DNA of 64,000 bases from an uncultured Gammaproteobacteria bacterium (GTDB lineage: Bacteria > Patescibacteriota > Microgenomatia > JALYQM01). Of the stretch, positions 1 through 64,000 are shown in pieces; the first letter of the stretch is position 1, and each line of letters opens with the position of its first letter. The notes below the pieces were generated by a model. The model searched no databases, was not told where the DNA came from, and saw only the letters and a list, made by a program, of their open reading frames with translations. The translations under genes were made by a program, and so were the position numbers. The stretch spans positions 443,364-507,363 of the forward strand of contig CAYOFQ010000001.1 in the NCBI GenBank assembly GCA_964403585.1. Direction: 5' to 3'.

Positions 1-34
1 AATATACACTCCTATGTGGAGTTGAAATTTTAAC

Positions 35-556
35 ATGCTTGATACCTCACAGGAATTATTTGACATTGTTGACGAAAATGATATGCCCTTAGGCATAGTA
101 AAACCACGTGATCTGGTACATGTGGAGAAGCAGGATTGGCATCGCAGCACCACGATATATATTGTAAATAAAGACAATCAACTTTTATGCCAGCAACGCT
201 CGATGCGCAAAGACGCCAACCCCGGTGACTGGCAATGTTTTTTTGGCGGACACGTGCAGGCCGGGGAAACATATGAACAAAACGCCATTAAAGAGCTGGG
301 CGAAGAAATCGGGTTACAAATTCATAGTTCTGACCTGATCTTCATTGGCAAGGGTAAAGGTGAAAAAGATAAGCATCACGACGCTGCGTACGTTTATGAA
401 TGGAAAGGCAATGAACCAGAGTTGGTATTAAATGATGGAGAAGTCGAGCAAGTAAAATGGATGAGTCTTGATGAATATGCCGAACTGCGTAAAATGCGTG
501 ATAATTCGTATCATTTCAGGGAAATTCTATTAAAGTTTATAAAGCAACGAAAGTAA
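35..556 (+). CDS. Nudix hydrolase
   Basis: Nudix box GGHVQAGETYEQNAIKELGEEIGL (GX5EX7REUXEEXGU pattern) in the translation. Confidence 0.8.
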   Translation: MLDTSQELFDIVDENDMPLGIVKPRDLVHVEKQDWHRSTTIYIVNKDNQLLCQQRSMRKDANPGDWQCFFGGHVQAGETYEQNAIKELGEEIGLQIHSSDLIFIGKGKGEKDKHHDAAYVYEWKGNEPELVLNDGEVEQVKWMSLDEYAELRKMRDNSYHFREILLKFIKQRK

Positions 557-612
557 CCGGCTCAATCATCTCGCTACTTTACTCATGAAAGAGCTGTACT
601 ATAATAAAAAAG

Positions 613-1068
613 ATGATAATATCTGAAGTCTATCACCCCCAAGTAACGACAATCAAACCTGACAACACCATTGCCGAAGCGTTGGAAGGTATTATCGACA
701 GTGTTCATAATGGCTATATCGTCACCGATAATACCGATACTGTCGTCGGTGTTCTTTCGTTACAGGACATTGCCGCTGCTGTAGTCCCCGATGAATTTGA
801 GGAAAATCCAAATCTATCACTCGCGATGTATAAAAAAGGATTTTTCCATGAGCGCTGCCAGGAAATCAAAGGTAAAAAAGTTAAAGAAATAATGCGAACA
901 AATTTTATAAAGGTAACATTAAATACAAACATCTTGGCTGTTACCGCGGACTTCTTAAAAAATGATCTCTACATTGTGCCGGTTATTGATCAAAACAAGC
1001 TTGTTGGAATTGTTACCCGCACTGAAATCAAGAAAGCCCTTGCTCTCGGAATGAGTTTGCGCTCATAA
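613..1068 (+). CDS. CBS-domain pair protein
   Basis: Two CBS-like segments (…IVTDNTDTVVGVLSLQDI… and …IVPVIDQNKLVGIVTRTEI…). Confidence 0.55.
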   Translation: MIISEVYHPQVTTIKPDNTIAEALEGIIDSVHNGYIVTDNTDTVVGVLSLQDIAAAVVPDEFEENPNLSLAMYKKGFFHERCQEIKGKKVKEIMRTNFIKVTLNTNILAVTADFLKNDLYIVPVIDQNKLVGIVTRTEIKKALALGMSLRS

Positions 1069-1075
1069 TATCCTC

Positions 1076-2404
1076 ATGGAACATCTTGCCCTTAATTCAT
1101 TTTCTTTTTTATCAATTTTCGTCTTAGTTGTTGTATATTCCCTCTTGATAACAGAAAGGATAAATAAAGTAATTGTTGCTGTCTTCGGTGCATGTTTCCT
1201 AATTTTTATGCAGGTATTCCGTACAGCTACGCATACTTCTCAGGAGCAGGCCTTCGAGTTTATCAGCGGTAATCTCGATGTTCTTGGATTTGTCATCGGG
1301 ATGATGATTCTTGTGGGTATTGTTCGTGAGTCCGGTTTATTTGAATCAATCGCCATATGGATCGTTAAAAAAGTTAAGGGTAAGCCCATTCCACTTCTTA
1401 TCGCCATGGGCTATTTGACTTTATTTATGACTGCTACACTCTCAAATATTCCGACAGTACTAATTGTTACCCCTATTTTATTAGTTCTAATTAAAGAGCT
1501 GAAACTTCCGCCAATTCCGTACTTTATGGTTCTGGTTACAATGGCTAATATTGGCGGAGCCATGTCACCGATATCCGACCCTACGACATACTATCAGGCT
1601 AAGACCGTAGGATTGAAGTTCTTTGAGGTAGTAGAGAATTCCGGATTGACGGTTATAATTCTCTCGGTAGTATCACTCTGCTATTTTATTCTAATTTTCA
1701 AAAAACAATTGTCTGCAGTACAAATTTCTGAATCTGATGTAGCAATGTTTGATCCGAAAGCTGCCATAAAAAACTATTCCGTACTCAAATACGGAACACC
1801 TGTACTCTTCATAGCAATACTCTTGATGGTACTGAAGGAAACTATCCGCAACTCTTTTAACATAACTTTAGATAACGCAAGCATCGCCCTCTGCGCGGCT
1901 TTCATTGTTATGTTTTTATTCAGACATGAACCAAAAAAAGTATTTTCTCAGCTCATTGACTGGGAAATTATCTTTTTCTTTTCCGGACTATTTATTGTCG
2001 TCGGGGCACTGGAATTTACCAATGTTATCGATCTGCTTGCCCAAACACTGGTGTCGGTAACAGGAGGAAACCTGACCTATTTGCTTGGCTTCCTTTCAAT
2101 CGGCTCCGGACTTATTTCAACGTTCATCGACAACGTCCCGTATAACATTACCATGGTCGGTGCCGTACAACAGATGGCTGCGCAGGGAATTATGGTGTAT
2201 CCGTTATGGTGGGCATTGAATCTGGGCACTTCAATCGGAGGGGCAGGGTCACCTATTGGGGCAGCTTGTAATGTCGTTGCGCTTGGGCAAGGCGAAAAGG
2301 AGGGTATACACATACCATTTATGAAATATCTGATGATCGGGTTACCACTTGTTATGATTAATTCAGTAGTCGCGTTTATCGTAATTTGGCTGCGCTACCT
2401 TTAA
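1076..2404 (+). CDS. Ion-transporter superfamily permease (ArsB/NhaD-like)
   Basis: 442 aa, ~11-12 predicted TM helices; duplicated GxSxIG-type motif (LGTSIGGAGSPIGAA) typical of ArsB/NhaD/CitMHS permeases. Confidence 0.5.
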   Translation: MEHLALNSFSFLSIFVLVVVYSLLITERINKVIVAVFGACFLIFMQVFRTATHTSQEQAFEFISGNLDVLGFVIGMMILVGIVRESGLFESIAIWIVKKVKGKPIPLLIAMGYLTLFMTATLSNIPTVLIVTPILLVLIKELKLPPIPYFMVLVTMANIGGAMSPISDPTTYYQAKTVGLKFFEVVENSGLTVIILSVVSLCYFILIFKKQLSAVQISESDVAMFDPKAAIKNYSVLKYGTPVLFIAILLMVLKETIRNSFNITLDNASIALCAAFIVMFLFRHEPKKVFSQLIDWEIIFFFSGLFIVVGALEFTNVIDLLAQTLVSVTGGNLTYLLGFLSIGSGLISTFIDNVPYNITMVGAVQQMAAQGIMVYPLWWALNLGTSIGGAGSPIGAACNVVALGQGEKEGIHIPFMKYLMIGLPLVMINSVVAFIVIWLRYL

Positions 2405-2407
2405 TTG

Positions 2408-2440
2408 TATAAAAATGCCGGAGCTATGGAGCTCCGGCAT
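2408..2440 (-). terminator. Rho-independent terminator-like hairpin (for 2471..3346 minus gene, possibly bidirectional)
   Basis: Perfect 9-bp stem gccggagct/agctccggc with 4-nt loop; A-run on plus side gives a U-tract for minus-strand transcription. Confidence 0.55.
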
Positions 2441-2470
2441 AAACCAAACCATCATCTCTCACCTAATCCG

Positions 2471-3346
2471 TTAATAGTATCTCCAATTTGAATCCGAGTT
2501 ATCGTATGTATAACAGTCGTCGTAGTTATTGCGAACAGTAAAAAACTTTTTCTGTGGATATTGGTTATAGTTTTTTGTGGCGTAATTATGGGTTGAGCCC
2601 GTATAAACTGGAACTTTTACATAGTAGTACTGCGGAACCAGCCCTCCTACGTTGAACTGATATTTATCATTATCTTTATACGAATAGTGATGTGAATAAT
2701 CTACCGGCTTTACGTATTTCTTCTCATAGTCGTAACTTTTATTGTACGTATAGTTATTCTTGGTGTACTTAGTATTCCAGTTATCATTCTTCACATACGT
2801 GTTTTTTTTATCGTTATCATAATCCTTTTTATCGTTGTGGTAATTGTTAGTGTGGTTGTCATTGTTATAACTTACATGATTATTTGAGGAATGATCTTCT
2901 TTGTGATCATCCTTCTTTTCAACGTAATGCTCATCTTTATTCCTGTCGTTGTAGTCTTCATGATGCTCGTCTTTATGGTTTGAGTCATATTTATCATCAT
3001 GGTCTTTGTCCCAATCCGAGTAACGGGCGCCACCTATATTTACCGGGTAAAAGCTGTTGTTCCCATAGAAATGGTGTAAATCTTTTTCATCATAGTTATC
3101 CTTATTGTACTTTTGGTCATCGTAGTTCCGGTTATCGTAGTTGTGGAAGTTATAGGATGACATAGTTTGATCATGACGATCTTTGTCATAATCGTGTGAA
3201 ACTTTCTCTTGATCATGCCAAGAATAGGTCTGTAATTTGTAATCGTTATCATGGTCATAATCATGATAATCATAGTCGGACGCTGAAACCGCTCGTGGTG
3301 CCGCGAATACCAGGACCACTGCTAAAGCGAGCAGTGCTTTTTTCAT
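2471..3346 (-). CDS. Secreted low-complexity Asp/Tyr/His/Asn/Lys-rich protein
   Basis: N-terminal signal peptide MKKALLALAVVLVFAAPRAVSA; body made of degenerate DYD/HDYD/NYD/KDNYDEKD repeats; antisense ORFs inside are compositional artefacts. Confidence 0.65.
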   Translation of the reverse strand: MKKALLALAVVLVFAAPRAVSASDYDYHDYDHDNDYKLQTYSWHDQEKVSHDYDKDRHDQTMSSYNFHNYDNRNYDDQKYNKDNYDEKDLHHFYGNNSFYPVNIGGARYSDWDKDHDDKYDSNHKDEHHEDYNDRNKDEHYVEKKDDHKEDHSSNNHVSYNNDNHTNNYHNDKKDYDNDKKNTYVKNDNWNTKYTKNNYTYNKSYDYEKKYVKPVDYSHHYSYKDNDKYQFNVGGLVPQYYYVKVPVYTGSTHNYATKNYNQYPQKKFFTVRNNYDDCYTYDNSDSNWRYY

Positions 3347-3480
3347 AAGCCCTCCCTCAGAAAGTTATAATATAATTATAATTTTTACAGTCTATCAGAT
3401 TATAAAGCACCATACAAGAGATATTGCCTTTATAATGGCTAAAAATGCATGTCTTGCGTCCATACTTAATTTACTATTCA

Positions 3481-5238
3481 ATGGATGTAGCTATGCCCGA
3501 TTTTAAACTCAATGAATTGAGAAAATTTTTTCCGTTTCTGGATTGGTTTAATGCGAAAACTAAAAAGGCCCTGGTTCCTGATACTATTGCCGGCATTGTC
3601 GTGGCCTTAATTCTCATTCCGCAATCTATAGCCTATGCGCAGCTGGCCGGACTTCCACCACAAATGGGATTATATGCCGCGTTCGTCGGCCCAATTGTGG
3701 CTGCCTTGTTCGGATCAAGTACCAAGTTGTCTACCGGGCCGGTAGCGGTAATATCACTCATTACTGCCAGTGCCTTTAGCGCGCTTAATATTACCGATAT
3801 ACCAACTATTGTCGAATACACTATTTTTCTCGCCGTTATGGTCGGTTTAATTCAATTACTTTTTGGGCTCTTACGCTTAGGAGTAATCGTTAATTTTATT
3901 TCTCATCCGGTCATGCTTGGTTTCTCTAACGCCGCAGCCATAATCATTGCGACATCCCAGCTGCCAAAAGTATTCGGAGTAAAAGTTGGCAATTTCGAAC
4001 ACCATTACGAAACCATGGCCGATTTTATTACATCGTTGCCAAACTCTTTTCACTTGCTATCCCTGATTTTTGCCGTGTGCGCAATTGGAACAATAATTAT
4101 CTTAAAAAAAATACATCCACTTATCCCGGGTGTACTGATAGTCATGGCGCTGTCCACCATCCTTTCATGGGGAATCGGCTACGAACAGATTGGCGGCAGT
4201 ATTGTCGGAAGTATTCCTCCGGGAATACCTCGTTTATCCTGGGTAAATTTCGATTTATCCGCGGTCCCGGTATTAATCTCGACCGCATTTGTTATTTCCA
4301 TTCTCGGATTTATGGAATCGTTTTCAATCGGTAAGTCCTTGGCCTTAAAGAGCGGAGAAAAAGTAAATGCCAATCAGGAATTTATCGGTCAGGGGCTTGC
4401 CAATATCGCCAGTGCGGCAGTACAGGGATATCCGATCTCCGGGTCATTTTCCCGTTCGGCTGTCAACTTCCAGGCTGGAGCACAAACCGGGATTTCCAGC
4501 GTTGTTGCCGGTCTCTGCGTATTGATAACCCTACTATTCTTCACACCGCTGCTGTATCATTTACCACAATCTGTACTCTCTGCCATTATCATTACGTCGG
4601 TAATAACCCTCATCAATCTTGAGAAATTAAAAGATACCTTCCGGATAATCCGCAGCGACGGACTTATTGCCATAATCACATTTGTAACAACATTATTCTT
4701 TGCCCCGCATTTGGATAAAGGTATTCTAATAGGTATCTCTTTAAGTATGGCCTATTACATCTATACCCGAACCAAGCCCCATATCGGCGTCTTTACTACC
4801 AGTAGATCAGGGAAGTTAATCGAGATTCATGATCATGCCCACAAGCAATGCAATTATATATCGATCCTCAGTTTTGACGGGTCACTATTTTTTGCCAACG
4901 CAGCGTATCTGGAAGGTAAAATCACCAGCATGCTGGCTGTACACAACAAGCATATCCGCTATATAATTCTCGATGCCCAGGGTATCAACTTTCTTGATAC
5001 ATCGGGAATTGAAACACTGGAAAATATTATTAAAAGCCTGCATGAACTAAAAATTGAATTAGTATTTGTTCGGGTAAAAGAAGACATTCTGGCTACTACT
5101 AAAAACACCGAACTGTACTCATTTATAAAACGCCATCAGTTCGAATCCAGAACCAACGCCATTCGGGCAATTTACGCCAAAGCACACTACGAAGTTGAGG
5201 AACCAAGTTGTCCGCTGTACAAGTTACTAGAATCATAA
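3481..5238 (+). CDS. SulP-family anion (sulfate) permease with C-terminal STAS domain
   Basis: Canonical SulP N-terminus …DTIAGIVVALILIPQSIAYAQLAGLPPQMGLYAAF…; C-terminal STAS-like region; start probably MDVAMPDF (3481) rather than 3445. Confidence 0.85.
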   Translation: MDVAMPDFKLNELRKFFPFLDWFNAKTKKALVPDTIAGIVVALILIPQSIAYAQLAGLPPQMGLYAAFVGPIVAALFGSSTKLSTGPVAVISLITASAFSALNITDIPTIVEYTIFLAVMVGLIQLLFGLLRLGVIVNFISHPVMLGFSNAAAIIIATSQLPKVFGVKVGNFEHHYETMADFITSLPNSFHLLSLIFAVCAIGTIIILKKIHPLIPGVLIVMALSTILSWGIGYEQIGGSIVGSIPPGIPRLSWVNFDLSAVPVLISTAFVISILGFMESFSIGKSLALKSGEKVNANQEFIGQGLANIASAAVQGYPISGSFSRSAVNFQAGAQTGISSVVAGLCVLITLLFFTPLLYHLPQSVLSAIIITSVITLINLEKLKDTFRIIRSDGLIAIITFVTTLFFAPHLDKGILIGISLSMAYYIYTRTKPHIGVFTTSRSGKLIEIHDHAHKQCNYISILSFDGSLFFANAAYLEGKITSMLAVHNKHIRYIILDAQGINFLDTSGIETLENIIKSLHELKIELVFVRVKEDILATTKNTELYSFIKRHQFESRTNAIRAIYAKAHYEVEEPSCPLYKLLES

Positions 5239-5239
5239 T

Positions 5240-7012
5240 ATGAAACGAACGTTTGAAATTACTGATGACCTCTTGAGTTGGCGAGATGTATTTAAAGCTG
5301 CCTGGTACTTTTTGGCCGGCGACCGGAAGAAATTCATTCTGCTCATTTCTTTTCTCTCGATAGTGTATTTTTACTACCTCATTCCACCGTATATTCTCGG
5401 ACAAAGTGTCGACTTCTTCACGCACTACCGCCCCGGAGACGATCTGCAGTATTTTTATAATCTCTGTTTATTCCTGGCGGTAAGTACCATCACGGTGTCA
5501 TTTATTCGACTATTCAGTAAAGGGTCGGTGGCGAAAATAAGTGCCAATGCCCGCTACAAAGTTAAAGTATGGGGCTTCGACCGGCTGACCAATTTTTCGT
5601 TGCAGTGGCATGAACAGGAAAACACCGGAAATAAAGTACAGCGGATTCTGACCGGAAGCAAAGCCCTGGAAAACTTGTTCAAATTCCTTTCGAATAATCT
5701 ATTAGTCCTCATTGCGACATTTATCGGAACTGCGGTAACAGCCATTAGCATTAATCCCGGCTTTATTTTCTTCTATCTTCTCTATTTTGCCGTAATTGTG
5801 AGTATTGAAGTTATTTTTGATCGCAAATTAACACTGCTTATGGTCGAGTACAACCGTACTATTGAAAACACCAGCGGCACTGTCTATGAAAGTATGTCCA
5901 ATATGCTGGCGATTAAAGCACTGGGCGCGCAAGCCACCGTAGCACAGGCAGTTCAGGACAAAGAATTAGCCGCTAAATTAGTTACCTATAAGCGTATTCG
6001 ATTAGGTAATCTTAAATGGTCACTCTTCCAAACAGCCAATGGAATATTTTATTCGGTCTATCTATTGATGATGGGCTATGAGATTATCAACGGGCGAATG
6101 AGCCCCGGAAGTATTTTAATTCTCGGGTTATATTTCACAAACTTGCGTGATCGTATCATCGATTTTGCCGAAAGTATCGGTGATCTTCTCGAAATCCGTT
6201 CTGAAATTTCACGCATGATGCCGATTTTCTGGAAGGGGCACCAGTTAACCACCGGCAACAATAAATTTCCGTTCCGATGGAATAAAATTCAACTCAAAAA
6301 CGCGAGCTTTTCGTATAAACAGGACAGCACAACAATTAAGAAAATCAATTTCAGCATTAAACGCAACGAAAAAATCGGTATCGCTGGACCTTCCGGCTCG
6401 GGAAAATCCACTTTGGCAAAATTATTTTTAGGACTCTATCACATTGATTCAGGATCATTTACCGTCGGAACACAGGATTATTATAGTATTGACCATGATG
6501 AGATTATCAGTAACATGACGGTCGTCCTACAGGAATCCGAACTATTTAACTTAACGCTTCGCGAAAATATTACCATGATGCGCGAAGTTGATCAGGATAT
6601 CTTCCTGCAGGCAATCAAAATAGCCCAGTTGGAGGAACTCCTGGCGAGACTGCCCAAAGGGATTGAAACGCAAATCGGCGAAAAAGGGTATGCCTTATCC
6701 GGTGGAGAGCGCCAGCGGGTTGGAATTGCCCGTGCCGTAGTTCGAAATGCACCGGTTATGATTCTCGACGAAGCAACATCGGCGCTGGACAGTACTACAG
6801 AAAAGAAAGTTATGGATGCACTATTGGGGGAATACGGAAATAATAAAACCATGCTGATTATTGCTCATCGCATCGCCACGCTAAAAAATACTGATCGGGT
6901 GTATGTGTTTAATCAGGGAGAGATTGTTGAGAACGGCACCTTTCATGAGCTCGCCAACACCAGCGGGTCACACTTTAAAGCCTTATACGATCTACAAATG
7001 AGAACCGAATAA
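5240..7012 (+). CDS. ABC exporter, fused permease/ATPase (MsbA-like)
   Basis: 6-TM N-domain; Walker A GPSGSGKST, ABC signature LSGGERQRVGIARAV, Walker B ILDEATSALD. Confidence 0.85.
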   Translation: MKRTFEITDDLLSWRDVFKAAWYFLAGDRKKFILLISFLSIVYFYYLIPPYILGQSVDFFTHYRPGDDLQYFYNLCLFLAVSTITVSFIRLFSKGSVAKISANARYKVKVWGFDRLTNFSLQWHEQENTGNKVQRILTGSKALENLFKFLSNNLLVLIATFIGTAVTAISINPGFIFFYLLYFAVIVSIEVIFDRKLTLLMVEYNRTIENTSGTVYESMSNMLAIKALGAQATVAQAVQDKELAAKLVTYKRIRLGNLKWSLFQTANGIFYSVYLLMMGYEIINGRMSPGSILILGLYFTNLRDRIIDFAESIGDLLEIRSEISRMMPIFWKGHQLTTGNNKFPFRWNKIQLKNASFSYKQDSTTIKKINFSIKRNEKIGIAGPSGSGKSTLAKLFLGLYHIDSGSFTVGTQDYYSIDHDEIISNMTVVLQESELFNLTLRENITMMREVDQDIFLQAIKIAQLEELLARLPKGIETQIGEKGYALSGGERQRVGIARAVVRNAPVMILDEATSALDSTTEKKVMDALLGEYGNNKTMLIIAHRIATLKNTDRVYVFNQGEIVENGTFHELANTSGSHFKALYDLQMRTE

Positions 7013-7040
7013 ATGAAGATAACTGGTGTATAATAGAGTG

Positions 7041-8204
7041 ATGAAATTATATAATTCCCTCAGTAACCAGGTTGAAAACTTTATTCCCTTTAACGAAAAA
7101 ATAATAAAAATGTATGTCTGTGGCATAACTCCGTACGACACAACGCACCTTGGGCACGCCTTTTTATATACATTCTTTGACGCGCTCAACAGATATTTTC
7201 GGTATAAAGGGTACCAGGTTACCTATGTTCAGAACGTCACCGACATCGACGACGATATTCTGAAGCGGGCTAAACTGCAAAATAAAGACTGGCAGGAACT
7301 CGGGCAATTCTGGACAGATAAATTTGTTAATGATTTGAAGATGTTGAATATTTTGATGCCCGAGCACTATGTCAAAGCAACCGACTCAATGGAAAAAATT
7401 ATCGAAATGGTAACCGGACTGGTTAAAGAGGGATTGGCATACGAAGTGGACGGAACCGTATTCTTTCGTGTCCAGAAATTTACTCAGTACGGGGCACTTT
7501 CCAAATATACGCCGGAGCAAATGATCCTTCTTTCCAAAGAGCGTGGCGCGAATCCCGATGATCCCCGCAAAGAATATGCCTTGGATTTTATTCTCTGGCA
7601 AAAATCATTGGAAGGGGAGCCAAGCTGGGATTCACCATGGGGAAAAGGTCGTCCCGGATGGCATATCGAATGCTCGGCTATGGTAGGTCAATATCTGGGC
7701 GAACAGATAGATATTCATGGCGGAGGCAGGGATCTTATCTATCCGCACCACGAAAGTGAAATAGCCCAATCCGAAGGCTTTAGCCATAAGCATCCCTATG
7801 TAAAAACATGGATGCACGCGGCAATGTTAATGTATCAGGGTGAAAAAATGTCCAAATCACTTGGAAATTTAATCATGGTTTCAGACTTACTAAAAAAGTA
7901 TGAACCTAACGTGATTCGCTGGGTTCTTTTATCTCACCACTATCGTACTCCATGGGAGTTTTTCAACGATGAATTAGACATGGCCAACCATAACTTAGAT
8001 CAGTTATATCAAAAACTTAAGCAGGCCTCCGGAACGCCAAATCCTCAGATAATGAACCGCTTCGAATCGCTAATGGAAGAAGATGTCCAAACAGAGAAGG
8101 TCCTGGAGTTGCTAAAGAATACTGCTTCCGGTGAAGTAGACAACGAATCTGCACAAGCATTACAGATTATTTATACAACCCTTGGCTTTACTCAACGAGA
8201 TTAA
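7041..8204 (+). CDS. cysS: Cysteine--tRNA ligase (short form)
   Basis: MYVCGITPYD, HIGH-type HLGHA, KMSKSLGN motif; N-terminus aligns with CysRS from MKLYNSL; 388 aa, so the C-terminal anticodon domain is shortened. Confidence 0.8.
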   Translation: MKLYNSLSNQVENFIPFNEKIIKMYVCGITPYDTTHLGHAFLYTFFDALNRYFRYKGYQVTYVQNVTDIDDDILKRAKLQNKDWQELGQFWTDKFVNDLKMLNILMPEHYVKATDSMEKIIEMVTGLVKEGLAYEVDGTVFFRVQKFTQYGALSKYTPEQMILLSKERGANPDDPRKEYALDFILWQKSLEGEPSWDSPWGKGRPGWHIECSAMVGQYLGEQIDIHGGGRDLIYPHHESEIAQSEGFSHKHPYVKTWMHAAMLMYQGEKMSKSLGNLIMVSDLLKKYEPNVIRWVLLSHHYRTPWEFFNDELDMANHNLDQLYQKLKQASGTPNPQIMNRFESLMEEDVQTEKVLELLKNTASGEVDNESAQALQIIYTTLGFTQRD

Positions 8205-8931
8205 AAAATCGAAGTATACCGGTTGCAATACCTTGTGCTGCGGTATCCGACTTTTGAACAATTATTTTTCTGTCTGAAGCATTAGTGAGAAAACCGGTTT
8301 CAATAATAGCTGCAGTCGCCATCGGGTGTATGGCATGATCATACCGTCGATAATTAAAGGCATAGTAGCCGCGCATATTGCGGGTGATTTCCGGGTCCTG
8401 CGCTAACCCGGTCTGTTCACCATACGCATCTTCCAGAGCGGCAACCAGATCCGCAGCTTTGCCGGTTCGGTCAAAGCGGGGAGAGGCTACTTTATACCCG
8501 GAAGCGGAAGTACTGGTACTTCCATCGGCATGTATCGAGAGAAACACATCAGCCCAATAATCCGGTGGTATAGTGGCAGGGAGTATTTCTACTTCCACAC
8601 CATATTCGCGCAATAGTGTCGCGGTAGTTTCAGCGATTGTATAATTGACCTCCCATTCGTTCTTACCGCCGCCACTGGTGCCGGTAGAAGTACGGAGATT
8701 TTGCAACTCCTCGGGCAGCTCTCCTTGCTTCCAGTGCCCTACCTGCAGGCCAACTTTTAACGGACCATCCGGACGCTTCCAGGCGGTAAATTCCGGCAAC
8801 TGTATGAGCGGTTCATTGTCGCTACCTACTGTGGGTGACTCAGGAACAGTAGCAAAATCCTTAATAGGCGAAAGTTGCGCAACAGCAAGTAACCCGAATA
8901 TCAGGATGGTTAACCAAATATATTTCTTCAC
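8188..8931 (-). CDS. N-acetylmuramoyl-L-alanine amidase (Amidase_3 family), secreted
   Basis: Signal peptide; LSIHADGS … AIIETGFLTN motifs typical of MurNAc-LAA (CwlD/AmiC type). Confidence 0.65.
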   Translation of the reverse strand: MKKYIWLTILIFGLLAVAQLSPIKDFATVPESPTVGSDNEPLIQLPEFTAWKRPDGPLKVGLQVGHWKQGELPEELQNLRTSTGTSGGGKNEWEVNYTIAETTATLLREYGVEVEILPATIPPDYWADVFLSIHADGSTSTSASGYKVASPRFDRTGKAADLVAALEDAYGEQTGLAQDPEITRNMRGYYAFNYRRYDHAIHPMATAAIIETGFLTNASDRKIIVQKSDTAAQGIATGILRFFNLVE

Positions 8932-9012
8932 CTGGCTACCTTAGCAGAGTCGGTTGAGAATTACCTGAAGAAGTCTCTTGCAATTACACCGGCGCGGTGA
9001 CATGATTAATAT

Positions 9013-9543
9013 ATGTTTGCCGATAGCCCTACCAGGCACAAATTTCCATTAAGTTATAAAAAAATAACTAAGAAAACCATCACCAGCGTTTTACCGGTAT
9101 TTATTTTGCTGATGTTTATTAATTTTATTGCCATAAGTGTATTTGTGATAGGCCAAGCTTCAGGTAGTTTCAACGCTAATCCACTGATCCTATTTATGAT
9201 GATCGGCAGCGTTTCCCTCCTTGGGTTATATGCTCTAATCCAGTATCTCTATCAAAAAGCATATTTCGACACCTATTATTACGACCTCAATGAACACTTT
9301 ATTGTCATTAAAAAAGGGGTCTTCTTCCCGCGGGAGATCAACATTCCGTATGAAAGAGTACAGGATGTGTATGTTGATCAGGATCTCTTTGATCGGCTGC
9401 TATCTATTTACGATGTGCATCTCTCCAGTGCAACCGTAACTTCAGGTATGCATGCACATATCGACGGCGTAGAAAAGGTACCCGCAGACGGCCTGCGCGA
9501 CGAACTGCTTAATAAAATTCACCAGAAAATAAGCAAAAAATAG
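9013..9543 (+). CDS. Membrane-flanked bacterial PH domain protein (bPH_2/DUF304, YdbS-like)
   Basis: 2 TM helices then …FIVIKKGVFFPREINIPYERVQDVYVDQDLFDRL…. Confidence 0.55.
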   Translation: MFADSPTRHKFPLSYKKITKKTITSVLPVFILLMFINFIAISVFVIGQASGSFNANPLILFMMIGSVSLLGLYALIQYLYQKAYFDTYYYDLNEHFIVIKKGVFFPREINIPYERVQDVYVDQDLFDRLLSIYDVHLSSATVTSGMHAHIDGVEKVPADGLRDELLNKIHQKISKK

Positions 9544-9544
9544 T

Positions 9545-10117
9545 ATGCCAAAATCAGAAAATATTTTTCCTATCCAGCCTATTTGGGCACTCCGAAACGT
9601 TTTCTATACCATTCTGGGGATGCCCCTCCCGCTGCTTTTTATCTGGTTTGCTTTTGGGACGTCAGTCAACGGAAAGGACTGGGGAAAGCCAGTAGGCTAT
9701 CTGCTGATGTTTATCGTATTTACCGTAGTCTCGCTCCCGTTAAATTTTATCTATACAATTCTCAGAATGCTGACCTTTCACTACCTGCTCGAGGAAAGTA
9801 ACTTCATCATTAAGGAAGGCGTTATTTACAAGCAGAACCGTACTATCCCGTATAGCAGTATCCAAACTGTTTCAGTTCACCAGGGACTATTTGAGCGAAT
9901 TGCCCACCTCGCCACACTTCAAATTGAAAACGCCTCCGATGGCGGCGGACAGTATCTGCAATTAAACTATAAGCAACAGCGTTCAATTGAAGGTACTATC
10001 GGATCATACGGGAACATTGTTACGCTACCCGGCTTACATCAGGATGATGCCCAGAAACTAAAAGAGACGCTGTTAAATAAAATTAAAAATACCAGTACTG
10101 TAGAGTTAGGAATCTAA
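9545..10117 (+). CDS. Membrane-flanked bacterial PH domain protein (bPH_2/DUF304), tandem paralog
   Basis: …FIIKEGVIYKQNRTIPYSSIQTVSVHQGLFERI… same motif order as the upstream gene; 2-bp gap between the genes. Confidence 0.55.
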   Translation: MPKSENIFPIQPIWALRNVFYTILGMPLPLLFIWFAFGTSVNGKDWGKPVGYLLMFIVFTVVSLPLNFIYTILRMLTFHYLLEESNFIIKEGVIYKQNRTIPYSSIQTVSVHQGLFERIAHLATLQIENASDGGGQYLQLNYKQQRSIEGTIGSYGNIVTLPGLHQDDAQKLKETLLNKIKNTSTVELGI

Positions 10118-10118
10118 T

Positions 10119-10799
10119 ATGCAACCTGCCAATAACCAGCGCTACACCTTATCGCTTACCACGGTCATACTGATCTTTGTTATCTTTTTCGTCGGCTTTG
10201 TCGGTAGTATTGTCTATGCCGGTTATTATTATCTCTGGCCGAAAGTACTGCAGCTCCGCCAGCAAGCACTGCAAAATCAGCAGGTTACTCCATCCAGTAC
10301 AGCTGACCCTCAGGAACTGGAGCGCGTGCGCAAAAAACAAGCCTTTACTGAGGCCAATAAAAAAATTAACGAACAATGGGAGGCCGAACAATACCGTGAA
10401 GCAACCATCAGTGCCAAATTTTTATTGGAGAATGCTACCAGCAGCGAAGAAATTGCCAATGCACATACCTGGAACGGATATGTATTAACAAAACTGAATA
10501 AACCAAAGGATGCGGAAGCGGAATTTAAAAAGGCTATTGAGCTGAATTCCGAATATACGGAAGCGTATCAGGGGCTCGACCAGATTTACTACAATCGAAA
10601 AGATTACAAGAGTATGTTGGCTAATGCCGATAAAGTACTCAGTTATAATCCAAATAGCAGTACTTTTCATAATGAACGTGGTGTCGCTCTTGATGGTCTC
10701 GGTAGATACAATGAAGCACAGACTGCGTATCGCAAGGCCATCGAATTGGATCCGACCAATGAAGTTGCCAGGGATAATTTGCAACGCTCACAAGAATAG
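10119..10799 (+). CDS. TPR-repeat protein with N-terminal TM anchor
   Basis: TM helix then TPR-like repeats (…AEFKKAIELNSEYTEAYQGL… …AYRKAIELDPTNEVA…). Confidence 0.6.
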   Translation: MQPANNQRYTLSLTTVILIFVIFFVGFVGSIVYAGYYYLWPKVLQLRQQALQNQQVTPSSTADPQELERVRKKQAFTEANKKINEQWEAEQYREATISAKFLLENATSSEEIANAHTWNGYVLTKLNKPKDAEAEFKKAIELNSEYTEAYQGLDQIYYNRKDYKSMLANADKVLSYNPNSSTFHNERGVALDGLGRYNEAQTAYRKAIELDPTNEVARDNLQRSQE

Positions 10800-10803
10800 C
10801 AGT

Positions 10804-11688
10804 TTATTGAGTGCCCAGAGATTCTCTCAAATGCTTTCCCAGGAGCGGATCGTTATAATGTTCACTAACAAAATCAGTTATATAATGACGGTTTTCAATT
10901 TCTTCAATCGTACCTTCACCGGTTATATACCCGAGTTTATGAAGTTCCTTGGGCGCATAGCCGGGAAGAAGATAGGCAATATTCCATGGTATAGTACCGG
11001 GCTTAACTTCGTTGGCACTTTTTGCCAATTCATTCGTACAGTTGCTTGAAAACGAATTGTAAAAGCGGGGGTGAGTTTCTAGTTTTTGCGCACGCTGTGC
11101 CAGTTGCAGGAATAGCCGTTGAGAAGCTTCCGCTGAAAGTACCAAAGGAAACATATACACCCGATCCTTGCTTATTTTAGTCCTCCGAATAAGCGAATCA
11201 CGTTCCGATGCCCATACGTACATCAGTTCAAAATTATTGAATAGTCCACCCACAATATCATATTTTTCCCCTTTCTCACGTCGCGCTTCGACCGAGACCG
11301 TAATAGGTTCGGAATCTTTCATATCAAACATAAAGTGAGTATGTGCAATACCGTCTAGTCCATGAAAACCGTTAAACTTGGATACCAGAAACCACACTCG
11401 GGTTATATTTTTCGCATCATAGGATTTATTGAAGTAATTTTGTTTAAATTCAGTGCCATGTATATATTCCTGATCACGAACGTTAGCAATACTAACTGTA
11501 CTATCTGAAATGGTGAAATGCGGAAGGGTTTGAAAGCCTACCTCCCAGTTTCGTTCATTGCTTGGCTGTTTCACAGCAAATATATAAATTAAAATGACGC
11601 CAATAGTTAAAAGAATAATAAAAGTTGCTCGTTTAATCATAAAAAAGAAAGTAAGAGTACTGCTATAATAATATAAGGTATCCTTCAA
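10804..11688 (-). CDS. Conserved hypothetical membrane-anchored protein (possible DUF4105-like)
   Basis: N-terminal TM; conserved-looking YNSFSSNCTNEL motif; family assignment from memory only. Confidence 0.3.
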   Translation of the reverse strand: MKDTLYYYSSTLTFFFMIKRATFIILLTIGVILIYIFAVKQPSNERNWEVGFQTLPHFTISDSTVSIANVRDQEYIHGTEFKQNYFNKSYDAKNITRVWFLVSKFNGFHGLDGIAHTHFMFDMKDSEPITVSVEARREKGEKYDIVGGLFNNFELMYVWASERDSLIRRTKISKDRVYMFPLVLSAEASQRLFLQLAQRAQKLETHPRFYNSFSSNCTNELAKSANEVKPGTIPWNIAYLLPGYAPKELHKLGYITGEGTIEEIENRHYITDFVSEHYNDPLLGKHLRESLGTQ

Positions 11689-11691
11689 AGT

Positions 11692-12128
11692 ATGAATAAC
11701 CTCTTTCTGAAATCCACTCAGATAAACACACTACTCGGTTCCATGCTCGCAATTGCTGACGAGAATGCGCTGTATCTTCTCGAATTTCTTGATCGTCGGG
11801 GACTGGATAAAGAAGTGAAAAAGTTAGCTACATATGCAACAATAGAATCGGGGGTAACATCAATACACGAATTAATTCAAATAGAGTTATCAGCGTATTT
11901 CGCTGGAAAATCCCGATTGGCGAAACAGTTTCCTACGCTGCACTGGCTAGTAACCTCGCGATGCCAACTGCGTTTCGCGCGGTAGCCTCCGCCAATGGCT
12001 GCAATCAGTTAGCCATTGTCATACCTTGTCATCGGGTGATCAATTCCAACGGTACTCTGGGCGGCTATTCAGGAGGATTAAGTCGTAAAAAATGGCTTCT
12101 TAATCATGAGAGATTTGGAAATGAAAAC
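11692..12128 (+). pseudogene. ogt: Methylated-DNA-protein-cysteine methyltransferase (ogt) disrupted by internal deletion/frameshift
   Basis: Frame A ends …IQIELSAYFAGK… then stops at 11985; an overlapping frame continues KIPIGETVSYAALASNLAMPTAFRAVASANGCNQLAIVIPCHRVINSNGTLGGYSGG (PCHRV active site); the ~25 aa GTPFQ..VW segment between YFAG and IPYGE is missing. Confidence 0.6.
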
Positions 12129-12600
12129 ATATATGAATAAAAATACCTCAGTACATCCTATTCTTCAGTTCCTAGCAGGAATCCTATTCTGCGAGTTAGT
12201 AGGCAATATACCGACACCGCTGACAATTTCCGCTATAGATAATTGGTACGCAACTTTGAACAAACCATTCTTTAATCCACCAAATTGGTTATTTGGCCCA
12301 GTGTGGACAGTATTATTCCTGCTGATGGGTATATCGCTTACTATCGTCTGGCAAAAAAGAGGCGACCTCCGGTGGTTCTGGATTCAGTTAGCACTAAATG
12401 TCGTATGGTCACTGATTTTTTTCGGATTACAAAATCCTGGGATGGCACTAATTGAAATCCTCACCATGTGGCTGACTATCATCATGACCATTCGTTCTTT
12501 CCGGAAACTATCGCGAATCGCCGCATATTTACTTTTGCCATACTTAGGATGGGTCACATTTGCTGCGTTACTCAATGCCGCTATCTGGTGGCTCAATTAG
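12106..12600 (+). CDS. tspO: TspO/MBR tryptophan-rich sensory protein
   Basis: …NPPNWLFGPVWTVLFLLMG… …LALNVVWSLIFFG… five TM helices, Trp-rich. Confidence 0.8.
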   Translation: MRDLEMKTYMNKNTSVHPILQFLAGILFCELVGNIPTPLTISAIDNWYATLNKPFFNPPNWLFGPVWTVLFLLMGISLTIVWQKRGDLRWFWIQLALNVVWSLIFFGLQNPGMALIEILTMWLTIIMTIRSFRKLSRIAAYLLLPYLGWVTFAALLNAAIWWLN

Positions 12601-12655
12601 TTTAGTATTGTCGGTTTTCCTGTACAAGAAGCCATTCGCAGTGTAAAATGCGCCA

Positions 12656-13996
12656 ATGAACGAAGTAGATATCTCAGTCAGGCTTATTGTAGCGTTGGCG
12701 CTCGGTGCCGCTATTGGGCTTGAACGGGAGGTAAATGCCAAAGATTCCTTGGATGAGAATATGAATTTCACTGCCACGCTCGGTCTTAGAACCTTCGCCA
12801 TTACCGCCATCCTTGGAAGTATTGCCGGATTATTAGCGCCGCATTTTATAGCCTTATCGGCAGTATTGACCGGCGGCTTTATAATTCTTCTCCAGCTATA
12901 TTATTTTCTGAGTCATAGTAAAACAAAAGAATTCGGGATAACGACTGAGCTATCCCTGCTTTTCAGTTTCACCATAGGGTTACTTACTGTGTTAAATGTA
13001 CTCCCGATTGAACTGAGTGTGGCCATGACTGCTGTCGCCATAGTGCTTTTATCCAGGAAAGAAAAAATCAAACGAGTCTCACGTACTATTAAGGGGCACG
13101 AGTTAAATGCCTTTACCGCATTTGCCATAATTGCCTTGGTGATTTTGCCATTTTTACCTGATACATCCTTTACTATTTCAAACATTCCTATTCTTAAGAG
13201 CATTGCTGATTCGTTTGGAGCAGGGGATTCTTTTTTAACACAAATTGAGCTCATTAATCCCTTTAAATTATGGTTGATCGTTGCTCTGATTACCGGCATC
13301 GATGTGATCGGGTATATCTTGGAGCGAACACTCGGAAAGAGTAAAGGCTACCTGATGGCCAGCATTGCCGGTGGGTTCATTTCTTCAACCGCAACGACCC
13401 AATCCCTCGCACAGGAAAGTCAGCACACCAGAGGAACCAACACCCTGGTAGGTGCAGCTTTATTTGCTAACATGGCCAGTTTCATTCCTGTTATTGCCCT
13501 GGTGGCTCCTATCAATGCCGCTTTCTTTATCAGGATTTTACCGACTATTTTAATACTGATCATCGCATCCGGATTAATAGGATTTTACTTCATTAGAAAA
13601 GGTGATGGGAAACACAAGCATGATACAGAAAAAACTACTCATGAAACGCAAATCTTCAATTTAGTACCGGCGCTAAAGTTCGCCGGATTCTTTCTGGTCA
13701 TTCGCTTCGTGGCGAAAGTCGCCACCGAATTATTTGGCCGGGCCGGGTTCCTTACCGCTTCGGCTATTGCCGCAACAACCGGAATTGATGCCGCCGTTAT
13801 TTCGACTGCCGAGCTTACCGGCACCACCATCGATATTCATACAGGTGTACTTGCCTTTATCCTTATTAACGCGGTAAATCTTTTGAGCAAAACAGTGTAC
13901 AGTTTTATGCAGGGAACACGGGAGTTTTCTGTGAAGTTAGGCATAAGCATGATCATAATAATTGCTGCAAGTATGATTGGCTTGCTGTTCGTATAG
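12656..13996 (+). CDS. MgtC/SapB family membrane protein with DUF4010-type C-terminal domain
   Basis: N-terminal RLIVALALGAAIGLEREV MgtC signature followed by long polytopic region. Confidence 0.7.
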   Translation: MNEVDISVRLIVALALGAAIGLEREVNAKDSLDENMNFTATLGLRTFAITAILGSIAGLLAPHFIALSAVLTGGFIILLQLYYFLSHSKTKEFGITTELSLLFSFTIGLLTVLNVLPIELSVAMTAVAIVLLSRKEKIKRVSRTIKGHELNAFTAFAIIALVILPFLPDTSFTISNIPILKSIADSFGAGDSFLTQIELINPFKLWLIVALITGIDVIGYILERTLGKSKGYLMASIAGGFISSTATTQSLAQESQHTRGTNTLVGAALFANMASFIPVIALVAPINAAFFIRILPTILILIIASGLIGFYFIRKGDGKHKHDTEKTTHETQIFNLVPALKFAGFFLVIRFVAKVATELFGRAGFLTASAIAATTGIDAAVISTAELTGTTIDIHTGVLAFILINAVNLLSKTVYSFMQGTREFSVKLGISMIIIIAASMIGLLFV

Positions 13997-14008
13997 TATA
14001 ATACTCGT

Positions 14009-14419
14009 ATGTCAGAATTTCACGGCGCCATGGCTATTATTTCGCGAATAAATCTCCAGGGAGAAAAAGAGTATTTACTAGTTTCAACCCATGAAGACCG
14101 GGGAGAGCATACCGGGAAATATTATCCTCCCGGAGGAGGCATTGAGGTTAACGAAACCGAAGAACAGGCCTTAGCAAGGGAATTATGGGAAGAATTGAAA
14201 GTAACGGGCAGACCGGTACACAAAATCGCCAGTATCAAAGGAGATATGGACGGACTGATTCTCCATTTCTGGGAGTATGAATTAAATACCCATGTTATTG
14301 AACTTAAAGTTAATGAACTGGTACATGCCGGCTGGTTCACCGTAAATCAAATGAAAAATCTGCGACTCTATCCGGCCAGCCTAAGAATCTTCAGAGAATT
14401 CTTAGGAGTAGATATCTAA
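14009..14419 (+). CDS. Nudix hydrolase
   Basis: PPGGGIEVNETEEQALARELWEELKV Nudix box. Confidence 0.75.
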   Translation: MSEFHGAMAIISRINLQGEKEYLLVSTHEDRGEHTGKYYPPGGGIEVNETEEQALARELWEELKVTGRPVHKIASIKGDMDGLILHFWEYELNTHVIELKVNELVHAGWFTVNQMKNLRLYPASLRIFREFLGVDI

Positions 14420-14420
14420 A

Positions 14421-15254
14421 TTACTCGGTAAACCGGATCAGAAAAGAGCTTACTGTTATCGTTACTGCTCCGATGATCGTAGGTACGGTAATTGGATCCT
14501 GAAAAAAGACTACGCCAAAAATAAACGAACTGATAATCTCCGTGTATGCCAGAAATGAAGCTGTTGATGCTTTAAGCCGCTTGAGTCCGGAGAAAAAGAG
14601 ATAAAAGCCGATTGCACCAATAAGTATCGCATAAAATGAAAGCACACCACTCTGTTGTATTGAGGGTGGAGGGTTACTAAACAAAAAAGGCAGGAATAAA
14701 AACGCTCCTACAACATTCTGGTAAAAAACCGTCTCACCAACCGGTGATTTTTGTAACTGTTTTTTAAACAGCGGCACTGTTGCCGCATATAAAGCTGCTG
14801 CCAACAGTGAGGCCAGCATTCCTTTCACATCATTACTCTCAAAATGAAATGATTTATTCGAAAACATCAGTACGATACCGACAAACGCAATACCGATAAT
14901 CAGCAATTTTTTATATGTTAACCGTTCCCGAAGATAAATCGCGCTAAAAAGTGTTGTAAATAGCGGCCAGGTATAGAGCATGGTGACGGCATTACCTATT
15001 GAAGTCAAAGAATACCCGAGAAAATATAAATACAGGCGCAATCCGTTAATAGATGAAGCTATCAGGAGTGTTTTGTTCAGGCGGCGCCATAAGTTCCGCC
15101 GCTTCACTGTATAGTAAACAAAAAAGAGCAGTGTCGGGACCATTAACCGGAAAAAAGTTATGGTTGTGGAAGGAACATTGAGCCATTTTACAAAGAGCCC
15201 GGCCGTTCCCCAAATAATCCCCGCGATGATAATCTCCACATACGGGTTGAGCAT
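14421..15254 (-). CDS. EamA/DMT-family transporter
   Basis: 277 aa, ~10 TM, two EamA-like halves. Confidence 0.6.
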   Translation of the reverse strand: MLNPYVEIIIAGIIWGTAGLFVKWLNVPSTTITFFRLMVPTLLFFVYYTVKRRNLWRRLNKTLLIASSINGLRLYLYFLGYSLTSIGNAVTMLYTWPLFTTLFSAIYLRERLTYKKLLIIGIAFVGIVLMFSNKSFHFESNDVKGMLASLLAAALYAATVPLFKKQLQKSPVGETVFYQNVVGAFLFLPFLFSNPPPSIQQSGVLSFYAILIGAIGFYLFFSGLKRLKASTASFLAYTEIISSFIFGVVFFQDPITVPTIIGAVTITVSSFLIRFTE

Positions 15255-15317
15255 CTGATAACTATAGCATTAATAAAGTCCAAGAAAAATGATATAAACA
15301 GAGCAAGGAGTTTTAGT

Positions 15318-15818
15318 ATGCAACAAACATCTCACGATAGCGAAACACCCGCACACGGACAGCAGGTTATAACTGCCTGTGCATTTATACACCATAATTT
15401 TGACGGTATCGAAAAAGTTTTTTTACCGAAGCGGGCTGCCGGCAAAAAATTCCTGCCCGGAGTCTACGAGCTCCCCGGTGGACACATCGATTTCGGTGAA
15501 GATATTATCTCCGGTTTGAAACGTGAGATCAAAGAAGAGTTTGCTATGGGGGTAACGATCGGCGATCCTTTTGGCGTATTTACTTACACAAATGAGGTAA
15601 AAGGATCACATTCCATTGAAGTAATCTATTTTGCTTCCTTCACCGATCCGATTGAAAATATTCGGCTTAATCCCGAAGATCATTCGGAATTTGGCTGGTT
15701 CAGGGAAGATGACCTAACCAAAATGCTGTCTGAAAACAAACAGGAAAGTGACCCGGAATTTGTAATTATCAGAAAAGGCTTTGCGTTATTACAGCACAAC
15801 AGCCCCGACTTTGGATGA
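15318..15818 (+). CDS. Nudix hydrolase
   Basis: LPGGHIDFGEDIISGLKREIKEEFAM Nudix box. Confidence 0.75.
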   Translation: MQQTSHDSETPAHGQQVITACAFIHHNFDGIEKVFLPKRAAGKKFLPGVYELPGGHIDFGEDIISGLKREIKEEFAMGVTIGDPFGVFTYTNEVKGSHSIEVIYFASFTDPIENIRLNPEDHSEFGWFREDDLTKMLSENKQESDPEFVIIRKGFALLQHNSPDFG

Positions 15819-15833
15819 ATAAGCCGGCTAGAC

Positions 15834-16121
15834 TTATTTTGGTAAGCTGAAGTAAAAAACCGAACCTTTACCTTTCTCACTCTCAACCCAAATACGACCG
15901 TTATGGCGTAGCACTATTTCTTTGGCGATATATAAGCCCAGACCTAAACCCGGGTACGTTTTGGCTTTTGGATCGTTAACCTGATACAGCCGTTCAAAAA
16001 CCCGGTCTACTTTATCGTGCTCTATGCCGATACCAAAGTCTTTAACAGCAACCGTAATTTCAGAACCCGCATTACTGAGCGAAATAATAATCTTCTCGGT
16101 ACTGGGAGAATACTTAATGGC
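15834..16121 (-). pseudogene. 3' remnant of a sensor histidine kinase (HATPase_c domain only)
   Basis: Minus-strand frame reads …SNAGSEITVAVKDFGIGIEHDKVDRVFERLYQVNDPKAKTYPGLGLGLYIAKEIVLRHNGRIWVESEKGKGSVFYFSLPK* (G1 DxGxG and G2 GLGLGL boxes); no start codon, in-frame stop at 16122-16124; sensor and HisKA parts absent. Confidence 0.7.
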
Positions 16122-16321
16122 TTAACCGAACTTATCTTATTCAGCTTAATTTTATAGCCTGAATCACTGGCATTCGCTAATTCTCCTCGTATAGATTCCT
16201 CAGTAATGGAAGCGGTGGCAAAATCGACAGTTTGTGTAGCTTGACGATCAGCCGTGCAACCAACCAAGAAGAGTATTAATATAGGCACAAAAAGTGCTTT
16301 TTTAAGTATCTGAATTAACAT
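16022..16321 (-). CDS. Small lipoprotein-like ORF (uncertain; overlaps HK remnant in another frame)
   Basis: Signal peptide plus lipobox LFLVGC; the C-terminal half overlaps the histidine-kinase remnant, so it may be spurious or chimeric. Confidence 0.25.
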   Translation of the reverse strand: MLIQILKKALFVPILILFLVGCTADRQATQTVDFATASITEESIRGELANASDSGYKIKLNKISSVKPLSILPVPRRLLFRSVMRVLKLRLLLKTLVSA

Positions 16322-16444
16322 ATACTATCCTTTTTAAATAACTATAGGTTAATATATATTTTATACTATATATAAGGGATTATCAAGAGTAAATGTTAAG
16401 GATAATATGTTGTAGAAAACTGTAGAAAAATCCATAAATAAGCC

Positions 16445-16669
16445 ATGCTTTCAAGAACTAAGTTCATGGAAATAATGGGAAATAACATCAAAAGCGTACG
16501 TACAAAGAAGCGTATTTCTCAAGAAGAACTTTCAGCACAATGTGGGTTCTCTCGGACCTATATCAATCTCATCGAATCTGCCAAACTTACCCCATCCTGT
16601 TACAACGTATATCGTATTGCTAAGGCTCTCAATATCACAGTTGATGAGCTTTATCCGTCTACTGTCTAA
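16445..16669 (+). CDS. XRE-family HTH transcriptional regulator
   Basis: …ISQEELSAQCGFSRTYINLIESAKLTPSCYNVYRIAKALNITVDELY (HTH_3). Confidence 0.75.
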   Translation: MLSRTKFMEIMGNNIKSVRTKKRISQEELSAQCGFSRTYINLIESAKLTPSCYNVYRIAKALNITVDELYPSTV

Positions 16670-16703
16670 TCCTTGATATAATACAGCGAGAATTGAACGA
16701 AAA

Positions 16704-17072
16704 ATGAATAATTCGAACTTAAAACCATTCACAGTTAGGGATGATCCTCGAAGGCTTAATGGAAGACCAAAAGGAGCAAAAAACCTAAAAACAATCATTC
16801 GAGAGTTAGAGAATGAAGAGTTTGATTGGAATAAAATCCCGCAGCAGAGTAAAGGATTTAGTCACTATCTAAAAAGAGTTGGCTCTCCTTGGCGAGCCAT
16901 AGTAATGCGAGCAATGCTTGATGCCATTAACGGCAACAAAGATGCAAGAGAATGGCTTACAAAAATAGCTTTAGACGATAAAAGTCAAACCGAAATTGAA
17001 ACTCGAGAACCGATTATTATGAGCAATATTGAACCTAGATTCAATAACCTTAGCTGCCCAGATATCGATTAG
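16704..17072 (+). CDS. Hypothetical phage/island protein (GRPKGAKN motif)
   Basis: 122 aa; RRLNGRPKGAKN motif reminiscent of small phage DNA-binding proteins; no firm family. Confidence 0.4.
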   Translation: MNNSNLKPFTVRDDPRRLNGRPKGAKNLKTIIRELENEEFDWNKIPQQSKGFSHYLKRVGSPWRAIVMRAMLDAINGNKDAREWLTKIALDDKSQTEIETREPIIMSNIEPRFNNLSCPDID

Positions 17073-17074
17073 TT

Positions 17075-17821
17075 ATGACTATTCACTTTATCTACAAGAA
17101 AACAACCAAGTGGGGAATCATAACCGAACTCAGATATATAAATAGCTATGGCGAAATTTATGAAATTGATAAACATGCAATCGAAAAAGTAACATTTAAT
17201 TTTTTAAAAGCATTAATTAAAAATAAAAATTTCGTTCAGGAAATACGTAATATAAGAAAAAACTCAGCTATTCCGTTGGACGGATACGATATTTTAAATA
17301 AGCAAAATAACCCTGATGATAATAGGCCAGGCAAGTGGATCTCGGAATTAAGAAAAAAGATTGACGACAAACTTGTTTTAAAGCTAAAAAAAGACTATAG
17401 AATACCAAACATGTTATATTCTACTTTAAAGGATATAATTTTAATGAATATTGTCCACTTACCTCTTCCTAAAATAGCGTTAGATGTTCCATATATCGGT
17501 TATGAAAATGTTAATCCTGATGCAATAAAAATAGTCATTAATACAAAAGTTGATCCTAAAACATTACATAGATTTATAGATGACAATTGGGAGGATATAG
17601 AGCAAGCGCTTAATAAGGAAGAAAGTAGTGAGATTAAAATCTCTGATAAAGCTCTAAAAATTCTCGAAATGAAGGATAAGGGATTAACGTATACGCAAAT
17701 AATGGATAAATTAAACGAATCTGGACAAGGAGAATATTACGACTCTGGATCAGTTAAACAATTGAACTTTAGAACTAACAAGCAAATTAACTCTCTCTCT
17801 AGTAACAAAAAAAAGCGGTAA
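17075..17821 (+). CDS. Hypothetical Lys-rich island protein with C-terminal HTH-like segment
   Basis: Very AT-rich coding; C-terminal …ISDKALKILEMKDKGLTYTQIMDKLNE… resembles resolvase/sigma-type HTH. Confidence 0.4.
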   Translation: MTIHFIYKKTTKWGIITELRYINSYGEIYEIDKHAIEKVTFNFLKALIKNKNFVQEIRNIRKNSAIPLDGYDILNKQNNPDDNRPGKWISELRKKIDDKLVLKLKKDYRIPNMLYSTLKDIILMNIVHLPLPKIALDVPYIGYENVNPDAIKIVINTKVDPKTLHRFIDDNWEDIEQALNKEESSEIKISDKALKILEMKDKGLTYTQIMDKLNESGQGEYYDSGSVKQLNFRTNKQINSLSSNKKKR

Positions 17822-18069
17822 CATTTGTTACACCAACATAAATTACTCCCTTTAAACTTATTCTCAGGTAATGTGTACTGGAATGACAACCCAGCAAGCA
17901 AAAGAATTACTTAACAAAACGGGCGTTACACTTGATGACGAAGAAATAGAAAAAATCATCATTTGTTTCAATCAAATTATTGAAATTGGATTCGAATTGT
18001 ATGAAGCGCAACAAGTTGAAAAAGAATGATTATCTTGTAAATTTCATACCCTCGCTTGATAATGATGCC

Positions 18070-19653
18070 ATGAAAAAATACGCTATTGCGTACATACGAG
18101 TAAGCTCCGAAGAGCAAATCACTAACTTTAGTTTAGAAAATCAAAAAGAGTACTGTGTAAAAGAGGCTCATCGGCAAGGCTTCGAAATAGTGGAAATATT
18201 TAGAGAAGAAGGTGTAAGCGCAAAAGATCTAAATCGTCCTCAAATGATTCGTTTATTTGAATATTGCAGAAAATACAAGGGTAAAATTTCAACATTATTT
18301 ATTTACAAAATCGATCGAATTTCTCGTAATACTTTAGACTTCCTTTCTTTAAAGAAAAGATTAGCGGGATACGGAATAAGGGTCATCCCTGTTACCGAAC
18401 AAACCGAAGATAATCCGGCAGGTGAATTTATAGAAACTATGTTAGCAGCTAATGCCACTATGGATAATGCGACGAAAAGTATTCGTACATTAGATGGTAT
18501 GAAGAAGCGGGTCGAATCTGGATATGCTTTAGGCAGACCTAGAGTAGGTTATATTGTTTCAAATATAGAAGGTGACAAAGCTCATAATCCAGACCCTGAA
18601 CAATTTCATCTAGTTAAAAAGGCATGGATAGAAATGTCGACTGGAACATATACATTAGAATCCATAATTCCAGTAATGCAAAAACTTGGAATAGTAATAA
18701 AAATTGGAAATAGAAGAATACCTATAACTAGGAACCAACAAACACAAAGAATCTTTAGAGACAAATATTATGCAGGGTATGTGGTAAGTAATAAGTTCAA
18801 GATAAATAAAATTGGCAATCACTCGCCCATGATAAGTGAGGAATTATATTATAAAGTTCAAGGAATTATAGATAGGAGATCTTACTCTGCGGGTGTTAGC
18901 CATAATAAGCAAAACGAAGATTTCCCTTTAAGAGGCGTACTATGCGGTGAGTGCGGTAAACCAATGACAGGATCGTGGAGCCGGGGTAGAAAGAATAGGT
19001 ATGCGTACTATTATTGTGGTCAAGGTAGGCACAAGGCTCCATCAATTCCAAAAGATCAATTTGAGAGCGAGTTTGTCGACTGTTTACTGCAAATTCAACC
19101 CAAGAAAGAGTTTATATCTTTATTTAGTGCAATGCTAAAAGAAAAATGGGAAAGTAGATATCAGTATCTAAAGGACTTAAAAAAAGCTGCTGAAAGAGAA
19201 CTTGATGCATTGTATGAAGCACGGAGGAGACTTGTGGAGAAAAACCTGTCAGGCTTATATTCTGATGAAATTTTTCAAGAACAACTTACACTGATAGAAG
19301 ATCAAATATTAGTTAAAAAGATATCAAAATCTGAAACTGAGTTAGACGAGATTGATATAGATACTATTGTAAATTTTATGAATAATTTCTTAGCAAATAT
19401 TCATAAAGCATGGATCGATGGAAACTTATATCAGAAAAGAGTTCTATTCGGTTCTATATTCCCCAAAAACATTACTTACACAAAAGAAGGATATAGAACC
19501 ACGGAAATAGGGCTTCCATTCAGGTTAATCAGTGAATTGGAAGATACTTCTACCTCGTCGTGGGTCAACTGTTGGACAAACTTCGTACCTCCTTCGTACA
19601 GTATACTAGCCTCTATCCAATACCCTCCTACGCCCCAGTTGTATAACACGTAA
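18070..19653 (+). CDS. Large serine recombinase (integrase)
   Basis: MKKYAIAYIRVSSEEQ catalytic Ser motif, …IYKIDRISRN…, recombinase domain, CGECGKPMTG…YYYCG zinc ribbon, C-terminal coiled coil; the ORF extends upstream to 17980 but the catalytic motif favours the 18070 start. Confidence 0.8.
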   Translation: MKKYAIAYIRVSSEEQITNFSLENQKEYCVKEAHRQGFEIVEIFREEGVSAKDLNRPQMIRLFEYCRKYKGKISTLFIYKIDRISRNTLDFLSLKKRLAGYGIRVIPVTEQTEDNPAGEFIETMLAANATMDNATKSIRTLDGMKKRVESGYALGRPRVGYIVSNIEGDKAHNPDPEQFHLVKKAWIEMSTGTYTLESIIPVMQKLGIVIKIGNRRIPITRNQQTQRIFRDKYYAGYVVSNKFKINKIGNHSPMISEELYYKVQGIIDRRSYSAGVSHNKQNEDFPLRGVLCGECGKPMTGSWSRGRKNRYAYYYCGQGRHKAPSIPKDQFESEFVDCLLQIQPKKEFISLFSAMLKEKWESRYQYLKDLKKAAERELDALYEARRRLVEKNLSGLYSDEIFQEQLTLIEDQILVKKISKSETELDEIDIDTIVNFMNNFLANIHKAWIDGNLYQKRVLFGSIFPKNITYTKEGYRTTEIGLPFRLISELEDTSTSSWVNCWTNFVPPSYSILASIQYPPTPQLYNT

Positions 19654-19747
19654 TGCGCTCTCCTGCACAAAAGGGTTAAAGCGGGTGACAATGGATATAT
19701 CAGAAACGCCCTTGTTTGTTGATGCTTTACATAGTATTACAGAGTAA

Positions 19748-21487
19748 ATGAAGCTTCGTCATCTGTCGATTAAAAACTTTAGAGGTATAAAGACGCTCGA
19801 CTGGAATATAGCCGAAAGCTTCGTGTGCCTATTAGGTGCAGGCGATTCGACTAAATCAACCATCTTGCTAGCCATTGAATACGTGCTATACCCTAACTTC
19901 GCACTATATATCCAAGATGCCGATTTCCATAATCAAGAGGTTGACACTCCAATAGTTATCACCGCCACCATAAGTGATATCCCTGATGATCTTACTAACG
20001 AAAAGAAGTTTGGACTAAGATTAAGAGGCTGGAACCCTATTGATTACACTACTCATGATGAGCCCTTTGAAGGAGATGAAAAAGCGCTAACGATACAACT
20101 CCTAGTAAGCAGCACGTTAGAACCACACTGGAGTGTGATTACAGAAAGGCATGCAGAAGGAGCAGCAATATCACACATTGATAGAGAAAAGCTAGGTGCT
20201 TCTCCGATAGGAACATTTCTAGAACGAGATTTATCATGGTCAAGGGGATCACCTTTACTTCGTTTAACAGGTAATCTAGATAATGCGGATCAAATAATGT
20301 TGTCTGCACGAAGAGGCTTAGGTCAGAGCATGCTAGCCAATCAGCAGACGAAAACTTGGGTAGAACAATGTACAAGTATAGGAGAAGTCGCTAAATCTAT
20401 TGGTGTCCACCCTAAAAATAATCTTATACCATCCCTTGATTTTAAGTCACTTTCTAATCTAAACTCAACACTCACACTATATGATGGAAACATACCGACG
20501 CGACAATACGGGCTTGGGAGCAAACGACTTTTAAACATGTCGATTCAACAGCAAAGTGTAAGTAATGGTGCACTGATACTGGTGGATGAGATTGAACATG
20601 GGCTCGAACCGCATAGGTTAAGGCATTTAATAAGGTATCTTAGGAGATCCTTATCCATCGTCGATTCCACTCGTATCGGTCAGGTAATATTCACCACTCA
20701 TTCAAGTACAAGTATAGTTGAGAGCAAGGCTAAAGAGTTACACTGTGTTATAGATAATGAAGGTGAAATAACGATAGTACAAGTCGGACAATCAATTCAA
20801 GATAAGGTTAGGCGGTGTCCAGAAGCACTTCTAGGAAGGAAAATAGTTATAGGTGAAGGTAAAACTGAATTTGGTGTAATCCGAGGGCTTGATATTGCCT
20901 GGGAGGCAGACGGTGATACCTGCTTTGGTACTTTAGGTATTGTTCCAGTAGATGGTGGTGGTTATACAGTAGCGCCATCTATTGCTATTGAGTTCGCTAA
21001 ACTTGGTTATCAAGTAGCTGTAATGGTTGATAGTGATCAGTCTATAAGTGATGAGCATCGAAAAGGTATTGAACTCCATAAAATATGTTTAATAGAGTGG
21101 GAAGATAAAACTAGCATCGAAGAAAGATTCTTCTTAGATATGCCGTGGTCTATGGTAAAAGAAGAACTGAGATACATAATAGAGAATCACCCAGATACGA
21201 ATAGGCTAAGCATTATACAGGCCATTATGGTGCAGCTCAATATAACAGGGTCTCCTAAAGATTGGGATATAGACCTAAATCTATGGATTGATAAAGGAAA
21301 AGAGGAGAATGACTTAAGGATAGCACTCGGTAAAGCCGCACACAAAGGATCTTGGTATAAACACCCAAACACAGGCATAGATTTAAGCCAACCCTTAGGA
21401 CATAAAATTGGATTATCCTTACATGACATGAAGGGAACCGATACTTACAATAAACTACTTAAATTGAAACACTGGTTATATGAGTGA
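19748..21487 (+). CDS. gajA: Gabija GajA-like OLD-family ATPase/TOPRIM nuclease
   Basis: N-terminal MKLRHLSIKNFRGI, P-loop GAGDSTKST, Walker B/LH region LVDEIEHGLEPHRL, C-terminal TOPRIM IVIGEGKTEFGV…VAVMVDSDQ; 579 aa; 8-bp overlap with the downstream helicase gene. Confidence 0.75.
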   Translation: MKLRHLSIKNFRGIKTLDWNIAESFVCLLGAGDSTKSTILLAIEYVLYPNFALYIQDADFHNQEVDTPIVITATISDIPDDLTNEKKFGLRLRGWNPIDYTTHDEPFEGDEKALTIQLLVSSTLEPHWSVITERHAEGAAISHIDREKLGASPIGTFLERDLSWSRGSPLLRLTGNLDNADQIMLSARRGLGQSMLANQQTKTWVEQCTSIGEVAKSIGVHPKNNLIPSLDFKSLSNLNSTLTLYDGNIPTRQYGLGSKRLLNMSIQQQSVSNGALILVDEIEHGLEPHRLRHLIRYLRRSLSIVDSTRIGQVIFTTHSSTSIVESKAKELHCVIDNEGEITIVQVGQSIQDKVRRCPEALLGRKIVIGEGKTEFGVIRGLDIAWEADGDTCFGTLGIVPVDGGGYTVAPSIAIEFAKLGYQVAVMVDSDQSISDEHRKGIELHKICLIEWEDKTSIEERFFLDMPWSMVKEELRYIIENHPDTNRLSIIQAIMVQLNITGSPKDWDIDLNLWIDKGKEENDLRIALGKAAHKGSWYKHPNTGIDLSQPLGHKIGLSLHDMKGTDTYNKLLKLKHWLYE

Positions 21488-22895
21488 AAACAGTATAGAG
21501 ACTATTATTAACGCTAAACGTGCTGCAATAGTAGCACCTGCTGGTTGTGGAAAGACTGAAACAATAGTAAAAGCTGTCGCAATTTCACCAGGAACGCAAC
21601 TTGTACTAACACATACTCATGCTGGTGTCGATTCACTTCAAAATAGGTTTAAAAAACATCAAGTAAATCACGAAAAATACAGGGTAGACACAATAGCAGG
21701 ATTCGTAACACGTTATATAGAAGCATATCCTGTCATGAGTGGCTGGATTGAAGTTAAGGGAGAGAAGAATAACTGGAACTATATGTATGAAGCTATGTCA
21801 CAATTGCTAGTTAATAGCATCATAAGGAAAGTTATACAGCGAACATATCAAGGTATATATATTGATGAATACCAGGATTGCACCTTAAGACAGCATTTTG
21901 TGTGTGATCAACTCGCCAACATCATACCATGCAGAGTCTTCGGAGACCCCTTGCAAGGGATTTTTGATTTTAATGATCAAATAGTCCAATGGGACACACA
22001 TGTATTTTCGTCATTCGACAAACTTGTTGAGTTGCAAACGCCTTGGAGATGGTACAAGTCGACAAATGAACCTGACAAGAGACTCGGGAATTGGCTGCTT
22101 GACTGTAGAGAGCATCTACTAAATGGCTGGCCAATAGACCTACAGCAAGCGCCACGAGATTCAGTTACCTGGGTAGATTCGAGTAAGGATGGGTATCTGT
22201 CTCTTATTCGGCAGTGTCGTCTATTGTTAAATGTTAGTGGGAACGTTATGGTTTTATTGAATCAGGATAAACAGTGCCATAGTCTGGCTCGTAGCCTTAG
22301 TGGAAAGTATCAATCAATGGAAGAAATGGAGTCGAGAGCACTTAAAAAATATAGTAAGCTACTTGATGATACTACGGGCCAAAAGCGGGTTTGTGTCATC
22401 ATAGATTTTGCTGTCGAATGCATGACCGAATCAACAGTATTAAAAAAAATACGCGAAGCTTTTATTGAAGGCAAACAATACAAGCTGCAAAAGAAGTATC
22501 CTCAACTTTTAATCCACCTTGAAGCTGTAATAGCTGCTGACAGCTGGTCGAATGTTCTTGCTGCTATTGATGGAATAGCTGCCTACATTAACGGTAACAT
22601 TTTTCGTAGAGAACTATGGAGTGAAATGAAACGAGCTTTGTTGTATGCAGAACAAAACCAGTCAACAAGCTTGCAGGAGAGTGCAGAATATGTAAGGGGC
22701 AGAACACGACTAATAGGTAGGTACATGCACTCACATATGATGTCACGCACTCTTTTGATTAAAGGACTTGAGTTTGATCATGTTGTTATTGCTGATGCTG
22801 AAAGCATGAATAAAGAAAATTTGTACGTTGCGCTTACACGGCCTAAGCATCAGCTTATAATCTTATCCAAAACTCCTATGCTACAGCCAAGGTAG
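21480..22895 (+). CDS. gajB: Gabija GajB-like UvrD-family helicase
   Basis: Walker A APAGCGKTE, IYIDEYQD (motif II), FGDPLQGIF, C-terminal VALTRPKHQLIILS; 471 aa. Confidence 0.7.
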   Translation: MSENSIETIINAKRAAIVAPAGCGKTETIVKAVAISPGTQLVLTHTHAGVDSLQNRFKKHQVNHEKYRVDTIAGFVTRYIEAYPVMSGWIEVKGEKNNWNYMYEAMSQLLVNSIIRKVIQRTYQGIYIDEYQDCTLRQHFVCDQLANIIPCRVFGDPLQGIFDFNDQIVQWDTHVFSSFDKLVELQTPWRWYKSTNEPDKRLGNWLLDCREHLLNGWPIDLQQAPRDSVTWVDSSKDGYLSLIRQCRLLLNVSGNVMVLLNQDKQCHSLARSLSGKYQSMEEMESRALKKYSKLLDDTTGQKRVCVIIDFAVECMTESTVLKKIREAFIEGKQYKLQKKYPQLLIHLEAVIAADSWSNVLAAIDGIAAYINGNIFRRELWSEMKRALLYAEQNQSTSLQESAEYVRGRTRLIGRYMHSHMMSRTLLIKGLEFDHVVIADAESMNKENLYVALTRPKHQLIILSKTPMLQPR

Positions 22896-23890
22896 TGCGC
22901 AATCTCTATTCCATATCTTCCTATGCTCCAGTGGTATAGCACCACCCCGGTAGACACCCCCAAATATACAAAAACGGGTCAGGCCCCTCGACTTACTATA
23001 TAAAACACAAGCACCCACCCCCGCCTTAAGTACTGGTACCTCTTTAGAAAGACGGTACTATCCACTACCATAATGTTATATTAGGGAGAGGAGTGTCAAA
23101 CGATTGTTTAGATTGGATCAAAATACAGCAGAAGTTATCCTGGGATACCCCGGCTGAGCCCAGAAAAAGAACTGAGTTCAAATACGGGAAAACTTCGGTT
23201 GTTTCTATATCAAACTATATCACATCGAAGTTTGGTATCTTGCGGATAACCAGAGCTTGTTTATCGGTACAGCTGCTAATCAAACCTATGTTCCTTTAGA
23301 TGCGGTGGGATGAAACTCGGGGTTCTGCATTTTTCGCCCGTCCTTAGCTCTGAGTTCTTACAACGTTTTGTTGCGTCCCCGGCATAGCTTTGCCGTAAAG
23401 GCTAACTCAGGTCAGATAGCCACTATCCACTCACAAGATTCAACTCTAACCATCAACTGCTTTTGCAGTATCCCAGTCGGGTGACACTTCTGCCATTATT
23501 CCACTTTGCTAGAGTTGCTGTCGGTCCTGTTTATCCCGTCATGCACCGAATGTTGGACGGATCTAAAGTGCTTGTTTCCGTTTAAGATTTGGGGGCGGTT
23601 GTCGTTATCTGCTATCGGAGAAAAGTCAGGTATCGTCGGGGACAACCATTCATGTTTATGAAGATAACTTAGCATACACTCTGGAAGATGTCAAAATGGG
23701 ATAGTCATAACAAGCGATTGTTGTAGTTTCGGCTTCGTTTTGCCTTCATCAGATAAGGATTCGTTGAACCTTATAACTACCTCCCTACTACCTAGCGCAA
23801 ACATTGTCTTTAAAATCATGGTGCCACAAGGGCGACCACAACTCAAAACTTTGTCTGCGGTAAGCAGTAGGGAGGCAGTCAGATCAAATC

Positions 23891-24337
23891 CTAGCCGCAG
23901 CTCGTGACCTCGACTGTGAAGTCGGTGCCAGGGAGACGGCCACTCGGCGCGGTGAAGGCGACGGAGATACCGTAGTCGTTATCGGAAACGAACGAGATCC
24001 GGTCAGCGGATGCGCCGCGCACGGGGAACGGAGAGTCGAGCTGGTACAGCGGGAAGTCGCTTGTCATGCGCTTGGCCTTCACGCCATTGACGCTGAACGG
24101 TGACAGCCCGGTGTAGTTAGCCATCACTGGCTTAGTGTGGCCGGTGATGAGCACCTCGTCGCCCGTATGAAGTGATTGGTCGATGCGGGGCGCAGCGGCC
24201 GCCGTAGGGTCGTTCGTCAGGGTTGTGATCGTTGTCGGGCAACCGCCACCGCCGTCAGCGAGTGCCGAGGGGGCGAAATACACAGCCGACGCGGCGAGCA
24301 TGGCGATGAGCGACAGGGTTGCGATGAGCTTACGCAT
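23891..24337 (-). CDS. Secreted hypothetical protein, GC-rich xenolog
   Basis: Signal peptide MRKLIATLSLIAMLAASAVYFAPSALA; coding sequence visibly GC-rich relative to flanks. Confidence 0.55.
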   Translation of the reverse strand: MRKLIATLSLIAMLAASAVYFAPSALADGGGGCPTTITTLTNDPTAAAAPRIDQSLHTGDEVLITGHTKPVMANYTGLSPFSVNGVKAKRMTSDFPLYQLDSPFPVRGASADRISFVSDNDYGISVAFTAPSGRLPGTDFTVEVTSCG

Positions 24338-25392
24338 TGTTATCTCCTTGTGGTATTGAACTCAAAGACAGACGTTAGAAAGCAGGAGTGCTTCCTAGTT
24401 GCGGCATACGCAACCTTTCTGACCTATTTTCATAGGCTTTCTCTTTACTATTTGGGACACTTCAGATAGAAACAGAGCAGTTTTTATCTCAAATGTCCCA
24501 ACTAGTTAGGGAGGACTTATCTTCCTATTGCTTACATAGATAGTAGGGAATTGTTGGAGCTTTGAACTTATTATGCTTTACCTCTAAGGCGATGATTGGG
24601 CGTCTATTTGGCTTAGCAAGCTCAAGGCTCCAATTTTCCCTACTAAAATAGTTTTAAGGTACTAGCTTACTTGAAGTAAGCTTAGCTCATAAGAATTATG
24701 CTCAGAGTGAGCCTAGTTGCTTTACGAGCAGCCTATATAATACCACATCTCATCAAAAAATACTATAGGATATAATACATAGAGTATAAAATATACTCAT
24801 TTAAACTATTGATTGTTCGCTATCGGTTACTTGAAGTATTTGCTGTAGCAGGCATTTTGTTCGCTACTAATTGAACTTGTACACGCACTTATGCATGTTG
24901 TGTCACGCTACAACCTTTGTCACACTCATCCACTTTTCTCTTGGCATCACTCAATCACATGTCATAGAGAAGGTTCTTTACGTGTCCTATTTCACGCTTG
25001 CCAATATTATTGCAGCACTTAAAGCTGATCCCCAAGACATTCTTCCGCTCGCGTAGTATTACCTATTGACTATCATCAGTCCTCTTAGTACCCTAGCAAC
25101 AATTAAGAGAAAAAGATCCGGCAAGAGTTACATCTGAATACATTGCGTACTAATTCTTCCTAAACAGCAGAACAACCTAGGCGTCCATACACTTGAACGC
25201 GCGAAGGGGGGAAACCTTAATACCAGTACTGTTTAGTTGCAAGAGGTGTACTTCTCATTAAAAGCATCGCGTTACAGACACGCGTTGGAGAAGTATGCCT
25301 CTTTTTTGTTATTTCCGCCTCACGCCTTACAGTTGTCATGATCCTCCCTAAGTCATTGTGCTGCTTATTTTTATCACTACGAAAGGGCATAT

Positions 25393-25806
25393 ATGAAAAA
25401 TAGTACATGTGTTATTTACCTCAGAACTTCAAATCCAGAAGAGTCGTCATACGACGCTCAACAAAAGATCTGCGAAAAGTATGCTCGAGAGCACAGAATG
25501 TCCGTAAGGGCTGTGTTTAAAGATGAGACATCGACGATAAGAATACAACAAAGCGCAGTGTTTAATGAGATGCTTAAATTCATCGAAGATCACCAGATCG
25601 ACCATATCGTGGTTGCACATGCTGATAGACTAGCGCGTAAGCTGATAGATGCAATATTGCTTGATGAGTTAGTTGCATCAAAGGGAGCCTCCATCAAAGC
25701 TGTGGAACACTTCAAACGATCTGTAAAAGAAAGATATATCGTACATTCGCTGCTTGCAGATTATTATGCAACACAATTACAGGATAGAAACGAGGTGAGC
25801 ATTTAG
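25393..25806 (+). CDS. Serine recombinase catalytic-domain-only protein (truncated resolvase)
   Basis: CVIYLRTSNPEES…HIVVAHADRLAR resolvase N-domain; no DNA-binding domain; 137 aa. Confidence 0.55.
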   Translation: MKNSTCVIYLRTSNPEESSYDAQQKICEKYAREHRMSVRAVFKDETSTIRIQQSAVFNEMLKFIEDHQIDHIVVAHADRLARKLIDAILLDELVASKGASIKAVEHFKRSVKERYIVHSLLADYYATQLQDRNEVSI

Positions 25807-26169
25807 TGTGCTAGTTATGAAGGGGGTCAGAGTAAGCTACTTCTCTGACCCTTATGATCGTACTGTAGCTTTTACTGAAAAAGATAGCCTCTGGCAGTGC
25901 GGATAGTTGATCTTGAAACATAATAAGTCCAAGCGTAACTCGTAACAGTATTAAGCGTGTACTTCTCTTTTCGTTATTTTCAACGCAATAAGGAGTACAT
26001 TACATGTTTACCGACGAAGAGTTATCTCGTTTCCGTGAACTATATCTTCTACATCACGGAACATTATTGTCAGAAGAAGAAGCGTTAGCTATCGCTACAC
26101 CCCTCAGTGAATGCTTTAAGGCCATTGCGAAACCATTTATACGGCCATACAATGCAAAGGAGAAACAAA

Positions 26170-27966
26170 ATGATGAATGAAATAGAACAGCCAGTAGAAT
26201 ATAAACGTCGTTCCAGTGATGACGATCATCAGATCGCAAGCATACCTTCTCAAGAGCGGGCTTTGAGAGACGGTATCCCCAACTATTCAAAGCTTGCATT
26301 TATAAAAAAGTTTGAGGAGAGTAAATCAGCTAAGAAACCAGGTAGACCATTCTTTAATGAGATGGTCGAGTTGCTTGAGTCGGGCAAAGCAAAGAGCATT
26401 GTGGTGTGGCATCTTAACCGCCTTGCACGTAACCCTGTTGATGGTGGACGCATAATCTGGGTAGTACAAAATTACGGTGTAAAGATTCACACGCCAGGCA
26501 AGACGTATACAAAGGACGAGCTTATTCTGTTGTATGTCGAGTTTGGCATGGCTAATCAATTTATCAACGATTTGCAGAAAACAACGAAGCGGGGACTAGA
26601 AGATAAAGTCTTATCAAAGCAAGCACCACAACTCGCTCCAGTAGGATACCTCAACAACACACTAAAGCGGCAAGGGGAACGTGACATTATTTCAGATGAA
26701 AAGCGATTTAATACGGTGAGAAAGATGTGGGACCTACTTCTCTCGGGCAACTACAACCCAAAGCAGATCTTCCTTATTGCAAAGGACGAGTGGTGCTTTA
26801 CTTGTAAAGACGGTCATCCTCTTTCTCGTTCCCGAATTTACGAGATGTTTCGAAACCCTTTCTATATGGGCAGGTTCAAACGGAATGGCGAAGTGCATGA
26901 CGGTACTCATCCACCGATGGTCACACCTCATGAGTTTTCATTAGCACAAAAGATTTTAGATGGTCATGGCAGACCACGAAAACGCACCAGAGAGATTATC
27001 TATAATCCACTTTTAAAATGTACTTGCGGTTCCAGTGTAACAACGGAAGAACGTTACCGTAAAATCTGCCCATCGTGCCATCACAAATACAATGCAGAAG
27101 TACACGCAAAGTGTCCAAAATGCCTTACAAAGGCTCCAGAAAAGACAACCCACTTCGCATACTGTCACTGTGATAGAGGCAGAGATAGCTCATGCACACA
27201 GCCACATATAACGATCAAAGACCTTGAAAAGCAGATTGATGAACTATTATCAACTATCGAGATACATCCAGATTTTGTTAAATGGGCGATGGATCACTTG
27301 CGGAGAGTTAACGCAGAAGAGGGGAGCTTTGTTCAATCAAAGCTCTCTTCTCTCAATGACCGGATCGTAGCTATTACACGACTTGAAACATTGTTGTTTG
27401 AAAAGTGGGCGAGTGAATCAAACGCTGATGGCAGCCTTATCTCTGATGAGCAATATAAAACACGCAAGAACAACTACGCAGACGAAAAGAAAACCTTACA
27501 CGAACAACTTAATGCTACGCATTACAGTCATGACAACTGGCTCGAAACAGCAGAGAAGACTTTTGTGTTTGCACGAAACGCCCGTTACTGGTTTGCACAA
27601 GGAGACAAGATTCAGAAGAGAGCAATCATACAAGCACTTGGTTCGAACCTGATACTAAAAGATCGAAAACTGCATTTAGATCTGCAAAAACCCTTACAGT
27701 ACATCCAAGAAGCGAAGATTCTGATCGAGTCGGCAAATGATAACTTCGGACCCGCAGATAGTGTAGTAATAAAGGGAAAAAAGTCTGATTTAGACTTTGA
27801 AAATCTCGTTGGGGGTGATCGACGGGATTCGAACCCGCAACCAGCAGCTCCACAAACTGCTGCTCTACCATTGAGCTACGACCACCATAAGTTCACAAAA
27901 AGCCCAGATTTCGGGCTGAACTCACGTGAGAGTATAACAAAATTCCGGGCTAAAGTATATATTTGA
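26170..27966 (+). CDS. Large serine recombinase (integrase) adjacent to tRNA-His
   Basis: MMNEIEQPVEYKRRSSDDDHQ…SIPSQERA catalytic region, VVWHLNRLARN, recombinase domain, Cys-rich zinc-ribbon region (CTCGS…CPSCHH…CPKC), C-terminal coiled coil; the ORF has no stop until 27966 and reads through the antisense tRNA-His, so the true C-terminus is probably near 27800; the upstream 26107 start is probably over-called. Confidence 0.75.
   Translation: MMNEIEQPVEYKRRSSDDDHQIASIPSQERALRDGIPNYSKLAFIKKFEESKSAKKPGRPFFNEMVELLESGKAKSIVVWHLNRLARNPVDGGRIIWVVQNYGVKIHTPGKTYTKDELILLYVEFGMANQFINDLQKTTKRGLEDKVLSKQAPQLAPVGYLNNTLKRQGERDIISDEKRFNTVRKMWDLLLSGNYNPKQIFLIAKDEWCFTCKDGHPLSRSRIYEMFRNPFYMGRFKRNGEVHDGTHPPMVTPHEFSLAQKILDGHGRPRKRTREIIYNPLLKCTCGSSVTTEERYRKICPSCHHKYNAEVHAKCPKCLTKAPEKTTHFAYCHCDRGRDSSCTQPHITIKDLEKQIDELLSTIEIHPDFVKWAMDHLRRVNAEEGSFVQSKLSSLNDRIVAITRLETLLFEKWASESNADGSLISDEQYKTRKNNYADEKKTLHEQLNATHYSHDNWLETAEKTFVFARNARYWFAQGDKIQKRAIIQALGSNLILKDRKLHLDLQKPLQYIQEAKILIESANDNFGPADSVVIKGKKSDLDFENLVGGDRRDSNPQPAAPQTAALPLSYDHHKFTKSPDFGLNSRESITKFRAKVYI
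27810..27886 (-). tRNA. tRNA-His (GTG) with encoded G-1 and CCA
   Basis: Minus strand G-GTGGTCG…anticodon loop TTGTGGA (GTG)…T arm GGTTCGAATCC…CGATCAC-C-CCA; full cloverleaf pairs by hand. Confidence 0.85.
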
Positions 27967-27973
27967 CTCTTAT

Positions 27974-28317
27974 TTACACTTTTCCAAACTCCAGTTTATC
28001 CAGCCGTTTCTCAATTCGGCTCAGGGCAGCCTCTGTTTTTTCCTCAGAGTCTTTGGATTCCGGAGCACCTTTATGTACCAAAAAGCTGGTCAGCACGATC
28101 ATACTAAAAAGCTGCAGGAACTCCGACTGCCAGTTTTCAAAGGTCGCGGAAAGAAAAGCCGGAAGAAAGTTGACCAGATTTGCAGCCTGACCATGAGCGT
28201 TTTCATCCTGGGCAAACTCCAGCCATTGAAAGATCGATTGTCCAATCCAGCTCAAAATAAAGAGAGTTCCGAGTACAATACTTAAGCTGTAATCTTTCCA
28301 GAGTTTCTTAAGGTCCA
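27974..28317 (-). CDS. Small membrane protein (hypothetical)
   Basis: Start MDLKKLW preceded by AGGAGGA RBS; two TM helices. Confidence 0.5.
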
Positions 28318-28460
28318 TAATTCCTCCTCTGAGCAGTAAGTACAAAATTTACAATAGTTATAGTAATAGTATAACATAATAGCACAATATTGGTAAATAT
28401 TTAAATAAGCACAAAAAAACGGCCATTGCTGACCGTTTTAGCATTCAATCGTAGTCAAAC

Positions 28461-28709
28461 TTATTCATCGCCTAAATACGCATCTTCGTCCATAGCGGAA
28501 TCGACATCCTCAGGGGAAATTGTCGGCTCAGGAGTTGGGGTTACCACCGGTTGCACTGCTGCTGCCGAAGAGTCTACCTGAGTAAACGGATCTAAGCTAG
28601 GTCCGCCCGGGGTATAAACAGAAATACCAAGTGCCAGAGTGACCGCTGCACACATACCGACCACAAGCAAGTTTGACCAGCCTGGTCGTGAATCAATATT
28701 TTTTGCCAT
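28461..28709 (-). CDS. Small membrane-anchored hypothetical protein
   Basis: 82 aa, one TM helix, Pro/Thr-rich acidic tail. Confidence 0.4.
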   Translation of the reverse strand: MAKNIDSRPGWSNLLVVGMCAAVTLALGISVYTPGGPSLDPFTQVDSSAAAVQPVVTPTPEPTISPEDVDSAMDEDAYLGDE

Positions 28710-28785
28710 AGAGTCTTAGTCCTTTGTATAAAGTACGATATACTACATCTATAATAACGAAAAACATAGGGGGTATGTCAACTGT

Positions 28786-29340
28786 ATGAATTCCGATATC
28801 ACATTTATCACCGGAAATGCCGGAAAAGTTGCCGAACTACAGCATTTACTGCAAGTACCAATACAAAATCAGAAAATTGACCTGCCTGAGTTACAATCCC
28901 TCGATCTCAAAGAAATTTCAACATTCAAAGCCCAGCAAGCATATAAACAAATAGGGCAACCGGTACTTGTTGAAGATGTAGGTTTAGTTTTCCACGCACT
29001 CAACCGGCTGCCCGGTCCGTTTATCAAATGGTTTTTAAAAGAACTTGACTGTGAAGGTATCTGTCGAATGATGCGCAGCTATGAAGACAAACGGGCTACA
29101 GCAATGATCGTGTATACGTTATACGACGGACAGGAGTTTCAGTATTTTGAAGGGAATCTCAACGGCAGTATTGCATCCGAGCCACGCGGTGATAGCGGAT
29201 TCGGTTGGGACCAGGTCTTTATTCCTGACGGCCAAGATAAAACCTATGCCGAAATGTCCAAAGAAGAAAAAGGCTTAATTTCCCATAGATCGATAGCCGT
29301 CAAAAAATTGCAGACTTATCTCATTGGCAAGAGTAACTAA
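28786..29340 (+). CDS. rdgB: dITP/XTP pyrophosphatase (RdgB/Ham1)
   Basis: ITFITGNAGKVAEL N-terminus and overall Ham1 pattern; 184 aa. Confidence 0.75.
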   Translation: MNSDITFITGNAGKVAELQHLLQVPIQNQKIDLPELQSLDLKEISTFKAQQAYKQIGQPVLVEDVGLVFHALNRLPGPFIKWFLKELDCEGICRMMRSYEDKRATAMIVYTLYDGQEFQYFEGNLNGSIASEPRGDSGFGWDQVFIPDGQDKTYAEMSKEEKGLISHRSIAVKKLQTYLIGKSN

Positions 29341-29583
29341 AAGCTTTAGAATAAAAGCTATGTCCAATCGTGGGATTTTGTATGTTATTTTAGCGTTAGT
29401 CGCTTTAGGAGGAATGATCCCTATTATGGGTAAAATTGGGAGCAGCCTCAGCAGTATACCTGCTCCAACTCCGATTGATGTGCCAAATGCCCTGAGAAAA
29501 GTAGATTCAACATACGCATCAGAAAGTGCACGACCGAAGATCGCAACACCTTCACAAAATACAGCACCTCGGCGGTAATACCT

Positions 29584-31122
29584 ATGGTAGAATTGCATTT
29601 AAATCCGCTGTCCGTATACCAAAAAATACGCAGGGGGAAAATCGATACAGATAAAAAAAAGTATATACAACTCTCCGGAGAGTTGTTTAAGCGCGTCCAG
29701 GTTTTGAAAATATTCCCCGATTCAAAAACATTTACCGATAGCATCCCGTTGTATGATCCAAAGATAATTTTAAAAAAGTATGAACAGGAAAAGGGCCGTA
29801 AAGATTTTAATCTCAAAAACTTTATCTTACAAAATTTTCAGATACCCATTGTGTCCGGCGATTTAATTGAAAATGCAGTTCCGGCCAACCGGTCAGTCGA
29901 AGCGTACATAAATTCTTTATGGTCGGTACTCTATCGCAATCCTGATGTCCAAATCCCCAAACACAGTACCTTAATACCGCTACCGTACCCGTATATTGTA
30001 CCGGGTGGACGCTTCCGTGAAATTTTTTACTGGGACAGTTACTTTACTGCGTTGGGGCTGGTGCAATCCAAAATGACCGACATGGTTAAAAACGTGTGTG
30101 ATAATTTTGCGTACCTTATAGAGAATATCGGGCATATCCCCAACGGCAACCGCATCTATTTCGCAACCCGTTCACAACCACCGGTTTTTGCTTTAATGAT
30201 CGATCTGCTTGCCAAACATACCGACAAACAAATAATTCATTCGTATCTGCCCTATGTCGAAAAAGAATACCGGTTTTGGATGTCGAAGCGAATTGTGGAT
30301 TTGGAAGAAAAATTTACTCTCAATAACTACGGTGACGAAGACGATACTCCACGCGAGGAAGCGTATTTGGAAGAACGCCTTAATGCACATAAAGTACCTG
30401 CCGCGAGGAAGCGCAAATATTACCGGAACAACCGTGCCGCTGCCGAGTCCGGATGGGATTTTTCCGGACGCTGGTTTGCCGACCATCAGAACATCTCCAC
30501 CTCAATTACTTCAGAACTGCTTCCGGTTGATCTTAACTGTTTGCTTTATTTGTACGAAAAGCACTTACATGACTGGTACAAACTAATCGGTGAACCAAAG
30601 AAGGCAGAAAAGTTTCTCCGGGCCGGAACTGACCGGGTGATGCTTATTCAAAAATACATGTATAACTCTCGTGAGAAATTCTTCTTTGACTATAATTATG
30701 TCCAGGAAAAACAGAGTATTTATCCGTCTTTGGCCGGAGTATTCCCGCTGTATGCCGGCATTGCTACACAGGAGCAGGCTCAACATGTTGCCGATCGTTT
30801 ACAAAAAGAATTTTTATTCTCCGGCGGGCTGGTAACCTCCACCCGGGACACCGGAGAACAGTGGGATTATCCGAATGGCTGGGCACCGTTACAGTGGATC
30901 GCCATTCAGGGCTTGAAAAAATACGGGTTTATAACTCTGGCTGGAGAAATCAAAGCCCGCTGGCTGAAGAATTGCGAAAACACATTCAAAAACACCGGCA
31001 ACATGTACGAAAAATATAACGTTGTTAAACCCGCTTTTAAGCCGGAAGATGGAGAATACCCGGTACAAACAGGTTTTGGCTGGACAAACGGAGTCTACGT
31101 CGCACTTCTTCACGACAAATAG
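29584..31122 (+). CDS. treA: Alpha,alpha-trehalase (GH37)
   Basis: Trehalase signature 1 PGGRFREIFYWDSYF and signature 2 QWDYPNGWAPLQW. Confidence 0.85.
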   Translation: MVELHLNPLSVYQKIRRGKIDTDKKKYIQLSGELFKRVQVLKIFPDSKTFTDSIPLYDPKIILKKYEQEKGRKDFNLKNFILQNFQIPIVSGDLIENAVPANRSVEAYINSLWSVLYRNPDVQIPKHSTLIPLPYPYIVPGGRFREIFYWDSYFTALGLVQSKMTDMVKNVCDNFAYLIENIGHIPNGNRIYFATRSQPPVFALMIDLLAKHTDKQIIHSYLPYVEKEYRFWMSKRIVDLEEKFTLNNYGDEDDTPREEAYLEERLNAHKVPAARKRKYYRNNRAAAESGWDFSGRWFADHQNISTSITSELLPVDLNCLLYLYEKHLHDWYKLIGEPKKAEKFLRAGTDRVMLIQKYMYNSREKFFFDYNYVQEKQSIYPSLAGVFPLYAGIATQEQAQHVADRLQKEFLFSGGLVTSTRDTGEQWDYPNGWAPLQWIAIQGLKKYGFITLAGEIKARWLKNCENTFKNTGNMYEKYNVVKPAFKPEDGEYPVQTGFGWTNGVYVALLHDK

Positions 31123-31134
31123 TATAATGGATTC

Positions 31135-31734
31135 ATGCTGAAGACGATTGCAATAATTGTTCTGGCGTTTATTTTTCTGGCAGTAATTTCCTACGTCACC
31201 ATGAGGGTAGTCACCGCACCGCACACGTCACCGTCACCACATCCAAGTGGTTCGGTTGTCGATAATCCTACCACCACCCCAATTACCTCGGCGAGTGCAG
31301 TACCATTTGCAAGTTCGGCTTCCGAGCAGCAAACAATTAAAGTATATTTAGTCGCGCTCGAAGACCAAGGTAAAAGTGGACCTAAAATTGGCTGCGGGGA
31401 TAGTATCATAGCGGTTGACCGTACAGTCACTAAAACTCCTGCAGTACTCAAAGCCACGCTTGACGAATTACTGTCACTGAAGAAAGAAAACTATCAACAA
31501 GCAGGATTATATTCGGCCTTCTATAATTCCGACTTGAAAACAGAGAGCGCTGTTATTGTTAACGGCAAAGCTACCGTTAAGCTAACGGGTGTACTTTCAA
31601 TCGGTGGTGTGTGCGATAACCCGCGCGTACAAGAGCAGCTAACGCAGACCATTAAACAATTTCCAACCGTCAAAGAAGCCGAAATTTTCATTAACAACAA
31701 ACCGATCACCGAGCTCCTGTCTGAAAAAGGATAA
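31135..31734 (+). CDS. GerMN-domain lipoprotein-like protein
   Basis: N-terminal TM anchor, Pro/Ser/Thr linker, then …IKVYLVALEDQGKSGPKIGCGDSIIAVDRTV… GerMN-like. Confidence 0.45.
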   Translation: MLKTIAIIVLAFIFLAVISYVTMRVVTAPHTSPSPHPSGSVVDNPTTTPITSASAVPFASSASEQQTIKVYLVALEDQGKSGPKIGCGDSIIAVDRTVTKTPAVLKATLDELLSLKKENYQQAGLYSAFYNSDLKTESAVIVNGKATVKLTGVLSIGGVCDNPRVQEQLTQTIKQFPTVKEAEIFINNKPITELLSEKG

Positions 31735-31737
31735 TCA

Positions 31738-32685
31738 ATGGTTCGTTTGGGCACTACCTTTAGCCAAATTCAATGTAACTATCTTAAACTCGAATACCAG
31801 GAAACACTGGAAAACATACTCACTTTACCCCTCGAGATAATTCGCGTCTGTGCCTATTGGAACGAGATAGAGCCCGAGCAGGGGAAATATAATTTCACGA
31901 TTCTTGACGCTATTATTAACTCAGTGACAGCAGCAGATAAAAAAATAGTTCTCGCCGTAGGCATAAAATCTCCCCGCTGGCCGGAATTTCATTTTCCGGA
32001 ATGGATTAAAAAACAGTGCAATACCAAATTAGCACACGTACCCATGGACACTCAGTCCGAACTTTCATCATCCGCATTTGACTTTATTAAGGCAGTTCTT
32101 GAACGGTACCGGGATAATAGTTCTATCAAATATATTCAGATAGAAAATGAACCGTTTAATAATTTTAGTTTCGCCGGGAATAAATTTATCAGTTATGCAT
32201 TTGTTCGACGGGCGGTGGCGTTAGCCCGGACACTCTGTCCGGAAAAGAGAATACTTCTTACCAATGCCATAAATCTGGAACCATTCGATTGGGCGCAAGC
32301 ATTCTCAAGTCCGTTTGAAAAGAACCTAACGCTGGCAGACGCTATCGGGGTAAATGTGTATACCAAAGTTCCCATAACGCAGACAACGTACGTCCAGCCG
32401 ACGTTTCTCTTCTGGTGGCGCCTATCCCGTTGGCATAAGCAAATGAAGCATTTTGGAATCGAAAGCTGGATTACCGAGGCACAAAGTGAACCATGGGAAC
32501 ACAATTCCGCAGTACACACCGATAAAGTCGAATACCCCAGCGCGTCGCCACAACGCACCAAGGATCTCGTGAGCCGTTTAACAAATATCGGCTATGAGAC
32601 AATATTGCTCTGGGGAAGCGAGTACTGGTACTGGCATAAAAAGCAGGGGAGAACTGCCTGGTGGGAGGCCATCCAAGAATTATGA
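31738..32685 (+). CDS. Glycoside hydrolase, clan GH-A (GH5/GH113-like)
   Basis: YIQIENEP (acid/base NEP) and WITEAQ (nucleophile ITE) spacing typical of (beta/alpha)8 GH-A enzymes. Confidence 0.45.
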   Translation: MVRLGTTFSQIQCNYLKLEYQETLENILTLPLEIIRVCAYWNEIEPEQGKYNFTILDAIINSVTAADKKIVLAVGIKSPRWPEFHFPEWIKKQCNTKLAHVPMDTQSELSSSAFDFIKAVLERYRDNSSIKYIQIENEPFNNFSFAGNKFISYAFVRRAVALARTLCPEKRILLTNAINLEPFDWAQAFSSPFEKNLTLADAIGVNVYTKVPITQTTYVQPTFLFWWRLSRWHKQMKHFGIESWITEAQSEPWEHNSAVHTDKVEYPSASPQRTKDLVSRLTNIGYETILLWGSEYWYWHKKQGRTAWWEAIQEL

Positions 32686-33458
32686 ACCCGGATAAATTTA
32701 TTTACTTTCACAAAAAATTGGGAACGTTTATTTTAATTTTCCTAACAGTCTACTTGTTAACCGGCATCAGCTTGTGGTTATTCTCTATTTACTCTTCGGG
32801 GCATGAAATGCGTAAACCAACCTCACGCTATGTGGACAATCATCGCCAGGAATTACGCAATTCACTCTTTGGGTCCATATTTGCCGATGCCCGGCGCTGT
32901 CCTAATTTCGAAAAAGCAACTGAACAGGAACAATGCGAAAAAGAAATTACCTACCGCATGGCGATCCTAATTAAAGAGGAGGAATTCCTTAATGAGCATA
33001 AATACGGGTGGCCCCACGATCTCTTTTTTGTTAAGCAGGAAGCCACTAATTTTTACCGGCTCGGCTGGGATGGTCATATCGTCAACATTACTGAAACTGT
33101 CGACAAAGACCTGGTAGATAATCGCACCCCGTTTACTTTTCGGGTTCTCGCCCATCAATGCCATATTTTTGATGCAACATTAGATTGGATGCCCGATTGC
33201 CAAATATTCGAAAGAATTGACCTGGGGAATTCTGACACCGGGTATGTTGTGCGCCGGGTCGGCGTGGGTTCAGAAAACTATGACTTTATGTTCTACACCG
33301 TTTTCCCGCCACTTATCGTACTGGCTTTACTCAGAGGAAATTTCGATTCGGTAATACTGCTGATGCTGGCTATTTTTATCATCACCCCGTTGATCATCAC
33401 TACCATCATTATGAAAACACTATCCTGGTATCAGAGGCGAAAAACACACGGTACATAA
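32661..33458 (+). CDS. Hypothetical membrane protein
   Basis: N- and C-terminal TM helices; no recognisable family. Confidence 0.35.
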   Translation: MGGHPRIMNPDKFIYFHKKLGTFILIFLTVYLLTGISLWLFSIYSSGHEMRKPTSRYVDNHRQELRNSLFGSIFADARRCPNFEKATEQEQCEKEITYRMAILIKEEEFLNEHKYGWPHDLFFVKQEATNFYRLGWDGHIVNITETVDKDLVDNRTPFTFRVLAHQCHIFDATLDWMPDCQIFERIDLGNSDTGYVVRRVGVGSENYDFMFYTVFPPLIVLALLRGNFDSVILLMLAIFIITPLIITTIIMKTLSWYQRRKTHGT

Positions 33459-33803
33459 GAACTTTTCTTGTGCTTTTGAATAGTGTATGGTAGGCATATG
33501 GCTGAAAAATCACCGAAGCACTATGTAGAAACCCAGCGTATTGGGGGAACAACAAAAACTGAGCTCAAAAAAGGTGACACTATCCACGTTGCCGGTGGTG
33601 AGTCTGGATTAAGCCATCTCCTGTACAGTAAAGAAATTCGTCGCTTAAATGACGGTTCTGAATATGCTTTTGGTAAATTTCTCGGCTTTCCTACCCACCG
33701 TCGTATTAGTACGGTAGTTAACGGACGTGCCGCTATTCCTGAACTTCGTGCGCCAATGCTTCTTGGCGGAGAACAACATTTCGTTAAAGTTGAAACTGCT
33801 TAA

Positions 33804-34424
33804 TTACGACTCAAATTGAGCAACAACCCTTACAGGAGCAGCTTCGGTCTCATATTTTGCCGGGAGTGCGATTACCGTAAATGGGCCGGCATCGAGCAGC
33901 TTTTCCAGATTCACCAGATTTTCAATAATTAAAACCTCTGCTCCAAGCAAAGCTTTGTGGGTTTCAAACGGATCATGATCCGGACTGGCTGAATCGGAAC
34001 CGACAAGTGAAACACCTGCATCTATTAACCGCTGGGCAAATGCGACAGTCATATCTGGGTAATCCGTAAAATATGCCTCTTCACTGAAGCGCGACGACCA
34101 GCCAGTACATACTAAAACAATATCGCCGGCCTGCAAGGCTACCCCATCTAGCAGATCAACATCGATCATTTTTCTTTCCCGCGCATCGAGGGCAATACCT
34201 CGTCCAAAAAACTTCTCCACCGGCATCTCGTGCATCCGCTTACCATTGGAAATAAAATGAAGCGGTGCATCAAGATGGGTGCCAACATGCATTCCGGTGG
34301 TAACTTCACACCAGGTAAAACCGTCCGCTTCGACTGTATTAACCGTTTTTACAGCAGGCTGGGGATCGCCAGGGTAAACGGCTAATTGGTCATTAAAACT
34401 GCGCGTAAGATCTAAGTAGTGCAT
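33804..34424 (-). CDS. Cyclase-family protein / kynurenine formamidase-like
   Basis: HVGTHLDAPLHF metal-binding motif of the cyclase (KynB) family. Confidence 0.7.
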   Translation of the reverse strand: MHYLDLTRSFNDQLAVYPGDPQPAVKTVNTVEADGFTWCEVTTGMHVGTHLDAPLHFISNGKRMHEMPVEKFFGRGIALDARERKMIDVDLLDGVALQAGDIVLVCTGWSSRFSEEAYFTDYPDMTVAFAQRLIDAGVSLVGSDSASPDHDPFETHKALLGAEVLIIENLVNLEKLLDAGPFTVIALPAKYETEAAPVRVVAQFES

Positions 34425-34427
34425 ATT

Positions 34428-34847
34428 CTATTTTACTTGCATCTCGGGGTAGGAGACACAAGCCTGATTATGATTTTCCCGGATTGTATCAACCGAATAG
34501 CCTTTATTCAATGGACTTACCATCAGAGATACCCGGGTTTTAAGATCACCATGATCACTGCGCACCTGATTCATACAGGTATTAAAAGCCTGAATAGCGT
34601 CATGAGCGCGTGAACATACTTCTATTGATGAATTACTTGTTTCAGACGTTACTGTAGCAATAACTTTACTCTTGGTATAACAATCGGCAATTGCCTGACG
34701 TGCGTCGGCGGTCATTGGCTTGGAGAGGAGATATCCTCCGAGTAAAACTATGATAATGAGTATGATAACGGTAACGGGTTTTGACATAGAGCAGCCTCCT
34801 AGAGTATATTCTATACCGTTAGCTGCCCGGCGCAAGGGTAAAAGCAA
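34428..34847 (-). CDS. Hypothetical membrane-anchored Cys-containing protein
   Basis: TM helix IILIIIVLLGGYLL then periplasmic region with 4 Cys. Confidence 0.35.
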   Translation of the reverse strand: MLLPLRRAANGIEYTLGGCSMSKPVTVIILIIIVLLGGYLLSKPMTADARQAIADCYTKSKVIATVTSETSNSSIEVCSRAHDAIQAFNTCMNQVRSDHGDLKTRVSLMVSPLNKGYSVDTIRENHNQACVSYPEMQVK

Positions 34848-34907
34848 TAAATCAGGTCTTTCTCAGGAAAAACCAGTATAAACTATTGACAGATCATTAC
34901 TATTAAA

Positions 34908-35477
34908 ATGAAAGGAACTATCATGGAAGAAGCATCACAGAATAAACCTGCCGGTACCGAAAAAAAGAAGGGGGGGATGGGACCAATAGTAGCGATTATT
35001 GCGATTCTGGCAATACTTGGAATCGGCTTAGCAGTTATGGGAAGCAAGAACAAAGAAGCGAACGAGGCAAAGCCTTCAAATGGAGATTCTACTATTACTG
35101 AAGAAACTAGCGAACAATCTACACTTCAAAATACTGTCGCGTCAGCAACACCGCAAGCAGAGGTAAACGGAGCCGAAACAGCCACTGCGCAAACAGGTGA
35201 AGCTCAGGTAATTAATGTTGAAGCCGGATCTTTTTATTATAAACCGGACACAATTACCGTTAAAAAAGGTCAAAAAGTTAAAGTTGTTATGAAGTCAGTT
35301 GATATGATGCACGACTTCAACATCGATGAATTGGGTGTTAAAGTACCGATCGCCAAGTCCGGAGAAACCGCCACTGCCGAATTTACCGCCGATAAAGTCG
35401 GAACATTTGAATATTATTGTTCTGTCGGCAAGCACCGCGCCAACGGCCAGGTTGGAAAAATCACTGTAACAGAGTAA
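34908..35477 (+). CDS. Cupredoxin-domain (blue-copper-like) protein, membrane-anchored
   Basis: TM anchor, linker, then …MMHDFNI…FEYYCSVGKHRANGQ… His/Cys/His/Met ligand spacing of plastocyanin/azurin-like fold. Confidence 0.55.
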   Translation: MKGTIMEEASQNKPAGTEKKKGGMGPIVAIIAILAILGIGLAVMGSKNKEANEAKPSNGDSTITEETSEQSTLQNTVASATPQAEVNGAETATAQTGEAQVINVEAGSFYYKPDTITVKKGQKVKVVMKSVDMMHDFNIDELGVKVPIAKSGETATAEFTADKVGTFEYYCSVGKHRANGQVGKITVTE

Positions 35478-35497
35478 TAAAAAACAAATGTTAATCC

Positions 35498-35528
35498 AAG
35501 GAGGGCTCATCAGAGCCCTCTAGTATTT
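35498..35528. terminator. Hairpin between convergent genes (bidirectional terminator candidate)
   Basis: gagggctc-atca-gagccctc perfect 8-bp stem, T-rich on plus side. Confidence 0.45.
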
Positions 35529-36093
35529 AGAAAATTGAGGAAACCTCGAGCAGAAAAAATATGCCCAGACAGTTGAGTACGAATGACAACGCAATAAATT
35601 TATAGGTATTCATTTTTGCTATACCCATCAAACTTACACCTATCTCATCAGGCAGCGGTGAAGCTATGATCAGTGCCCCAATCAGCGGAAGTGTCCACAT
35701 CGTGTACCGGGTGTGTAGTATACGGTTAATATGTCGACCGCCGAAACGAAAATAAAGATAACTCAGTTCGTCCATTATTGAATATTTCACAAAACGAAAG
35801 ATAAGCAGATCTCCTAGCACGCTGCCCAAGCCTGCCAATAGTGTCATCTCCCAAATGGAATGCTGCTCAGATAAAATAAGTAAAATGACAACAGCCGGTG
35901 CAACCGTAAACGTCGAAACAAACAACATCCCTGCAATAACTATGCCGAAATGTCCATATTCTCCGAATGAAAGCAGAAAGTCATGAAAAAACTGAAAACG
36001 TGAGAGCAATAAAGCCAGCACAATGCTCGCAGCGAGAAGCATACAGTTCTTACATTCTCCTAAACTCATTTTCCGGTTGCGAGCCATACTCAA
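35527..36093 (-). CDS. DedA/TVP38-family membrane protein
   Basis: …GRHINRILH… and …SPLPDEIGVSLMGIAKMN… DedA-like motifs; 4-5 TM. Confidence 0.5.
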   Translation of the reverse strand: MSMARNRKMSLGECKNCMLLAASIVLALLLSRFQFFHDFLLSFGEYGHFGIVIAGMLFVSTFTVAPAVVILLILSEQHSIWEMTLLAGLGSVLGDLLIFRFVKYSIMDELSYLYFRFGGRHINRILHTRYTMWTLPLIGALIIASPLPDEIGVSLMGIAKMNTYKFIALSFVLNCLGIFFLLEVSSIF

Positions 36094-36183
36094 AGTATAG
36101 CAGAGACAACACTCACTTGCAGCAATAAAAAAGCAGTGATACTGTGGAGTTACTAATAGTAATTCTAATTTAAAAGGAGTTTT

Positions 36184-36750
36184 ATGGCAGACATTGCAAC
36201 ATCCATGCGCGATGCCTTGAATTCAGTCGTTGCCAGTACCGGCGACGTAGTTGAAACAGCACGCGACGTAACCAAGGATAATATCAAAGGAGTTTTAAAA
36301 GCCACCGGAGATGTCGCCGCGACCACCGTTGATACCGTCGCGGATGTCGTGGAATCGGGTATCAAAGGCGTTGCCGAAACCGGAGTATCTGTTGCACAGG
36401 GAATAACCGGTATGGTCTCCGGTGCCGTCGATGGTGCGCGGGACATTGGTAAAGACGTTGGAAAAACTGCCGAGGGTGCCGCCCGCGGAGTTATCAAAGG
36501 AATTCACAATGTTGGTGGTGACCTTGGCGAAGCCGCTGTTTCTTCAGTGCAGGGAATTATTAAGTCCGCTGCCGACGTTGGTGCAGATACCGGCGAGCTT
36601 GCTAAAAGTGCAGTACTTGGAACTATTCATGCTGCCGATGAAATTGGCTCAGAAGCAGGTAGTGTTGTCCGAAAAGCTTTGTTAAGCACCGCTGCGCTTC
36701 CACACGATATTATTGATGCCATGTTGCATGGGGTAAAAGAAGAAAAATAA
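36184..36750 (+). CDS. Repeat protein built from ~11-residue amphipathic repeats (LEA/apolipoprotein-like)
   Basis: Tandem variants of G-D-V-x-E-T-A-R-D-V / G-V-A-E-T-G-V-S-V / D-V-G-K-T-A-E-G-A; no TM, no Cys. Confidence 0.55.
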   Translation: MADIATSMRDALNSVVASTGDVVETARDVTKDNIKGVLKATGDVAATTVDTVADVVESGIKGVAETGVSVAQGITGMVSGAVDGARDIGKDVGKTAEGAARGVIKGIHNVGGDLGEAAVSSVQGIIKSAADVGADTGELAKSAVLGTIHAADEIGSEAGSVVRKALLSTAALPHDIIDAMLHGVKEEK

Positions 36751-36802
36751 TTTTTTTACTCGGTGAACGAAAATAACGCTTCCTAAAAAGAGGCGCGTTT
36801 TT

Positions 36803-37209
36803 TTACGAGTTAAATACCTGATAGTCACCACTCTCCAGATACCGGTTTATATACTCATCGCGCTGTATCGAAGGGTTTATCTCGACTAATTTGCGGAGCA
36901 AGCTTAAACTGACCACACTTGGCTTTCGTTCGATGACCAGCTTGTCCATTATGCTTGTGGGGGATGAATCGTATTCATGACCACCGGCGAAAGCCGGTTC
37001 ACGAAAGAATACCATTTATTATTATACCGGGCGTCAAAAGAATATGCCGCGCCATTCTTGCCTACATTCACATAGGTTCTCCGGATTTCGGTAATTTGAG
37101 CAACCGGGATGGCAGTTATTGAAAACCATCCGGTTACATAAAGAGTAGTTCCCTCCAACCAGGCCAAGGGACCAAAAGTTTGATGTTTAATTGCTTCAAA
37201 AAATGACAT
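36803..37209 (-). pseudogene. Hypothetical gene split by frameshift (two overlapping ORFs 36949..37209 and 36803..37015)
   Basis: Two same-strand ORFs overlap by ~65 nt in different frames; consistent with a frameshift or sequencing error. Confidence 0.35.
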
Positions 37210-37359
37210 TAATGAAATTATACGCTAATTCTAATGGAGAAAAAGTCCCTAAAAACAAGATCTACCCGGCAGGAACGGGTTTAAGGAAAGCCATTCCTTC
37301 TATCATCGGGAAAATCACAGCTCAGAGGTATATACCCTATAGCGTAGTATTATAATATT

Positions 37360-39831
37360 ATGTATAATGCAGTTCACATGAGACGTGGCGAAGAAATTTT
37401 TGATCCAGGGCGACTTGAAATAAACCGGCAGCTGGCAATAAGTAGATTACTCCGTGCCTTAGATACCCCACATGAACGAGCATTGCGCGAACACCAACAT
37501 ACCATGCTGGAAAAACTCCACGCCTTCTTTTCTGGATCAACAGATGGCGAACCGAATACCTCGGGGTATATAAGCGCAGCTATGGGCGTCGGTAAATCTG
37601 CAGTTATGGTAACCGTTGCCGAAATTCTCGGCATGCGTACTGTTGTGCTTTCTAATAATCGAAGAGTATCAGACCAAAATAGAGCAGCCGCAGAATTCTT
37701 CACTCCTAAAATGCGAGTTAGTTCATTCGATGGACGTAAACAAGATCTGAGCGGCCAAACAATATTTTCCATTTATCCGTCAATGCTTAGTGAACTTAAG
37801 AGGAAGAGAGTAAACGGTATACGGTCACCATTTGAAGACATGGAGTTGGTGATAAGTGACGAAGTGGATACAGGACAAGGTGAAGAAACCTTCCAGATAT
37901 TCCGTGAGCTATTCCCAAATGCGTTATTTATCGGTTGTACGGCAACTCCATTCTTTGAACAAATTGAATACTATATAAGAAAAGGACTCATTAACCCAAA
38001 AGAGCGATGGGTAGGAATGTTCCGTAATGAAATCCACGAGCTTACTTTAGAAGAAGCCTGGCTACGCGAGATTCTTGCTCCGGTTGAAATTCACTTGCTG
38101 CGTACCTATACCGAAATCCCAGAGTTGGATGTATTAGGCAATGGAGAATATTCCCAACCACAGCTCGAGCTTTCTGTCGATACAACTTCACGTAACGCGA
38201 GACTAGACGCTATTATGTTAGGAATCTCTGCAATTCCTGATACTGTAAATGTTGGCCCATTAGCATTAAAAGAGCTGCGAGAATTGCATCAACGTGTGGA
38301 TGGAGAACCGACTTTGATTCATTCGGTATCGATTGGACATGCTGAAAGAGTCGCCCGACGATTACGACAAGCTGGACTGCGAGTTGGCACGATCCACAGT
38401 AAGATTACTGATGATGCAGATAGACCAATCCGAGACGAGGATAGAAACGAAGTTATTGACGAACGAATCGCCAATTTCGAAGCAGGGAAAATTCAGGTGC
38501 TCACTGGCGTTAACATGTTAGGGCGAGGCATTGATGTTCCGTCAGCTCGCGTAGCTATTCATACCAAGCCAAGATTGTCCGCGCGGGCTTTGATTCAGGA
38601 ATTTGGTCGAATCACCAGACCTTCACCTGAAACAGGAAAATTAATGGGTTTTGCAATCCAATTTGTAGACCAGTGGAGTATGTTAGCGCAATCGGGACTG
38701 TTGATACCTAACGTTATAAAACTGGATTTCATTGAAACTCATAAACAAAGATATTCTTCTCTTCGGAGGAAAGTAGAACCAGGAGAAAAAATACCAGTGG
38801 ATGCGACGAAAAGAAATTATGTCGAAGTAACGGGAGTACATGTCGAATCCTTATTGGGGGAGGTAGAGATTATTGAAACGGTCCGTAATAGATTTTTTAA
38901 TGCCACTCCGGAGGAAATAAATCGTGCGATACACCATATATATACTATCAATGCAGAAAAAGACCCTGATTGTGGCATATATGTCCTTACTAAAAAAGTT
39001 CTCCGCCAACTTCCAAGTAAAATTCCAGTCGAAGTCACCGATCGACTATTGAAAGTTATCAAGGACAATCGTGAAACATTACGAACTATGGATGGTGATA
39101 CTGACCTTAGCGGTCGTTCAAGAGCACAAATCCAAGGCGAAATAGATGAAGCCACTCGCGCAGTTATTGGGGTTAACTTACGAGCAGTTATGACCGTTGC
39201 TGATTACTTTGAGGAACTGCCTGCCGAAGACTATGATGATATTTTTATGACTGCCCTGAGTGCTATGGATGGTGTGATTAAAGGGAGTTACTCAAGCATT
39301 AGCAGCACAATAAACGGTCAAGCCAAAGAGCGAGTTCGTGAATACCTTGCCATGAAGGAAAACGTCCCGGAGTTTGTTGTCGAATATGCTAAGTTTCGGC
39401 TCATAATTGAAGAAGTCGGTAAGTTAGTTGAGGATGACACCTTAGAAGGAGAACGCCTCGACCGACGTAAAATTGAAATTGTTATGAAAACTGGTATTAG
39501 TCTTGATCATCTTGAAGATTATATTTCGTACCTCGTCAAAATGCAGTTTGCAATAACAAAATCGTATCAACAGGAGGGGAACGAAGGAGAGGAAGTCCGT
39601 AACGAATTAATACGTGCAGATATTGATTGGGCCCTCTCTAAATGTACTGAAACCGAACAAAAAGTGTTGAAGTTACGATTCGGACTTGATGATGGGCACC
39701 AACGAACACTAGAAGAAGTTGGGAAAGAATTTGGTGTTACCCGCGAGCGTATTCGCCAAATTGAAGTGAAGGTGTTACGTAAGCTCAGACATCCACAATT
39801 CAAACGTCGATTACACCCGCATATTGAATAA
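37360..39831 (+). CDS. SF2 helicase fused to sigma-70-family C-terminal module (degenerate region 2, region 3-like, canonical region 4.2)
   Basis: Helicase motifs [38 protein letters not shown]; C-terminus …[46 protein letters not shown] is near-identical in pattern to RpoD region 4.2; upstream [12 protein letters not shown]…[19 protein letters not shown] aligns by eye to regions 2.1-2.2 without the conserved Y/WW. Confidence 0.7.
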
Positions 39832-39914
39832 GGCGTGTGATTTATGTCACCGTAAATAGCGCTCTTAAGTTGCAGAATAGTGTATACTACTAAGTATTAG
39901 CATTACCTATTCTT

Positions 39915-40721
39915 ATGAATTTCCCACCATATTCACAGTTACTAGATATGTCAGGCAAGACAGCCATTGTTACCGGAGCAGTTGGCATTGGTTTTGGTAT
40001 TGCCTATCGGCTGGCCGAAGCCGGAGCCAATGTGATGGTCGCCAGTTATATCGAATCCGAAGTAAATGAAACGGTAGCTCAGTTATCCGGTAAAGGATGG
40101 AAGGTGAGCGGCGTCGTCGTGGATGTATCCCGCGAAGACGAGGTGAAGAAAATGGTCGAAAAAACCAAAGAACTATTTGAGGGCGTCGATATTCTCGTTA
40201 ACAACGCGGGAATCTATCCGTCGATCCCTGTCTCACAGATGCGCCTCGAGGATTTTGAAAAAGTAATTTCAGTAAATTTAAAAGGTGTTTTCCTGACGAC
40301 AAAATATGTTTGCGAGCAGATGATTGCACAGGGCCGCGGAGGGAAGATAATCAACATTACTTCAATCGATGCCCTGCATCCTTCATCCGTTGGGCTGGCG
40401 CATTATGATGCATCCAAACATGGAGTGTGGGGATTTACTAAAAACGTGGCGTTAGAATTGGCTCAGCATAAAATTTGGGTAAATGCGATCGCCCCGGGCG
40501 GTGTAATTACGCCCGGAGTACAAAAATTACAACAGGATATGCCGGTTGACCCAGCGATTGACCACCAAAAAGTTATGGAGGCATTTATGCAAAAAATTCC
40601 GATGCATCGTATGGGAGAACCGGATGATATAGGTAAAGTTGCGTTATTCCTGGCCTCGGAAATGGCATCGTATATCACAGGAACTCAAATTGTCGTAGAC
40701 GGTGGAGTTCTACTCTCATAA
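39915..40721 (+). CDS. SDR-family oxidoreductase (FabG-like)
   Basis: TGAVGIGFGIA Rossmann motif, NNAG, YDASKHG (YxxxK) catalytic motif. Confidence 0.8.
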   Translation: MNFPPYSQLLDMSGKTAIVTGAVGIGFGIAYRLAEAGANVMVASYIESEVNETVAQLSGKGWKVSGVVVDVSREDEVKKMVEKTKELFEGVDILVNNAGIYPSIPVSQMRLEDFEKVISVNLKGVFLTTKYVCEQMIAQGRGGKIINITSIDALHPSSVGLAHYDASKHGVWGFTKNVALELAQHKIWVNAIAPGGVITPGVQKLQQDMPVDPAIDHQKVMEAFMQKIPMHRMGEPDDIGKVALFLASEMASYITGTQIVVDGGVLLS

Positions 40722-41683
40722 CCAAATCGAATCAGCATTTGGGGGACATATTCTGATTCAGTGATATCCTGGATTTTTGCCCGGAAATAAGGAACTTCTA
40801 TCCCGGAAGTCATCGGATGGAAAGCAATTCCCATTGAAACAGCAGCCAGGCAGATAACTTGAAATGCCACGCCAACTGAGATCCAGTCGCTCGGTGTGTC
40901 ATCCCGGGAGGAAAGTACTCCTATTAACGGCGACTTTTGTATCAGCATGCGATCGAGATACGCTTTATCCTCACCAAAGTTATATGACTTGAATAACGAG
41001 TAAAATAGTGCGGATATAGGCGAAATATTGAGATCTGAAATCAGAAGTCCGGCAGCATCCGGATCGGTCTTTATCCATGAAGAGAGCTCTCTTCTAAAAG
41101 CGTTACTGCCAAATTGCTCTTCTTCTGATTCGAAAGTAATTTGTGAAAGATAGTCTCTGGTGTATTCATCATCAGTCAGATAGAGGGAGATATCTTCAAT
41201 CCAGCGCACAGAATTACCAAGATCTTGCATATCTTCAGAATGTATTTTGTCGGCAGGAAATTCCTGCCGGTTCACATGTCTTTTCCAGATGCTATGAAAA
41301 AGTGCGCCCGGATAGACATATTTAGGTTCGCGGTATAAACTGAAGTCAATTGTACACAGTAAACCGTGTAATGGCTCATTAGTGAAGATACAGGTCGAAT
41401 AATATAGTCCATAGTATTCTGCCGCAATCTCCAGATTAGCTAAGACACAGCCAATGCTAATGTACATTTCCCGGTTATAGGGATCGATATGGTCAAGCCG
41501 GCGTGAGAAGTCTAAATATATCCGGATTTGACTGTCCGTTACTTTGAATTTCCACGGACGGGTATTTAATCGGGAAGGAGCCAGCTCGGCAAATTTGAGT
41601 AAAAACTGTAATTTTTCCTGTAGTGTTTTACACTCAAAATAATGCCGATGATCCACTAAATGGGATGTGGAGGGTTTGTGCAT
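40685..41683 (-). CDS. Nitroreductase-family protein (Acg-like two-domain form)
   Basis: APSRLNTRPWKF (PSxxNxQPW nitroreductase motif); 332 aa double-lobed length. Confidence 0.5.
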   Translation of the reverse strand: MHKPSTSHLVDHRHYFECKTLQEKLQFLLKFAELAPSRLNTRPWKFKVTDSQIRIYLDFSRRLDHIDPYNREMYISIGCVLANLEIAAEYYGLYYSTCIFTNEPLHGLLCTIDFSLYREPKYVYPGALFHSIWKRHVNRQEFPADKIHSEDMQDLGNSVRWIEDISLYLTDDEYTRDYLSQITFESEEEQFGSNAFRRELSSWIKTDPDAAGLLISDLNISPISALFYSLFKSYNFGEDKAYLDRMLIQKSPLIGVLSSRDDTPSDWISVGVAFQVICLAAVSMGIAFHPMTSGIEVPYFRAKIQDITESEYVPQMLIRFGYESRTPPSTTI

Positions 41684-41747
41684 ATGTCCTCCTTTTGCCC
41701 GGCTGGTATAATTGACTTAATTTTATAGGATAAATTACGAATATGCA

Positions 41748-42428
41748 GTGATAGCAATCACGAAAATATATATGACTGATATAACGATTCAAAACAAGAC
41801 AGAGACATTCTTCGCCAATTATAAGCAATTCCAATACAAAAAAGGTGAGCTGCTGATTACCCCCGAGAAAGGTAATATCAATGCTTTTTATCTTAAAACC
41901 GGGTCGGTAAAAATGTATGCACTATCCGAAGAAGGTGAAGAGCTCATTTTACAGGTTTTCCGTCCGGGAGCATTTTTCCCGTTTATGATTTTTATGGCCG
42001 ATGTCAAAAATTCATATTACTTTCAAACTATGGAAAGTACGGAAGTATATGTTGCTCCGTTACCGCAAGTACTGGAGTTTGTCAAAAATGAGCCTGAAAT
42101 TCTCTATGATCTGGCAAACAGGTTTGCTCATGCCATAGTCGGGTTAACCACCCGTCTGGAAGGAATGGTTTTCCAGGGTGCATATCACAAAATCATATCA
42201 CTGTTCCTGTACCTGGTGGATAAGTTTGGCAAAGAAGAAAGCGGCGGCCGAACCATACCCTTACTGCTCAATCATCAGGATATTGCATCCTGGGTTGGAA
42301 TCCGTCGCGAAACAGCCAGCAGGCAACTTGAGATACTCAAAAAAACCGGATTAGTGATTGTCAAAGATCAGTATTATTATGTTCCTGAACCGGAGAAGCT
42401 CCGGCAAGAGCTGGGTCGGGAAGTTTAG
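41748..42428 (+). CDS. Crp/Fnr-family transcriptional regulator
   Basis: N-terminal cNMP-binding beta-roll, C-terminal HTH …HQDIASWVGIRRETASRQLEILKKTGLV…. Confidence 0.75.
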   Translation: MIAITKIYMTDITIQNKTETFFANYKQFQYKKGELLITPEKGNINAFYLKTGSVKMYALSEEGEELILQVFRPGAFFPFMIFMADVKNSYYFQTMESTEVYVAPLPQVLEFVKNEPEILYDLANRFAHAIVGLTTRLEGMVFQGAYHKIISLFLYLVDKFGKEESGGRTIPLLLNHQDIASWVGIRRETASRQLEILKKTGLVIVKDQYYYVPEPEKLRQELGREV

Positions 42429-42479
42429 TCAGTGATATGGATCACTGTTATGGAGTAGTAATAAGACTAAAATTTTACC

Positions 42480-43499
42480 ATGCCTTTAATGACAGCAGTC
42501 ATGAAAACTGCCCCCACCCCCGGTGTCACCATCAGTAAAATCCCTGTTCCCGAACCCGAAACTGACGAAATACTGGTTGAAGTAGTTTGCAGCTCCCTCT
42601 GTGGCACGGATGTCGGAATATATGATTGGATGCCCTGGGCTCAGTCGCATATTATCCCGCCTATAGTTATCGGACATGAAGTCGTCGGCAGGGTTGTTTC
42701 GGTTAACAGCGAACAACCGCATCAATTTAAACCGGGAGACTATATTTCTTCCGAGACGCATATTTATTGCGGAAAATGTACTGAATGCCGCAACGGACAG
42801 CAGCATATTTGTGCGAATTTACAATTATTTGGTATCGGCCGCAACGGCGGATTCGCTGATTTCGCAACCATTCCGCTCCGAACCGCCTGGAAAAATTCCT
42901 CTTCACTGCCAGCTGAATTAATGAGTATTCAGGAACCACTTGGTAATGCTGTACATGTCTTAACCAAAGCCGAAATCTCGGGTAAACGGGTTTTGGTACT
43001 CGGGCTTGGTCCGGTTGGACTCTGTGCTAGTGCGATTGCGCATCTGTATGGAGCTAAACAAGTGGTAGCAATTGAAAAATCCGAGTACCGTAGAAATCTT
43101 GCTCAACAGCTGGGGATCAGAAAAATCTTCAGTGATTATCGTCCGGAATTTACCAACGAGTTTGATGTCGTACTCGAAATGAGCGGGAATCAGTCGATGA
43201 TTACGCATGGATTTGAAGCTCTCTCACCGGGAGGAACTTTTATCGCATTTGGCATTCCGAAAGAAAAGGTGTATCTTGAGTGGGGTGAGGCTCTGATCAA
43301 TAAAGAAACAACCATTAAGTCGGTTTTTGGTCGAAAAATTTGGGATACCTGGCACGAAGTACAAAAAATTCTGCTCAACCCGAACGTTGATCTGCAGCCA
43401 TTAATTACCCACAGCTACAGTCTGAATGAATTTGAAGACGCAGTGCAGAAAATGAAAAGCGGGGAGTGTGGAAAGATTATTTTATATCCGGAGAAATAA
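42480..43499 (+). CDS. tdh: L-threonine 3-dehydrogenase (Zn-dependent MDR)
   Basis: CGTDVGIYDWMPWAQSHIIPPIVIGHEVVGRV matches the TDH N-terminus; GLGPVGL NAD motif; followed by kbl. Confidence 0.8.
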   Translation: MPLMTAVMKTAPTPGVTISKIPVPEPETDEILVEVVCSSLCGTDVGIYDWMPWAQSHIIPPIVIGHEVVGRVVSVNSEQPHQFKPGDYISSETHIYCGKCTECRNGQQHICANLQLFGIGRNGGFADFATIPLRTAWKNSSSLPAELMSIQEPLGNAVHVLTKAEISGKRVLVLGLGPVGLCASAIAHLYGAKQVVAIEKSEYRRNLAQQLGIRKIFSDYRPEFTNEFDVVLEMSGNQSMITHGFEALSPGGTFIAFGIPKEKVYLEWGEALINKETTIKSVFGRKIWDTWHEVQKILLNPNVDLQPLITHSYSLNEFEDAVQKMKSGECGKIILYPEK

Positions 43500-43500
43500 C

Positions 43501-44640
43501 ATGGCTTTTATTTTAGACTCAGAACAGGGCGCATACGTCGTTATTGATGGCAAAAAATATCTCAATCTCTGCTCAAATAATTATCTTGGACTCGCTAGCG
43601 ATCCGCGGATAAAACAGGCGGCGATCAAAGCCATAGAGAAATATGGTGTCGGCACAACGTCGGTCCGTTCATTGATTGGCACACATCAGTTGCATCTCGA
43701 CCTTGAAGCCAAGCTGGCACAATTCAAGAAAGCCGAAGATTCGTTAGTGCTAACCGGAGGGTACATTACCAATTTGGCAGTGATGCAAACACTCCTTGGT
43801 AAAGAGGACATTGTCATCTCTGATGAATACAACCATGCGTCAATAATTGATGCCATCCGGCTTTCCCAGGTAGGTAATAAATTTATTTACAAGCACAACG
43901 ATATTGCGAACCTGCGTTCCCTACTACCAAAGATCAAAGAAATCAGTTCGACAAAAAAAACTGATGGTCAGGATCGTGTCATCGTTCTGGTGAGCGACGG
44001 CGTATTTTCGATGGACGGCGATCTGGCAAAATTACCTGAACTGGTCACCATAGCCAAAGAACTGGGCGCCATATTGGTGATAGATGATGCGCATGGAGAA
44101 GGAGTACTCGGTGATCACGGCCGCGGAATCGTTGACCATTTTGGCCTGCATGGCGAGGTAGATATCGAAGTAGGAACGCTTTCTAAAGCCTTTGGGGTTA
44201 TGGGCGGTTTTATTGCCGGTAAAAAGGAGCTCATTACACGCTTCCGGACTAAAGCCCGGCAATTTATGTTTACCAACGCCTTATCAATCCCGGACACTGC
44301 TGCATTGCTCGAATCCGTGATTGTACAGGAGGAATCAGATGAGCGGTTACAAAAATTATGGGAAAATGCCCGTCGATTGAAACAGGGGCTCAAAGACCGT
44401 GAGATAGATATCGGTCACTCCGAAACACCAATTACTCCGGTGATGATCGGCGATGAAGACAAAGCCAAAGATTTTTCTCAGGACTTATTTGCTAAAGGTA
44501 TTTTGGCCACGGCGATCGTTTTCCCGATGGTCGAGAAAGCTAAAGCCCGTCTCCGTTTAATTCCATCTAGTCTCCATTCGGTCGAAGATATCGATACGGC
44601 AGTCGAAGCGATAGGAGAATTATGGCAAACAAGATTGTAA
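43501..44640 (+). CDS. kbl: 2-amino-3-ketobutyrate CoA ligase (glycine C-acetyltransferase)
   Basis: PLP-dependent AOS family; GTLSKAFGVMGGFIAG Lys motif; conserved tdh-kbl pairing. Confidence 0.8.
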   Translation: MAFILDSEQGAYVVIDGKKYLNLCSNNYLGLASDPRIKQAAIKAIEKYGVGTTSVRSLIGTHQLHLDLEAKLAQFKKAEDSLVLTGGYITNLAVMQTLLGKEDIVISDEYNHASIIDAIRLSQVGNKFIYKHNDIANLRSLLPKIKEISSTKKTDGQDRVIVLVSDGVFSMDGDLAKLPELVTIAKELGAILVIDDAHGEGVLGDHGRGIVDHFGLHGEVDIEVGTLSKAFGVMGGFIAGKKELITRFRTKARQFMFTNALSIPDTAALLESVIVQEESDERLQKLWENARRLKQGLKDREIDIGHSETPITPVMIGDEDKAKDFSQDLFAKGILATAIVFPMVEKAKARLRLIPSSLHSVEDIDTAVEAIGELWQTRL

Positions 44641-45749
44641 TTTCAGTTACATCAACTATATACGGTTCGGTTATGAAGCCGCTGCTTTTTCGGATTGATC
44701 CCGAAAAAGTGCACGAACATATGACCGGGTTCGGTGAACTCCTGGGCGAGTCATCTTTTGCTAAAAAAAGTTTCTCGACACTTTTTCGAAAGGAGTATCC
44801 CCGTCTAAAACAAGCCGTTGATGGTATTGAATTTACCAGTCCAATCGGGCTTTCCGCCGGTTTTGATTACGACGCCCGGCTGACCCAGATCACCGATGCC
44901 ATTGGATTTGGATTCCATACCGTCGGGACAATTACGCGGCATCCATATCAGGGAAATACCCGACCAATTCTGGGACGATTGCCAAAGTCCCGTTCTTTAA
45001 TGGTCAATAAGGGATTTAAAAATAGTGGAATTGAGAATATTGTCCGGAAGTTAAGTTCAAAGAAATTTGGTCTCCCAATCGGCTTGAGCATTGGTCGAAC
45101 CAACTCAACACAATTGACCACGCATGAAGAATGCATGAGCGATATTATCTCTTCATTTGTTATTGCCGAAGGTTCGGAAGTGCCGCACGCGTATTATGAA
45201 TTGAATATTAGTTGTCCTAATTTACTTACTCCAATCTCTTTTTATGAGCCAAAACCGCTGAATGAGTTATTACAACACGTGGACGTACTTCAATTGAGCC
45301 GCCCGTTATATATTAAGATGCCCATCGAGTGTTCCGACGATGTTACCATGGCCATGCTTAAGGTGATTGCACAACACCGGGTTCAGGGGGTAATATTCGG
45401 CAATCTGCAAAAAAACCGCCGGGACTCCGGACTTAACCAACAGGAAGTAGCCCAGTTTACCGCCGGTAACTTTAGCGGCAAGCCAACGGAAAAACGTTCG
45501 AACGAATTAATTGCCCTTACTTTCAGGAATTTCCCAGCCAGGTTTACTATTATTGGCACAGGTGGTGTTTTTTCAGCCGAAGATGCGTACCGGAAAATTA
45601 AATTGGGAGCTTCTTTGGTACAATTAATTACGGGAATGATTTATAAAGGCCCGCAGTTAATTGCTCAGATCAACGAAGGCCTGGACCGGTTATTACAAAA
45701 AGATCAGTATGATCATATCAGTCAGGCAATAGGAGTAGACACTAAATAA
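44622..45749 (+). CDS. pyrD: Dihydroorotate dehydrogenase (quinone), class 2
   Basis: …LFRIDPEKVHE… N-terminal extension, GFGFHTVGTITRHPYQGNTRPILGRLP, MVNKGFKNSGIE, C-terminal GASLVQLITGMIYKGP; true start probably MKPLLF (~44673). Confidence 0.8.
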   Translation: MANKIVISVTSTIYGSVMKPLLFRIDPEKVHEHMTGFGELLGESSFAKKSFSTLFRKEYPRLKQAVDGIEFTSPIGLSAGFDYDARLTQITDAIGFGFHTVGTITRHPYQGNTRPILGRLPKSRSLMVNKGFKNSGIENIVRKLSSKKFGLPIGLSIGRTNSTQLTTHEECMSDIISSFVIAEGSEVPHAYYELNISCPNLLTPISFYEPKPLNELLQHVDVLQLSRPLYIKMPIECSDDVTMAMLKVIAQHRVQGVIFGNLQKNRRDSGLNQQEVAQFTAGNFSGKPTEKRSNELIALTFRNFPARFTIIGTGGVFSAEDAYRKIKLGASLVQLITGMIYKGPQLIAQINEGLDRLLQKDQYDHISQAIGVDTK

Positions 45750-46219
45750 TGACCGAATCTTTAGCATACAAACTGTCGTTGTTTTTCTCTCTGGTAGGTC
45801 TTGGGGTTGCCGGATACTTATTGTATGTGTATACCTTCGGACTACCACTTCCCTGCAGCAGCTCGGGATGCGAGGTTGTGCGCTTTAGTAAATATTCGAA
45901 AATATTCGGAGTTACGGTTCCACTATACGGCGTTATGTTTTATCTTGGCATACTTGGTATAAGTGGTCTGGCCTTAGTAAAGAAGCCGTACGCCAAACCA
46001 TTATTGCTGCTCGGTACTACAACCGGATTCCTGTTTTCACTCTACTTTACCGGCCTGGAATTATTTGTAATCAAGGCCATCTGCAACTGGTGTGTTGTTT
46101 CAGCAATAATTTCGACCATTTTATACGGCATAGCACTTTCCCTGCTAGACTGGAAACAGGGCTTGTTCTCTAATTATAAGAATGCAGTGAGCTCAATCCT
46201 GGCGACACGAAAATTCTAG
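45749..46219 (+). CDS. Vitamin K epoxide reductase (VKOR) family protein
   Basis: Loop Cys pair CSSSGCEV and active-site CNWC in the last TM helix. Confidence 0.7.
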   Translation: MTESLAYKLSLFFSLVGLGVAGYLLYVYTFGLPLPCSSSGCEVVRFSKYSKIFGVTVPLYGVMFYLGILGISGLALVKKPYAKPLLLLGTTTGFLFSLYFTGLELFVIKAICNWCVVSAIISTILYGIALSLLDWKQGLFSNYKNAVSSILATRKF

Positions 46220-46257
46220 CTTGCATTCATCACCCGATACTTTAAAATCAGGATACT

Positions 46258-47325
46258 ATGCTAAAAGACCGTCGGATTCTGTTTCTTCTAATTATATTGA
46301 CCGTAATTGCCGGAGCACTTGGGTATCTGCGGTTCTTTTCCTCGGCTCGGGAAGACTCCTTCCAACAGGTAAACTTTCAAAAAGCCTCACTAACATATCC
46401 AAAAAATCTTTTTCCGAAGTCAGCTCAAGTAAGCCTTAGCTTGGGATTGGATTATAATCATGCTCCCGCTGGATATGAACCCTATAAAGACTACCTTTTG
46501 CGCATAAGCCAGCCGGAGCTCAATCGAGGGGACTCGCGACCGTTAGGCTTGAAACTTGATATTAACTATTCCGACGTTGATTTAACAACCTGTGAAATCT
46601 CCGACCGTGAATTTAAAATTTTTCAATACACCACCGACGGCAAAAGTGTTGAACTTCCTACTACCATAAACCACGAAAGTCGAGTCGCTACTGCCACCAT
46701 TAATGCGCTACCTTTTGAAGAAGCTAATCCCAACGCCGACCGATTTGATCGTTCCGCTTATTTTACCCTCGCCAACAAGCAAAACCGCTTTATTACCGGA
46801 GGGTGCGGAGACACAGCTACCATATATTTGAATAACGGTAAAATCTATCAGGCGAATGCGGGTTTTGCGCTTAAATATGACTCCAAAGAAAATGTCTATG
46901 CAACTAATATGCGTGGTTTTGAAAACATCGGACTGCAATATCCGTATACTATTCAAGGTAAACCCTATGAGCTGCTTGCCGACACCTATTCGTCAATCAC
47001 ACCATTTTCACAAGTGGAAGATTTAATGTACAGCGATGGAATTTTGGAAGTTAAAAAAGTAATCGTTAAAGACGGAGAAAAAGTAACCGCCCGTGCCGGA
47101 GGTTCTCTGCCGTTTACACTCATTTTGGAACTTGAGGCACCCGAATACAAAGCCATTCGTGCTGTACGCCAGGGACAATTTGCCGAATCGCGCAAAGAAA
47201 CAATTATTTATGCACTCGAAACCCGCTTTGCGACAGATACAGATAGTAAAAGTTATGATGAAATAAAGAAATATCTCACTGATCAGATCACGACCATGGA
47301 ATTGTTGCAGCCAAAAGCATTTTAA
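46258..47325 (+). CDS. Hypothetical TM-anchored extracytoplasmic protein
   Basis: N-terminal TM, 355 aa, no recognised family. Confidence 0.4.
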   Translation: MLKDRRILFLLIILTVIAGALGYLRFFSSAREDSFQQVNFQKASLTYPKNLFPKSAQVSLSLGLDYNHAPAGYEPYKDYLLRISQPELNRGDSRPLGLKLDINYSDVDLTTCEISDREFKIFQYTTDGKSVELPTTINHESRVATATINALPFEEANPNADRFDRSAYFTLANKQNRFITGGCGDTATIYLNNGKIYQANAGFALKYDSKENVYATNMRGFENIGLQYPYTIQGKPYELLADTYSSITPFSQVEDLMYSDGILEVKKVIVKDGEKVTARAGGSLPFTLILELEAPEYKAIRAVRQGQFAESRKETIIYALETRFATDTDSKSYDEIKKYLTDQITTMELLQPKAF

Positions 47326-47349
47326 AGTGCTATCATAAATTAAACATTT

Positions 47350-48027
47350 ATGAAAAAACTTGACGGCAATATACTCAACGCTCCTTTTTTTATTCCGTTC
47401 CTGATCGCGTTCATTTTACTGGCCTATCTTGGCTTAACATCCATTAAACTTCCCTCCCGAACGCCCAATCTGCCTGGGTATCCCAAAATACTATTCAATC
47501 AAAAGGCCAAGTTCTTTCAGGACACCAATTATCCCAGCCAGTTTGCCAACGTCTCTCAAAATAGTCTAATTGGATTAAAATGTGCCCCCGCAACAAGTTA
47601 TGATCAGAAAAATCCGGATAAACTGTTTGACGCCGTACTCGCCGGAACGCACCAGGATCAGTATGGTCATGCCATTGATGTCTGGAATGTAACTTCATTC
47701 CAAAAATGTGATGCTGCTAATGGATCCAGAATCGTCTTATTTACCGTATTAGCCGATGATTGGGTCGAGTTTTTTGATGTGGGAATTGTTGCCGACGACA
47801 AAACAATCCGTCCGCTAGTATATATTCGCAATAATAACAATGAGTCCAAATGCTTCAACCCGATGTACTACACAAACGATAAGAAATTGTATTTTCAGTG
47901 TAATCACCATTCACCGGTTGAAGACGGATCTAAGATTTTGGAAGCTAATCTCAGCAGCGGAACTATGAAAGTAGTTTATGCGTGTAGTGATAATGCTAAA
48001 TACGGCGTGAGATGCCCGGAGGAATAA
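47350..48027 (+). CDS. Hypothetical Cys-rich extracytoplasmic protein
   Basis: N-terminal TM/signal; 8 Cys in the exported part. Confidence 0.4.
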   Translation: MKKLDGNILNAPFFIPFLIAFILLAYLGLTSIKLPSRTPNLPGYPKILFNQKAKFFQDTNYPSQFANVSQNSLIGLKCAPATSYDQKNPDKLFDAVLAGTHQDQYGHAIDVWNVTSFQKCDAANGSRIVLFTVLADDWVEFFDVGIVADDKTIRPLVYIRNNNNESKCFNPMYYTNDKKLYFQCNHHSPVEDGSKILEANLSSGTMKVVYACSDNAKYGVRCPEE

Positions 48028-48052
48028 AAATACTTAAATTTTAAGAGACACT

Positions 48053-49087
48053 TCAAGTAGTACGAAGCTCTTTTATCATGTTCCAAACTTCTGGGTGGTC
48101 TTGATCTTTATTATCAGGAATTCTTAATAGCTTGACATAGGTCCCCTTGCCAACATGATTATCAATAGACCGAGCTAGTTGGGGGACCAATGACGTGTCT
48201 CGACGAGCTGCTTGAACGTTTTGTACGAACTCCTCGCGCTCTTTGTCTGAGTAGAATCTCAATACTGATTCAAATAAACTGCCCGCCAAAGCAGTACGCG
48301 ATATAAGTGTTAATCTAAGATTCTTATGAACGGGGTCTTCGTAAACTACTTGTGCGTACTTTGGTTCAATTAAGATACTTTCCCCAAATAAATTATTAGG
48401 GGCAGAAAATGAAAGGAACCCATGAGGATTAGGTCGCTTATCAAGTTGTTTATAGATAAGTAAGTTTCGCTCCGCAAGCTTATCAGCTAAGAAAGCAGTG
48501 CCCACAACTTCGCGAAATTCTGTCTGCATATACGCCACAAATCCTTCTTCGAGTACCCATGGGCTTAGTGGGGAATTTGGGTTAAGGATTTCAAATCCTT
48601 GTCTGGAATAAATATTTGTCACCTTATTTTCTCTTATACTGTACACATTGGCAAAATGGCTTTCACCCGTCAAATGAAGACTCTCATGAAATCCACGGGA
48701 GACTAATTCAAGCACTGTATCTTGATACGGATCTGCCACTACACCGGCACCATGAATGTACCCAGCGTACCCTTTCTCAACTTTCTTGAATGGATGACGC
48801 ATTGCGGCAGTAAATTGATCCTGATCATCTTTAAAAAGAATAACAGGTGCTTGAACCTCGTCCAACGGAATATGAAAACGCTCAGCAATAAACGGCGTGA
48901 TCATAGCTAATGCTCGCTGTATATTTTCTGGTAACTTATGAGTATGATCGTACTGTTTTAGAATCTCACGATCAGCAGACGCAGACACGATTGTAACGGC
49001 ACCTTCCGCGATAAAGCGTGGATTATCATGATGAATTGGATGTATACGAAACTCTGGTCGGGATGAAAAATCGGATTCTTCTGTCAT
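48053..49087 (-). CDS. Hypothetical protein
   Basis: 344 aa, no recognised family. Confidence 0.4.
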   Translation of the reverse strand: MTEESDFSSRPEFRIHPIHHDNPRFIAEGAVTIVSASADREILKQYDHTHKLPENIQRALAMITPFIAERFHIPLDEVQAPVILFKDDQDQFTAAMRHPFKKVEKGYAGYIHGAGVVADPYQDTVLELVSRGFHESLHLTGESHFANVYSIRENKVTNIYSRQGFEILNPNSPLSPWVLEEGFVAYMQTEFREVVGTAFLADKLAERNLLIYKQLDKRPNPHGFLSFSAPNNLFGESILIEPKYAQVVYEDPVHKNLRLTLISRTALAGSLFESVLRFYSDKEREEFVQNVQAARRDTSLVPQLARSIDNHVGKGTYVKLLRIPDNKDQDHPEVWNMIKELRTT

Positions 49088-49321
49088 ACGGACAGTATAT
49101 CAAGTTTCACGAAACACAACCCGGGAATAACAGCACAACATAGCTCAAAAAGTAAAAACAATCTCTCGCATCACTGCAAGAAAAGCTTCACTGTTCTGAT
49201 CTCGTGTACCGTTTATTGTGTTCCGTTTTCCGTAGGGAGGGCACGCGAAGCGCGGCGTGTGTGCATCGCGCACCCTCCCTGCTTACATGCCTATGGCTCC
49301 GTCATCGGTCGCGTGGTTTGA

Positions 49322-50317
49322 TTATCGTTTCTCGTAGGTGACCGTCTCGTCGTCGTCGAAGGGAGCCCCGCCGCCCGCATCGAACTCGCGCTTGAGTTCC
49401 TCGATACGAGCGATCGCGCCCTTGATCAGCTGCTTGGGATCAGCGCCGATCAAGTTGATGCCGGGTATCAACCCCAGCACCAGGCCACTAATCATATCGA
49501 TCAGCTCTTGGTCGGTCACCCCTGCCGCAAGCATGCCGAGCAGCTCGAAGAGGCCGGCCATCATGAGCGAATCCGCGCTCGTGCCACCCATGTTCTCAAG
49601 GGTTAGCATAAGGTTGGTATTGCCTTTGAACGACGTAAGGGCGAGCACGATCCGCCGATCTGTTCCCAGCCGCGGCTGCATGGCCCACGTCCTCGTTTCC
49701 GCACCGAGAACACTGTCCCCGATCCGGAGGCGGTAGTCATACGCGTTCTCGCTACCGTCGACGAGGCTTCCAGTCCAGCGCGCGATGCGCCTAAGATGAG
49801 AGGATTGCTGGCCGAACAGGTCATGGGTATCGTCCGCGAGGAGCATGAGCGCGAACTCGATCGGGTGCATATTCTGCACCTGCTTGAGGTCGCGCTGTGC
49901 TCCCGCCAGTTCGGCAGTAATCTCTTCAACCTGCGCCTCCAAGCCGGGCACGCGGTTTGCCTCCGAACGGGCTTCTTCCAGCAACATAGTCGTCGATTGG
50001 TGAGCTTCGATCGCAGCCGTATGGGTGGCTTGCAGCTGTTCTAGCTCTTGGGCCAGTTGCTGACGTAGCTCCTCAGCTTCCCGAGCTGCGGTGTCCGCCT
50101 GCTCAATTCGCTGGTTCAACTCCTGGTTGGTGGCCGTGAGCTGAGCGTTCGCTGTGGCCAGCTGCTCATTCGTGGTGGCGAGCTGCGCCTCGGCGGTAAC
50201 AGCCGCATCCAGCAGCTGCCGCAGCTTGAGAACCATCCCTTTCAGGGTGTCACGCTGTCTCCACAGCGGCCCTCCTAGTGCGTCGATATTCGTATTCCGT
50301 ACGTCAAGTTCTGACAT
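49322..50317 (-). CDS. GC-rich coiled-coil protein (xenolog-like), unknown function
   Basis: N-terminal heptad-rich LATTNEQLATANAQLTATNQELNQ… coiled coil; coding region visibly GC-rich with multi-frame shadow ORFs typical of high-GC DNA. Confidence 0.5.
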   Translation of the reverse strand: MSELDVRNTNIDALGGPLWRQRDTLKGMVLKLRQLLDAAVTAEAQLATTNEQLATANAQLTATNQELNQRIEQADTAAREAEELRQQLAQELEQLQATHTAAIEAHQSTTMLLEEARSEANRVPGLEAQVEEITAELAGAQRDLKQVQNMHPIEFALMLLADDTHDLFGQQSSHLRRIARWTGSLVDGSENAYDYRLRIGDSVLGAETRTWAMQPRLGTDRRIVLALTSFKGNTNLMLTLENMGGTSADSLMMAGLFELLGMLAAGVTDQELIDMISGLVLGLIPGINLIGADPKQLIKGAIARIEELKREFDAGGGAPFDDDETVTYEKR

Positions 50318-50695
50318 GATCCGTGTCCTTGTCTACTATTCGATTCTTCCGTCATACTCATGCGTGTCCTTACGTAAAAGCCCTACGTTCGTACGTCCTT
50401 CTAGGGGAGTTTCCTCCTTCCTAGCTAGTCGCGGATCCAATGCACTTCTCAAGAGAAGTACTTTCTAAGCTCAAAACTCTAGCCTACAAAGTACCTCTCT
50501 TGAAAGTTTGGAAAATAAAACACAATAAATTCCCGGGTTGTTAAAGAACAAAATGGGCATGTTGCCCATCGTCGCTGCGATACATGATTCCCGTAGGAAA
50601 CCGTTCGCAAAGACGCAGTATTTTATATCATAATCTTAATCGATAGTCAATACTATAGGATAGGTTTGTTGATATTTAACAATTGAATTATTGAC

Positions 50696-52099
50696 ATGAA
50701 TCACGGTAAGATGCCTTCATCAATAATGCCTATGAAAAATGAACGAGCACGTAATTTAAATACCAAGAAAGCGGTCGATGGCGATTGTGTCATCTACTGG
50801 ATGTCCCGCGATCAGCGGGTAGAAGATAACTGGGCACTGCTTTATGCGCAGGAACTGGCTCAAGAGCAAAATATTCCGTTGATGGTTGTGTTTGCACTTT
50901 CGCACAATTTCCTTGGCGCCACTCTTAGACAGTATGATTTTATGCTACACGGACTGGCAGAAGTGAGAGAAAAATTAAACTGGAATAATATTCCGTTCCT
51001 GCTGCTGCAAAGTGAAAAAAAAGTTCCCGAGATGATCCTTGATAGCATTAATCAATACCACCCCGCGGCAGTAGTCACCGATTTTTCACCATTAAAAATA
51101 GGGAGACAATGGCGGGAATATGTAGCCCAACAAAGTTCAGTACCAGTGTTCGAAGTCGACAGCCATAATATTATTCCAGCTTGGATCACCAGCAGTAAAC
51201 AGGAATTTGCAGCGCATACTATCCGGCTGAAGATATATAAACTGCTCAACACTTATCTTGAACAATTTCCAAAGCTGCAGAAACAGGAAAAACCTCCCAT
51301 TACCTCAACCGAATGGTCAATAGAGAATGTCCTCGAAGCTCTTACGATTGATACAACAGTTCCTGCAGTCGATTGGATTACTCCGGGAGAGAGCGCTGCT
51401 CTTGATGTTTTGGATAACTTTATCACATACAGGCTTCAACGATATAATAATCAACGTAACGATCCGAATGAAAACGCACTTTCAAATCTTTCACCGTATC
51501 TCCATTTCGGTCAAATTAGTGCCCAAAGAATAGCTCTCGAGATCGTGGATGCCACCGGCAAAGGGCTCCAGCCAAAGCTGATAATGATCGAGTCAAGCGC
51601 CGAAGCCTTTTTGGAAGAACTTATCGTCAGACGGGAATTAGCAGATAACTATTGCTTGTATAATTCCAATTACGACTCCATACAGGGTGCCCCGGAATGG
51701 GGTATAAAAACGTTACATGAACATAGAGAAGATGTCAGGGAAATCCACTATTCACTTGCGCAACTGGAACAGGGGGCCACCCACGATACTATTTGGAACA
51801 CTGCGCAGAGAGAGATGGTTAATAAAGGTAAAATGCACGGATATATGCGCATGTATTGGGCTAAGAAATTACTGGAGTGGACCGAATCCCCGGAGCAGGC
51901 AATCGAATATGCTGTATACCTCAATGATAAATATGAGCTGGATGGACGCGATCCGAACGGCTATGTTGGAATATTATGGTCAATCGCCGGGTTGCATGAT
52001 CGCCCGTGGTTTGAGCGGGCTATATTTGGTAAAGTAAGATATATGTCTGCAAACGGATTAAAGACTAAATTTGATACCGAAAAATACAGCACGCGATGA
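50696..52099 (+). CDS. phr: Class II CPD photolyase
   Basis: VIYWMSRDQRVEDNWALLYAQ N-terminal motif characteristic of class II photolyases; C-terminal FAD-binding region. Confidence 0.7.
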   Translation: MNHGKMPSSIMPMKNERARNLNTKKAVDGDCVIYWMSRDQRVEDNWALLYAQELAQEQNIPLMVVFALSHNFLGATLRQYDFMLHGLAEVREKLNWNNIPFLLLQSEKKVPEMILDSINQYHPAAVVTDFSPLKIGRQWREYVAQQSSVPVFEVDSHNIIPAWITSSKQEFAAHTIRLKIYKLLNTYLEQFPKLQKQEKPPITSTEWSIENVLEALTIDTTVPAVDWITPGESAALDVLDNFITYRLQRYNNQRNDPNENALSNLSPYLHFGQISAQRIALEIVDATGKGLQPKLIMIESSAEAFLEELIVRRELADNYCLYNSNYDSIQGAPEWGIKTLHEHREDVREIHYSLAQLEQGATHDTIWNTAQREMVNKGKMHGYMRMYWAKKLLEWTESPEQAIEYAVYLNDKYELDGRDPNGYVGILWSIAGLHDRPWFERAIFGKVRYMSANGLKTKFDTEKYSTR

Positions 52100-52344
52100 C
52101 TTTTATTTCTATAATCCTCATAATAATTGGAATTTTTAACCTCGCAAACGGCCTTTCCGGCATTATTTTCAGGGTTTGTATCAGTTCCCGGCTATGTGGC
52201 ACTCTCTTTCCGATTTCAGCGATCCGATCCGCTTCGTTCGCGGAAAAGAGGCCCAATCTATGGGCATAGCCTACCTGATTTTAGGCATCGTTCCTGTATA
52301 TATCGGAATAGTATTTTGGAGTCGAATACTTTAAGGATATTAGT

Positions 52345-52773
52345 ATGAGTGATTACAATCCGAATTATGTTGAAGTAAAGTCATATGCCTTAGTCGGGCA
52401 AAAGGCCATTCTCACCAATGCCGAAAACAAAATTTTGCTTTTGCACCGCTCAGACAAAATGGGGCCGGAAATGAAGTGGTCACTGCCCGGTGGAGCCATC
52501 GAACGTGGGGAAGATCCATTGGGAGCGATGCTCAGAGAAATTGCCGAGGAAACGCAAATGGAGGTTCAGGACGTGCGTCCTTTTACCTCACGTTCCTATT
52601 TCAGCAACCAGGATGATTTTGTAATCATCATCGGCTATGTCGGAAAAGCAATCTCCGAAAATCCCACCTTGGATTGGGAACATACGGAATATAAATGGGT
52701 AACTAAAGCCGAAGCACTGGGAATGGATTTAACGCATGACGCAAGATTTTTTATTGAAAATATAAAAAGTTAG
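52345..52773 (+). CDS. Nudix hydrolase
   Basis: LPGGAIERGEDPLGAMLREIAEETQM Nudix box. Confidence 0.75.
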   Translation: MSDYNPNYVEVKSYALVGQKAILTNAENKILLLHRSDKMGPEMKWSLPGGAIERGEDPLGAMLREIAEETQMEVQDVRPFTSRSYFSNQDDFVIIIGYVGKAISENPTLDWEHTEYKWVTKAEALGMDLTHDARFFIENIKS

Positions 52774-52907
52774 AACAAGGGGCATCGGGGGCACAAAAAG
52801 TTTGAAATCTGAACGTACAATCAACATATCGCTAAAAGCGACACACTGAAGACTTTCAGAGACATTCCCTCGGTGTTATTCCCCCGATGCTCCTGCACGA
52901 CACGAAC

Positions 52908-53603
52908 TTACGGCTGTAGTAGCAAAACCAAGGTGACGATCGCGACTACGACCAATACCAGGTAGATAGTGATCGAGGCCAACGCCGATATCCGGGATAA
53001 TGATTTGTCCTGGCGGTTGCCCTCGACGTTTGCGACGCCGAGAATGAGCTGTACACCCATCAGGTATACGAACACCCACCAGGGCACCACACTGAGCCAG
53101 TAGAGCGCAATGATTGCCGAAATCGAGAAGATGGTCAGCAAGCAAGATAATGGTCGGTTACTGCCGATTAAAGCACGCAGAACACGTCCACCGTCAAGCG
53201 GGCTGATTGGAATCAAATTCAATAACACGAGTTGGGCATTGAGAGTGCCCACCATAATACTGAGTTTGTTCCACTCCGCGATTTCCGACAGGCGAATGCA
53301 CACCAGGCACACGAGAATGTTCATAAATGTACCGGCCAAAGAGAAGGCGAGATCCTCACCACGAGTAATCTCGTACATTACCTCCTCAGCTTTCTCAGGC
53401 ACCACAACAGCGCCCAGCGGCGGCACAAAGATCATCCACGCCTTGTATCTGAAGGCTCGTAACACTAGCCAATGGCCAAGCTCATGAATGAAGAGCGTCG
53501 CAACAATGACGTTGGCCATAACAGGATCACCAGTCAGGTACCTGAACACCAGAATTGAGAGTGCGGCCGACGCGATCGCGGTGAAGGATTTTTTAAGGTG
53601 CAT
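52908..53603 (-). CDS. M50 (site-2 protease-like) metallopeptidase, GC-richer paralog
   Basis: HELGHW HExxH motif in TM helix, LIPISPLDGGRVL motif; start MHLKK (53603); alternative upstream start at 53672. Confidence 0.6.
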   Translation of the reverse strand: MHLKKSFTAIASAALSILVFRYLTGDPVMANVIVATLFIHELGHWLVLRAFRYKAWMIFVPPLGAVVVPEKAEEVMYEITRGEDLAFSLAGTFMNILVCLVCIRLSEIAEWNKLSIMVGTLNAQLVLLNLIPISPLDGGRVLRALIGSNRPLSCLLTIFSISAIIALYWLSVVPWWVFVYLMGVQLILGVANVEGNRQDKSLSRISALASITIYLVLVVVAIVTLVLLLQP

Positions 53604-53896
53604 CTGTCCCTCGCTACTAAAAACGGTTAATACTTGGTGGTGATACTTACTACCTAAACAACTATGTAGCAAATATCACCACCAAAAGTTCGTGAAATTA
53701 AAGTGCAGGTTGAGCTGAAACGAGCACAAAGTACTGATTGCAGCTGGGGGTATTATAGCACAAAATAGGTATAAAGTAAAATACTATAGGTTAGTAAGTG
53801 AGGCGCAAAATTAACCAATCATTTTGAGAAAAAGGCTTAATAAGAATAAAAACGTTAAAATAAGCAAATTAAGGGGCAGTTCCCTGCTTTTAGCCA

Positions 53897-53931
53897 CAAA
53901 AAAAGAGCTTAATTCCGTAAGCTCTTTTCTC
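53897..53931 (-). terminator. Rho-independent terminator after tRNA-Thr/tRNA-Tyr operon
   Basis: aagagctta-attccg-taagctctt perfect 9-bp stem flanked by A-run/T-run; U-tract on the minus strand just 3' of tRNA-Tyr. Confidence 0.65.
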
Positions 53932-53933
53932 TG

Positions 53934-54018
53934 TGCAGAGGGAAGGATTCGAACCTTCGTAGACAGTTAAGTCGACAGATTTACAGTCTGTTCCGATTGG
54001 CCACTCCGGCACCTCTGC
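53934..54018 (-). tRNA. tRNA-Tyr (GTA), class II long variable arm, CCA not encoded
   Basis: GCAGAGG-TG-CCG…anticodon stem ACAGA/TCTGT loop CTGTAAA; long variable arm; T arm GAAGGTTCGAATCCTTC; acceptor CCTCTGC-A. Confidence 0.8.
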
Positions 54019-54092
54019 GAATTTCCTTTGCTTAACACAAAGGAAATTCGTCCCCAAACGAAGTGCAGGGGACTTCCTTAATGTATTAAGCC

Positions 54093-54167
54093 TGGAGCCG
54101 ACTGCCAGATTCGGACTGGCGACCCACAGTTTACAAAACTGTTGCTCTACCGCTGAGCTAAGTCGGC
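54093..54167 (-). tRNA. tRNA-Thr (TGT)
   Basis: GCCGACT…D arm TAGCTCAGCGGTAGAGC…anticodon stem ACAGT/ACTGT loop TTTGTAA…AGTCGGC-T-CCA. Confidence 0.8.
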
Positions 54168-54178
54168 TAATTTTTGTA

Positions 54179-54604
54179 TTATACCGTTTCTTCTTCGCTT
54201 ATTAAACTATCAGTTAAGGCCAGAACTGCGTGTACTAATTCTCCCGGCCCGGATATTTCCCATTGCACGGCAATTCTTTCCAGTTCTCTGTTCGCTTCAA
54301 CGGCCGCTTTTTTTAAGTCATCTTCTTGCTTTGTTCCGTGGTTCTTCCCGGTCAACGGATCATACATATGCGGAGGACGGTCTAATGCCACCTGATTCGC
54401 ATACGCTAACCCGATTATTCCACTTCGACTGAGCCGTCGCAGAAAATACCGTTGGGAAACACTATCACCAAATCGATCGCCCGGAAGAATAACCCCATCA
54501 AACAACTGCCTGCACACTTTCCGTGCATTTTTAGCCGTCTCTTCAGAACTGATTCTGCTGACTGCTGCTTCAAACACTCTCGGCAACCGTTGTTCTACAG
54601 CCAT
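54179..54604 (-). CDS. Hypothetical protein
   Basis: 141 aa; no confident family assignment. Confidence 0.35.
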   Translation of the reverse strand: MAVEQRLPRVFEAAVSRISSEETAKNARKVCRQLFDGVILPGDRFGDSVSQRYFLRRLSRSGIIGLAYANQVALDRPPHMYDPLTGKNHGTKQEDDLKKAAVEANRELERIAVQWEISGPGELVHAVLALTDSLISEEETV

Positions 54605-54918
54605 ATCTGAGCTCTACGATTCTACAAAAAATCTCCTGCTCGCGCAAGGAGATGACCTGAGAATTGTATATATACCCACCGATAGCGTGAACTCCTTTTA
54701 AACTTTTCCTGAAATGAATCAGGTGGGCGGCAGGGTACAACCGAACAAAATGTCAAGAAATACACCACACCATGCCCAAGTTTAAAAACTTGTAGAGAAA
54801 AATTTATCCAGAGCCTTATACGCGTACCGGTGGGCAAAACGAATAGTGACTTTCATCAATATTCATGATCATCATACGGGAAATATAGCTACCTGTCAAG
54901 ATTCTTATAGTAATGATA

Positions 54919-55545
54919 TCAAATATTAAAGCCTAAAATACCCATTATCGTATCAATAATCGGCCCGATAATTCCGGGAATTAAACTGCTGCCGGATATA
55001 ACTAAAAATAGCAGAATGTACACACCGTACAGATCCAAAAATTGCCAGATCGGAGCCAGGCTGGCCGGTAATACTCCTCGGTAGATTTTTGAACCGTCCA
55101 AAGGAGGAATCGGCAAAAGGTTAAAAACAGCTAATGACACGTTTACTGAGCCGATTAAGTATAGAATTGCGGGTAAAATGCCCGATTGCGGGATAAAACG
55201 AAAAATAGTTCCGACTATCGCTGCCACCAGAATATTCGAGGCAGGGCCGGCCAGAGCGATAATAGCGTTATCTTTGGCTTCATCTCTCAAATTGAACGAG
55301 TCTACCGGTACGGGTTTCCCCCAACCGAAACCGGCTAAGAGGAACATAATACTGCCCCAAACATCCAGATGCCGGCGCGGATCAAGAGATTTACGCCCTA
55401 AAAGCCGTGCCGTCGGATCTCCAAGCTCATCCGCCGACCAGGCATGGGCAAATTCGTGTACGGTTACCGCCAGCACTATCGCTGCCAGGAAAATAACTAC
55501 CTCAATGGGGTCGTTTAAAAGTTGCTGAATATACATAGGCCTCAT
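54919..55545 (-). CDS. M50-family (site-2 protease-like) metallopeptidase
   Basis: HEFAHAW HExxH in TM, LLPIPPLDGSKI motif. Confidence 0.65.
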   Translation of the reverse strand: MRPMYIQQLLNDPIEVVIFLAAIVLAVTVHEFAHAWSADELGDPTARLLGRKSLDPRRHLDVWGSIMFLLAGFGWGKPVPVDSFNLRDEAKDNAIIALAGPASNILVAAIVGTIFRFIPQSGILPAILYLIGSVNVSLAVFNLLPIPPLDGSKIYRGVLPASLAPIWQFLDLYGVYILLFLVISGSSLIPGIIGPIIDTIMGILGFNI

Positions 55546-55629
55546 TTCTAGCGCGTTAATGCTTGACGCTCAACGCTTTTTTGTGGTAAACTTCCTAAGA
55601 TTATACCAGTAATTTGAGAGAGAAAATAT

Positions 55630-55878
55630 ATGAGAACTTGTGACTTAAGCGGAAAATCAACCAAAGTTGGCGTGTCAGGACGACACAGACACTCAGGTGC
55701 ATGGGCGATGAAAGCTCCTTCATCTCAAAAAGTCTGGTATCCTAATCTTCACTCAACATCAGTCAAAATCGATGGTGTTACCAAGCGACTCAAGGTCAGC
55801 ACCAAAGCTCTTCGAGCTCTTAAGGCTAATGGCGGTACATTTACCCGCGCTGAAGCTAAAGCGCTTGGCTTGATATAA
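55630..55878 (+). CDS. rpmB: 50S ribosomal protein L28
   Basis: MRTCDLSGK… N-terminus and conserved PNLHS motif; 82 aa basic protein. Confidence 0.7.
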   Translation: MRTCDLSGKSTKVGVSGRHRHSGAWAMKAPSSQKVWYPNLHSTSVKIDGVTKRLKVSTKALRALKANGGTFTRAEAKALGLI

Positions 55879-55900
55879 AATTGCTGCTAGACTGAGTATC

Positions 55901-56452
55901 ATGTCAGATAATCCGTTCAAACTAATCTCCACTGAAATAAAATATCAGAACCGATGGATCTCTGTTCGAGAGGATAAAGTTATTCGTCCCGGCGGTTCCG
56001 AAGGGATCTTCGGCATCGTAACCATGTTACCGGGCTCTACCGTACTGGCAATTAATGACAAAAAACAAATAATTCTAACACGGGAATTCAAATATGGAGC
56101 AGACCAGTATTCTAGCGAGGTTATTAGCGGTGGTATAAGCGAGGGAGAAACACCACTTGATGCCGCCAAACGGGAACTGGAAGAAGAAGTTGGATATACA
56201 GCGGAAAAATGGATCGATGCCGGAGTAGTAAACCCGTTCCCCACCGTCGTAAATTCGCCAAATTATATGTTTATTGCTATGAACCTCGTTAAATCTACAG
56301 AAAATCCGGATGAAGGCGAAGTAATTACTCATCGCTGGATTGCACTTGATGAGGCGTATAAAATGGTATTATCCAGTGAAATTATTCATGCAGCAAGCGC
56401 AATGCTCATTTACCGTGCACATATCCTCGATGCTGAAAAGAAACTTTTTTAA
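55901..56452 (+). CDS. Nudix hydrolase (ADP-ribose pyrophosphatase-like)
   Basis: ISGGISEGETPLDAAKRELEEEVGY Nudix box. Confidence 0.75.
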   Translation: MSDNPFKLISTEIKYQNRWISVREDKVIRPGGSEGIFGIVTMLPGSTVLAINDKKQIILTREFKYGADQYSSEVISGGISEGETPLDAAKRELEEEVGYTAEKWIDAGVVNPFPTVVNSPNYMFIAMNLVKSTENPDEGEVITHRWIALDEAYKMVLSSEIIHAASAMLIYRAHILDAEKKLF

Positions 56453-56465
56453 GCGTAACCAGGAA

Positions 56466-57416
56466 TTAACCAAGATTGATACTACTGAATGATGTTTTCG
56501 TCTCACTTTCAATTTGTACTTCATCAAGCACTAATTGTTCACCATTGAGAAACACACTGATCACTTTCATTCGTTTTTTTGTTACGCCATCCCAATTTTC
56601 CCGCCCGTGAGGCGGCATTCCCAAAGCTATTCGCATATCGTCAGGTAGGTGGATCTTTCCATCCTGTTCCTCCCAAACTTCTGTCCAGGTTCCCGGCCAG
56701 GGGGCAAAAGCGCGTACCATCCGTTCAATCTGCCCGGCAGATTGTGACCAATCAATTTTCCCGTTGTCGCGGGATAAAAGGGGAGTGTTTGTCGCTTGCG
56801 TATGATCCTGCGGTTGCGGAACCAGCTTCCCGTCTAAATAATCAGGGAGCACCTTCATCAACAGTTCGGTTCCAATCTTGAATCCTTTAACATAATATGT
56901 ATCAGGTGTTTCATTTGGTGCCACGTCAAATTTCTCCTGTGCTAAGACCGGGCCGGTATCCTGACTGGCTTCCAGCAGCATAATTGATACACCGCTTACC
57001 GTTTCTCCGTTATAAATAACCATCTGCCCCGGCGTTGCCCCACGATATTTTGGCAATAAACTGGGATGAGTATTCACAATTCCTTGCGGAAAAATATCAA
57101 TAACTGCTTGCGTCAAAATCCGTCCATAATAAACCAGCACGCCAAAATCAGGTTTCAACTCCTTAAGATGGTGAACATTATTATTTTCACCGAGCCCCTC
57201 ATCAATCTTTTTCCAGGATTTTGCCGGAATAATTTCAATATTCTTTTCCTTCGCCCACACACTCACCGGTGTAGGTGTAATAATTTGTTTCCGGCCAACC
57301 GGTTTATCCGGCTGCGTCACGACAGCCACAATTTCGTATAACTGATCGGCATATAAGGCGTCGAGTGCCGGTAGACTATGCTGAGATGATCCAAAAAAAA
57401 CAACGCGGTATTTCAT
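56466..57416 (-). CDS. fmt: Methionyl-tRNA formyltransferase
   Basis: MKYRVVFFGS…VTQPDKPVGRKQ…VNTHPSLLPKYRG (SLLP motif). Confidence 0.85.
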   Translation of the reverse strand: MKYRVVFFGSSQHSLPALDALYADQLYEIVAVVTQPDKPVGRKQIITPTPVSVWAKEKNIEIIPAKSWKKIDEGLGENNNVHHLKELKPDFGVLVYYGRILTQAVIDIFPQGIVNTHPSLLPKYRGATPGQMVIYNGETVSGVSIMLLEASQDTGPVLAQEKFDVAPNETPDTYYVKGFKIGTELLMKVLPDYLDGKLVPQPQDHTQATNTPLLSRDNGKIDWSQSAGQIERMVRAFAPWPGTWTEVWEEQDGKIHLPDDMRIALGMPPHGRENWDGVTKKRMKVISVFLNGEQLVLDEVQIESETKTSFSSINLG

Positions 57417-57417
57417 A

Positions 57418-58020
57418 TTACTGGGCAAACATCCTCTCCTTTTCAGTTTCTAATAACGACAACAGACTATCCAATAACCCTGCGTCATCAAGTGTATCAG
57501 AATGCAGTGGTGCGAGTTTTGAGTTAAGCCAGGCTAACCATTTTTCCTGCGTTATTGCGTGCTTAATATAGTACTGGTCAGTATTGTCAGTTAATTGATT
57601 GAGCATTGGCATAATTTTATCAAACGTTGCGACCAGCCGGCTTTCTTTATCTTCCTTCTGTTCGTAGGTACGGATGAGGTCAGTCATCTCCGGGAATTCG
57701 GTAAACTCGGCAGCGATGCGCTCCAGTGAACGCTCCTCGCGCTCTTTTTTCGAAGCCTTTAGTTCTTCCGATGAAGTAAGCCCGGGAGTATCCCCGGCAT
57801 AGGTTTCGACGAGGTCATGCACTAACGCGTACCTGATTACTAAATCCAAATCGTAGGCTAATTTTTGTGTCGAAATTACATACCAGCATAAAAGCGCCAG
57901 TTGATAACTGTGCTCCATATCGCTTTCCATACGGTCATCATGCACCACATGAACATCCCGGGCAATTGAACGGAATTTTTGTGTAAATCGGATAAAAGTT
58001 ACTACCGGCTGTATATCCAT
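57418..58020 (-). CDS. HD-domain phosphohydrolase (YfbR-like 5'-deoxynucleotidase family)
   Basis: …HSYQLALL… His…HD LVHDLVETYAGDTP motif. Confidence 0.6.
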   Translation of the reverse strand: MDIQPVVTFIRFTQKFRSIARDVHVVHDDRMESDMEHSYQLALLCWYVISTQKLAYDLDLVIRYALVHDLVETYAGDTPGLTSSEELKASKKEREERSLERIAAEFTEFPEMTDLIRTYEQKEDKESRLVATFDKIMPMLNQLTDNTDQYYIKHAITQEKWLAWLNSKLAPLHSDTLDDAGLLDSLLSLLETEKERMFAQ

Positions 58021-58021
58021 A

Positions 58022-58630
58022 TTAGCGGGGAAAAAAATGTTCCTTATGTTCGGTCATAAATCTGAAATAATCATTCCACAGCTGTTGCTCTAGATTTGAG
58101 GGATTGACCAGCTTTTTACCTTTAAATGCAAACCATTCCACCCACTGATCATAGCTAAAACCCCGGTCATGATAATACAGCTCCCCTGAAAGGTAGCAAT
58201 TCAAATCGGTAATAACCTTATCCAGAATATAAACAAATCTACTTTCCGGGTCACATTTTTCTTCATATGTTTCCATGGCAGCTGTCATATCTTTAAAATC
58301 AGGAAATTCCTTACTTAACCGCTGCAGGGCGGCTTCTTCCCGTTGATCTTTAGTGGCTCGCATGGCATTATTTTTCTGTGCGTCAGAAGTAAACGGCGCC
58401 GTATCGCCGGCATATACCTCAACCAGATCATGGATCAGCGCATATTTAAGCAGCTTCTCTTTATTCAGAGTCTCATCTAATTGTTCAGCCATATACCAGG
58501 CAACAATAGCCAGCTGATAGCTGTGTTCACTATCATTTTCGTGCCGTTTCAGGTCGTAAGATTTTGGATCACGTTCCACTGCATTAAATTGATGCGAAAG
58601 CTTAATTATGGGAATCAGTGAGTCAATCAT
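58022..58630 (-). CDS. HD-domain phosphohydrolase, tandem paralog
   Basis: …HSYQLAIV… and ALIHDLVEVYAGDTAP; same architecture as the neighbour. Confidence 0.6.
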   Translation of the reverse strand: MIDSLIPIIKLSHQFNAVERDPKSYDLKRHENDSEHSYQLAIVAWYMAEQLDETLNKEKLLKYALIHDLVEVYAGDTAPFTSDAQKNNAMRATKDQREEAALQRLSKEFPDFKDMTAAMETYEEKCDPESRFVYILDKVITDLNCYLSGELYYHDRGFSYDQWVEWFAFKGKKLVNPSNLEQQLWNDYFRFMTEHKEHFFPR

Positions 58631-58634
58631 TGCG

Positions 58635-59192
58635 TTACACCTCTTTCATCAGCGATTGTAAACTTATCTCTTCCAGCTCATCATCTTCGTTAACAACGTA
58701 CAGTTTGCCTTTTTGAGCCAGGACATGATCGGTAAAGAGCACTCCATTCAGATGGTCAAGTTCATGCTGGAAGTAGCGGGAAAACGGCTCCTTCATCTTC
58801 CGGCGGTGTTTTTTTCCTTTGAGGTCCATATATTCAACCTCCACACTGTCCGGACGAATGACCACTCCGTAAATATTGGGTATGGAAAGACACCCTTCTA
58901 AAAAGGTATCACCTTTACGGGTAAATCCTGTCGTCAGCGTTTCACTTGCCAGCACAATCGTCGGGTTTATGTAGACTTCGTAGTTTTCCTTGCCTTCCCG
59001 TAATATAAACATCCGCTCGGATACACCAATTTGCGGGGCCGCAATGCCTACACCCTCAACTTTACTGTGCGTTAGGGCGTACCACAGCTCATCAGCCAGT
59101 TGCCTGGTCTCTTTGGTAATCTTGCCAATTTCTTTTGCGACTTGGCGCAAAGTTGGATATGGTACAGTTACAATTTTCTTCATATTAGGCAC
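58635..59192 (-). CDS. def: Peptide deformylase
   Basis: GVGIAAPQIG, EGCLSIP, HELDHLNG — the three Def motifs. Confidence 0.9.
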   Translation of the reverse strand: MPNMKKIVTVPYPTLRQVAKEIGKITKETRQLADELWYALTHSKVEGVGIAAPQIGVSERMFILREGKENYEVYINPTIVLASETLTTGFTRKGDTFLEGCLSIPNIYGVVIRPDSVEVEYMDLKGKKHRRKMKEPFSRYFQHELDHLNGVLFTDHVLAQKGKLYVVNEDDELEEISLQSLMKEV

Positions 59193-61179
59193 TACTTACG
59201 GGATCTACATCAATTGTCCAGTCATTCGGAACTATCGCTACTAGTTTATCAAGATCTACCTTATTTCCTTTTAATAACAACTGATAATACCACTTATTCC
59301 GCAACCGAGGAATAATTCCGGTTGTTGGTCCAAGTATTTCGACTGCCTCGGTCAGGCCTAACTCCTTTGCTGTAGACTCAAGTTTTTTAGCCAAAACCTC
59401 GGCCTTATACTCGGCCTTTTCCTGTTTCTCATCACAGTATACCAGCTGAACTAAATCAGAGAAAGGGGGATACAGAAGGGACTTTCTAAAGCCAATCTCC
59501 TTAGTGAAAAAATCAGTGTAGTCATGCATAGCCGCTGCTGTCACTGCATAATGATCAGGATTATAGCTTTGCAAAATAACGTTACCTTGTTTCTCCGCCC
59601 TTCCGGCTCGACCGGCCACCTGCGTAATGAGCGAAAAACTGTTTTCTGCCGAAGAGTAGTTTGGCATATGCAAAGCAGTATCGGCATTCACTATTCCAAC
59701 CAGAGTTACATTGGGAATATCCCACCCTTTGGTAATCATTTGCGTGCCAATCAAAATGTCTGCCTCATGCTTAAGGAAACTGTGGTAAATCCGTTCATGA
59801 CTGCCTTTCGTAGTGGTGGTATCCCGATCCATGCGCAGAATTCTGACCTGCGGCATAATCTTTTTAATATCCTGCTCCACACGTTCCGTCCCTGATCCCA
59901 GAGGTTTTATATATAAACTCTCACATTCAGGGCATTGCAATACCATTTTTGTCTGGTAATCACAGTGATGGCACACGAGCATATTTGAAAACTCACCCAG
60001 AAGCTCCCTATGGAGAGTCAAGGCAATTGAACAGCGGGGGCATTCGGCTGTCCATCCACACATGCGACACATGAGCGAGCTGGCCACCCCGCGCTTATTC
60101 AAAAACAGCAGCGCCTGATCTCCTTTGGTCATCGCCTGCTTGAGTGCTAGTTCCAGATCATCTGATAATGTCGAGAAATTACGTTTCTTTAACTCCTCCC
60201 GCATATCCACTATCTTGACCTTCGGGAGCGAGGCATTTAATGCACGTTCCGAAAGCGTCAGCAGTTTCCAGTGTGGAGCACCGCTTTGGGGCTTAAAGTA
60301 GTCCTCAATCCTTGGCGTTGCGCTTCCCAGAATTAAAGGGATGCTCCGCACTTCCGCCATCTGTTGCGCCGTGCGTACCGCGTGATACCGTGGACTGGCT
60401 TCCTGCTTAAACGAATGGTCATGCGCTTCATCGATAATCACTAAGCCGAGATTGTGAAATGGTGCAAACAGCGCCGAACGGGAACCAATAACAATAGGCC
60501 GTTCACCGGTAATACAGCCGAGAAATGCGGCAAAACGCTCTCCGTCTGAAACTTGACTATTCAGTACTGAAGTTTTGCCGGGAAAGCGTTGCTCGACACG
60601 TTTAATTGTTTGAGGGGTGAGCGCAATTTCCGGAACAAGGTAAACAACCTGTTTGCCTGCCGCAAGGACCTGCTCCATAATTTGCAGATAAACTTCAGTT
60701 TTTCCGCTTCCCGTTACTCCATGCAACAGATAGGTCGCATGAGAATCTAGCGATGAAGTAATAACATCGAAGGCTGTTTGCTGTTCCGGAGTAAGCACCA
60801 CCGGCGCTCTGGCTAACTCAGCTTCGGCGGTTTTTTTCTGTTTGGGCAGCCGCACTTTTTTACGAAAAATCATCACCGTTTCAATACAATCACGAAGTGA
60901 CTCATGATAATATTCCGCCATCCAGGTAGCCGTTTCAATGAGCTCCGGGGTTAAAACCGGTGACTCATAAATAAGCTCGGAAATAGGCTTCGTCGCAAAC
61001 TCCGGAGCAGTATCGTGGAGTTTTATCACTACACCACGGATTTCTTTTTTCCCGTACGGTACCGCAACCAGTGAGCCTGGCTGAATCAGATGAGCTGCTT
61101 CAAACTCAGGCATGGCATAGGTAAAAACAGATTTTTTGGGATCACCATTAGTTAAGGCAACAATGTCGGCATACTTCAT
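59185..61179 (-). CDS. priA: Primosomal protein N' (PriA helicase)
   Basis: Walker A GVTGSGKTEVYL, DEAH-like IIDEAHD, Cys-rich zinc-binding insert (CRMCGWTAECPRC…CHHCDY…CPEC). Confidence 0.85.
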   Translation of the reverse strand: MKYADIVALTNGDPKKSVFTYAMPEFEAAHLIQPGSLVAVPYGKKEIRGVVIKLHDTAPEFATKPISELIYESPVLTPELIETATWMAEYYHESLRDCIETVMIFRKKVRLPKQKKTAEAELARAPVVLTPEQQTAFDVITSSLDSHATYLLHGVTGSGKTEVYLQIMEQVLAAGKQVVYLVPEIALTPQTIKRVEQRFPGKTSVLNSQVSDGERFAAFLGCITGERPIVIGSRSALFAPFHNLGLVIIDEAHDHSFKQEASPRYHAVRTAQQMAEVRSIPLILGSATPRIEDYFKPQSGAPHWKLLTLSERALNASLPKVKIVDMREELKKRNFSTLSDDLELALKQAMTKGDQALLFLNKRGVASSLMCRMCGWTAECPRCSIALTLHRELLGEFSNMLVCHHCDYQTKMVLQCPECESLYIKPLGSGTERVEQDIKKIMPQVRILRMDRDTTTTKGSHERIYHSFLKHEADILIGTQMITKGWDIPNVTLVGIVNADTALHMPNYSSAENSFSLITQVAGRAGRAEKQGNVILQSYNPDHYAVTAAAMHDYTDFFTKEIGFRKSLLYPPFSDLVQLVYCDEKQEKAEYKAEVLAKKLESTAKELGLTEAVEILGPTTGIIPRLRNKWYYQLLLKGNKVDLDKLVAIVPNDWTIDVDPVSSA

Positions 61180-61181
61180 TC

Positions 61182-63572
61182 CTACTCAAACCCTTTCTTA
61201 TAGTCCTCATTACCCGGATCCAGCTGCGAAGCTTTGTAGCGATATTCATTGGCCCTGGTCTTGTCATCGGCAGTAGTAGTTTTTTTATACCGGGCAAAAT
61301 AGAGATTACCAAGCCGGTTCCATCCCTCGGCCAGATCCGGTTTCCACTTCGTTGACTGATCAACAATTTTTATGGCGGTATCAAGATCATCCAGCCGCTC
61401 GTAATAGTTTGAGAGTACCAGAAGTGTGCTCACATCCGTCGGGGCGAGTGTCCGGGTCCGGTCAGCTGCTTTCTTTAAATCATCACCGTATTCCTTAAGG
61501 TCAAAGAAAGTCAGGTTATAGTATGTGTCGGCTAATTTTTTCCAGTACAGCACATTCCCCGGACTGATATCTACCGATGCTTTAGAGTTCATTTCTGCCA
61601 GCGACGCAATATCGGCTGCACTCGAGGCGTCATTTTCTTTCATCAGCGAGTAGACCATTTCACCTTCGGTCCACCCGATCTCCGAGTAGTAATAAGGCTC
61701 ATCCTTCCGCAATTCCAGCGCTGTGGCAAATTCTTTGTGTGCCTGGCCGATCTGACCTTGTCTATTGAGTAACCGGGCCTCGGCAAAATGAATATCGGCG
61801 AACCAGTAATTAACAAGCGAACTTAATAAATACATACCGGCGAAAACAATCAGACCATAAAATCCAATATGAATCCAATCCAGTGTTTTGTCCTGAGGGG
61901 TAACTCTCGCAAGAACTGCCTGAAATCGTGTTAACAACCCAAAGGAGAATCGTTCTCGGAAGGCCACAATCGACAAAAATCCCGGAAACAGGAAGAAGAA
62001 GAGCGCAACATTGACTACCGAAAATCCAAAAAAGTTGGTGATCAATATCGTAATGAATCCGGCTAATAACCCGGCGGTAATCAAAAAACTGTAATACGGC
62101 TTTTCCAGATGTGCGTGCTGTGCAAGGTCATTTTTGAGTTGTTTTTTAGCCCTTTCAACTTTTACTTCTAATTTCTCAACCGGTGCAGCCCAGACCTGAC
62201 CCGCATGGTTACGGAAACTGTGCCAGCCTTCTTTGGCAATGGAAAATAAATATACAAGATATACGATAATTCCAAAAATACCGGTTGTGGCCAGAATATT
62301 AAAGTACTCGTTATGTGCTTTATTATAAAGAAAGTCCCACTCGGTAGTTTGCAAAAGCTCGATTGGACGGTACTGATAAAACGAATACGCAAAGCTTTCT
62401 ACACCTGAACCAAGTACCGGATAGCGTTTAAATATTTCCCACGCACCTTTCCAGACAATAAATCGTATATTCCCTGTTTCTGTACCACCCGCGTCCTGTG
62501 GAATTGCCTGAACCACTGCTGCCGGCGCGCCGGGCGCCGACCCGGTTACACCAAGCCGAAAAGCATCAGCTGAAGAATAAAGCACACCAACGAGGAGCAC
62601 GATGCCAAACAGGAGTGAAGCCCAAATACGATTCTGGCGGTGGGAGCGATATATCACTGCAATTCCCGCCAGAAGCAGCGCTACATGTGACGCAACGATG
62701 GCAAGCTGCGGAAATTTATAATACACATATATATACAGTAAGACGAGTACAATAAACGCTGCTGCTACTTGGATAAAACGGACAGCAGTAGTAAACCGCT
62801 GAGCTACTACCATTGCCGCAAAAAATCCCATTCCTACTACGAGAGCCAATAGTCCGGAGCGTGATGCGGTAAATAAGAAGCTGACGAATAAAGAAAGTGT
62901 CGAAATTAAATACCAGGCTTTAACAAACCACCTTGACTCAAAGAGAAAGTAACTGATACTTAACGGGATCAGGGCGACCAGAAATGCAGCCAGCCAGTTC
63001 GGCTGGCCTAAAGAAGAAAATACCCGTGCCTGGACATTTTGAACCCAAAAATCTTTATCAACGCCGTAATGTTGGGCAATACCGTACCAGGAAACTAATG
63101 TGGCGGAAATTAAGGCAGTATTCACAAAGCGGTGAACATATTTTCGTTCATAGAAATTACTTACCAGTGCCCAGTATAAAACCGCATACGAAATACTTGA
63201 AAGTAATCCACCATGGAAACGCGAGTAATATCCCCATAACGACGTATGAAAATCAATCGAAAAGATTGTCGACAGAACTTGTGAAAGAAGAAAAAGCGAT
63301 AAGGGATAATCCAGAAATGTTTTACGGAAGATAATCTTCTTATCTTCAATACACCGGATGAGCCACAATACCAATACAACAATACTAATGCCGTAGACAA
63401 AAAACATTTTGTTAAATTCAAACAATTCAAATGTTTGCGGGTCGATACCAAATATAATCCACGGAATCGGGAAATAATGAGTAAATGGATAAAACAACAG
63501 CGGCGATATAAAAAACAGCAATAAGTACGTGCAATACAATGCTTTGTGCACATAGTGGGATACGGTATTCAT
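61182..63572 (-). CDS. O-antigen ligase (Wzy_C)-domain polytopic membrane protein with C-terminal TPR repeats
   Basis: ~12 TM helices with central Wzy_C-like loop, C-terminal TPR-like repeats. Confidence 0.6.
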   Translation of the reverse strand: MNTVSHYVHKALYCTYLLLFFISPLLFYPFTHYFPIPWIIFGIDPQTFELFEFNKMFFVYGISIVVLVLWLIRCIEDKKIIFRKTFLDYPLSLFLLSQVLSTIFSIDFHTSLWGYYSRFHGGLLSSISYAVLYWALVSNFYERKYVHRFVNTALISATLVSWYGIAQHYGVDKDFWVQNVQARVFSSLGQPNWLAAFLVALIPLSISYFLFESRWFVKAWYLISTLSLFVSFLFTASRSGLLALVVGMGFFAAMVVAQRFTTAVRFIQVAAAFIVLVLLYIYVYYKFPQLAIVASHVALLLAGIAVIYRSHRQNRIWASLLFGIVLLVGVLYSSADAFRLGVTGSAPGAPAAVVQAIPQDAGGTETGNIRFIVWKGAWEIFKRYPVLGSGVESFAYSFYQYRPIELLQTTEWDFLYNKAHNEYFNILATTGIFGIIVYLVYLFSIAKEGWHSFRNHAGQVWAAPVEKLEVKVERAKKQLKNDLAQHAHLEKPYYSFLITAGLLAGFITILITNFFGFSVVNVALFFFLFPGFLSIVAFRERFSFGLLTRFQAVLARVTPQDKTLDWIHIGFYGLIVFAGMYLLSSLVNYWFADIHFAEARLLNRQGQIGQAHKEFATALELRKDEPYYYSEIGWTEGEMVYSLMKENDASSAADIASLAEMNSKASVDISPGNVLYWKKLADTYYNLTFFDLKEYGDDLKKAADRTRTLAPTDVSTLLVLSNYYERLDDLDTAIKIVDQSTKWKPDLAEGWNRLGNLYFARYKKTTTADDKTRANEYRYKASQLDPGNEDYKKGFE

Positions 63573-63638
63573 ACCGAGAGTATATCAGACAATCTTCAAC
63601 TTTTGAAATTTAACTCCGAGCAGTATATACTGCCACCT

Positions 63639-64000
63639 ATGTTCGATAGATTTTGGAATACCGTGTCGTTTGATATTGGAATTGATTTGGGAACAGCGAA
63701 TACTCTTGTTTTTGTCAAAGGCAAAGGAATTGTTTCCCGGGAACCTTCAATCGTAGCTCAGCACAAAAAAACGAAGCAAATAATTGCACTTGGTTCGCAG
63801 GCCAAGAAAATGCTTGGCAAAACTCCTTCATCAATACAAGCGGTGCAGCCGCTAAAAAGTGGTGTTATTTCAGATTTTGATGTTGCGCAGGAAATGCTTC
63901 GTTCTTTAATTAAAAAAGTTCACGAAGGTGGTGCCGGGTATTTGCCGCGTATACCCCGTCCGCGGGTTGTTATCGGTATACCTGCCGGAGTTACCGAAGT
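63639..64000 (+). CDS. mreB: Rod shape-determining protein MreB (5' partial, runs off window)
   Basis: MFDRFWNTVSFDIGIDLGTANTLVFVKGKGIV…PRVVIGIPAGVTEV actin-fold phosphate-1 motif. Confidence 0.8.
   Translation, partial: MFDRFWNTVSFDIGIDLGTANTLVFVKGKGIVSREPSIVAQHKKTKQIIALGSQAKKMLGKTPSSIQAVQPLKSGVISDFDVAQEMLRSLIKKVHEGGAGYLPRIPRPRVVIGIPAGVTE

What the first reader, a model, noticed from the sequence alone, without database searches (positions are those of the whole stretch)
49100..50480. GC-rich xenolog 2: coiled-coil protein gene with imperfect GC-rich inverted repeat downstream
The gene 49322..50317 (minus) is GC-rich enough to give many shadow ORFs on both strands, unlike the rest of the window. 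It encodes an Ala/Gln/Thr-rich heptad coiled coil (LATTNEQLATANAQLTATNQEL…) plus an unrecognised C-domain. Just 3' of it (49240-49290) is a GC-rich imperfect palindrome, agggagggcacgcg…cgcgcaccctccct. About 335 bp upstream of its start, at ~50653, sits the recurring tactatagga motif (see the motif finding).
Basis: seen in the sequence. Interest (0 to 1): 0.5.

Follow-up and report, generated by a model that had tools for sequence, protein, structure and literature searches.

The report
Foreign GC-rich orphan gene islet
A roughly 1.3 kb stretch of 60% GC DNA, carrying one real gene for a coiled-coil protein with no detectable relatives, sits between ordinary genes of a 43% GC uncultured bacterium; it looks like a recent import from an unknown donor, and its function is unknown.

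Summary
Gene 49322..50317 (minus, 331 aa) has GC 0.60 and GC3 0.72. The 63 long ORFs of the window average 0.43 for both. Its amino-acid usage is also typical of a high-GC organism. Syntenic loci from the nearest relatives found are 40-42% GC. The locus is identical in two independent single-run assemblies.

The N-terminal half is a statistically supported heptad coiled coil. The C-terminal 182 aa has no relative among 1.84 billion representative proteins, PDB, Pfam, NCBIfam, PHROGs, PADLOC, phages or plasmids. It could not be modelled (pLDDT 39).

The palindrome lies at 49234-49280. It folds strongly (z -3.6) but has no U tract. A canonical terminator-like hairpin follows at 49183-49152.

New points:
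- The insert is bracketed by a composite 32-nt inverted repeat.
- A 16-nt copy of the neighbour gene's start lies 25 nt upstream of the ATG.
- All five exact TAGGGAGG sites in the window lie at the two GC-rich islets.

Best reading: a recently acquired foreign orphan gene, expressed from a host-type promoter through a structured leader. Function is unresolved. No donor was found, and absence from sister genomes could not be tested.

The parts
49322..50317 (-). Protein-coding gene, 331 aa (P0001). Residues 24-150 form a heptad coiled coil. Residues 150-331 are an orphan domain with predicted helix, four strands, then three or four helices. Two Gly-rich hydrophobic helices lie at about 248-290, followed by an acidic tail.
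   Evidence: ORF and translation. GC1/2/3 of 0.675/0.410/0.723 fits coding in this frame. Two in-frame TAG stops lie 18-24 nt upstream of the ATG (read). Heptad test. Structure predictions. Hydropathy. No homologues.
50326..50330 (-). Shine-Dalgarno-like AAGGA, 8 nt before the ATG.
   Evidence: Read directly from the minus-strand sequence. Function is inferred.
49234..49280 (.). GC-rich imperfect palindrome, 41 nt after the stop codon. It begins at GTAGGGAGG (49232-49240), which is exactly where AT-rich DNA changes to GC-rich DNA. No U tract follows on either strand.
   Evidence: Inverted repeat I3, 18-nt arms, 83% complementary. RNA fold z -3.57. GC profile. Not reported by the terminator scan.
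49152..49183 (-). Canonical intrinsic-terminator-like hairpin plus T run (TTTCTTGCAGTGATGCGAGAGA, then TTGTTTTTAC), in AT-rich DNA between the GC hairpin and the next gene. It lies inside the 83-nt segment that interrupts the left arm of the flanking inverted repeat.
   Evidence: Terminator scan. The number of such sites in the region is not above the shuffled expectation, so this is a consensus match only.
49116..49128 (.). Outer left arm (A) of the flanking inverted repeat, ACAACCCGGGAAT. It pairs with 50529-50541.
   Evidence: I6, 13/13 complementary. Local BLAST E 0.001. On its own it is not rare: an exact 13-nt inverted repeat appears in 19.5% of simulated regions.
49212..49231 (.). Inner left arm (B), TTTATTGTGTTCCGTTTTCC. 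It pairs with 50510-50529 and abuts the GC-rich hairpin.
   Evidence: I2, 17/20 complementary. Collinear with arm A.
50510..50541 (.). Right arm (B' and A', contiguous, 32 nt): GGAAAATAAAACACAATAAATTCCCGGGTTGT. With the left arms it brackets 49116-50541 (1426 bp).
   Evidence: The two repeats abut on this side and are nested in the correct order on the other. That adjacency is what makes the composite repeat non-random; this is my own estimate, not a simulation.
50449..50503 (.). AT-rich 23-nt-arm hairpin or palindrome in the 5' leader, directly inside arm B'.
   Evidence: I1, 87% complementary, 9-nt loop. It is the main stem in the leader fold. The only Rfam hits are sub-threshold miRNA-precursor matches, taken as chance.
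50542..50570 (-). Terminator-like hairpin plus T run (GATGGGCAACATGCCCATT, then TTGTTCTTTA), directly upstream of arm A'. It may be an attenuator, or the end of a short leader RNA.
   Evidence: Terminator scan. Fold.
50622..50650 (-). Sigma-70-type promoter-like site facing the gene: TTGACT, 17 nt, TATAAA, with a TG extended -10. It would give a leader of about 300 nt.
   Evidence: Read from the sequence. The automatic scan missed it because it requires T at position 6 of the -10 hexamer. Inferred only.
50649..50662 (+). 14-mer AATACTATAGGATA, identical to 24759-24772 upstream of the other GC-rich gene. Its reverse complement abuts and overlaps the -35 element above.
   Evidence: Leader-versus-leader local alignment: 2 of 300 shuffles reach the observed score.
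50342..50357 (.). 16-nt direct repeat GATTCTTCCGTCATAC, 15/16 identical to 49074-49089. The latter is the start codon and first five codons of the neighbour gene 48053..49087.
   Evidence: D1. A direct repeat this good appears in 2.5% of simulated regions. Its meaning is unexplained.
49074..49089 (.). Partner copy of the 16-nt direct repeat, overlapping the ATG of the 344-aa neighbour gene.
23776..24337 (-). Companion islet ('xenolog 1'): gene 23891..24337 (148 aa, N-terminus looks like a signal peptide, GC 0.633, GC3 0.785), plus a 3' hairpin at 23776-23879 whose outer arms are CCTCCCTAC / GTAGGGAGG.

Best explanation
This is a recently acquired piece of foreign, high-GC DNA carrying one real protein-coding gene. 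The GC-rich core is 49232 to about 50320. Measured between the flanking inverted repeats, the insert is 49116-50541, or 1.4 kb. It sits in what would otherwise be the divergent promoter region between a photolyase gene and an orphan 344-aa gene. The host is an uncultured bacterium of about 42% GC, probably related to Patescibacteria/CPR.

Shown:
- The gene is a compositional outlier at the nucleotide, codon and amino-acid levels.
- It is a true ORF with coding-type GC1/2/3.
- Its product has a heptad coiled coil and an orphan C-terminal domain.
- The insert carries a GC-rich stem-loop at its 3' end and is bracketed by a composite 32-nt inverted repeat.

Inferred:
- The gene is transcribed from a host-type promoter at 50650-50622, through a strongly structured 300-nt leader that contains a terminator-like hairpin, a possible attenuator.
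- The transcript ends at the host-type terminator at 49183-49152.
- The GC-rich stem-loop is the donor's own U-less ('I-shaped') terminator or an RNA-stabilising hairpin.

Function, as a low-confidence inference of about 0.2: the coiled coil drives self-association, and the Gly-zipper-like hydrophobic helices (GLVLGLIPGINLIG) attach the C-terminal domain to the membrane. That would fit a stand-alone accessory protein such as an exclusion or defence effector, or an envelope-associated scaffold.
For: Composition:
- GC 0.602 and GC3 0.723, against ORF means of 0.434 and 0.429.
- 100-nt GC profile.
- Codon choice shifts to G/C-ending codons: GAG 0.66 against 0.32, CAG 0.74 against 0.51, no TTA.
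- GARP minus FYMINK is +11.2, against a host mean of -10.3, sd 6.5, max 0.4.
- The nearest relatives found (PriA 78% and 64% identical, collinear over window 54.8-64 kb) are 40-42% GC, with no 200-nt window above 0.56.

Real locus: identical sequence and context in two independent single-run assemblies. One is a 56.7 kb contig spanning both islets.

Real gene: 331-codon ORF, double stop just upstream, AAGGA 8 nt before the ATG. Significant heptads. Confident long helix.

Orphan: only itself among 8000 word-sharing candidates. Only itself plus three spurious eukaryotic repeat proteins among 1.84 billion representatives. Nothing in PDB, Pfam, NCBIfam, PHROGs or PADLOC beyond coiled-coil noise far below cut-offs. 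Nothing in viral, metagenome, phage or plasmid DNA. No paralogue in the window or in 0.94 Mb of fetched loci.

Structures: hairpin z -3.57. Leader z -5.76. Terminator-like sites. Flanking repeats.
Against: - No donor and no homologue, so transfer rests on composition alone.
- Absence from sister genomes could not be checked.
- The native-GC neighbour (344 aa) is also an orphan. Lack of homologues is therefore common in this lineage and does not by itself mark foreignness.
- No integrase or transposase lies within several kb, and there is no target-site duplication next to the inverted repeat.
- The 16-nt direct repeat does not fit the boundaries given by the inverted repeats.
- Promoter, attenuator and terminator are consensus matches only.
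- The C-domain model is unusable (pLDDT 38.8). The hydrophobic helices peak at Kyte-Doolittle 1.5, below the usual transmembrane threshold. The functional guess is therefore weak.
Confidence: 0.72

Rival explanations
1. The gene is the passenger of a small non-autonomous mobile cassette. Both GC-rich single-gene islets of the window would then be cargo of one element family, or were captured by one site-specific system. That system would recognise the GGGAGG/CCTCCC-armed hairpin at the 3' end of the cargo. The 32-nt inverted repeats would be the element ends.
For: - A composite 32-nt inverted repeat brackets 49116-50541.
- All five exact TAGGGAGG sites in the window (expected 1.0; 1 of 100 shuffles reaches 5) lie at the two islets.
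- In both islets GTAGGGAGG, on the same strand, sits at the AT-to-GC transition just 3' of the gene.
- An identical 14-mer lies 330-420 nt upstream of both genes in the same orientation.
- Islet 1 lies among serine recombinase genes.
Against: - The two islets share nothing beyond the 9-mer and the 14-mer.
- The hairpin arms are in opposite order in the two islets.
- There is no target-site duplication.
- The inverted repeat has no second copy in the window.
- No recombinase lies near islet 2.
- Each arm taken singly is not rare by chance.
- A third, near-identical copy of the 14-mer sits upstream of a native gene.
- The motif association was noticed after the fact.
Confidence: 0.15
2. The gene is native and vertically inherited. 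Its high GC would come from its unusual amino-acid composition (Ala/Gln/Thr/Leu/Arg-rich coiled coil) or from local mutational bias.
For: Orphan genes of native GC are common here. The coiled-coil half is rich in Ala, Gln and Thr. A few native genes reach GC3 of 0.62, for example 52908..53672.
Against: - GC3, which is largely independent of amino-acid content, is 0.72. The 63 ORFs average 0.43 (sd 0.08, both outliers included), so it lies about 3.6 sd above the mean.
- Synonymous codon choice is shifted for every amino acid examined.
- The non-coiled C-terminal half and the untranslated 3' hairpin are just as GC-rich.
- The GC change is abrupt at 49232.
Confidence: 0.05
3. The islet is an assembly chimera or contaminant sequence joined into the contig.
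For: Abrupt compositional boundaries. No homologues anywhere.
Against: The same 1.3 kb with both junctions is 100% identical in two separate single-run Logan assemblies (SRR16481186, 56.7 kb contig; SRR16481187). It is also in the window's own source, recorded as an NCBI contig of 1.57 Mb. The flanks carry repeats that link inside and outside sequence. The two runs may come from one sample, so they are not fully independent.
Confidence: 0.03
4. The long ORF is a chance open frame in GC-rich non-coding DNA, for example a structured RNA or a decayed remnant, and makes no protein.
For: GC-rich DNA gives long shadow ORFs on both strands. There is no homologue to show purifying selection.
Against: - By my calculation, at 60% GC the stop frequency is about 0.031 per codon. 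A 331-codon open frame then has probability of about 3e-5.
- The GC3 > GC1 > GC2 pattern is specific to this frame.
- Heptad periodicity is significant.
- A Shine-Dalgarno-like site sits at the right distance, and a double stop precedes the ATG.
- No Rfam family matches.
Confidence: 0.04

Closest known systems
Compositionally atypical ('alien') genomic islets and orphan genes acquired by horizontal transfer
   Same: A single gene with GC, GC3, codon usage and amino-acid usage far from the host, with sharp boundaries, lying in an intergenic region between housekeeping genes.
   Different: No integrase or transposase nearby, no adjacent tRNA (the nearest is 3.6 kb away), no identifiable donor and no homologue at all. 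Absence from relatives was not demonstrated.
Integron gene cassette (ORF followed by an attC imperfect palindrome)
   Same: One ORF followed closely by an imperfect palindrome. A second, unrelated single-gene islet in the same window has a hairpin that shares the arm motif.
   Different: The palindrome arms (GTAGGGAGGG / CCCTCCCTGC) do not carry the RYYYAAC...GTTRRRY core sites. There is no IntI tyrosine recombinase in the window, no cassette array, and the arm order differs between the two islets.
MITE-like or non-autonomous terminal-inverted-repeat element carrying a passenger gene
   Same: A 32-nt terminal inverted repeat brackets 1426 bp with no transposase inside.
   Different: No target-site duplication. 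One arm is interrupted by 83 nt. No other copy is in the 64 kb window. The rest of the genome could not be examined.
U-less ('I-shaped') intrinsic terminators, described from my own knowledge of the literature for high-GC Actinobacteria
   Same: A GC-rich stem of about 18 bp a few tens of nt after the stop codon, with no U tract.
   Different: Neither the activity nor the donor taxon is known. A host-type terminator with a T run follows about 50 nt further on, which suggests the GC hairpin alone may not terminate in this host.
SMC/JetC/LmuB/Rad50 and phage tape-measure coiled-coil segments (best database hits)
   Same: A long heptad coiled coil. Weak matches cover residues 20-185 only.
   Different: Scores are 13-26 bits, against cut-offs in the hundreds. 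There are no ATPase head domains. At 331 aa the protein is a fraction of the length of those families. The matches are compositional noise.

Membership tests
Horizontally acquired genomic islet | Nucleotide composition and codon usage deviate from the host genome | tested here: met
   GC 0.602 and GC3 0.723, against 0.434 and 0.429. Synonymous codon shifts and GARP-FYMINK of +11.2 against -10.3. Sister loci are 40-42% GC.
Horizontally acquired genomic islet | Absent from the syntenic position in close relatives | not testable with these tools
   Relatives exist (PriA 78% identical, collinear with window 54.8-64 kb). The metagenome scan found only relatives of 51% identity or less.
Horizontally acquired genomic islet | A homologue in a plausible donor lineage | tested here: not met
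   No homologue in 5.8 billion clusters (word-indexed), in 1.84 billion representatives (exhaustive search with the C-domain), or in viral, metagenome, phage or plasmid DNA.
Horizontally acquired genomic islet | Associated mobility gene or tRNA integration site | tested here: not met
   Neighbours are photolyase, NUDIX, an M50 peptidase, orphan genes, VKOR and DHO dehydrogenase. The nearest tRNAs are at 53933-54167. Recombinase genes occur only at 18-28 kb.
Integron gene cassette | attC site with R'' RYYYAAC and R' GTTRRRY core sites flanking an imperfect palindrome | tested here: not met
   The palindrome at 49234-49280 has arms GTAGGGAGGGCACGCG / CGCGCACCCTCCCT with no AAC...GTT cores. The consensus is recalled from established knowledge.
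Integron gene cassette | IntI integrase and an array of co-oriented cassettes | tested here: not met
   No tyrosine recombinase turned up among the ORFs I scanned, and the neighbours are housekeeping genes in mixed orientation.
Non-autonomous TIR transposable element (MITE-like) | Terminal inverted repeats | tested here: inconclusive
   Composite 32-nt repeat, 13/13 plus 17/20, with the left arm split by 83 nt. Single arms are not rare in simulations. The adjacency of the two arms argues against chance.
Non-autonomous TIR transposable element (MITE-like) | Target-site duplication directly flanking the TIRs | tested here: not met
   The flanks are CACGAAAC and TAAAGAAC, with no direct repeat abutting the arms. 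The 16-nt direct repeat lies at different positions.
Non-autonomous TIR transposable element (MITE-like) | Multiple copies in the genome | tested here: inconclusive
   No second copy in the 64 kb window or in 2.7 kb beyond it.
Rho-independent terminator (for the GC-rich palindrome) | GC-rich stem-loop directly followed by a U tract | tested here: not met
   The stem is present and stable. On the sense strand the following sequence is ACGGAAAACGGAAC, and the scan did not call it. The site at 49183-49152 does meet the criterion.
Coiled-coil protein | Heptad periodicity of hydrophobic residues in a long helix | tested here: met
   Hydrophobic occupancy at a/d positions is 0.60 against 0.11 elsewhere for residues 24-75 (2 of 1000 shuffles), and 0.86 against 0.06 for residues 126-150 (3 of 1000). 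Residues 76-120 are not significant. Helix 3-120, with 10-residue block means of pLDDT up to 94.
SMC / JetC / LmuB / Rad50-type proteins | ABC-type ATPase head domains flanking the coiled coil, and a score above the family cut-off | tested here: not met
   Matches cover only the coiled coil and score 13-26 bits, against cut-offs of 245-1087. There is no P-loop domain in Pfam.

The most novel reading that the evidence does not exclude
The two GC-rich single-gene islets of this window may be cargo of a previously undescribed gene-capture or cassette system in a CPR-like bacterium. Its signature would be a GGGAGG/CCTCCC-armed hairpin at the cargo's 3' junction, with GTAGGGAGG exactly at the AT-to-GC transition in both, plus a shared 14-mer upstream. 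The 331-aa orphan would then be one of many exchangeable accessory proteins, possibly defence-related or membrane-acting, imported from high-GC organisms.
Probability: 0.1. Interest if true: 0.6.

Novelty: new member of a known kind. Interest (0 to 1): 0.3.

Why it matters
If the reading is right, this is a clean, unameliorated example of recent gene import into a small-genome, CPR-like lineage from a much more GC-rich donor. That bears on how such bacteria, often episymbionts of other cells, pick up accessory functions.

The protein founds a family with no detectable relatives. Its C-terminal domain is therefore a candidate new fold or function.

The shared junction motif between the two islets would matter more if it is confirmed genome-wide, because it would point to a specific capture mechanism.

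As it stands, this is one more foreign orphan gene of unknown function. It is useful as an annotation and as a lead, and it is not a surprise to a specialist.

Tried and rejected
**Homology searches**
- The full-length search was swamped by coiled-coil words and returned only the query itself.
- The exhaustive phmmer search with the C-domain gave three hits. All are eukaryote-type tandem-repeat proteins matched in 5-7 short stretches. I rejected them as score inflation by repeats.
- Pfam, PADLOC, PHROGs and NCBIfam gave only coiled-coil noise far below cut-offs.
- A PDB sequence search gave one irrelevant repeat protein at E 0.004.

**Structure**
- Single-sequence AlphaFold gave pLDDT below 50 for the C-domain, both in the full-length run and alone.
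- I did not run fold searches, because such models give meaningless matches. No alignment can be built without homologues.

**Empty-site comparison**
- The neighbour P0002 has no relatives.
- The photolyase relatives are at most 61% identical. The five whose contexts I looked at (P0008, P0009, P0010, P0013, P0014) share a different conserved neighbourhood, YibE_F-MFS-NTP_transferase downstream of the photolyase.
- True sisters were found through PriA, but with 3 kb flanks that stop short of the site.
- The last metagenome scan, with an M50-type protease alignment, picked poor patterns and found only distant relatives.
- Look-ups of window-end proteins added only 2.7 kb of new genome.

**Other checks**
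- The integron attC idea was rejected because the core sites are absent.
- A tandem 21-nt DNA repeat under the QLATxNx heptads was not detected by TRF.
- Rfam returned nothing above threshold, only chance miRNA-precursor hits on the AT-rich hairpin.
- A literature search for the run accessions found nothing. A general search on Patescibacteria gene transfer gave nothing specific.
Full report
**What is there**

The window averages 42.9% GC (sd 5.6% in 200-nt windows). Only two places stay above 54% for long and reach about 65%: 23801-24438 and 49158-50378. At 100-nt resolution, the second island rises from 0.45 to 0.59 at about 49200. It stays at 0.57-0.65 to about 50300, then falls through an intermediate stretch (0.46-0.51 up to about 50450) back to 0.29-0.42.

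The island holds one long ORF, 49322..50317 on the minus strand (331 aa), plus five shadow ORFs of 50 aa or more on both strands. Among 63 non-overlapping ORFs of the window, mean GC is 0.434 (sd 0.047) and mean GC3 is 0.429 (sd 0.082). This gene has GC 0.602 and GC1/2/3 of 0.675/0.410/0.723. The only comparable gene is 23891..24337, with 0.633 and GC3 0.785.

Synonymous codon choice is shifted throughout: GAG 0.66 against 0.32, CAG 0.74 against 0.51, ACG 0.38 against 0.15, and no TTA. The protein itself has high-GC amino-acid usage. GARP minus FYMINK is +11.2%, against a host mean of -10.3% (sd 6.5, max 0.4). K/(K+R) is 0.27 against 0.58.

**Is it real, and is it a gene?**

The same sequence, with both junctions, is 100% identical in two single-run Logan assemblies. 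One of these is a 56.7 kb contig that spans from window position 54002 to 2.7 kb beyond the window start. It therefore covers both GC islets. An assembly chimera is unlikely.

Four points support a real gene:
- By my calculation, a 331-codon open frame at 60% GC has a chance probability of about 3e-5.
- The GC3 > GC1 > GC2 pattern fits this frame.
- Two in-frame TAG codons lie 18-24 nt upstream of the ATG.
- AAGGA sits 8 nt before the ATG.

**The protein**

Residues 24-75 show significant heptad periodicity, with Leu at d positions and Asn at a positions in QLATxNx heptads (2 of 1000 shuffles). Residues 126-150 do as well (3 of 1000). Residues 76-120 do not. Single-sequence AlphaFold gives a continuous helix for residues 3-120, with 10-residue block means of pLDDT above 90 for residues 21-70.

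The C-terminal 182 residues are predicted as helix, four strands, then three or four helices, but with pLDDT below 50 in both runs. I did not attempt a fold comparison on such a model. Two Gly-rich hydrophobic helices lie at about 248-290 and include GLVLGLIPGINLIG. They peak at Kyte-Doolittle 1.5, below a confident transmembrane call. An acidic tail follows.

No family library gives anything beyond coiled-coil noise. The hits are SMC, JetC, LmuB, Rad50 and tape-measure proteins at 13-26 bits, against cut-offs in the hundreds. The word-indexed search of 5.8 billion clusters returned only the protein itself. The exhaustive HMMER search of 1.84 billion representatives with the C-domain returned itself plus three eukaryote-type tandem-repeat proteins. 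Those are matched in 5-7 short stretches, and I reject them as artefacts. PDB, viral contigs, JGI metagenomes, phage records and plasmid records gave nothing. There is no paralogue in the window or in 0.94 Mb of fetched loci. The protein is an orphan.

**The host**

The window carries ordinary bacterial genes: def-fmt-priA, DHO dehydrogenase, aminotransferase, photolyase, trehalase and tRNAs.

PriA is 78% identical in two MAGs and 64% in a third. After that it drops to about 42%, mostly in Saccharibacteria, Parcubacteria and other Patescibacteria MAGs. The three close MAG loci are collinear with window 54.8-64 kb and are 40-42% GC, with no 200-nt window above 0.56. The native composition of the lineage is thus about 40-43%, and the islet is about 18 points higher.

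The native-GC neighbour (48053..49087, 344 aa, with an HExxH motif) is also without relatives. Being an orphan is therefore common in this lineage. It is the composition, not the lack of homologues, that marks the islet as foreign.

**Anatomy of the flanks**

Reading the gene's sense strand (the minus strand) from upstream to downstream:
- A promoter-like TTGACT, 17 nt, TATAAA with a TG extended -10, at 50650-50622 (read).
- A terminator-like hairpin plus T run at 50570-50542.
- A contiguous 32-nt sequence at 50541-50510.
- A 23-nt-arm AT-rich hairpin at 50503-50449.
- A leader of intermediate GC, containing a 16-nt copy (15/16) of the start-codon region of the neighbour gene at 50357-50342.
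- The gene itself.
- The GC-rich imperfect palindrome at 49280-49234, with 18-nt arms, 83% complementary. The fold of the surrounding 126 nt has z -3.57.
- The two parts of the inverted copy of the 32-nt sequence, at 49231-49212 (17/20) and 49128-49116 (13/13). They are separated by 83 nt that contain a canonical terminator-like hairpin plus T run at 49183-49152.
- The ATG of the neighbour gene at 49087.

The 303-nt leader region is strongly structured (z -5.76).

The GC-rich palindrome has no U tract on either strand and was not called as a terminator. Its first arm, GTAGGGAGG, begins exactly where AT-rich DNA turns GC-rich (49232).

In simulations that keep local composition, a 16-nt direct repeat this good occurs in 2.5% of regions. 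An exact 13-nt inverted repeat occurs in 19.5%. Two inverted-repeat diagonals of 20 nt with at most 3 mismatches, the number observed, occur in 7%. The inverted-repeat arms are thus unremarkable one by one. The two parts do abut on one side and are nested in the right order on the other. That is what makes the composite repeat unlikely to be chance; this is my own estimate, not a simulation.

No direct repeat abuts the inverted-repeat ends. The 16-nt direct repeat does not coincide with them. I cannot reconcile the two sets of repeats in one insertion model and leave this unexplained.

**Link to the other GC islet**

The two islets share no extended similarity. They do share two short motifs in the same arrangement relative to the gene.

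The first motif is TAGGGAGG:
- It occurs five times exactly in the window, against 1.0 expected (1 of 100 shuffles reaches five).
- All five are at the two islets: 23780 (-), 23868 (+), 24507 (+), 25343 (-) and 49233 (+). An imperfect partner lies at 49274.
- In both islets GTAGGGAGG on the + strand lies just 3' of the GC-rich gene, at the AT-to-GC transition, and forms one arm of a hairpin.
- The arm order is reversed between the two hairpins.

The second motif is the 14-mer AATACTATAGGATA:
- It lies 332 and 422 nt upstream of the two start codons (2 of 300 shuffles in a leader-versus-leader comparison).
- A third copy with one mismatch lies 108 nt upstream of the native M50-type gene 52908..53672.
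- In two of the three cases its reverse complement runs into a -35/-10-like pair.
- It may therefore be part of host promoter regions rather than of the islets.

Islet 1 sits within a clearly mobile region. That region holds two large serine recombinases, a resolvase fragment, a low-GC AAA_15/AAA_21 plus helicase pair, and tRNA-His. Islet 2 has no mobility gene nearby.

**Interpretation**

The best-supported explanation is a recent, unameliorated import of a single gene from an unknown high-GC donor. It landed in the divergent intergenic region between the photolyase gene and the 344-aa gene.

Expression is probably from a host-type promoter through a structured, possibly attenuating leader. 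Termination is probably at a host-type terminator. The GC hairpin would be the donor's own U-less terminator or a stabilising stem-loop. That comparison with actinobacterial I-shaped terminators rests on my knowledge of the literature and was not tested here.

What the protein does is not resolved. The anatomy is a self-associating coiled coil plus a Gly-zipper-like hydrophobic helical pair. That makes a membrane-associated accessory protein, such as an exclusion or defence effector or an envelope scaffold, my best guess, at low confidence.

The more novel possibility is that both islets are cargo of one cassette-type capture system marked by the GGGAGG-armed hairpin. My evidence does not exclude it, but it rests on two short motifs noticed after the fact. 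I put it at about 0.1-0.15.

**Comparison with known systems and verdict**

The islet behaves like a classic compositionally atypical genomic islet or orphan acquisition:
- It fails the tested defining features of an integron cassette: no attC core sites, no IntI, no array.
- It fails those of an SMC-type protein: no ATPase heads, sub-threshold scores.
- The GC hairpin fails those of a canonical intrinsic terminator: no U tract.
- It is inconclusive for a MITE-like element: inverted repeats are present, but there is no target-site duplication and no second copy seen.

The finding is real and the foreign-origin reading is well supported by composition. It is a new member of a known kind of feature, and I rate its interest as modest.

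Noticed in passing
window 23776-24337: The other GC-rich islet: gene 23891..24337 (minus, 148 aa, N-terminus looks like a signal peptide, GC 0.633, GC3 0.785, no family hit). A 35-nt-arm hairpin at 23776-23879, 12 nt after the stop, has outer arms CCTCCCTAC / GTAGGGAGG.
   Followed up: partly
window 24499-25358: A 17-nt inverted repeat, CAACTAGTTAGGGAGGA / TCCTCCCTAAGTCATTG, brackets about 830 nt with no ORF of 60 aa or more apart from two short, unsupported ones (24871..25056 and 25217..25408, the latter overlapping the right arm). This stretch contains the 14-mer AATACTATAGGATA (24759) and several hairpins. With 22900-23890, it means about 2 kb around islet 1 has no convincing ORF and no Rfam hit.
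   Followed up: partly
window 16700-28000: A mobile or defence island of lower GC (0.30-0.40). It holds large serine recombinases at 17980..19653 and 26107..27966, and a resolvase-like N-terminal fragment at 25393..25806. It also holds an AAA_15/AAA_21 ATPase at 19748..21487, overlapping a 471-aa ORF (21480..22895) that I read as a UvrD-like helicase from the sequence only, without a family search. The pair looks Gabija-like. tRNA-His is at 27810-27886.
   Followed up: partly
window 53780-53793, and 52908..53672: A third copy (1 mismatch) of the AATACTATAGGATA motif lies 108 nt upstream of the M50-type peptidase gene. That gene has the third-highest GC3 in the window (0.62). In all three cases the gene is on the minus strand and the motif on the plus strand. 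In two of the three, the motif's reverse complement runs into a -35/-10-like pair with a TG extended -10.
   Followed up: partly
window 46258-49087: Three consecutive native-GC genes (355, 225 and 344 aa) have no Pfam or NCBIfam hit. The 225-aa and 344-aa proteins are singleton 90% clusters, and the 344-aa protein (motif HESLH, possibly a metalloprotease) has no homologue in the word-indexed search.
   Followed up: partly
window 37360-39831: An 823-aa fusion of a ResIII/SNF2-type helicase with a sigma-70 region-4 C-terminus. Its NCBIfam hits include the MzaA anti-phage-associated sigma factor at sub-threshold score.
   Followed up: no
window 57418-58630, against L007 5526-5534: Two genes (200 aa, and a 202-aa HD-domain 5'-deoxynucleotidase-like protein) are present in the window between def and fmt. 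They are absent at that position in the 78%-PriA sister MAG locus L007.
   Followed up: no
window 50575-50615 (minus strand): Between the promoter-like site and the terminator-like hairpin upstream of the gene lies a stable stem-loop (GCGUCUUUGCGAACGG...CGCAGCGACG). Promoter, stem-loop and terminator together could make a short RNA of about 70 nt, or an attenuator. It matches no Rfam family.
   Followed up: partly
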